Source: Candidatus Jordarchaeales archaeon
GTDB lineage: Archaea; Asgardarchaeota; Jordiarchaeia; Jordiarchaeales; Freyrarchaeaceae
Assembly: GCA_038858525.1 (NCBI GenBank)
Contig: JAWCFL010000003.1
Location: forward strand, 28,830-60,829
Direction: 5' to 3'
Length of the DNA stretch: 32,000 nucleotides
Every line of letters begins with the position of its first letter. Positions within the stretch are counted from its first letter, which is position 1. The translations under genes and the position numbers were made by a program. Of this stretch, positions 1 to 32,000 are shown in pieces. Under the pieces are notes generated by a model. The model was not told the DNA's origin. It searched no databases and worked only from the letters and a program-made list of their open reading frames with translations.

Positions 1-734
1 AGTACTTCGCGCTCCTCTATTGACCCTATTTTGGTAAGGGCTTCCTCCAGTGGCTGGGGTTCCTCTGACAGCCACTCTGCCATAAAGCCGTAGAGCAAAC
101 GTAGCCCTCCGACGCCCAGCTCCTTTTCAACTGCTTTGTCGATGATGTGAAGGTAGAGGTAGCCTGCGGCGGTAAGTAGTATCCACATGGCGGCAAACTG
201 CATGAAAAACGCGATGGAGGGACGAGTGAAGTTTGAGAGAACCAGTGCTGCTGCTATAAGTAGGGGGTGCGTTGAGGACGCTGTGAGGGACCTTATGATG
301 CTGAGGTTCGATGCACCCCTGAAAACCAGCACTCTGAGAAAGGATATTAACCCTAAACCCGACAATACGCCTAAGCTGGCTGCTGCTTGTAGCTTAACGT
401 GAAAAGCCGCGCCGAGAAAAGCGGGAATACTCCAGAAGACTATGGAGAAGAGGGATAGCCCTGTAAGGCGCCTTATACTCCAAAACTTTCTTTCTCTTCC
501 AACGGCTAAGTCTGAAAGCAGAATTGATAGGAGGGAGGCTGGGAGCAAGGATGCAAAGCCCCATAGGGCGCCGTCCGCCAGCTCTGATAAAGTCCATGAA
601 GAGTGGCACAGAGGGAAAAGGAGAGAGCCTACTGAGATGTGTGCCAGTATGGTTAATGCGAGGACTAGGGGGGAGGAGGGGAGGGCGAAAAGGTTATTGT
701 AAAGTCGCGCTATGCCTTCCAGCCTAAATGACAA
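1..734 (-). CDS. DUF2070 family membrane protein (partial, runs off the left edge)
   Basis: Manual translation of the minus strand from TTG at 734, with GGTGA upstream: MSFRLEGIARLYNNLFALPSSPLVLALTI...WSIRRLTGLSLFS...KELGVGGLRLLYGFMAEWLSEEPQPLEEAL. Open to the window edge. Multiple TM segments and an N-terminal half resembling DUF2070. Not in the supplied ORF track. Confidence 0.75.
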   Translation of the reverse strand, partial: MSFRLEGIARLYNNLFALPSSPLVLALTILAHISVGSLLFPLCHSSWTLSELADGALWGFASLLPASLLSILLSDLAVGRERKFWSIRRLTGLSLFSIVFWSIPAFLGAAFHVKLQAAASLGVLSGLGLISFLRVLVFRGASNLSIIRSLTASSTHPLLIAAALVLSNFTRPSIAFFMQFAAMWILLTAAGYLYLHIIDKAVEKELGVGGLRLLYGFMAEWLSEEPQPLEEALTKIGSIEEREV

Positions 735-844
735 GCTCTATCACCGGTTTTCAGCGATAAGTGGAACCATTAAAAATTTAGCAAGTGCGAGTCACAGTAT
801 TTTGAAGGTTAAATTTAACTTTACGGTTCTTTTAAGGAAGGGAG

Positions 845-1309
845 GTGGCAGGTTTCTCCTCCGAGGCTCATGGGCTGCTTAGCGAGAGGATACGTTTAGC
901 CTTGAAAAGAAGGTTCGAGGGGGATAGCTCTTTTTCGATGCCAGCCAAGTTCAACTTTTCTTCTAAGGGAGCATACGCGACTTTCTCGACGAACCTTTTC
1001 CCGAGGGATAAAGCTGACGCGAGAAAAATTTACCTTGAGGCTCGAGTTGTAGTTAAGACCGCTATTGAGGAGCACATTGGCGAGGAGGGGGAGATAATTG
1101 AGTACGAGGTGTCTGAGGGAAGGATACTCGACGGGGGGAGAGTCTGGTTCTATGTTTTGGAGGGCTTCATCGTTGAGGCTTACTGCTTCACGTGCAAGTC
1201 TATTAGCTTTGCAAGGGTCCTGCATGAAAGGGATCCTAGGAAGGGAGATGAGTGGGTTAGTGTGGACGTCGACGAGAACCTTGACACGCCATGGTTCAAC
1301 GAAAGCTAG
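845..1309 (+). CDS. hypothetical protein (154 aa, one CxxC)
   Basis: GTG start in a purine-rich GGAAGGGAG context, divergent from the DUF2070 gene across an AT-rich spacer. Protein-like composition, no recognised family. Confidence 0.65.
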   Translation: MAGFSSEAHGLLSERIRLALKRRFEGDSSFSMPAKFNFSSKGAYATFSTNLFPRDKADARKIYLEARVVVKTAIEEHIGEEGEIIEYEVSEGRILDGGRVWFYVLEGFIVEAYCFTCKSISFARVLHERDPRKGDEWVSVDVDENLDTPWFNES

Positions 1310-2187
1310 CTTGAAAGCTCGTCTCCCCCCATTTCTATGAAGTGCACGGTGTCAATGGTTATGCTTTCCGCTTTCCCTCCTTTCTTAACTTTCAGCTCCC
1401 CTTTAACTACTTGCACCTCGCCGCTGAGAGGGTTTAGTATAAACTCGATGCCGCCCTTACCTTCCCACTCCGGGATCTTAACGAGTATTCGCCCATCGTC
1501 AAACGACCAGCCGAGTGTTATCAGGGGCTTCCACATGCCACCTCGACCAATCACGAAAAACTCAGGCGTCACACCCGGGTTGGCGGTGGCTTCCTCCACG
1601 AGTGATGAAAGCTTTGTCAGCGTTCTTTCCTCCCCACTGGGATACTTCACCTTGAACGGAGTAATGGGCTCCACAAGGTAAAACTGCTTCTTTTCTTCAT
1701 CGAAGGGAACAGGAAGATTGACTGCTGATACTACCTTATCATTATCCTCGAACTCGAAGTTGGTGTAGAAGGTTTCCTCAACAATACTATAAAACCGATT
1801 TATGACTTCCCACGCGTCGAACGAGACGTTCTCCCAGCTTAGACCAAGCCTTAAAGCGTCAGCCTCCTCGTCTTCTGACGGAAGCCGGATCACCGCCTTT
1901 TGAGGATGCAGCTTCTCGCACACCTCGTCGAACAACGATTTAACCTTGCTCTCGGTTTCACTGTCGCAGTATGTTTCAAGCATTATGTCGAAACGCTTAA
2001 GTGTTCCTCCTTCCCCCTTAAGCATCTTCACAAGGTCGTCGGAGGATAAAACTCCTCTGAGACGCCTAACTCCCTTCCCGGAGAAGATAAGCTTCCTGTA
2101 AAGCTTCCTGTGAGCCGCTATTTTCTCGTAGAGGTTGTCTGATATCGGCGGGCTACTCTCATCAACGTAAAACCTAGGCTTAACCAT
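1306..2187 (-). CDS. hypothetical protein (about 293 aa)
   Basis: Long ORF with E/K/V-rich composition. ATG at 2187 (MVKPRFY) has an AAGGTG SD; the track start at 2217 is an alternative. 4-bp convergent overlap with the 845-1309 ORF. Confidence 0.75.
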   Translation of the reverse strand: MVKPRFYVDESSPPISDNLYEKIAAHRKLYRKLIFSGKGVRRLRGVLSSDDLVKMLKGEGGTLKRFDIMLETYCDSETESKVKSLFDEVCEKLHPQKAVIRLPSEDEEADALRLGLSWENVSFDAWEVINRFYSIVEETFYTNFEFEDNDKVVSAVNLPVPFDEEKKQFYLVEPITPFKVKYPSGEERTLTKLSSLVEEATANPGVTPEFFVIGRGGMWKPLITLGWSFDDGRILVKIPEWEGKGGIEFILNPLSGEVQVVKGELKVKKGGKAESITIDTVHFIEMGGDELSS

Positions 2188-2276
2188 CAGGACAACACCT
2201 TCCACACTACTACACAAAATCTAGGAATGCCCTCTCAAGAATATTAAAGTTACCACACCCACGTTGAAAAGCACTA

Positions 2277-2612
<336 letters not shown>

Positions 2613-2666
2613 CTAACGTTCCAGTTGGTCACCCATAAATGGTCTTTTGTCGCGGGAGGTGTTTTT

Positions 2667-3920
2667 GTGGGGAAGTTGGCGAGAGGTGTGGCGGTGATAG
2701 GTGCAGGCATGAGTAAGTTTGGGGCTTTTCCGGATAAAACGACTAGGGAGCTTTTCGTGGAGGCTTTCACCGAGGCGGTCAACAGCGTGGATAAGGGAAT
2801 AGAAACGAAGGAGATCGAGGCGCTTTTCTTAGGAAATTTCTCTAACGACATTTTTGAGGGGCAGGTACATACTGGCCCCCTTATGGCGGACATGGTTGGG
2901 GTAACGCCTGGCCCCGCTATGAGAATAGAGGATGCTTGCGCGAGTAGTGGTGTCGCTTTTAGGCTCGGCGTGCTAGCGGTTGCCTCGGGGGCACATGACG
3001 TCGTGTGTGTCGGAGGGGTTGAAAAGATGACTAACCTTGAAACTTCAAGAGTAACTGATGTACTAGCGTCGGCTGCGGATGCGACTTACGAGTTCCCGGC
3101 CGGGGCGACTTTTCCAGGGCTGTACGCGGAGATAGCAAATGCTCACATGAAAAAATACGGGACAACTGTTGAGCAGTTGAGAATGGTCGGCATTAAAAAC
3201 CACGAGAATGGTGCTTTGAATCCGAAGGCGCAGTTTCAATCTACTATAAGGGATATAATGAAGTCGAGAATCGAGAGGGCTAGAGCTAAGGGGCTTCCCG
3301 TTCCAAGCTGGAAGGACGAGATGGATTTTCTAAGTGACCCTATGGCGAACCCCATAGTCGCGTGGCCCCTAAGGCTTTTCGACTGTAGCCCGATCACTGA
3401 CGGAGCGTCAGCCGTGATCCTGGCAGCTGAGGAGGTGGCGAGAAGGTTCACCGATACGCCTATACATGTGATTGGGACGGGGCAAGGTAGCGACTCGCTC
3501 GCTTTACATGACAGGGAGGAGTTTACCTCGCTTAGAGCGGCGAGGATCGCTGCTAGAGAGGCTTACCGCATGGCTGGCTTGGAGCCGAGGGATATCCAGA
3601 TAGCTGAGGTGCATGACTGCTTTACCATAGCAGAGATAGTTGCGACGGAGGATCTTGGATTCTTTAAGCCCGGTGAGGGAGGCAGAGCTGTTGAGGAGGG
3701 GTTAACGAGAAGAAACGGGGAGAAGCCGATAAACACCTCTGGTGGGCTGAAAGCGAAGGGGCATCCCGTTGGGGCAAGTGGAGCAGCGCAAGTGGTGGAA
3801 ATATGGCACCAGTTGAGGGGGGAAGCCGGAGCAAGGCAGGTTCCGGGTGTAGAGGTAGGTTTAACGCATAATGTGGGCGGCTCGGGGGCGAGCTGCGTTG
3901 TCCACATTTTCAGGAGGTGA
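2667..3920 (+). CDS. thiolase (acetyl-CoA acyltransferase, archaeal/SCP2-thiolase type)
   Basis: Motifs RIEDACASSG (catalytic Cys), EVHDCF and GHPVGASG. GTG at 2667 follows the SD GGAGGTG; the track start at 2625 is less likely. Confidence 0.93.
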   Translation: MGKLARGVAVIGAGMSKFGAFPDKTTRELFVEAFTEAVNSVDKGIETKEIEALFLGNFSNDIFEGQVHTGPLMADMVGVTPGPAMRIEDACASSGVAFRLGVLAVASGAHDVVCVGGVEKMTNLETSRVTDVLASAADATYEFPAGATFPGLYAEIANAHMKKYGTTVEQLRMVGIKNHENGALNPKAQFQSTIRDIMKSRIERARAKGLPVPSWKDEMDFLSDPMANPIVAWPLRLFDCSPITDGASAVILAAEEVARRFTDTPIHVIGTGQGSDSLALHDREEFTSLRAARIAAREAYRMAGLEPRDIQIAEVHDCFTIAEIVATEDLGFFKPGEGGRAVEEGLTRRNGEKPINTSGGLKAKGHPVGASGAAQVVEIWHQLRGEAGARQVPGVEVGLTHNVGGSGASCVVHIFRR

Positions 3921-4330
3921 AGTTTGTGAGCACGTCAGAGTTCACAGTGAATAAGTTTATGGAGTTTTTGAGTAAAAGGAAAATTATGGCTGCGAAATGC
4001 AAGAAGTGTGGAACAGTGAACCTGCCACCACGACCCATATGTAAAAAGTGCCGTGGCTCGGAGCTTGAGTGGGTTGAGCTTAACGGAAAAGGAAAGCTCG
4101 TAACTTTCTCCGTAGTCTACGTTCCTCCAACTCCACTTGTCGCTGAGGGATATGGAAGAGAGAAACCCTACGCTTTCGGCGTCGTGGACCTAGGGCAGGA
4201 CGCAAAGATAACGGCACGCTTAACGGGGTTCGACGTGGAGAAGCCAGAGAGCATCCGGCTAGGCGTAAATGTTGAGGCGGAATTCCTAGAGAGAAACGGA
4301 AGGGTTATTTTGGCGTTTAAGCCTGCCTGA
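3917..4330 (+). CDS. DUF35 family Zn-ribbon/OB-fold protein (thiolase partner)
   Basis: CKKCG...PPRPICKKC zinc ribbon followed by an OB fold (GKGKLVTFSVV...PYAFGVVDL). 4-bp overlap with the thiolase. Confidence 0.92.
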   Translation: MKFVSTSEFTVNKFMEFLSKRKIMAAKCKKCGTVNLPPRPICKKCRGSELEWVELNGKGKLVTFSVVYVPPTPLVAEGYGREKPYAFGVVDLGQDAKITARLTGFDVEKPESIRLGVNVEAEFLERNGRVILAFKPA

Positions 4331-4370
4331 GGCAGGCGACGATTAGCTGCTGAAACCATTCTTCTTTTTT
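4321..4370 (+). terminator. possible terminator after DUF35 (hairpin plus T-rich tract)
   Basis: GCCTGCC-TGA-GGCAGGC 7-bp inverted repeat with the stop codon as loop, then TTCTTCTTTTTT. Confidence 0.35.
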
Positions 4371-4564
4371 GACTTGAGCGTTTACCTTCCCTTGGTTTTA
4401 AGGCTTTTCAAGCGTGTCCTGAGTTTCTTGACTTGTTTTTATGTGTGCATTTCTTATTTATGTTTGCATATGTTTTTTATTTCGGAGATATGGTGAACAT
4501 AGGTGTCATTGTTTTTTATGTAAAAATTTTTTATTTTATTTAATATTTATTTATACATCGTGAG

Positions 4565-4819
4565 GTGTCCTCTATGGTGTTAGCAACCTCGATGCTCGAA
4601 AAAAGTGAGGTCACGGAGAGCCTACCCCCATCAGCCCTCGAAGTTCTAAGCGTATTAAGAAGGGAGGGGCCACTAACCCCAAAGGATCTCTTCGAGAAAA
4701 CAGACCTTGCACCAAGAACCGTGAGGTACGCTCTAAAAGTTTTACTTGAATACAAGCTTGTAAAGAAGATTCCAAACTTGCAGGACCTACGCCAGAACTT
4801 CTACGTCGTCCTAGAATAG
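4565..4819 (+). CDS. small winged-helix (MarR/TrmB-like) DNA-binding protein
   Basis: LPPSALEVLSVLRREGPLTPKDLFEKTDLAPRTVRYALKVLLEYKLVKKIPNLQDLRQNFY is a wHTH pattern. Confidence 0.8.
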   Translation: MSSMVLATSMLEKSEVTESLPPSALEVLSVLRREGPLTPKDLFEKTDLAPRTVRYALKVLLEYKLVKKIPNLQDLRQNFYVVLE

Positions 4820-4914
4820 AAGGCGGGAACATTCCCACAATACCTCGGTATAACTTACTGTAAAAAGGGGGGCTTAAAGAGTGATACTGAAGCAGTGTTT
4901 CTGGGTGACGAGAA

Positions 4915-5493
4915 TTGAGGCTGATAGTGGCTTTAGAGGGCGTTCATGGATGTGGAAAAACGACGGTTTTCAAGCGACTCCAAGAAAAAAGGCCTGACTG
5001 GAACTTCCTTCCAGAGTTCGTTGATCTACCCAGATACCCTTTCGGCTCAAGGGACAAGCAGCTCGCCTTCAGAGCGGAGCTATGGGTTCTTCAGCAAATG
5101 CTAAAGAGGAACAGGCTTCTAAGAAAGGTGAAGAGGGGAGTAGTTGTATGTGACAGGAGCCCTCTATGCGTCCTTGCTTATTCTTATGCTCTCTGCTCTG
5201 AGGAAGACTACCAACTGCTAAAGGAGATTTACGACGCAATCGATTGGGATGAAGATATCATCTTTTACTTTGAAGAGACACCTGAAAGCGTGCTTCCGAA
5301 AATAAGGAAGAGACAGGGTAGACCGAGAGAGTGGAACGAAGACGACCCACAATATGTCGCGAAGATAATCGAAGGTTATGAGGAAGTCCTTAAAACAACA
5401 GGACGCGTAGTGATACGCGTCAAAAACAGCGACGTTGAAGGAGTCTCCTCAAGAATAATACATGAGATAGAAAGATGTATTGAGCTATTCTAG
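4915..5493 (+). CDS. thymidylate/deoxynucleoside kinase-family P-loop kinase
   Basis: IVALEGVHGCGKTT Walker A, then LPE, VVVCDRSPL and a LID region KIRKRQGR. Confidence 0.8.
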   Translation: MRLIVALEGVHGCGKTTVFKRLQEKRPDWNFLPEFVDLPRYPFGSRDKQLAFRAELWVLQQMLKRNRLLRKVKRGVVVCDRSPLCVLAYSYALCSEEDYQLLKEIYDAIDWDEDIIFYFEETPESVLPKIRKRQGRPREWNEDDPQYVAKIIEGYEEVLKTTGRVVIRVKNSDVEGVSSRIIHEIERCIELF

Positions 5494-5540
5494 CCGATGG
5501 GCATTTACGAATAGTTTATTTTCATTTTTCTCACCTATAA

Positions 5541-6500
5541 GTGGGGGAAGACATGAAGGAAAGCGTTGAGGAGTATGTTGCTAAGTGTGCCACCTTGGCG
5601 ATGTTACTCGAGGTAAGCGGCTTCCCTAAGCCGGGGAACGTACACCGTGTCCGTGACATGGAAGACACAAGATTTGAGCACTTCTTGGCTGGCGCCGTGG
5701 CTGTAGGTCCATCAATGGGAAGGCTTGCTGAGAGAGGAAGAAAGGCTGAGGCTGGAGAGATAAGTGTAGAGGAGATACAGGTGGGGCGCTTCGTTCTTGA
5801 GTCCGTTGAAGCCGCTTCTAGGTGGCATAGGGGGGGAAACACTAATCTCGGAGAGATATTGCTTTTCGCCCCGCTCTCCGCAGCTGCAGGAATGTGCTTC
5901 GCCTCCTCGGGTGAGGTATCAGCGCCTCTTCTTAGAGAGAAAACTTCAAGGGTAATCGATGGGACCACAGTGGAGGACACTATAAAGGTTTACGAAGCAA
6001 TACGTTTAGTGAAGCCCGGCGGGCTGGGTAAAGTAGAAAGGCTCGACGTTAATGATCCCTCTTTCAGAGAAAAGATCACTTCAGAGAGAATCTCCCTGAA
6101 GAAGGTGTTCGCCATAAGCGCGGAGTGGGATTCCATTAGCGCAGAGTGGGTTAACGGGATGAAAACAGTCTTCGATTTAGGATACCCGAGCTTCAAAATG
6201 TATCTTGAGGAGGGAAGCGATGTGAACACAGCCACAGTAAACACCTTTCTGAGGATACTCTCCGAGAAACCCGATACGCTAATAATTAGGAAAGCGGGGG
6301 CTGAGGCGGCACGCTACGTTAGCACGAAGGCAAGGGAGGCGCTTAAAGCGGGTGGAGCATCAACTCCTGAGGGGAGAAAGCTTTGCTGGATGCTGGATGA
6401 GGAGCTACACGGCGCAAAGGGGCGACTTAACCCGGGCACCACAGCGGACCTAACCGCAGCCTCAATATTCGTCTGCCTATTAGAGGGAGTACGCTACTGA
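5541..6500 (+). CDS. citG: CitG family triphosphoribosyl-dephospho-CoA synthase homologue
   Basis: LEVSGFPKPGNVHR, GNTNLGEILL, DTLIIRKAG and C-terminal LNPGTTADLTAA motifs. Confidence 0.88.
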   Translation: MGEDMKESVEEYVAKCATLAMLLEVSGFPKPGNVHRVRDMEDTRFEHFLAGAVAVGPSMGRLAERGRKAEAGEISVEEIQVGRFVLESVEAASRWHRGGNTNLGEILLFAPLSAAAGMCFASSGEVSAPLLREKTSRVIDGTTVEDTIKVYEAIRLVKPGGLGKVERLDVNDPSFREKITSERISLKKVFAISAEWDSISAEWVNGMKTVFDLGYPSFKMYLEEGSDVNTATVNTFLRILSEKPDTLIIRKAGAEAARYVSTKAREALKAGGASTPEGRKLCWMLDEELHGAKGRLNPGTTADLTAASIFVCLLEGVRY

Positions 6501-6592
6501 TAGGCATGTGAGAGGAAAGGGGGATGTTTTAGGTTCTAGAAAAATTTTTTCGTTCACGTTTACATTTTTCCAATTGGTGGAGGGCTGGTAGT

Positions 6593-7612
6593 ATGCCTTT
6601 AGGTGTGTTTCTGACAAGGCACTCAGCTACAGCGTCTTCGTTGGAGGGAGCGCTTCTCCACGACTCTAAGCTCTCGGAGGAGAACATAATATCGTTTTTT
6701 TCGAATTATAATTTCAGGATAGGAAGGGTTGATCTCGTCGAGGTTAATGGGGAAAGCATTCTCTTCGGGGCTGTTAATAAAGGCGAAAACGTGCTTCTCC
6801 TTGGAGTTATAGTAGAAAACGACGTTGAGAAGGATGTTTTTAGAGACTTAATTATTGACGAGGCAACCGCTATGCTTCAAGAAAGGGAGGGAGGATTTCC
6901 AGCGTTGATCGGGTTCTACAGTAGTATTCTGGAGAAGGCGACTAGGGAAGTTGAAAAAAGAATTGTGAGCCTAAAAGAGAAACTAGCGGTAATAGGTGAC
7001 CAGCAAAAGAAAGCGAGGACGCTGCTTGAGACGAGATATGACGAAGAGGTCAGGGTGGCGGAGAAAGCGAGGGAAAACGAAAGAGCTCTGGATGATCTAG
7101 AGAAGCTCTTCAGGGAAGAGAAAGAAATCGAGGAAAAAATGGAAGCAATAATGAAGGAGAGGGAGAGAATAGCTGAGGGGTTGAGCTCGCTGAGAGGAGC
7201 TTTAGATCGCATGAACGGCGTATCGGCTCAGCTTCAACTTATCCGCTCCCAAATGATGGAAAAGGCGGCTGAGGCTGAAAAAGCGGCGCCACTGGAAGAG
7301 AAGTTTTACACTGTTTTCGATGTGCTTAAGAGAGATTATGGTGACGACAAAGCGATACTTCTCGAGTACTTGTATATAATCAAGAAGCCGCAGACACCCG
7401 ACGAAATAGATTTCCACGTTAAAATGGGTGTTGACGCGCTTAAAGCTATACTTAACCAGCTCGTTAAAGACGGATACGTTTGCACCCTTAGGAAGAAGAA
7501 TGACCCGAACATTTACTTTACCGTGTGTCCCTCATGCCCCTTAAGCGCTAAGTGCAAAAGGGAGAGAAAGATAGATTGGGACAAAGTTCTTTCTCTTATC
7601 AAGACTGAATAG
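6593..7612 (+). CDS. hypothetical: N-terminal alpha/beta (longin-like?) domain, coiled coil, C-terminal winged helix with Cys cluster
   Basis: E/K/R-rich heptad region at about aa 110-235. wHTH segment ILLEYLYIIKKPQTPDEIDFHVKMGVDALKAILNQLVKDGYV followed by CPSCPLSAKC. Confidence 0.7.
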   Translation: MPLGVFLTRHSATASSLEGALLHDSKLSEENIISFFSNYNFRIGRVDLVEVNGESILFGAVNKGENVLLLGVIVENDVEKDVFRDLIIDEATAMLQEREGGFPALIGFYSSILEKATREVEKRIVSLKEKLAVIGDQQKKARTLLETRYDEEVRVAEKARENERALDDLEKLFREEKEIEEKMEAIMKERERIAEGLSSLRGALDRMNGVSAQLQLIRSQMMEKAAEAEKAAPLEEKFYTVFDVLKRDYGDDKAILLEYLYIIKKPQTPDEIDFHVKMGVDALKAILNQLVKDGYVCTLRKKNDPNIYFTVCPSCPLSAKCKRERKIDWDKVLSLIKTE

Positions 7613-7621
7613 ACGGAAGCG

Positions 7622-8746
7622 GTGAGTGAAGGGTTGTCAAAGGTTCTTAGGAGAAGAGCTCTCTGCCTGAGGCTAGTTAGGAGTTTAACCTTGAAGAATG
7701 GAAGCTTTACGATACAGGATGTAGTTGATGAGACTGGGCTTCCCCGAACCACTGTCCAAGACTGGATAAGGCGCCTCGTTGATGAGGGATTAGTTGCCGT
7801 TGTTGAGGAAGCTGTCGGGCGTAAACCGGCAAGGTACATTTACGTGGAGAGGGAGGTCTTCCCGTACCAAGCATGTAAACGCATATTCACCAGCGTAGAC
7901 CTCGATAATGGTCTCGTTGAGATATATCATGAGTGTAGCAGTGAGGGCGCGGTCATTTTTTGTGCCTTTAAGCATTCTAAGGCTGGTGGCGCCATATTGG
8001 AGTCGAGATATGAGGGGCCATTCTTAAGGGAGCTCGCTGTTCTCGGAGAAGAGAGGGAGGTTGCCTCAGGGGCATCTATGGCTGTTGAGAAAGTGGAGGT
8101 GTCAGGCGGGAAGGTGCTTCAAACCATTAGAGCAGTTGGGGGGCCAGCGCATGCACTGACAGAGACTATGATGTTTGCTCAGGGCGTAAGGGAGTTGAGG
8201 GTGGAGCAGAGGGAGGGATATGTTAGAGGGGTTATCGCCACGGATTGCCTTGAACATTTGACCATAGGGATAGACGACACGGATACCGCTGAGTCCGGAG
8301 CCACATGGGCGCTGGCATTATCTTTGCTGAAGAGCCTTGAGGGATTTGTCGAGGGAATAAGCCACAAGGTTGTCCTCTTAAACCCTAATGTGAAATATAA
8401 AACTGCGGGGAACGCTGCGAGCTTCATAGAAGTCGCGGCGCCCTCTGATAGGGTGAGCTCGCTGGTCAGCAAAGTTATAAGTATAGTGGAAAACGAAACT
8501 TACTCGGACAACACAGCGATAGCGGTCCTGAAGGGGTTAACGATTCCCGACGAGCTGAAGGTCTTCGCTAACAGGGTGAGAAGAATGGAGGTCACCGTGG
8601 AGGAGGCGGAAGAGGTTGCTAAGAGGGCTGGCATTAATGTTTATGAGGTTACCGGTAGACGAGGCATCATAGGCGCCATAGCAAGCTTAGCCTTTTTCAG
8701 GTCTCCTCCAGAAGTCTTAATGAACCCCGATGCAAGCCTACAGTGA
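7622..8746 (+). CDS. HTH-fused TiaS-N-terminal-like / methanogenesis marker 11-like protein
   Basis: N-terminal HTH (FTIQDVVDETGLPRTTVQDWIRRLVDEGLV). C-terminal IGIDDTDT..GATWALA, KTAGNAAS and GRRGIIGAIA motifs. Confidence 0.7.
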   Translation: MSEGLSKVLRRRALCLRLVRSLTLKNGSFTIQDVVDETGLPRTTVQDWIRRLVDEGLVAVVEEAVGRKPARYIYVEREVFPYQACKRIFTSVDLDNGLVEIYHECSSEGAVIFCAFKHSKAGGAILESRYEGPFLRELAVLGEEREVASGASMAVEKVEVSGGKVLQTIRAVGGPAHALTETMMFAQGVRELRVEQREGYVRGVIATDCLEHLTIGIDDTDTAESGATWALALSLLKSLEGFVEGISHKVVLLNPNVKYKTAGNAASFIEVAAPSDRVSSLVSKVISIVENETYSDNTAIAVLKGLTIPDELKVFANRVRRMEVTVEEAEEVAKRAGINVYEVTGRRGIIGAIASLAFFRSPPEVLMNPDASLQ

Positions 8747-8748
8747 AG

Positions 8749-9408
8749 TTAGATTTTCCTCGGCTTTCTTCTCCTGTACTTTGACCTGAGACGCTTCTCT
8801 TTCTCTTTTAGAAGCTCAGGGCTAACCGCCTTACGCTTCTCCATCTTCAGGTAGTTCCTCAGCCACTCGACGTCAGGATACTCTGGAGGTTTATCAGGTA
8901 GCTCCCTTTCACATTTGGGGCACTTTGTGTTTCCGAACAGTACTCTTCCACAGTTTGGACAGAAACCATGCTCTAAAAGTTTCCTTCTTAAGTTGCGAGC
9001 ATTCCTGAATTCCATGGCGGCAAATACGGCGAAGCCACCCATAGCCGCGAGGGCGAAGTAAACCATTTCGATGGGTGTTCTACCTTGGGTATACCACTGC
9101 AAGAAGATCATGAATGATAAGTCTGGTGCGAGAAGCATTTGAAGGATAGGGGGGTACTGGCTTTGAAGGCCATTCATTATTATGGCTATGCTTGCAACAA
9201 ACCCTGCTATGTAAAGGGTTAACATGCGCCTCACGCTACTCCGCCTAGCTAGGTCTTCATGTGTGAGGCACTCTATACACACTTCTCCCGTGGCGTCTTT
9301 AACTCTTTCAAGGCATACCTTACAGAAAAGGCGCTTACACTTTATGCACCGCCCGGTTGCCGCATACTTAGGGTGGAATGTGCAGGGATGGTATTCCCTA
9401 CTGGACAA
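8749..9408 (-). CDS. B-box-like zinc finger membrane protein with C-terminal zinc ribbon
   Basis: CTFHP...CIKCKRLFCKVC...CIEC, two hydrophobic helices, FCPNCG...CPKC and a basic tail. Confidence 0.7.
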   Translation of the reverse strand: MSSREYHPCTFHPKYAATGRCIKCKRLFCKVCLERVKDATGEVCIECLTHEDLARRSSVRRMLTLYIAGFVASIAIIMNGLQSQYPPILQMLLAPDLSFMIFLQWYTQGRTPIEMVYFALAAMGGFAVFAAMEFRNARNLRRKLLEHGFCPNCGRVLFGNTKCPKCERELPDKPPEYPDVEWLRNYLKMEKRKAVSPELLKEKEKRLRSKYRRRKPRKI

Positions 9409-9516
9409 CGGTCTCCCCCACTTTTAACTGAGGAGATGACAGTTAAGACTCAAGTTTCAAGGTTAAAAAGCTTTTTAACGTTTACCGGGGCGTGTAGCAG
9501 ATGGGGGTGTCAAGGT

Positions 9517-9837
9517 TTGTGCGAGTTTAGGGTCAAGGTTGTAGAACGTGACGGCGAGAGGGAAGTCGCAAGCGACATAGTATATGTCAAGGTTGATGGG
9601 GGAAGTGTCACTTTGAAGGATATAACGGGTAAGCCTGTTAAAGTTGAGTCGGCGCTGGTGAGCTACATTAACGTTACATCTGAGGAGCTACACCTGATAA
9701 AGCATCCCTTGATAGGGGCCTTCTTAAGGTTACTCTCAAGTCTCCCAGCTTCAAGCAACGTAAAAGAAGCCCAAGCGCTATGGGAATCCTTCGTTAAAGA
9801 TGGAGAGAAATTGCTGAGAGACGCGTATAGCTCATAG
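9517..9837 (+). CDS. CooT family nickel-binding protein with helical C-terminal extension
   Basis: TTG at 9517 after GGGGTG gives MCEFRVKVVERDGEREVASDIVYVKVDGGSVTLKDITG, matching the CooT N-terminal MC motif. The track ORF from 9259 is over-extended. Confidence 0.7.
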   Translation: MCEFRVKVVERDGEREVASDIVYVKVDGGSVTLKDITGKPVKVESALVSYINVTSEELHLIKHPLIGAFLRLLSSLPASSNVKEAQALWESFVKDGEKLLRDAYSS

Positions 9838-10866
9838 AACATGTATGAAGTCCTTCGCGTTAGCCTCTTGAGATCCGACCAGCACACGGTAGTACTCTTC
9901 GCCCTTCCCTTCAACTCTTTCTAGCTTACCGTGCACCCTTATCCTTTCACTCTCCTCCAAAATGTCGCAGAAAAGACCTTCATATGAGGTAACTTCTCTC
10001 ACGCCCTCAACCGGTTCTCTCTCCAGGAAGACGACGTCCTCAACCTCGTAGCGGCAAGGCAGGAAAAGCGCATCTCTACAAGACGAAACGGTCGCCTCAA
10101 TAGTGCAGAACCCAAGACTCCTGTAAATCTTCTCACCGTAGACTTCATTTATTTCAGCGTCCTCCTTTACAGGATGAATGGAAAACCTTGTACCTTCATA
10201 GAACCCTATGTTCCATTTTCGCTCCAGTATCTTCTTGGCTTGTGTTTTCGAGAGCTGGAAGACCCCTTCCTTCTTGCGGATCCACTCTTCAGCCGCATCG
10301 CCCATAAAAGGCGTAACGGCTTCCCTCCTCAAGTTTAGGATGCTTTCCTTCACCCGTAAGGCGTTCTTTCTTCCGTAAACCGTTAAGTCTATGTCCGAGA
10401 AGGAGGGGTTATGGATGTCTATCAATATGGAGCCGGTTACACCAAACTTCTCTACTGGGACTTCACTTTCACTGGACAATAGCTGGATCAGGGAAAGAGC
10501 CTTCGACTGTAACGGGTCAAGTTCTTCCTTTACAAGTAAACTCGCAACCTTTACTTCAGGATGGTAGCGTTCTACTATTTCACTCCTGGGAACAGCTGAG
10601 AAAGTTATACCGTAGACGTCAGAGTAAAAAAGGTATTTCGGGTGGTCTCTCAGTATTGAGAAGGTGTCTGCGACGGATGCGGCATCATACCTTGCAAGAA
10701 CTCTGTGGAAGCGTGTGGAGCTACCCCACTTTCCGGAGGGGTTTGGAACGTACTTGAGGTAAGCCAGCGTCCTGTCCGGCGGGTGCTCGTAACCGACGAC
10801 ACAGAAAAAGAAGCCCTCGCCCGTTTTTAGAAAGTCCCTATCGCGTTCAGCCCTCACCAAACTCAC
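9832..10866 (-). CDS. predicted nucleotidyltransferase (COG1665-like), paralogue 2
   Basis: RDFLKTGEGFFFCVVGYEHPPDRTLAYLKY and Pol-beta motif GVTGSIL...SDIDL. Confidence 0.85.
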   Translation of the reverse strand: MSLVRAERDRDFLKTGEGFFFCVVGYEHPPDRTLAYLKYVPNPSGKWGSSTRFHRVLARYDAASVADTFSILRDHPKYLFYSDVYGITFSAVPRSEIVERYHPEVKVASLLVKEELDPLQSKALSLIQLLSSESEVPVEKFGVTGSILIDIHNPSFSDIDLTVYGRKNALRVKESILNLRREAVTPFMGDAAEEWIRKKEGVFQLSKTQAKKILERKWNIGFYEGTRFSIHPVKEDAEINEVYGEKIYRSLGFCTIEATVSSCRDALFLPCRYEVEDVVFLEREPVEGVREVTSYEGLFCDILEESERIRVHGKLERVEGKGEEYYRVLVGSQEANAKDFIHVL

Positions 10867-11864
10867 CTCTTAACTATAAGAAAGTCGCCTCTTTCTCCTC
10901 CTATGACAAGCCTGAAACACTCACCCTCCTCAGACGTAACGGCCTCAACTTTACCCTTCGCCATTATCTTTTCTCCCTCTTTGGCTTGGTCGCTGAAGCG
11001 CCCCCTCAGCGAGAACACTTCATTCACGGGTTTCGTCACACCGTCCAATACGCGCACTTTCTCCAAAACGTAGCGGCAGGGGGTGAAAATGGCGTCCGAG
11101 TCGTCGGAGACGACACCTTCAATTAACGCGTAGCCTAAAGGCGTATACCTCTTTTCCCCATAGGACTCACCGTACTCGTCGGGAAACTTCACGAAGCGAA
11201 GAAAGAAGTCGTATCCCATAACTAGGCCCGACATGTGCTTTCGCCGTTCACTTCTTGCAAACTCCTCATAGCTCATAGTAGTGTCTTTAAGCCTAAACTC
11301 GTAGAGGCGCTTCAGTCCGAATTCATCATAAGCCTTGACGTCTCCTCCTTCAGCCATGAGGTCGCCGACAGCCCTGTATGCTTTCCGGGAGTTCACCTCA
11401 CCGAAAACCACTAGGTCAACGTCGGACCCTTCTCCCGCTAATCCTACAAGCATGGAGCCCGATACGCCTATGCTGCTTAGGGGTATCCCCGCTTTCCTAG
11501 CTATTTCAAGTGCAAGGTGAACAGCTGCCTCTTCTAGTCCGCTCCTTTCCTCCTCTCCTAGAAGCTGGGAAAGTTTTTCCCGTGGGTCGTAGACTTTCAC
11601 TATTCTGTCCCGTGGAACGCCCTCTAAAACAATGCCGAAGACAGGATCAAAGTAAAGGTATTCTGGCTTTTTGGTTTTGAGTACGGTGTCCCTCTCCGCA
11701 AGCGAGTAAACTTTACGGTATTTCACCCCTCTTCTTTCTCGTTCTCCTTCTCTATCTGGGAAGTAACGCAGGTATGCTATGACTCTATCTGGTGGATGAA
11801 GTAATCCTTTAACGTCAAATATAAGGCCGTCAATGTCCTCTATAAAGAAGCCTTCCATTATCAA
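10863..11864 (-). CDS. predicted nucleotidyltransferase (COG1665-like), paralogue 1
   Basis: EGFFIEDIDGLIFDVKGLLHPPDRVIAYLRY and GVSGSML...SDVDL. Confidence 0.85.
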   Translation of the reverse strand: MIMEGFFIEDIDGLIFDVKGLLHPPDRVIAYLRYFPDREGERERRGVKYRKVYSLAERDTVLKTKKPEYLYFDPVFGIVLEGVPRDRIVKVYDPREKLSQLLGEEERSGLEEAAVHLALEIARKAGIPLSSIGVSGSMLVGLAGEGSDVDLVVFGEVNSRKAYRAVGDLMAEGGDVKAYDEFGLKRLYEFRLKDTTMSYEEFARSERRKHMSGLVMGYDFFLRFVKFPDEYGESYGEKRYTPLGYALIEGVVSDDSDAIFTPCRYVLEKVRVLDGVTKPVNEVFSLRGRFSDQAKEGEKIMAKGKVEAVTSEEGECFRLVIGGERGDFLIVKR

Positions 11865-12814
11865 GCGTTACCGCCAGCCTGAAGCTCTTTTTTCAATTCT
11901 CCAACTCTGGCGCGCCTATAGGCTACGGCATTATGGGGGTGAACTGACTCGATGCTCTCCACCCTAACTTCTATAATGTCTTCGTCTGAGAGCTGGTTGA
12001 GCCTTGTTAAGGCGTTCAGTATGATTAGCCTCGCAACGTCCTCCACGAAAAGAGGGTTTAGGTGTGCGAGTCTAACCAAGCTGGCTTCGTCAGGCCTCTT
12101 TAAGACGTCATGTATAACACCACTCATCGAATCCTCAACTATTTTAACCAACTCAGAGACATCTATGCTGCTATTCCTCACTTCTACGGTGAGGGAACCT
12201 ATGCAGCGCTGACTGTGGGATGCAAGCGGAACCAAGCTGAGAATCTTGCGTATGGCATCCTCACTTAATGATAGTTCTTCAGTCCTCTTTCTGATAACGC
12301 TTTCAGCGTAATCCTTCACCAGCTCCTGGGCGCAGGGACAAGCAGTCATACCTTCAACATCCACGCCCAAGAAAATTCTTGTCTCGATTTTTCCGCTTTT
12401 CCTAACAGCCTTGCCCTCAACGTGCAGCATGTATGCCTTCTGGCGTTTAACCTCGCTTTCACTAGCTCTCACGTCAAGCACCACCGGCCCCTCTAGGAGT
12501 ACCCTTGCTTTATCAGCGTAGTCATGTTTCTCCAAGAGGCGTGTTAACATCTTCCTGCAAAGCTCCTCAATGCTTCCAACGGGGGAATACGTTATGTCTT
12601 CCACTATGCTCTCAATAGTCTCACTACTCCTCGAAAGATGCACTCCTCTCTGCTCCCTAGGCAGGTTTATAAAAACGGATATTTTAGGAATTAGAGAAAT
12701 CTCGCTTCTCCCTTTGACTATTCTAACTCGTTTTATTAGTCCTGTTATACCTACTTCGTCGAGCGATACAGGTATTCGGGACTTCTCGTTTTGGACATCA
12801 GGCAGATTACTCAT
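11861..12814 (-). CDS. mptA: GTP cyclohydrolase MptA (FolE2 family)
   Basis: LPDVQ, RGVHLSR, GMTACPCAQ, SHSQR, LFVEDVAR and ESIESVHPHNA motifs. ATG at 12814 overlaps the upstream stop. Confidence 0.93.
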   Translation of the reverse strand: MSNLPDVQNEKSRIPVSLDEVGITGLIKRVRIVKGRSEISLIPKISVFINLPREQRGVHLSRSSETIESIVEDITYSPVGSIEELCRKMLTRLLEKHDYADKARVLLEGPVVLDVRASESEVKRQKAYMLHVEGKAVRKSGKIETRIFLGVDVEGMTACPCAQELVKDYAESVIRKRTEELSLSEDAIRKILSLVPLASHSQRCIGSLTVEVRNSSIDVSELVKIVEDSMSGVIHDVLKRPDEASLVRLAHLNPLFVEDVARLIILNALTRLNQLSDEDIIEVRVESIESVHPHNAVAYRRARVGELKKELQAGGNA

Positions 12815-14351
12815 GCCAACCACCGAAAACGTCCACGTCTTGAACGTAGCTTTTGCCGAGCTTCAGACATACTTCAGCTTTCTCTAGCTCTCTTCCGAGG
12901 TAAATGGCGTGCTCCAGCGAGCCCACCAGTCCCTCCGAAAGAATTGCTTTACCAATGTGTTCAGCACTTCTCCCAGCAAAAAGCATTTCTCCCTTTACTC
13001 CCCTGTACAACGTGAAAATTCTGCCATCATCATGACTCACCCATATAGTAAAGTATCCTAGAGGGTCAGGCGAGTAATCATCAACCTTCACCTCAGAAAT
13101 AACGCGCATTCCTTCTGTGTCTGGGGGCTCAAAGTACTCCTTCTTACTTTTAGCCACAAAAACATCCACGCCGAGATCCTTTGGAGGAGTGGAAAGAGCC
13201 TTCGCCATGTATGCCAGCTTTCTTGCGGCTGCAACTTCTCTCACGCATCCACGACACTTGACGCTGTTCTCTGTTGTCAGGAGCACGGCGACACCCAACT
13301 CCTGTGCCAGCAATGCCAGAAACACGTTTACCCCTACACTGTCTGCATCTATGAACTCCGTCACGTTCCCTGCTCCAAAAAGAAGAGGAGTTACTTCATC
13401 CATATCCCTAAAGAAAAAGTAGGATCTAAGGGAATTTGCGATGCCAGGATTTATGGGAGGTTCGAGAAGTGGGTCCGCTAAAACCTTAACCAGCCCAGCC
13501 CCCCTAACCTCTTTAACCAGTTCAAGCGTCTTCCTTGCTCTTTCTTCAGGGCTTCTTGGAATTTCTCCTTTCTTCACGTTGGTCGGCAGAATAGTTACAG
13601 CTACGTCACTCGGCAACTTAACTTCTTCAAAGTTGCCATAGTCCAAGCTAAGCACCATGTCGGCGCCAGCCTCCACGGCCGCCTCGATCTCCGCAGGATT
13701 CAAGCTGTCCACACTAACAGGAACCCTAAATTTTTCCCTCACCACATGTACAAGGTCAGATATTTTGCGAGAGTTATCTTTCCCGACGATCGCGCCGATG
13801 TCGATCATGTCCGCTCCCGACTCCAAAAAATACTCTGTCCTAGCTATTACTTTGCTGAGGGGGAGCTCAGGGGCATCCACAACCTCCGCTAACACTCTGA
13901 CTGGACCATCCACTCCAACGTAGACCGGCTCTACATCCACCCTCCCTATTGTGAAGCCCAAATGGAAGCCCTCAGTCAGCTCGCCTAACTTACTCCACGC
14001 CTCATCCCTTAACCTGGCAAGTACGACGTCTAATGCTTCTTCCTTTGATAAGGAAGCAAAGTTCTTGAGTATTAGAGGTATGTCGCACGCGTACCTTGGT
14101 CCCTTAAAAACCGGGACCCCCAGCTGCTCCTCAACAGCGCTGACGTCACCCCTTAAAAGCCCTGGGACAATTATGGCGTCATACTTCTCTCTTGAGACCA
14201 CTCCTTTAAGGTGTTCCACGAGCATTTGTGGGGTGATTAGAGCCGCCACTGAGACGGGCAGAGACACGACGTCAACTTCGATCTCAAGGCTCTCGGCATA
14301 CTTTCTGACTTGACCCTCAGCGAGGCGACCTGTGACAAATAGCACCCTCAA
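12807..14351 (-). CDS. dihydropteroate synthase-like protein (archaeal methanopterin-associated type, C-terminal DUF4346-like domain)
   Basis: VLFVTGRLAE N-domain; pterin-binding barrel (VLAEVVDAP, ADMIDIG, VSVDSLNP, ADPLLEP, GAGNVTEFIDADSVGVN); C-terminal DPLGYF...HAIYLGRELEKAE. Confidence 0.9.
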   Translation of the reverse strand: MRVLFVTGRLAEGQVRKYAESLEIEVDVVSLPVSVAALITPQMLVEHLKGVVSREKYDAIIVPGLLRGDVSAVEEQLGVPVFKGPRYACDIPLILKNFASLSKEEALDVVLARLRDEAWSKLGELTEGFHLGFTIGRVDVEPVYVGVDGPVRVLAEVVDAPELPLSKVIARTEYFLESGADMIDIGAIVGKDNSRKISDLVHVVREKFRVPVSVDSLNPAEIEAAVEAGADMVLSLDYGNFEEVKLPSDVAVTILPTNVKKGEIPRSPEERARKTLELVKEVRGAGLVKVLADPLLEPPINPGIANSLRSYFFFRDMDEVTPLLFGAGNVTEFIDADSVGVNVFLALLAQELGVAVLLTTENSVKCRGCVREVAAARKLAYMAKALSTPPKDLGVDVFVAKSKKEYFEPPDTEGMRVISEVKVDDYSPDPLGYFTIWVSHDDGRIFTLYRGVKGEMLFAGRSAEHIGKAILSEGLVGSLEHAIYLGRELEKAEVCLKLGKSYVQDVDVFGGWHE

Positions 14352-15082
14352 AATCCAAGGTCCCTCCTCAAGTAGAGTGTTATCTCTTGGGGGTGTTTTA
14401 ACACGCGGACTCCATCCATTTCTGAAAGCCTCTTGACGTTCTCCGCGTCCACCCTTCTGACTCGAGTCTTAACTCGCCTTCCAAAGACAACCGCCCTGTA
14501 GGGGCACTCGTTGACGCATAAAAAACAGCCAACACACTTTAACAGGTTCACTATGGGCTTACCTTCGACTCTCACAAAAGCAGTATTTGGGCACTTTTCC
14601 TCTGGAAGACAAAGCGCACAGCCTAGGCACACGTCCCTGTCAACGAATACTGGCAAAGTGGTTTCAACTTCTCCTTCATCGTAGTCTGTTGGAACCACGT
14701 AAACGGGAACTCCGCTTTTTATCGCTTGAGCAAAGGCTGTCGTAATTAACGTGTCACATATGCCGAAAGCCATCTTTGCAACGGTGTTGGAGGTTGCTGG
14801 AGAGACTATGAAGGCGCTGTACTTTCCCGAGGCGAAGCGTCCAGCCTTAGGAAAACTGGCTCCTTCCTCTCTTTCGAGCACCACTTCCTGATAGTATCCT
14901 CCAGGGGCTATCGTCCCAAGCTCCCTAAAAACGCCATACATCCTGGCTACTTCTTCTCCCGCCCTAGAAAGAAAAACGGTGACTGCGACTTTGAACTCCT
15001 TTTTTAGTTGCAGAAAGACTTCCAAGGTTTCCCTCATGAAGTGGCCTGCTCCCGTAATTCCCCAAGCTAACCTAAACACCAA
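14348..15082 (-). CDS. dmrX: dihydromethanopterin reductase, archaeoflavoprotein with ferredoxin insert (MJ0208/DmrX type)
   Basis: LAWGITGAGH and VSPATSNTVAK flavoprotein motifs plus CLGCALC...C and CVGCFLCVNECP 4Fe-4S motifs. Confidence 0.85.
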   Translation of the reverse strand: MVFRLAWGITGAGHFMRETLEVFLQLKKEFKVAVTVFLSRAGEEVARMYGVFRELGTIAPGGYYQEVVLEREEGASFPKAGRFASGKYSAFIVSPATSNTVAKMAFGICDTLITTAFAQAIKSGVPVYVVPTDYDEGEVETTLPVFVDRDVCLGCALCLPEEKCPNTAFVRVEGKPIVNLLKCVGCFLCVNECPYRAVVFGRRVKTRVRRVDAENVKRLSEMDGVRVLKHPQEITLYLRRDLGF

Positions 15083-16151
15083 GCTTCCTCCTTAGGTCAC
15101 GTATCTCGTCGAAGTAAACGTAGTCCAGCACCGAGCCATACGCGTCCTTTATCCTGAGTCTTTCAACGAGCGGCTTACAGCACCCGCCGGATAAACCGTT
15201 TGCTATGAGGGCGGCGCCTTGAGCAGCCTCCTTAGCTATCCTGGCGAACCCCTTAACTCTTCTTGTGGGAGCAAAACGTGTAAGCCGACTCTCAAGCTCT
15301 CTTCTTATTCTCTCAACTCTAGCAAGTCGCCCCGAGAGAAGTATCGAGTCGAAGTTGTTTAAAGAAGCGGCAACCGAAGCTACGTCTTTAACGGTTCCCT
15401 CAATGAGCGCGTCCCAAGCAAGTTTGAATCTTTCATCCCGCTCCGCCATGAGGGCAAACTCCTCAGGGGTTACACTTTCATACCCGGCAATGTATGTTGC
15501 CCCACCGGTATATAGCAACTTTTTCTCAAATCCACCCAGCAAGTAGGCTACCTCGGCGTCCATTCCTCCGCACGCCATGAAGCCCATGCAACCCTCGGCG
15601 CCGCCTACAGCGTCTACGATCTCTCCCCTCTCCACTCCTATGACCGCCGTAAAGCCTCCTCCCATCTCTATGAGAACAAACGAAACGTCATCGTATTCTG
15701 CGTTTTTCTCACGGGCAGCCTCCCAGAGAGCTAGGGCCACGCTGCAAAGTTTATCGGACGTTCCCATATCTATCTTGTTAACTTTCCTATAAGATGGAAT
15801 TGAAGGAAGGTGCTTAATTCCCGGAATAACGTATCCTTCAACTCCTTCATTTATGAGGAGCTTCACAACATTCTCTAAGCCTATAATTCGGGCTTCCTTT
15901 TCCTTCTTTAAAGTCATGAGAAAGAACTGCTTCTCATCTAAATCTTTAAGCTTCGTGAGCGGCAAACCATAGCCGCTGGGGGCAACAACCAAGTCAACTG
16001 ACCCCATTGATTTAACTATCTTTACAACTCGAGACGGCTCCTCCAGAACTTCTCTTGTAGGTATCGATGTATCTAGAACGACGTCCTCCTCGTCCAAGCC
16101 GACAATGTCCCACGAACTAGTGCCAGGGTCTATGCCGCAAACTCGGACCAA
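15072..16151 (-). CDS. DUF1464 family ASKHA (acetate/butyrate kinase-like) protein
   Basis: GIDPGTSSWD, APSGYG, KIDMGTSDK, EMGGGFTA, LLSGRL and AAQGAALIANG motifs. Confidence 0.85.
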   Translation of the reverse strand: MVRVCGIDPGTSSWDIVGLDEEDVVLDTSIPTREVLEEPSRVVKIVKSMGSVDLVVAPSGYGLPLTKLKDLDEKQFFLMTLKKEKEARIIGLENVVKLLINEGVEGYVIPGIKHLPSIPSYRKVNKIDMGTSDKLCSVALALWEAAREKNAEYDDVSFVLIEMGGGFTAVIGVERGEIVDAVGGAEGCMGFMACGGMDAEVAYLLGGFEKKLLYTGGATYIAGYESVTPEEFALMAERDERFKLAWDALIEGTVKDVASVAASLNNFDSILLSGRLARVERIRRELESRLTRFAPTRRVKGFARIAKEAAQGAALIANGLSGGCCKPLVERLRIKDAYGSVLDYVYFDEIRDLRRKLGV

Positions 16152-16176
16152 CTACTTCCCCCGCAACCACAAAGCC

Positions 16177-17190
16177 TTAGTGCCTGAGAGTCAAGATAGC
16201 CTCCTCGAAAACTTGAGCGCCCGTATTATTAACTTTAGCTATGAAACACTCGCCTCCAATTATGGACAAGTAGGTTTCGACTTCGGAGAGAAGGGACTCT
16301 GCAGCCCTCTTACCTTCAACCACGCCGAAGACTGCCGGGCCGAATGAGCTCATCCCCGCCCCAGCGGCCCCCCATTTTATCATGGAATCTATAAGTTCCT
16401 TAACTAGCGGAGGCTGCAGGGAAACTTCTAACTTTTTAAAGCCCAACCCCTGAATCTCGGTCAGCCCCTCACCGAAAGAAGACAGGTCTCTTTCAACGAC
16501 TGCGGGAAGGATCTTCATAAGGATAAGGTGGCATATAGCCTCAACTTCGTGTCTGGGAATAGGGCAAAACTTCTCAAAGATCTTCACTTCCTTAGCACCG
16601 TGCGCTCCTTTCTCAACATTAGGAACCCCAACAACGAAAAACCACTTTCCGGGCATGTTATACCTTACCAGTACCGGTGCGGGGGGAGCTGAGGAGGCGG
16701 ATGAGGGAAGAAACTTTTCCTTATCCTTCCCCTTGCCGAAGCTATGCCCCCCATCCAGAATGAAACCTCCTCTCTCAAAGGCTGCAACACCAATACCGGA
16801 TGTTCCCCCCCTTCCCGTAATCGACGCGAGGCGCCTTACGTCGCAATTTAATCCAAAAAGGGAGGATACAGCCTTAGCAACGGCAAGCGAAAGCTGAGTC
16901 TTGGAGCCCAAGCCAACATGCTCCGGAATGGCTTCCAGAACTTCCACTCTGACCCCTGATTCTATATTGAACGCCTCGACGACTTTTCTGAGCACAGCTT
17001 CAGCGGAGTCTTTCCTTAGGCCATAAACTTCTTGCCTGTCAGAGAGAGAGGCTTTCACAACAACGTTGGGCCTATCTATAGCCACACCTATTCCGCCGTC
17101 CACCCTGCTGAGAGAGCCATTTAAGTCGATAAGCGTGAAGTGGAGGCGGGCCGGCGTCTTCACGTACACTTCCTTCAACCAAACCACCAT
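16177..17190 (-). CDS. mptG: beta-ribofuranosylaminobenzene 5'-phosphate (RFAP) synthase, GHMP family
   Basis: TPARLHFTLIDLNG, HVGLGSKTQ, GRGGTSGIG, GGFILDGGH and GMSSFGP motifs. ATG at 17190 (track start 17208). Confidence 0.92.
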   Translation of the reverse strand: MVVWLKEVYVKTPARLHFTLIDLNGSLSRVDGGIGVAIDRPNVVVKASLSDRQEVYGLRKDSAEAVLRKVVEAFNIESGVRVEVLEAIPEHVGLGSKTQLSLAVAKAVSSLFGLNCDVRRLASITGRGGTSGIGVAAFERGGFILDGGHSFGKGKDKEKFLPSSASSAPPAPVLVRYNMPGKWFFVVGVPNVEKGAHGAKEVKIFEKFCPIPRHEVEAICHLILMKILPAVVERDLSSFGEGLTEIQGLGFKKLEVSLQPPLVKELIDSMIKWGAAGAGMSSFGPAVFGVVEGKRAAESLLSEVETYLSIIGGECFIAKVNNTGAQVFEEAILTLRH

Positions 17191-17609
17191 CACGATAAAA
17201 TTTAACAAAGTTTACTTAACTACATATCAATTTTCAAAGTTACACTTCAAGCCTAAAAAAAAGAAGGACAAACCTAGGATATAAGAGTTTTCGTCAGCTA
17301 GCAAAGAAACAACTTCACCAATAAACTTCAGGCTCGCAGACACATCTTTCACTAGAGGCAGCTACAGGCCAGAGTTTCGGCAGATTACTAGATTATAACA
17401 AGAAGATACATTAATTACCACTCAAAATATAATAACCGTGTCCCGACCTCGAATCAATCGGCACCTTTTACGATACATTACTCCGATCCCTTCCCCTAAC
17501 ACGTAATCCTCGCCTCTTCGCTATTTAGATTATACAACGCCCGAAAAGGCACTAAACCTGAAGGCACATCAATCCTTCCGCCTTTTCACGTTACATGGAC
17601 CAACGAAAA

Positions 17610-17641
17610 TTGTTTAAGAGCTACGTTGTTTAAGAGCCACG
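17610..17641. repeat. 16-bp tandem direct repeat, 2 copies
   Basis: TTGTTTAAGAGCTACG / TTGTTTAAGAGCCACG (1 mismatch). Confidence 0.6.
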
Positions 17642-18443
17642 CGGTAGCCAAGACAAAAATTAATTTAAGAACTAGAAAGTACACTTGACTCATCATACCG
17701 CCAGGCAAAATTTTTATGAGAAAAATAGTCGAGTGCTTACCAAATTACTGAGCATACAGATACATGTATTTTTAATGTTTTCTTAAGTTTGAAAAAGGTA
17801 TAGATGTCTATACAAGGCACTTATTCTGACAGCCCACTTATATGAGGCTCTTCAAATTCTGTCTTTTACATGCAGGATGACATGGAGAGTGTTTTGCGAG
17901 GGCTTTTCTTCACATTGGTAAGCATTAGCATACTGATTAGTTGTTGGAGGCATTACGGTCGTAACAGTAACTGAAAACACATGAAGGAGACTCATTGACG
18001 AATACAAGGCATAGATAACAAGCCTCACTTACAGGTTAGCCATAACAGCCTATCGCTCAAATGACAAAACAAGCATCATGGTCACGTCAACCTCAAGCAT
18101 ATTGAAAAGGCAATTTCAGCCTGCGGCAAAGCCAGTAATAAATCAAGAGCGCAATGGAAGAAGAATTAGAGAAAAAACCTAAAGCCATGTAGCTCGTAGA
18201 AAAGTCAGCGGAACTTAAATCACCAGCACGAGTATAAGAGGTCTACAAATAGCAGAGTAACACATCAACAGCACATGTGGAGACGAGGAAGATGCAAAAG
18301 CATGTATGAACACGCCTATTGAATCTGTGTCATCCTTAAGTTGCCAATGAAAACTTAAAGGCTGAAACGGAAGAGGTAGTGAAAGGTTAACTGTTCGGCG
18401 ACAGAGAACTTACTAGTAATTTAAAGGTGAAAAATGGAATAAA

Positions 18444-18567
18444 TGGTGCGACCGCCGGGATTTGAATTCCCTGGCCACCTTTATGTGGCCTCCCGGGTCA
18501 CAGGCTTGGGGGGCCTGGGTCCTAGACCATTCTAGAGCCCCACGAGGGTTGGCTAGACCACGGTCGC
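18444..18567 (-). tRNA. tRNA-Gly(CCC) with two non-canonical introns (D-loop about 17/17a, 18530-18550, 21 nt; 53/54, 18467-18491, 25 nt); CCA encoded
   Basis: Spliced: GCGACCG UG GUCU AGCCUGGUCU AGGAC C CAGGC CCCCCAA GCCUG UGAC CCGGG UUCAAAU CCCGG CGGUCGC ACCA (78 nt). BHB-like motifs at both introns. Confidence 0.92.
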
Positions 18568-18593
18568 TCAGTATTAGAGGTTGGACGCTCACC

Positions 18594-18607
18594 TTTAAAA
18601 ATTTTCG
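18594..18607 (-). promoter_or_regulatory. BRE/TATA promoter of tRNA-Gly
   Basis: CGAAAAT-TTTTAAA about 27 nt upstream of G1. Confidence 0.6.
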
Positions 18608-18657
18608 ATGTTATGTTTGTGGTTGAACTTGTTGTTTAGTGTTGGAGGGTTTTCGTT

Positions 18658-19674
18658 TTGAGGGTTCTTCCAGTGGGTAAGGTTCCTGTTGACGTTTTAG
18701 AGAAGGTTGTTTTTCCACGTGTTGGAGCTAGGAGTGAGCGGGTTATCCTTGGCCCTGCTGTTGGAGAGGATGCTGCTGTAATTGATGCGGGGGATAAGTT
18801 TCTTGTCGTTTCTTCTGACCCAATAACGGGTGCAAGTAGGGATGTTGGGTGGTATGCGGTTCACGTTAATGCCAATGATGTTGCTGTTAGGGGGGCTAGG
18901 CCGCTGTTCTTGACTTTGACTGTGCTTCTTCCGAGGGGGGCGAATGAGGAGCTTTTGGAGGAGGTGATAAAGGGGGCGGATTCCGCTGCTAGGGAGCTTG
19001 GTGTATCGATAGTTGGTGGTCACACCGAGGTTACTCCGTTTTTGGATCATCCGGTGGTTTGTGGTACGATGATAGGGGAGGTTGAGAAGGAGAAGCTTGT
19101 AACCACAGGTGGTGCTAAACCGGGGAATTTGATTGTTGCCACCAAGCATGCAGGGCTTGAGGGGGCTTCGATCTTGGCATGGGAGCGATACGGGGAGCTA
19201 GTTGACGTCGTTGGAAAAGAGGCGCTTGACAGGGCTAAGAGGTTCTCTGAGGAGCTGAGTGTTGCGCGTGAGGCGCTAGCCCTTAATGAGAAGTGTAGAG
19301 TTATGGCTATGCATGACCCAACGGAGGGAGGAGTTATTGGGGGTTTGATTGAGCTGGCCATAGCCTCAAAAGCAGGTTTTTGTGTTGAGGTGAAAAACAT
19401 CCCCGTCTCTGAGGAGACAAGGAAAATTTGTGAGGCGCTGTCAGTCAACCCTCTTAGGCTAATATCTAGTGGAGTGCTGCTGGCGGCCATTGAGAGAGAA
19501 GATGTTGAGGTGGCAGCTGAGGTGCTCAATGGTTTAGGTGTGCGGTGGAGTATAATAGGCGAGGTTACTGAAAGAGGTAAAATAGTAATAGGGGAGCAGG
19601 GGGCTGTAGAGGTTGGTGGCGAAATTGTTGAAGAGTTATGGGAGGCGCTCAGGAGGCCTGTTGTGCGGCGTTAA
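18658..19674 (+). CDS. AIR synthase-related (HypE/ThiL/SelD superfamily) protein
   Basis: GPAVGEDAAVI, SSDPIT, NANDVA, IVGGHTEV, MHDPTEGG and LRLISSG motifs. TTG start with GGAGG SD. Lacks the HypE C-terminal PRIC. Confidence 0.85.
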   Translation: MRVLPVGKVPVDVLEKVVFPRVGARSERVILGPAVGEDAAVIDAGDKFLVVSSDPITGASRDVGWYAVHVNANDVAVRGARPLFLTLTVLLPRGANEELLEEVIKGADSAARELGVSIVGGHTEVTPFLDHPVVCGTMIGEVEKEKLVTTGGAKPGNLIVATKHAGLEGASILAWERYGELVDVVGKEALDRAKRFSEELSVAREALALNEKCRVMAMHDPTEGGVIGGLIELAIASKAGFCVEVKNIPVSEETRKICEALSVNPLRLISSGVLLAAIEREDVEVAAEVLNGLGVRWSIIGEVTERGKIVIGEQGAVEVGGEIVEELWEALRRPVVRR

Positions 19675-19744
19675 GCTGTGAACGGAGAATTTTTATTTCT
19701 GAAGGGAGAGGTGGATGAGTTAGTAGAGGAGTGAAGGGATTTTC

Positions 19745-20605
19745 ATGAAAGTTAAGGTTAGCGGAGAAACCATGAAGCTGTGGGAAGAATTTGTGACGCC
19801 CTTCCTGCCCAAGGAACACTTCCTCTATAAGCCTTATACCGAGTACACGTTTAGAGGCGTCGAGAGAGGAAACGAAATAGTGGAGCTTTTTAATTATGTG
19901 AAGATCCCGGTTGGAGGAAAACTGGCGCTTGACCTAGGGCTTGGTTCGGGCGGAATATCGATAGCTTTCTCCATGAGGGGGGCGAAGGTTGTAGGCATAG
20001 ATGTGGAGAAGCACTACCCTAGGATAGCACACTCTTGGGCGAGAGATAACAACGTGGAGTTAGATGCCATATTGGCGAGCGGAGCGAGCCTGCCCTTCAA
20101 GGACGAAGCGTTCGACATCATAATATGCAATGACGTAATAGAGCACGTGAAAGAGGCGGAGAAATGCTCTGAGGAAATAAGTAGAGCTCTTAAGTGTGGT
20201 GGCGCCCTCTACATAACATGTCCTAATAGGATTGCGCCTTTAATAGTTGCGAGGGATGGACATTATGGTCTTCCTCTCCAATCGCTCATGCCGAAGAAGT
20301 TGGCTGATGCTTACGTTAGAGCGGCGAGACGAGCAGTACATGACAACGTTCCCTACCAGCCAACGTTTACAGGGCTGGTAGAGCGCTTCAGGAAGCTTGG
20401 AATAAAGTTATACTCGGTCGAGTTAAGCATGCAGCTTAAATCGTTCTTCGAGCCACGAAGCCAAAAACTATTCTCAAGAATTAAGAGGGTCATCGCCAGA
20501 TACTTTCCCGGAGCAGTGGAAATTTACTCGAAGCACTTTTTCTTGAAATGGTTCACTCCTCTTTGGAGGTTTATAGGAATAAAGAAAGGCAAAAAACAGA
20601 ATTAA
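19745..20605 (+). CDS. class I SAM-dependent methyltransferase
   Basis: ALDLGLGSGG, VVGIDV, LPFKDEAFDIIICNDVIEHV and LKCGGALYI motifs. Confidence 0.88.
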   Translation: MKVKVSGETMKLWEEFVTPFLPKEHFLYKPYTEYTFRGVERGNEIVELFNYVKIPVGGKLALDLGLGSGGISIAFSMRGAKVVGIDVEKHYPRIAHSWARDNNVELDAILASGASLPFKDEAFDIIICNDVIEHVKEAEKCSEEISRALKCGGALYITCPNRIAPLIVARDGHYGLPLQSLMPKKLADAYVRAARRAVHDNVPYQPTFTGLVERFRKLGIKLYSVELSMQLKSFFEPRSQKLFSRIKRVIARYFPGAVEIYSKHFFLKWFTPLWRFIGIKKGKKQN

Positions 20606-20618
20606 AAGGAAAGGATGA

Positions 20619-20753
20619 TGGACCCCGCGGGATTTACTCAACCTTTTTTCTGGGTTTTTGAATTCGCGGCCCTCTTCAGGGCACCCGCGGCCTCCCGGGT
20701 GCAAACCGGGTGCTCATGGCGCCACAGGCTCTACCAGGCTGAGCTAGGGGCCC
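20619..20753 (-). tRNA. tRNA-Ala(UGC) with three non-canonical introns (22/23, 20715-20730, 16 nt; 53/54, 20663-20683, 21 nt; 58/59, 20634-20657, 24 nt); CCA not encoded
   Basis: Spliced: GGGCCCC UA GCUC AGCCUGGUA GAGC A CCCGG UUUGCAC CCGGG AGGCC GCGGG UUCAAAU CCCGC GGGGUCC A (74 nt). G3-U70 Ala identity pair present. BHB-like motif at each intron. Confidence 0.92.
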
Positions 20754-20780
20754 TCATTTAATTCAAACTACTTATGCCAT

Positions 20781-20795
20781 TTTAAATGTTTTCTC
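20781..20795 (-). promoter_or_regulatory. BRE/TATA promoter of tRNA-Ala
   Basis: GAGAAAAC-ATTTAAA about 28 nt upstream of G1. Confidence 0.6.
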
Positions 20796-20831
20796 CCTCA
20801 TTCTTGATGTATTATCTACGTATTACTATCT

Positions 20832-22352
20832 GTGAAAAGAGAGGTTATGGAAGTTTTAATCATGCAACCAGCATTTGGGGAGATTAGCGTTTCCGATTTT
20901 TTCTATAGGCATAGGGAGCTAGCAGGCTTCTCTAACCCGTCTCGCGCAACTTACATGGTTATTCGTGAAGCCGTGGAGAATAGTCTGGATGCTTGTGAGG
21001 AGGCAGGCATCCTTCCAAACATTAAGGTTTCATTGAGCTACACAGGGGATGAGTTGTGCCACTTGAGGGTTGAAGATAATGGGCCTGGAGTACCGCCGAG
21101 CGAGGTTCCTTTCGCTTTCGGCAAGTTTCTTTATGGCTCTAAATTCGGGGTTAGGCAGAGTAGGGGTGTCTTTGGGCTTGGGATCACGATGGCCCTCCTT
21201 TACAGCCAGGTTACGTCGGGTAGGCCAGCAAGGATCATCGTGAGTAATGGAGGAGACATTTTCGAGGTTAAGCTCAGAATTGACATCGAGAAAAACATGC
21301 CATTAGTTGAGGGGAAGAAGCGTCTCGCAAACATGGAGGAGTGGCATGGCTCCATCGTTGAACTCTACTTTAAGGGGGATTATCCTAGGGCTGAGAAGAG
21401 GATCATGGAGTACTTTAAGCTGACGAGCATAGCTTCGCCGCATGCCGAGATAGCGTTCACGGATCCGGCGGGCGACCAACATTTGTTTAGGAGAAGTGTG
21501 GAGAAGGCACCTAAACAGCCAGTGGAGACGCTGCCCCATCCTCATGGGGTGGATGCTGAGATGCTAAGGAGACTCCTAAAAAGGAGTGAGGGGAAAAGTC
21601 TTCTTTCCTTCATGGTTAAGAGCTTTCAGAGAGTCGGGTATGCCACCGCCAGGAAGTTTCTTGAGTCTGCCGGGTTTAGTCCACACCAGCCTACTTCGAC
21701 GCTCACGAACGACGATGTGTTGGAGTTACTGGATGCTATGAGAAAGTATAGTTTTCCTCCACCAGACGCTAGATGCCTTTCCCCTATAGGGGAGGACGCT
21801 TTAAGAGACGCTATTATGAGGATTTTCGAGCCGGAGTTTGTGGCGGTGTGTGAGAGGCCGCCGTCCGTGTATCTTGGGCACCCATTCATAGTGGAGGTAG
21901 CGGTGGCGTATGGATGTAAGGGAATTGAGGGAGAAATTGTCCTTTACAGGTTTGCTAATAGGGTCCCCCTTATTTATGATGCTCATAGCGATGTTTCCAT
22001 GAACGTTTTGAGGAGGTTTAACTGGGGAAGTTATCTGCATGTTCGTCCACAGGCAACAGCGGTTTTCACTCATATATGCTCAACGAGAATACCATTCAAA
22101 ACTGCGGGTAAGGAGTGCATCGCTGACCCACCTGAAGTCGAAAGGGAAATAGAGTTAGCCCTAAAGGAGTGTTGCAGACGCTTAAAAACGCACTTAACTG
22201 GAAGAGTAAGCGTGGAGGAGCGAGGGAGGAGGTTTAACGCATACAAAAAATACCTTCCCAAGATTGCACAGTTTGCCTCTGAGTTGGCTGGCAGAAAAAA
22301 TGCGCCTAACGTATCTCTCATTCTTGAGCGGATCCTGGAGGGGAAAAATTGA
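20832..22352 (+). CDS. top6B: DNA topoisomerase VI subunit B
   Basis: GHKL motifs EAVENSLDA, VEDNGPG, GSKF..RQSRGVFGLG; PHPHGVD; RFANRVPL. Start may be ATG at 20862. Confidence 0.95.
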   Translation: MKREVMEVLIMQPAFGEISVSDFFYRHRELAGFSNPSRATYMVIREAVENSLDACEEAGILPNIKVSLSYTGDELCHLRVEDNGPGVPPSEVPFAFGKFLYGSKFGVRQSRGVFGLGITMALLYSQVTSGRPARIIVSNGGDIFEVKLRIDIEKNMPLVEGKKRLANMEEWHGSIVELYFKGDYPRAEKRIMEYFKLTSIASPHAEIAFTDPAGDQHLFRRSVEKAPKQPVETLPHPHGVDAEMLRRLLKRSEGKSLLSFMVKSFQRVGYATARKFLESAGFSPHQPTSTLTNDDVLELLDAMRKYSFPPPDARCLSPIGEDALRDAIMRIFEPEFVAVCERPPSVYLGHPFIVEVAVAYGCKGIEGEIVLYRFANRVPLIYDAHSDVSMNVLRRFNWGSYLHVRPQATAVFTHICSTRIPFKTAGKECIADPPEVEREIELALKECCRRLKTHLTGRVSVEERGRRFNAYKKYLPKIAQFASELAGRKNAPNVSLILERILEGKN

Positions 22353-23392
22353 GGGATGTTTTAGTTAAACTGGAGGCGCTTGGGGAATCAATTTGCGTCC
22401 AGCTTGAAAACGGGGAGCTACCGTTTATAGACATACCGAGCAGAACAACTTCAAACATAATCTACGACAAGGCAGAGGGAAGATTCGTTCTCGGTGAAGC
22501 GAGAACTAGGAGGACGACTTCAAACGTGAAGCATCTTCGTGCATTCACACAGACAGTTTGGATGGCCTACATGGCTAAGAGGCTCATAGAAGAGGGGAAG
22601 AGCACAACTCTAAGGGACCTATACTATATGGCTGAGTCCTACGGTGTGAAGTTCAAGGACCAACAAGAGTCTGACAGTATAATAGCGGACCTTGAAGCCC
22701 TCCTCGGAGTGCCGAGAGAACAACTGCGAATATTTCCCGAGGAGAGAGCCACAGTCTACGGCGACCTCACAATAAAATATAACGTTCAAGGATACGAAAA
22801 GACGACGCTCAACCTGACCGCAAGCCCTGACGGAGTGGCAATAGGTCCGGCGCTAGCGGGAGCAGAGTTCCAAAATTGCGGAGCCGAAAGGGTGATCATG
22901 GTTGAAAGCGGAGGAATGTTCACTCGCCTAATAGAGGAAAGGGCACATGAAAAGTTTAAAGCGTTACTGATACACACAGCCGGACAAGCCCCCCGCCTAG
23001 CTAGACAATTCGCCTATAGACTGAGAAGGGAGCTAGGGTTGCCAGTATACGTCTTTACGGACGGAGACCCATGGGGGGCGCACATAGCAATGGTGGTAAT
23101 CAGCGGCTCGGCAAATGCGGCCCACGTGGATAGCATAGTAATACCGGACGCCAAATGGATAGGCGTGCTTCCTACAGATATAGAAGAATACAAGCTTCCT
23201 TTCGAAAAGTTCAACGAAAAAGACTGGAAGAGGCTGCACGACCTTATGGCTGACCCAAGATACCAGTCTCCATTCTGGAGGGAACAACTTAAAAGGTTCG
23301 AGGAAGAGGGAAGAAAATCTGAGCAACAAGCCTTAAGCATACATGGATTAAGCTATGTAACCGAAAAGTACCTTCCAGAGAAATTTGCCTAA
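22349..23392 (+). CDS. top6A: DNA topoisomerase VI subunit A
   Basis: TLRDLYY catalytic Tyr, Toprim VIMVESGGMF and TDGDPWG, KSEQQAL. Overlaps the top6B stop. Confidence 0.95.
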   Translation: MRDVLVKLEALGESICVQLENGELPFIDIPSRTTSNIIYDKAEGRFVLGEARTRRTTSNVKHLRAFTQTVWMAYMAKRLIEEGKSTTLRDLYYMAESYGVKFKDQQESDSIIADLEALLGVPREQLRIFPEERATVYGDLTIKYNVQGYEKTTLNLTASPDGVAIGPALAGAEFQNCGAERVIMVESGGMFTRLIEERAHEKFKALLIHTAGQAPRLARQFAYRLRRELGLPVYVFTDGDPWGAHIAMVVISGSANAAHVDSIVIPDAKWIGVLPTDIEEYKLPFEKFNEKDWKRLHDLMADPRYQSPFWREQLKRFEEEGRKSEQQALSIHGLSYVTEKYLPEKFA

Positions 23393-24585
23393 GTCTTTAG
23401 GCTTCTGAGTAGTATCGTGAGAGAGAGAGCCGCCGTCAGTTGGCATGCGACGCAGAAGGAGACCACAAGCCAAGGACCAATTCCCGCTCCTAGGTCGTAC
23501 ATGAATCCCATTGTGAAGCCGCCAATAAGCCAGGCTAATCCGTAAATGGTGTTGAAGACTCCGTAAGCTGTTGCTCGCATCTCTAATGGGGACATGTCGG
23601 CTACCACAGATCTGTAAATGGACTCCTGAGCCCCCATTCCAACACCATACATGAGAATTGCTATCGAAAGTAGCACAACATCGTTTTTAACTGAAAAAAC
23701 TGCTGGTAACGCTGATACCAGTATTATTAGCCAGAAAACTTTCATTTTGAATCGATCGTAGGCAAAGCCCAACGCGACTGCCGTCAAAGCGTCGATTCCC
23801 ATTGCTGCAGCGAAGAGCAGGGGGACAAGCCAAGGCGCAATAATGCCTCCAGCTCTGTAAGCTATAAGGGAATAGTGTAAAAAGCCAACCACGCTGAGCG
23901 CGGCAACAAGGTTATACGTCCAGAAGCGTTTATCCAACTTCCTGAGGGAGACTTTGAACGTTACATGGCGGTCCTCCGCACTAACGTAGCCGCGAAGCCT
24001 AACGTAGGCTACGTAAAGCATCATTAAAGCGGCTAAAGCGGGTATAACTAATATTGAAAATGAAAAACGAAGGTTGTTCATTGAAAAAAACATCACAGCT
24101 GAGACCAATATTGGGCCTAAAACCGCGCCAACTTGGTCTAGTAACTCGTGGAAGCCGAACGCCTTCCCAGTACCTATATCTTTAGCGACCAGTGATATAG
24201 CGGTATCTCTTGATGGGGCCCTCACTGCCTTCCCAAGCCTTTCAGCGAAAACAAGCAAGGCCGCAAGCTCCCATCCTCGAGCGAGGGCTAAAGCAGGTAT
24301 GAAAAGGATGAAACTGTAGCCTAAAGCGAGGAAAAACCAGTATTTGCCGCTGTAATCGGCCAGAAAACCGCTGGGAAAACGCAGAGCGTACCCGATAAGT
24401 TCTCCTAAACCAGTAATTAGCCCGACAATCGCGGCGGAGGCGCCCAGGACCCTCAAGAACTCGGGTATAGCGCTTCTTCCACCTTCATAAACAATATCCG
24501 CTAGAAGACTAACAATCCCGAAGAGGATAACTCCATAATACCCAATCCGCCGCGTTCTCCTATCAGCCAACAAGTTAGCCTCCAT
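23389..24585 (-). CDS. MFS transporter
   Basis: About 12 hydrophobic segments; SGFLADYSG, ERLGKAVRAPSRD and GFAYDRF loops. Confidence 0.9.
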   Translation of the reverse strand: MEANLLADRRTRRIGYYGVILFGIVSLLADIVYEGGRSAIPEFLRVLGASAAIVGLITGLGELIGYALRFPSGFLADYSGKYWFFLALGYSFILFIPALALARGWELAALLVFAERLGKAVRAPSRDTAISLVAKDIGTGKAFGFHELLDQVGAVLGPILVSAVMFFSMNNLRFSFSILVIPALAALMMLYVAYVRLRGYVSAEDRHVTFKVSLRKLDKRFWTYNLVAALSVVGFLHYSLIAYRAGGIIAPWLVPLLFAAAMGIDALTAVALGFAYDRFKMKVFWLIILVSALPAVFSVKNDVVLLSIAILMYGVGMGAQESIYRSVVADMSPLEMRATAYGVFNTIYGLAWLIGGFTMGFMYDLGAGIGPWLVVSFCVACQLTAALSLTILLRSLKT

Positions 24586-24815
24586 TTGTCTCTTAAAAAT
24601 GAAAAGAGACGTTTGAGGAATGAAAATCCCTTAATTGGGTTTTTTAAGTGTTTCGATCCACTTTCTGTTAAGCTACCCAAGATGAAAACCTGTAAAAACA
24701 CTGGGCAAATTCATAATGTAGCCAACGAGCAACTTGAAGGCGGCGGCTTCGAAAAATGAAAATATATCGTAATACTTAAAAAAGACGGAAGCGTTCACCT
24801 TAAAATAGTGAAGCC

Positions 24816-24921
24816 GGGCGGGTAGTCTAGCGGTTATGACTCCCTGATGGAAGTTTTTCAGGGGCAAGAAGCCGCCCTCACACGGCGGAGGCCCCAGGTT
24901 CAAATCCTGGCCCGCCCACCA
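24816..24921 (+). tRNA. tRNA-Val(CAC) with one non-canonical intron (25/26, 24841-24870, 30 nt); CCA encoded
   Basis: Spliced 76-nt cloverleaf: acceptor stem GGGCGGG/CCCGCCC, D arm GUCU-AGCGGUUA-UGAC, anticodon arm CCGCC-CUCACAC-GGCGG, T arm CCAGG-UUCAAAU-CCUGG, 3' ACCA. Confidence 0.93.
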
Positions 24922-24931
24922 CGCACTTCTC

Positions 24932-25240
24932 TTACTTCACATTGACGTTTTGTCTTTCCTGTTGAAGTGGTTGTTGCCCTAGTCCTGTTGGTTTCCAGCG
25001 GGAGCCGTCTTCGTGGTTGCAGGTGACTATTTTCTCCTTTTCCATTATCTTGAGGTGTCTTAGAACAGCGTTGTAGCTTACGCTAAGTTCTTCCGCTATT
25101 TCTCTAGCTGTTTTTGGGCTTGTCATTATGGCTTGTATGATCCTGCTTCTTGTGGATACGCCTTGTTGGACGTTTCTTTTCGTCCTGAGCACTGCTTGCG
25201 GCGTGTGGGGGATTTTCCTCCACTTAGCTATTCGCGTCAT
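24932..25240 (-). CDS. small winged-helix HTH protein
   Basis: TRSRIIQAIMTSPKTAREIAEELSVSYNAVLRHLKIMEKEKIV. Directly downstream of DP2. Confidence 0.8.
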   Translation of the reverse strand: MTRIAKWRKIPHTPQAVLRTKRNVQQGVSTRSRIIQAIMTSPKTAREIAEELSVSYNAVLRHLKIMEKEKIVTCNHEDGSRWKPTGLGQQPLQQERQNVNVK

Positions 25241-25255
25241 GCTTCATCAATTTAA

Positions 25256-28200
25256 TTACATGCTTGTTAGGGTTAATTGTTTTTGCTTTTCGTTTTTCCG
25301 GAAAAGGAGGTTTAGAGTGTCCTGTACGAGCTTTACTCTTTGCACTATGTAGGGTTTGAGGTTGTAGCGTTGGATGAGTTCGAGGGCGTGTGGAAGGTAT
25401 TTCTCAATAGTTGCTTGATGCACTGTGAGGACTAGTTTTCCACCGCATGCTGTGCATACGCCTTTTAATGGTGGTCTTCGGTATTTCTTGTTGCAGTTTA
25501 AGCATCTTACACTTTGTGTAGTGAACGCTTTGAGGTTTCCCACTATGTCTCTGATTATGTGTTTCTGAAGTATTTTTTCCGCCACATCTTGTTCTGTCAC
25601 CGCCCTGATCTTGGAGGCGAGGGATAGCTGGGCTTCGATCTTTTCACTCATTTTTTTCAGTTTCTTGTAGGAGGTGGTTTCAGGGCCTGCGGTTATGTTT
25701 GTTGTTGGATGTGTAAAGCCGAGGCCATAGTACTGCTTTGGAGTCCCCAGTCTATGTGCGACTATGTCCAGTTTTCGTGCTTGTTCATCCGGGTTTGGGA
25801 AGGAGTATGTTGCGTTGAAGAACTCGGGAGGGTAGCTGAAGCTTACGTCTAAGTTGTGTGCTTCGCTGTCCACTTCTAACGGGTTCAGGAAGACCGTAAC
25901 GATGAGGGGAACATCCATCATTCCTCCTCTCTTCTCGGGGAGGTATGCCTTTGAAAAGTTGAGCAAAGCGTCTAGAGCTAGCATTATGGCGTCTTCGTCT
26001 CCGTCGCAGTTCCTTCTCTTTGCGGCGTGCCAGTATGGGTGTGCGAGGCAGACGTTAGCTTTCGTGAATCCCACTATTCTTCCTAGGATTCCGGCGGAGG
26101 TGTGGGGGGCTAGTCCTATCACTAGGTGGCCGACTAGGTCTTCTTCTTTTTCAACTTTGTAGTATGGTTGTTGCCCGTAGAATTTGACGAGAAGCTCGTC
26201 GATGAACTTGGCAACCTTGACGAAGTAGCTGGCGCACTTGAAGGGTATAACTATGTCTTGGGGCTTTAGTTCCAGTATCTGGCTCTCCTCTGTAAGGGGG
26301 ACTCCCTTATAGTCGTGAGTGTATCCGAGTGTTCTCAGTTTCTCAACCGGTACAAATACTTCTTTCGGCGTGAAGTGAGTTAGTGGGGCGTCTGTAGCGT
26401 CAAACCTGATTGTTCCATCTTTGTAAACGTATAGCCCATACTTAGCGCGCAACAACCCCTTCTCAAGCGGTTCAGGCAACTTTGTGGCGCTGGATAAACC
26501 CTTTACTCCCTTAAGTGTCTGGGGAGGAGAATGCATGCTGATGTTCTTCATGGCGGCGGCCAGCTCCGCCTTCAAGTCTATCGTTAATCTACTGTATGGC
26601 TTAGCTTCAGCTCCGCAACTCGGGCAACGTCCATTACTTGTGGGAAGCCCGCACTTGGGACAACCCATAACTTGAACCGTTCTGCAACTGCAACTTTCAC
26701 AGTAAATTTTGAATGTTTCATTTCCGCATTCAGGGCAACGCCTCCTTGAAACTTCAACTTTTATGACGCCGTTCATCGCTGCCTTTGAGACGTCCCTCTC
26801 ACGGCCTCCCTTAAGCTCGACTGGGAAAAGTACGTGTACTGGCGGGCTTAAAGTTCTCTTGTCTGCTTTCTCCGGCCTACCCATCCTCGCCCCTATATAT
26901 ACAGGGGCTTTTGGCTTGACGGGGAAGCCTGCTAGAGCCGTGACGAAGCTGTTAGGTGTGTTGGCGGAGTATACCAAGAGGCTGTTGTGACTTATAGGGC
27001 GCCCCCCCGCCAAGCACGCTGAGAGAATGAACGTCTCGTCTTCCCCCAAAACTAAGTCGTTCCCATCCACTTTGTGGGGAATGCATAGAGTTTCTAGAAG
27101 TTGCTTTATGCGTTGGGAGATTGGAGCCCTTATTGTGGAGCCAACCTTAAAGCGTTCCACGTATTCCTTAAGCTCCAAGATGGAGGGAATATCAACGTCT
27201 TGCCAGTTATATGTGTATCTTGGGTGGAGGGGGACTTTCAGCTTTCTGCTTATATTAACTGCTTCCTGCGCGGTGGGTTTAACTTCGAATGGTTTTTCAA
27301 GCAGTAATCTTAATCGCTCCTCGCTTAAGCCTAAGAGCTGGCTTACACGCTCTGGTCCTCCAAGCTGATTCACCTTTAAAAGTACCTCTTGAGACCACCA
27401 TTCCTCACATATACCTGATGGGAGAAGCACGTGGTTGTTTTCCAAGAACTCGCCAAACCCAACTAGAATGTCGCCTAGAAACAGTAATTTCTCCACTTTG
27501 CCTGACAACGCAATGGCATCCTGAAGACTTTCAACTTTCACCACGCTACCATCCTTTAATCTGACCACTGGGCCCTCTATGCTGTCCACTGGCATAACGA
27601 CCGCGCCCTTGCCCGGCCTCTCCGTTCTTATATGTGTTCCAGGAGCCAAGAATCCGTCGAGAAGCACCATTGTTGCCGGATGTATTCCTACGGCTGCTAG
27701 CCCCGTGTTTCGGGAACGTCCATACCTCAGCCTGAAGCCGCCGACAGCCGAGGGCATAGCTAGAATGGGGCGCCCTGCAACAACATCTGAAAGGTACTTC
27801 TCGCTTGGCGAGATAGCCTCACTCTTTTTTTCTTCCTCTTTCTTATCTTTGGATTTTCCGAGCTCAGACAGCCACTCCCATCCGGTGAGGCCAATCTGCT
27901 CCACGAGCTTCTTAAGCTTCTTGGCTTTCCCTATAATGCCGTCGTTAAGCACCAGTATTGCTCCTCCTCTAAGCTGGTTTGTCTCAACCCGACTCAGGTT
28001 CCTGTGCCCTGAGACCTCAAATGGGTCTGTAGGTTCTCCCGTTACTTCAACCGGTAGATTTCTAGCGGCAAGTCTCACTTCTTGGGGGGATGAGGGATAC
28101 TGAAGGTGGGTGACGCGGCGCTCATAGAGGTCTATTTCTTCGACATAGCGTTCAACTTCTTCTTCTGAAGGCTTATACCTTTCAAGGTGAAGAAGACGCC

Positions 28201-28696
28201 TTATGAAGTCGGCTACTATGACGGACACCGCTTGCTCGGTCCCCCCTGCCGATCTTATCGGTCCAGCGTAGTAAACGGCAAGGTAACTTGTGCCGTCAGG
28301 GTTACTTTTGATCTTAACCCCGGCGACTCCCTCTATTGGGGCGGCAGTAACGCTCTCTGTTAGGAGGGCTAGCGCCACTCTGAGGGCGATGTCTGCGGCT
28401 TCCTCTTCCGAGGAGAAACGGCAAAAGTGACCATAAACAACTTCTTCAGCTATCTTAAATGCAACCTCTTCTCTCGAGGCCTCTTTGAGTAATTCTCTTA
28501 TTCTCTCTCCAACGCCCTCAAGACCCGTTATGCCTTCAACCCTTGCTGCTATGTCCTTAGCCGGCTTAACCTCCGGCTCAGGGGAGGGATCTACTCCCTT
28601 AGCCTTGGCTCTGCTTGCAAGCTCGTAAAGCTTGTTAAACGAGTCTTCCAGAGACTTAAAGTAACCATTAATCCATTCCACTTCACCACTCATCAC
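25256..28696 (-). CDS. polC: DNA polymerase D large subunit DP2
   Basis: AGPIRSAGGT, FRLRYGRSRNTG, IGARMGRPEKA, KDGTIRFD, RRNCDGDED catalytic motif and zinc fingers. No intein. Confidence 0.97.
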   Translation of the reverse strand: MMSGEVEWINGYFKSLEDSFNKLYELASRAKAKGVDPSPEPEVKPAKDIAARVEGITGLEGVGERIRELLKEASREEVAFKIAEEVVYGHFCRFSSEEEAADIALRVALALLTESVTAAPIEGVAGVKIKSNPDGTSYLAVYYAGPIRSAGGTEQAVSVIVADFIRRLLHLERYKPSEEEVERYVEEIDLYERRVTHLQYPSSPQEVRLAARNLPVEVTGEPTDPFEVSGHRNLSRVETNQLRGGAILVLNDGIIGKAKKLKKLVEQIGLTGWEWLSELGKSKDKKEEEKKSEAISPSEKYLSDVVAGRPILAMPSAVGGFRLRYGRSRNTGLAAVGIHPATMVLLDGFLAPGTHIRTERPGKGAVVMPVDSIEGPVVRLKDGSVVKVESLQDAIALSGKVEKLLFLGDILVGFGEFLENNHVLLPSGICEEWWSQEVLLKVNQLGGPERVSQLLGLSEERLRLLLEKPFEVKPTAQEAVNISRKLKVPLHPRYTYNWQDVDIPSILELKEYVERFKVGSTIRAPISQRIKQLLETLCIPHKVDGNDLVLGEDETFILSACLAGGRPISHNSLLVYSANTPNSFVTALAGFPVKPKAPVYIGARMGRPEKADKRTLSPPVHVLFPVELKGGRERDVSKAAMNGVIKVEVSRRRCPECGNETFKIYCESCSCRTVQVMGCPKCGLPTSNGRCPSCGAEAKPYSRLTIDLKAELAAAMKNISMHSPPQTLKGVKGLSSATKLPEPLEKGLLRAKYGLYVYKDGTIRFDATDAPLTHFTPKEVFVPVEKLRTLGYTHDYKGVPLTEESQILELKPQDIVIPFKCASYFVKVAKFIDELLVKFYGQQPYYKVEKEEDLVGHLVIGLAPHTSAGILGRIVGFTKANVCLAHPYWHAAKRRNCDGDEDAIMLALDALLNFSKAYLPEKRGGMMDVPLIVTVFLNPLEVDSEAHNLDVSFSYPPEFFNATYSFPNPDEQARKLDIVAHRLGTPKQYYGLGFTHPTTNITAGPETTSYKKLKKMSEKIEAQLSLASKIRAVTEQDVAEKILQKHIIRDIVGNLKAFTTQSVRCLNCNKKYRRPPLKGVCTACGGKLVLTVHQATIEKYLPHALELIQRYNLKPYIVQRVKLVQDTLNLLFRKNEKQKQLTLTSM

Positions 28697-28713
28697 AAAC
28701 CACCATTATCAGT

Positions 28714-29940
28714 TCAGGAAGGCTTCTCTATGCATTCGGTTAATAAGTCTGCTATTAGAGGTAGGTCGAATACGTTCATTTTCAATTTCGGAAGGATAGA
28801 TAGCAGCTGTTTAAGTGTTGCCATTACCAGCAGGTTACATTTTTCGACCTTGAAATCTATTGCCCCGTGGGGGGTTGCTACTTCGCCGCCAGCCGAAAGC
28901 AAGTGCTGCTTTAATGCTAACGCCGCTGGCGTGGGAACATTTCCAAGAAATATCACACGGTGAACGCCTTTCTCAGACATAAGCTTGGAGCCGGCTTCGC
29001 TCACATTAACCACGCTCATTAATTCTTCGACGTCGTTCACATCATCGACCAGCCAACTTAAGTCGACAGCGAAATAGTCTCCATGCTCCACGACTCTAGT
29101 TTTTACACCTGAAATTGCTTGCGCTACGAGAGCAGCCTGTCTAGCCTCGGCAACGTCATGTGTCCTTATTACATCTGCGCCATTATAGACTGCAACCGCG
29201 GTGGCTGCTACTGAGCCTATAAGCCTGTCCTCGGGCTTAGGCAAACTGAGAATGCACCCTATAAAGTGCTTTCTCGAAACGCCGACCAGTAGGGGTTTAC
29301 GCAGAACCTTCAATCTTCGAAGACCCCTTAATAGTTCCAAGTCGCACTCATATGGCTTACCAAAACCAATTCCGGGATCCACAACGATCTTCTCCGGTGA
29401 TACACCCGCGTCCTCGGCTAGTTTTATACTCTCCTTAAGTGAGGTCCTCACTTCAGTTATGCTTCTTGCATCACCCGGCTTTTTAACGGTAGCCATCAAA
29501 ATGCATGATGCTCCAAAGTCCGCTACAATGGAAGCCATTCGTCCATCTTCCTTAAAGCCGCTCACATCATTGATTATTTCCGCCCCCTCTTTGAGGGCGG
29601 CCTCAGCTACCGAGGCTCTTCGCGTATCTACTGAGATAGGTAGACTTGTAACGTCCCTGAGCAACCTAACAGCACGTACAACACGCTCCAACTCTTCATT
29701 TTCAGACACTGGCTTTACTCCGTAAATCTCTGGGGGAGCGGATGATGCGCCGCCCACGTCAAGAAAAGAGGCGCCTTCCTTCTCTACTCTCAACGCATAT
29801 CTTTCAATCTCTTTTTCATCGGTAAAAACAGATCCCTTGTAGAAGGATTCAGGGCCTAAATTCATGACAGCCATTATTCTGATGGGGTAACCGTCACCGA
29901 CAGGAACACCACCCATAATGGAGAAACACCACTTCTTCAT
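28714..29940 (-). CDS. folP: dihydropteroate synthase (FolP-type) with C-terminal accessory domain
   Basis: IMAVMNLGPESFY, ISVDT, IINDVSG, DPGIGFGK, GVSRKHFIG and IRTHDV motifs, then an extra domain of about 120 aa. Confidence 0.88.
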   Translation of the reverse strand: MKKWCFSIMGGVPVGDGYPIRIMAVMNLGPESFYKGSVFTDEKEIERYALRVEKEGASFLDVGGASSAPPEIYGVKPVSENEELERVVRAVRLLRDVTSLPISVDTRRASVAEAALKEGAEIINDVSGFKEDGRMASIVADFGASCILMATVKKPGDARSITEVRTSLKESIKLAEDAGVSPEKIVVDPGIGFGKPYECDLELLRGLRRLKVLRKPLLVGVSRKHFIGCILSLPKPEDRLIGSVAATAVAVYNGADVIRTHDVAEARQAALVAQAISGVKTRVVEHGDYFAVDLSWLVDDVNDVEELMSVVNVSEAGSKLMSEKGVHRVIFLGNVPTPAALALKQHLLSAGGEVATPHGAIDFKVEKCNLLVMATLKQLLSILPKLKMNVFDLPLIADLLTECIEKPS

Positions 29941-30216
29941 AAAAACACCTTAAAAGGCGATAATTTCTTTAGATGCTTCACACTAATAAGTCTTCGTCTT
30001 TTTTAAAATTACTTTTAGAAGCGTGAGAACTATTGTATGCATTTATCCTCAAAGTGGATGAAGCTGCTGTTTTTATTGATGTTCAAAGCACTAGAAAACC
30101 AAAATCCTGCTAAAGCATCACTCTTTTAACATTAAAGTCAAAGGGTCCTAGGAGGGGACTGACACGATGTGACAAAAGATATTTAAGCAGCGAGTTATTA
30201 CTCACGCTTGAACAAC

Positions 30217-30232
30217 GATAAAAATTTAAATA
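30217..30232 (+). promoter_or_regulatory. putative BRE/TATA promoter for rpoA2-rpl30e-nusA
   Basis: GATAAAAA-TTTAAATA about 55 nt upstream of the rpoA2 start. Confidence 0.5.
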
Positions 30233-30282
30233 CTCTAGCGTTGGATTCTGATCTATCTCATTTTGCTGTAAGGGAAGAGTGA

Positions 30283-31769
<1,487 letters not shown>

Positions 31770-31773
31770 TTAA

Positions 31774-32000
31774 GTGGCTGGTCATGGTGTTAAATTGACC
31801 GCTGAAGAATTAAGGTATATTGCCCTTTTCGAGACTTTGACTGGAGCAACTGCCAAAGACTGCGTTGTGGACGCCGAAGATGGACGATTAATATTTGTCA
31901 TCAAGCAGGGTAACCTCGGAATGGCAATAGGAAAGCGTGGAGCTAACATTAAGAAGGTTCGAAGCGTTCTGGGCAAGCAAGTTGAGGTTGTAGAGTATGC
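31774..32000 (+). CDS. nusA: archaeal NusA-like KH protein (partial, runs off the right edge)
   Basis: GTG at 31774 gives MAGHGVKLTAEELRYIALFETLTGATAKDCVVD...MAIGKRGANIKKVRSVLGKQVEVVEY; canonical position after rpl30e. Not in the supplied ORF track. Confidence 0.93.
   Translation, partial: MAGHGVKLTAEELRYIALFETLTGATAKDCVVDAEDGRLIFVIKQGNLGMAIGKRGANIKKVRSVLGKQVEVVEY

Follow-up and report, generated by a model that had tools for sequence, protein, structure and literature searches.

Organization of the Operon and Its Surroundings

The window (the whole stretch of DNA analyzed, 32,000 nucleotides) belongs to a Jordarchaeia (Asgard) genome and carries seven ORFs, all on the minus strand, that tile positions 9832–17208. 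They encode mptG, DUF1464, dmrX, a DHPS-like protein, mptA, and two MJ1086-family nucleotidyltransferases (Table 1). The seven-gene, same-strand methanopterin operon of the original prediction is thus real, and its junctions are as claimed, with one gap of 25 bp and overlaps of 11, 4, 8, 4, and 4 bp. The overlap at the start of mptA, for which ATG 12814 is the likely start codon, is 8 bp, or 17 bp if the upstream GTG is used; the start of mptG is uncertain (TTG 17208 or GTG 17190). MptA, RFAP synthase, DmrX, and the DHPS-like protein, which we take to be of the MptH/Orf20 type, all exceed their curated cut-offs. No RNA was identified upstream by ARAGORN or Rfam.

Table 1. Features of the methanopterin locus (positions in the window)
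Feature	Position	Strand	Evidence
mptG, beta-RFAP (ribofuranosyl-aminobenzene/phenol 5'-phosphate) synthase	16177..17208	-	NF040726, 378 bits (cut-off 328)
DUF1464, ASKHA phosphotransferase of the acetate/butyrate kinase branch, putative enzyme of an early aryl step	15072..16151	-	PF07318, 339 bits; fold; mptG-like profile
dmrX, Fe-S flavoprotein dihydromethanopterin reductase	14348..15082	-	TIGR02700, 294 (cut-off 251)
DHPS-like protein, couples pterin to arylamine	12807..14351	-	TIGR00284, 367 (cut-off 257); profile that of mptG
mptA, GTP cyclohydrolase IV	11861..12823	-	TIGR00294, 299 (cut-off 220)
MJ1086-family nucleotidyltransferase, subfamily A1	10863..11864	-	weak NTP_transf_2 only; model, fold matches, tree; 35% to MJ1086
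MJ1086-family nucleotidyltransferase, subfamily A2, tandem paralogue	9832..10866	-	weak NTP_transf_2 only; 34% to A1; own clade
HTH + methanogenesis marker 11-like protein	7622..8746	+	TIGR03280, 156 bits, below cut-off 256; synteny
CitG-like triphosphoribosyl transferase that may work with the A1/A2 transferases	5541..6500	+	PF01874, 270 bits

Other Jordarchaeia show the same gene order, as does one genome of another Asgard family; a scan of genome contigs returned two Jordarchaeum loci and no others. The host uses H4MPT and encodes mch and the further pterin genes mptD and mptE (both on contig C1) and DUF447. It encodes a single chorismate-binding enzyme, the TrpE of its trp operon, which counts in favor of the explanation preferred below. 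A CitG gene lies 3.3 kb past the end of the operon on the opposite strand, beyond the stretch covered by the original prediction; its product scores 74 against cut-offs of 272–282 for true CitG/MdcB. Between citG and the operon, the marker 11-like gene is conserved in Jordarchaeia.

Distribution and Fold of DUF1464

Among 121 Asgard genomes, DUF1464 was found in 51 and mptG in 52, with 50 common to both, and the DHPS-like gene occurs in the same Asgard families. DUF1464 has mptG within 1.5 kb in 27 of 30 loci, but in only 5 of 20 loci of the Thermoproteota. An mptG-like gene also stands beside DUF1464 in bacterial clusters and in one Thermococcus genome, and afpA/dmrX and DUF447 are often next to it. 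In the Thermococci phylum, 54 of 91 genomes carry DUF1464. Thermococcales have a second paralogue away from mptG, and there are genomes with mptG and without DUF1464 (G190 and G286); like the sparse linkage in the Thermoproteota, these cases count against the explanation preferred below. The possibility that DUF1464 stands in for MptE or MptD was rejected because both genes are on contig C1.

DUF1464 had been put forward as a late-step enzyme, a proposal that profiling does not support: DUF1464 shares its distribution with mptG and the DHPS-like gene, and is missing from genomes with only citG, a transferase, and mch. PF07318 also had no match in the control genomes of M. jannaschii and M. acetivorans, both of which have methanogenesis marker protein 12. 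Together, these three observations fit an early step. Given the unmatched controls, the proposed knockouts of DUF1464 in Methanococcus or Methanosarcina are unlikely to be possible.

The predicted structure has the two-domain ASKHA fold with its phosphate loop and connect motifs, and the acidic ATP/Mg motifs are invariant. It aligns with acetate and butyrate kinases (Z 22–25), among them Thermotoga Buk2 and M. thermophila Ack (Z 23.3–24.9, rmsd 3.2–3.9, approximately 300 aligned), with which it shares fold and nucleotide-binding motifs; identity, however, is 15–19%, and family scores of 37–44 lie far below the cut-offs of 222–289. The column of the butyrate-kinase catalytic His holds an invariant Glu162 and the PERSG Arg is absent (the region of the first Arg falls outside the alignment), which makes a small carboxylate an improbable acceptor. 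Marker protein 12 (TIGR03281, UPF0285) is an ASKHA relative, matched weakly by 14 of 41 DUF1464 members (best E 3e-11; atlas score 0.94), and its presence in the control genomes is complementary. It is nevertheless a distinct family, for which we infer functional equivalence; it has no match in the host genome, and the DUF1464 of the window is far below its cut-off.

The MJ1086-Family Transferases and CitG

Assignment of the two nucleotidyltransferases to COG1665/MJ1086 was confirmed: the family profile retrieves the MJ1086 cluster, and MJ1086 shows full-length homology to A1 (35% identity over 340 aa, E 3e-58) and 28% identity to A2. The paralogues are 34% identical to each other; A2 forms its own clade (SH-aLRT 95) and retains the GS and SDID motifs, and A1 is the copy retained where a genome has one transferase. 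Phylogenetic analysis resolves four ancient, well-supported subfamilies (A1, A2, B1, and B2) whose residues differ at the acceptor slot. A second paralogous pair is on contig C18, and genomes contain up to four or five copies, which exceeds the need of one step and counts against the explanation preferred below.

The model of A1 (pLDDT 94.9) comprises an N-terminal domain, a Pol-beta core (residues 106–230), and an OB fold (238–333). Pol-beta nucleotidyltransferases are defined by an NTase core fold that carries the motifs hG[GS] and [DE]h[DE]h (PMC2794190); here G136 S137, D148, and D150 are invariant across 48 diverse members, and the core aligns to PolX/TdT with Z 7.3–7.7. At slot 221, located by alignment only, the third carboxylate is absent (F in A1, S in A2), in contrast to D in MJ1086 and E in B2; the nearby D/E219 in A1 might substitute for it. 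The best fold matches of the OB domain are DNA/RNA-binding proteins; like the absent carboxylate, this weighs against the explanation preferred below. Sequence searches of the PDB gave nothing significant; Foldseek, in lists filled by the OB domain, returned no match at E≤0.001, and CitX/MdcG were not among the matches listed. Nor did Pfam or NCBIfam models for CitX/MdcG match the transferases at E 0.01, a result that leaves the proposed functional analogy to CitX/MdcG untouched. A predicted A1–A2 complex scored 0.00, which is evidence neither for nor against an association.

CitG accompanies the transferases in loci from Asgard archaea, Bathyarchaeia-like archaea, Sulfolobales, and bacteria. 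In 79 other metagenome loci, citG adjoins A1 in 52 (at 122 bp or less in 25), and in many loci all four subfamilies cluster together with citG. Two bacterial lineages have mch-rimK-citG-transferase operons, two Sulfolobales-like genomes have an overlapping DUF1464-transferase-citG run, and an HPPK-transferase fusion adjoins afpA and the DHPS-like gene; no CitG-transferase fusion was found among proteins of 637–2000 aa, which is weak evidence. Since many loci are kin, these counts overstate independence. Other contexts differ and speak against the preferred explanation: MJ1086 has no methanopterin neighbors in its own genome, B paralogues adjoin PSTK/SelB/SepSecS-like genes in some Asgards, and homologues on Streptomyces plasmids lie in unrelated small-molecule operons, after a phosphotransferase. 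No phage homologue was found.

The profile counts cover the Asgard, Thermoproteota, and Thermococci-phylum genomes. Transferases are present in all 52 Asgard genomes with mptG and in 28 more that have neither mptG nor DUF1464 (26 of them with mch, 27 with citG), as against 2 of 34 without mch, mptG, and DUF1464; eight mch-positive Asgard genomes have no transferase, a point against the preferred explanation. In the Thermoproteota, a transferase occurs in 62 of the 69 genomes that have mch or DUF1464, and in 6 of the 82 that have neither. Counts for the Thermococci phylum were 5/5 for citG and 2/91 for the transferase; the folate of Thermococci/Thermococcales presumably has no hydroxyglutarate tail. 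All three families of unassigned function are tied to synthesis of an H4MPT-type cofactor by gene context, distribution, and a fusion, in support of the original prediction. The suggestion that the nucleotidyltransferases act late is supported as well: they follow cofactor use and fit the phosphodiester step. For addition of the second ribose-phosphate, CitG is the better candidate.

Proposed Core and Tail Modules and Their Alternatives

In methanogens, methane oxidizers, and many Asgard and Bathyarchaeia archaea, methanopterin serves as the central carrier of one-carbon units. Part of its synthesis is still without assigned enzymes, several steps having been listed as unknown as of 2011 (PMC3087415). 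The present analysis names candidate genes for three such steps and offers functions for MJ1086 and marker protein 12 that are testable in cultured hosts (Sulfolobus, Thermococcus, and methanogens). Our literature search found no functional paper on DUF1464, on COG1665/MJ1086/COG2441, or on methanopterin with CitG or triphosphoribosyl, although prior publication is possible.

Neighborhood, profile, and fusion make it very probable that both DUF1464 and the transferases act in this cofactor pathway, and their division between a core module (DUF1464) and a tail module (transferases) is likely. The balance tips slightly toward an overall explanation in which the product of the operon is tetrahydromethanopterin or a closely related form, built by two separable modules, an early aryl core and a sugar-phosphate tail. 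The core would comprise mptG, DUF1464, and the DHPS-like gene, with mptA and dmrX, and with mptD, mptE, and DUF447 elsewhere. At the expense of ATP, DUF1464 would activate the phenol oxygen on the product of MptG, aspartate would replace that oxygen, and PurB would then free the arylamine, following the aspartate/PurB route (PMC3261824); marker protein 12 would fill the role of DUF1464 in classical methanogens. For the phenol-to-arylamine activation itself, a reaction we infer, the chance is somewhat short of even.

In the tail module, CitG would move triphosphoribose from ATP to the pterin core, at the hydroxyl of its ribitol. The transferase, taking this triphosphate as a nucleotide-like substrate, would then attach the phosphoribosyl group to 2-hydroxyglutarate through the hydroxyl of the latter, freeing pyrophosphate and yielding the phosphodiester in the manner of CitX/MdcG; that it makes this bond is about an even proposition. 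CitX and MdcG perform the equivalent transfer onto a serine. CitG with CitX (citrate lyase) and MdcB with MdcG (malonate decarboxylase) pair a CitG-family enzyme with a Pol-beta-type transferase bearing GS and SDxD motifs, and the proposed two-step chemistry is the same; window-type transferases show the same genetic pairing. The acceptors differ (dephospho-CoA and an ACP serine there, pterin-ribitol and 2-hydroxyglutarate as proposed here), and the window transferases have additional N-terminal and OB domains. The known enzymes (MptA, B, D, E, G, H, and DmrX) are those of M. jannaschii and Methanothermobacter, where MJ1086 is a homologue of the window transferases; here, in contrast, the genes lie in one operon, DUF1464 stands in place of marker protein 12, and there are two to five transferase paralogues rather than one known copy.

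Assignment of DUF1464 to the core leaves its step debatable. It could serve another core reaction, either supply of the aromatic precursor (4-hydroxybenzoate/pABA) or help to DUF447/DmrX in opening the ribose ring to give ribitol, leaving phenol activation to a PurM-like ATPase. We regard this as a serious possibility, if not a probable one: the individual core steps cannot be told apart by profile or adjacency, DUF447 and afpA/dmrX are frequent neighbors, and both the host genome and several Asgard families encode a PurM/ThiL-like protein of 450–490 aa beside mptG or mptD. Ring opening, however, requires reductant rather than ATP, and DUF447, found in all four archaeal controls, is the likelier candidate for it. 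An ATP-dependent ASKHA fold, the overlapping Sulfolobales-like run, and the phosphotransferase preceding the Streptomyces homologues would also suit a late kinase that makes the terminal ribose diphosphate or phosphorylates 2-hydroxyglutarate, with the transferases activating or coupling its product like CofC/CofD in F420 synthesis. We consider this improbable, since a transferase occurs without DUF1464 in 54 genomes (28 Asgard and 26 Thermoproteota) and DUF1464 without a transferase in 53 of the Thermococci phylum; these mutual absences argue against the two forming a pair that serves one step.

The transferases might instead build a different tail, of repeated ribose-phosphate or with another terminal acid, each paralogue adding its own unit, so that these archaea would make an undescribed methanopterin variant. 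The divergent acceptor slots, the clustering of all four subfamilies with citG, and an A2-like copy in Sulfolobales-like genomes without mch are in keeping with this, yet A1 suffices in single-copy genomes, and M. jannaschii makes standard methanopterin with a gene equally A1/A2-like; we think it unlikely. Less likely still is that their substrate is a nucleic acid or a protein (as in tRNA editing, or AMPylation of a C1 enzyme) and that they are only co-regulated with cofactor genes. The OB fold with the Pol-beta core, the selenocysteine genes beside B paralogues, and the unrelated context of MJ1086 point that way; against it stand the tight coupling to citG across phyla, the HPPK fusion, and the near absence of transferases where the modified folate pathway is missing.

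Under the two-module explanation, organisms without the core module would often take up a ready-made core by way of a FolT-like ECF S component and then finish the cofactor. An ECF S component was found in 46 of the 79 loci, with FolT as its best NCBIfam family match, and genomes without mptG often retain citG, a transferase, and a FolT-like importer, which suggests salvage of an imported core. The broader proposition, that many Bathyarchaeia and Asgard archaea are core auxotrophs importing via this transporter and that DUF1464/marker 12, CitG, and MJ1086 respectively catalyze ATP-driven activation of the phenol on its way to the arylamine, triphosphoribose transfer, and formation of the hydroxyglutarate phosphodiester by chemistry like that of CitX but on a small molecule, is doubtful when taken as a whole. 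If true, the dependence of many uncultured sediment archaea on an imported core would bear on cross-feeding and cultivation.

Operon and setting

A run of seven genes on the minus strand covers positions 9832–17208. The original prediction of a seven-gene, one-strand operon is borne out: the genes tile the interval with one 25-bp gap and five overlaps (11, 4, 8, 4, and 4 bp, the third becoming 17 bp if an upstream GTG is used), and RFAP synthase (mptG), DmrX, the DHPS-like protein (TIGR00284), and MptA score above curated cut-offs. The remaining products are DUF1464 and two transferases, 34% identical to each other, whose match to NTP_transf_2 is weak. The operon is real and its pathway known; specific, testable roles are proposed for its uncharacterized enzymes. 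Nearest named homologues of the proteins come from Jordarchaeia/Freyarchaeota, and the gene order recurs across Jordarchaeia as well as in a further Asgard family. Elsewhere the host genome encodes mch (a marker for use of a methanopterin-type cofactor), mptD, mptE, DUF447, and, on contig C18, a second transferase pair. A search of openly accessible literature found no function for DUF1464, MJ1086/COG1665, or methanogenesis marker protein 12 (TIGR03281), and no paper linking CitG to methanopterin; seven proteins are listed as unknown in a review from 2011 (PMC3087415).

Features of the window outside the seven-gene operon
Feature	Position	Strand	Remark
CitG gene	5541–6500		Outside operon
Unknown 339-aa ORF	6593–7612	+	Syntenic in Jordarchaeia
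B-box/zinc-ribbon membrane protein	8749–9408	-	Syntenic in Jordarchaeia
CooT-like protein	9259–9837	+	True start probably later than 9259; syntenic in Jordarchaeia
Topoisomerase VI B and A	20832–23392	+	Housekeeping
PolD large subunit	25256–28696	-	Housekeeping
FolP-type dihydropteroate synthase (true)	28714–29940	-	TIGR01496, 243 bits, above cut-off
RNA polymerase A''	30283–31464	+	Housekeeping

Given its FolP-type enzyme, the host may make folate besides methanopterin, although no PabB was found in its genome. Between mptG and a tRNA-like gene lies 1.2 kb of AT-rich sequence (17209–18440, 41% GC) with no ORF of 80 aa, possibly a decayed insertion; in relatives, mptG is nearer the AIRS gene than in the window. 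The tRNA-like gene (18444–18567, minus strand), recognized by eye from its acceptor stem, CCC anticodon loop, and CCA end and not called by ARAGORN or Rfam, is interrupted by two inserts, located in its D and T arms and perhaps representing non-canonical introns. PurM/ThiL/HypE-like ATPases with no family assigned are encoded at 18658–19674 (plus strand) and at L215:7779–9167, one of the loci compared.

DUF1464 and the core module

DUF1464 probably belongs with mptG and the DHPS-like gene in a core module. Among 121 Asgard genomes, 51 have DUF1464, 52 mptG, and 50 both, and the DHPS-like gene follows the same pattern at family level. mptG lies within 1.5 kb at 27 of 30 DUF1464 loci, and bacterial members cluster with mptG, HPPK-mptA, afpA, the DHPS-like gene, or citG/mch. 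Exceptions include two genomes (G190 and G286) carrying mptG without DUF1464, and the Thermococcales, which hold a paralogue unlinked to mptG. S. acidocaldarius is the only one of 14 control genomes with DUF1464; M. jannaschii and M. acetivorans have in its place marker protein 12, which is related to it by profile and by atlas features.

The predicted model (pLDDT 91) has acetate and butyrate kinases as its nearest folds (Z 22.6–24.9; next, 18.4), and the acidic motif residues D8, D128, D133, E162, D180, D198, and E200 do not vary among 70 members drawn from Asgard, Thermococcus, Sulfolobales, and bacterial genomes. The fold is shared with these kinases, but Glu162 occupies the position of their catalytic His and the Arg of PERSG is not conserved. 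From the profile, the kinase-like fold, and the changed His and Arg, DUF1464 is predicted to be an ATP-dependent core-module enzyme with an acceptor other than that of the kinases.

PurB of M. jannaschii turns RFSA-P into RFA-P (PMC3261824). This implies a preceding reaction, with no enzyme assigned to it, in which aspartate is joined to the phenolic product of MptG. DUF1464 would use ATP in this joining; since it is putatively ATP-dependent and coupled to mptG, and TrpE is the only chorismate-binding enzyme in the host genome, we tentatively regard it as the best candidate, at somewhat less than even chances. It could act instead in aromatic precursor supply or in ring opening, or a PurM-like neighbour could perform the phenol activation; for the last, several Asgard families encode a PurM/ThiL/HypE-like type of 450–490 aa beside mptG or mptD.

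Transferases, CitG, and the tail

The window transferases are members of the MJ1086 family, whose tree has four well-supported subfamilies; the window carries A1 (10863–11864) and A2 (9832–10866), and A1 is the copy retained in the single-copy Asgard genomes examined. The model (pLDDT 94.9) comprises an N-terminal domain, a Pol-beta core (106–230), and an OB fold (238–333). The GS and DxD motifs are invariant; the third carboxylate slot holds F in A1, S in A2, and D in MJ1086.

Their profile tracks cofactor use. Asgard transferases occur in all 52 mptG genomes, in 28 without mptG or DUF1464, and in 2 of 34 having none of mch, mptG, and DUF1464; in 151 genomes of a second phylum, Thermoproteota, sampled by way of a Nezhaarchaeota genome, 62 of the 69 that have mch or DUF1464 carry a transferase, against 6 of the 82 that lack both. 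citG adjoins A1 in 52 of 79 metagenome loci, largely kin (25 within 122 bp). Separate lineages agree: the order is mch-rimK-citG-A1-A2 in Anaerolineae and mch-rimK-citG-A1 in a Coprothermobacterota-like cluster, DUF1464, transferase, and citG overlap in two Sulfolobales-like genomes, at one locus a transferase gene is flanked by the DHPS-like gene and mptG, and an HPPK-transferase fusion adjoins afpA and the DHPS-like gene.

From ATP, CitG enzymes form an alpha-triphosphoribosyl glycoside, whose triphosphate CitX/MdcG spend to attach a hydroxyl through a phosphodiester. At the end of methanopterin, alpha-ribose-5-phosphate is in ester linkage with 2-hydroxyglutarate. By the same two-step chemistry, CitG would add triphosphoribose to the methanopterin core and the transferase would use that triphosphate to form the phosphodiester with 2-hydroxyglutarate, an extra kinase being unneeded. 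By this analogy, we give even chances to the tail being built so. The transferases might instead make other tails or act on nucleic acid: they carry an OB fold, some B copies lie in a selenium-gene context, the MJ1086 gene context is unrelated, and Streptomyces homologues sit in other operons.

The proposed division of labour, CitG adding ribose and the transferase what follows, fits the 91 genomes of the phylum that includes a Methanofastidiosia genome, since transferase is nearly absent there (2 genomes, against 54 with DUF1464), citG is kept (as is an mptG-like gene, both being present in all 5 genomes tested), and, in work by White in 1993 (cited in PMC3334880), Pyrococcus/Thermococcus folates reportedly retain the ribosyl-ribitol core with N-acetylglucosamine and no hydroxyglutaryl phosphate. 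The same contrast sets DUF1464 apart from the transferase step.

Incomplete gene sets and other contexts

Gene sets of mch, citG, and transferase that lack the core module are common: 28 Asgard genomes keep transferase without it (26 of them with mch, 27 with citG), and 26 Thermoproteota have such a set without DUF1464, mptG also missing in 4 of 5 tested. An ECF S component, best matched in NCBIfam by the folate FolT family (37 bits, below the cut-off of 60), occurs in 46 of 79 loci and lies upstream of the transferase pair in Asgards without the core module. The simplest interpretation is that such organisms import the pterin core, with the caveat that genomes may be incomplete.

HPPK-MptA and HPPK-transferase fusions (L074:4553–6013; L075:5424–6884; L160:5626–7143) occur in Coprothermobacterota, Anaerolineae, and one more bacterium, within gene clusters of methanopterin type. 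B1/B2 pairs stand behind a PSTK/KTI12-like gene in the host (L001:8478–10644, contig C18) and at L061–L063, with mfnF/mfnD/orf17-like genes and riboflavin genes close by; SelB/SepSecS/SelD-like genes adjoin B2 in other Asgards. On Streptomyces plasmids (21 records; L158:6226–10428 and L159), an MJ1086-family gene shares a GntR-regulated operon with methyltransferases, a phosphotransferase, and a histidine phosphatase, which make up a small-molecule pathway not described before. One Asgard family (f5) has lost or lacks mch, mptG, and transferase yet retains citG and mptA, and another (f3) has mch, citG, and mptA but no transferase, suggesting other uses or shorter cofactors.
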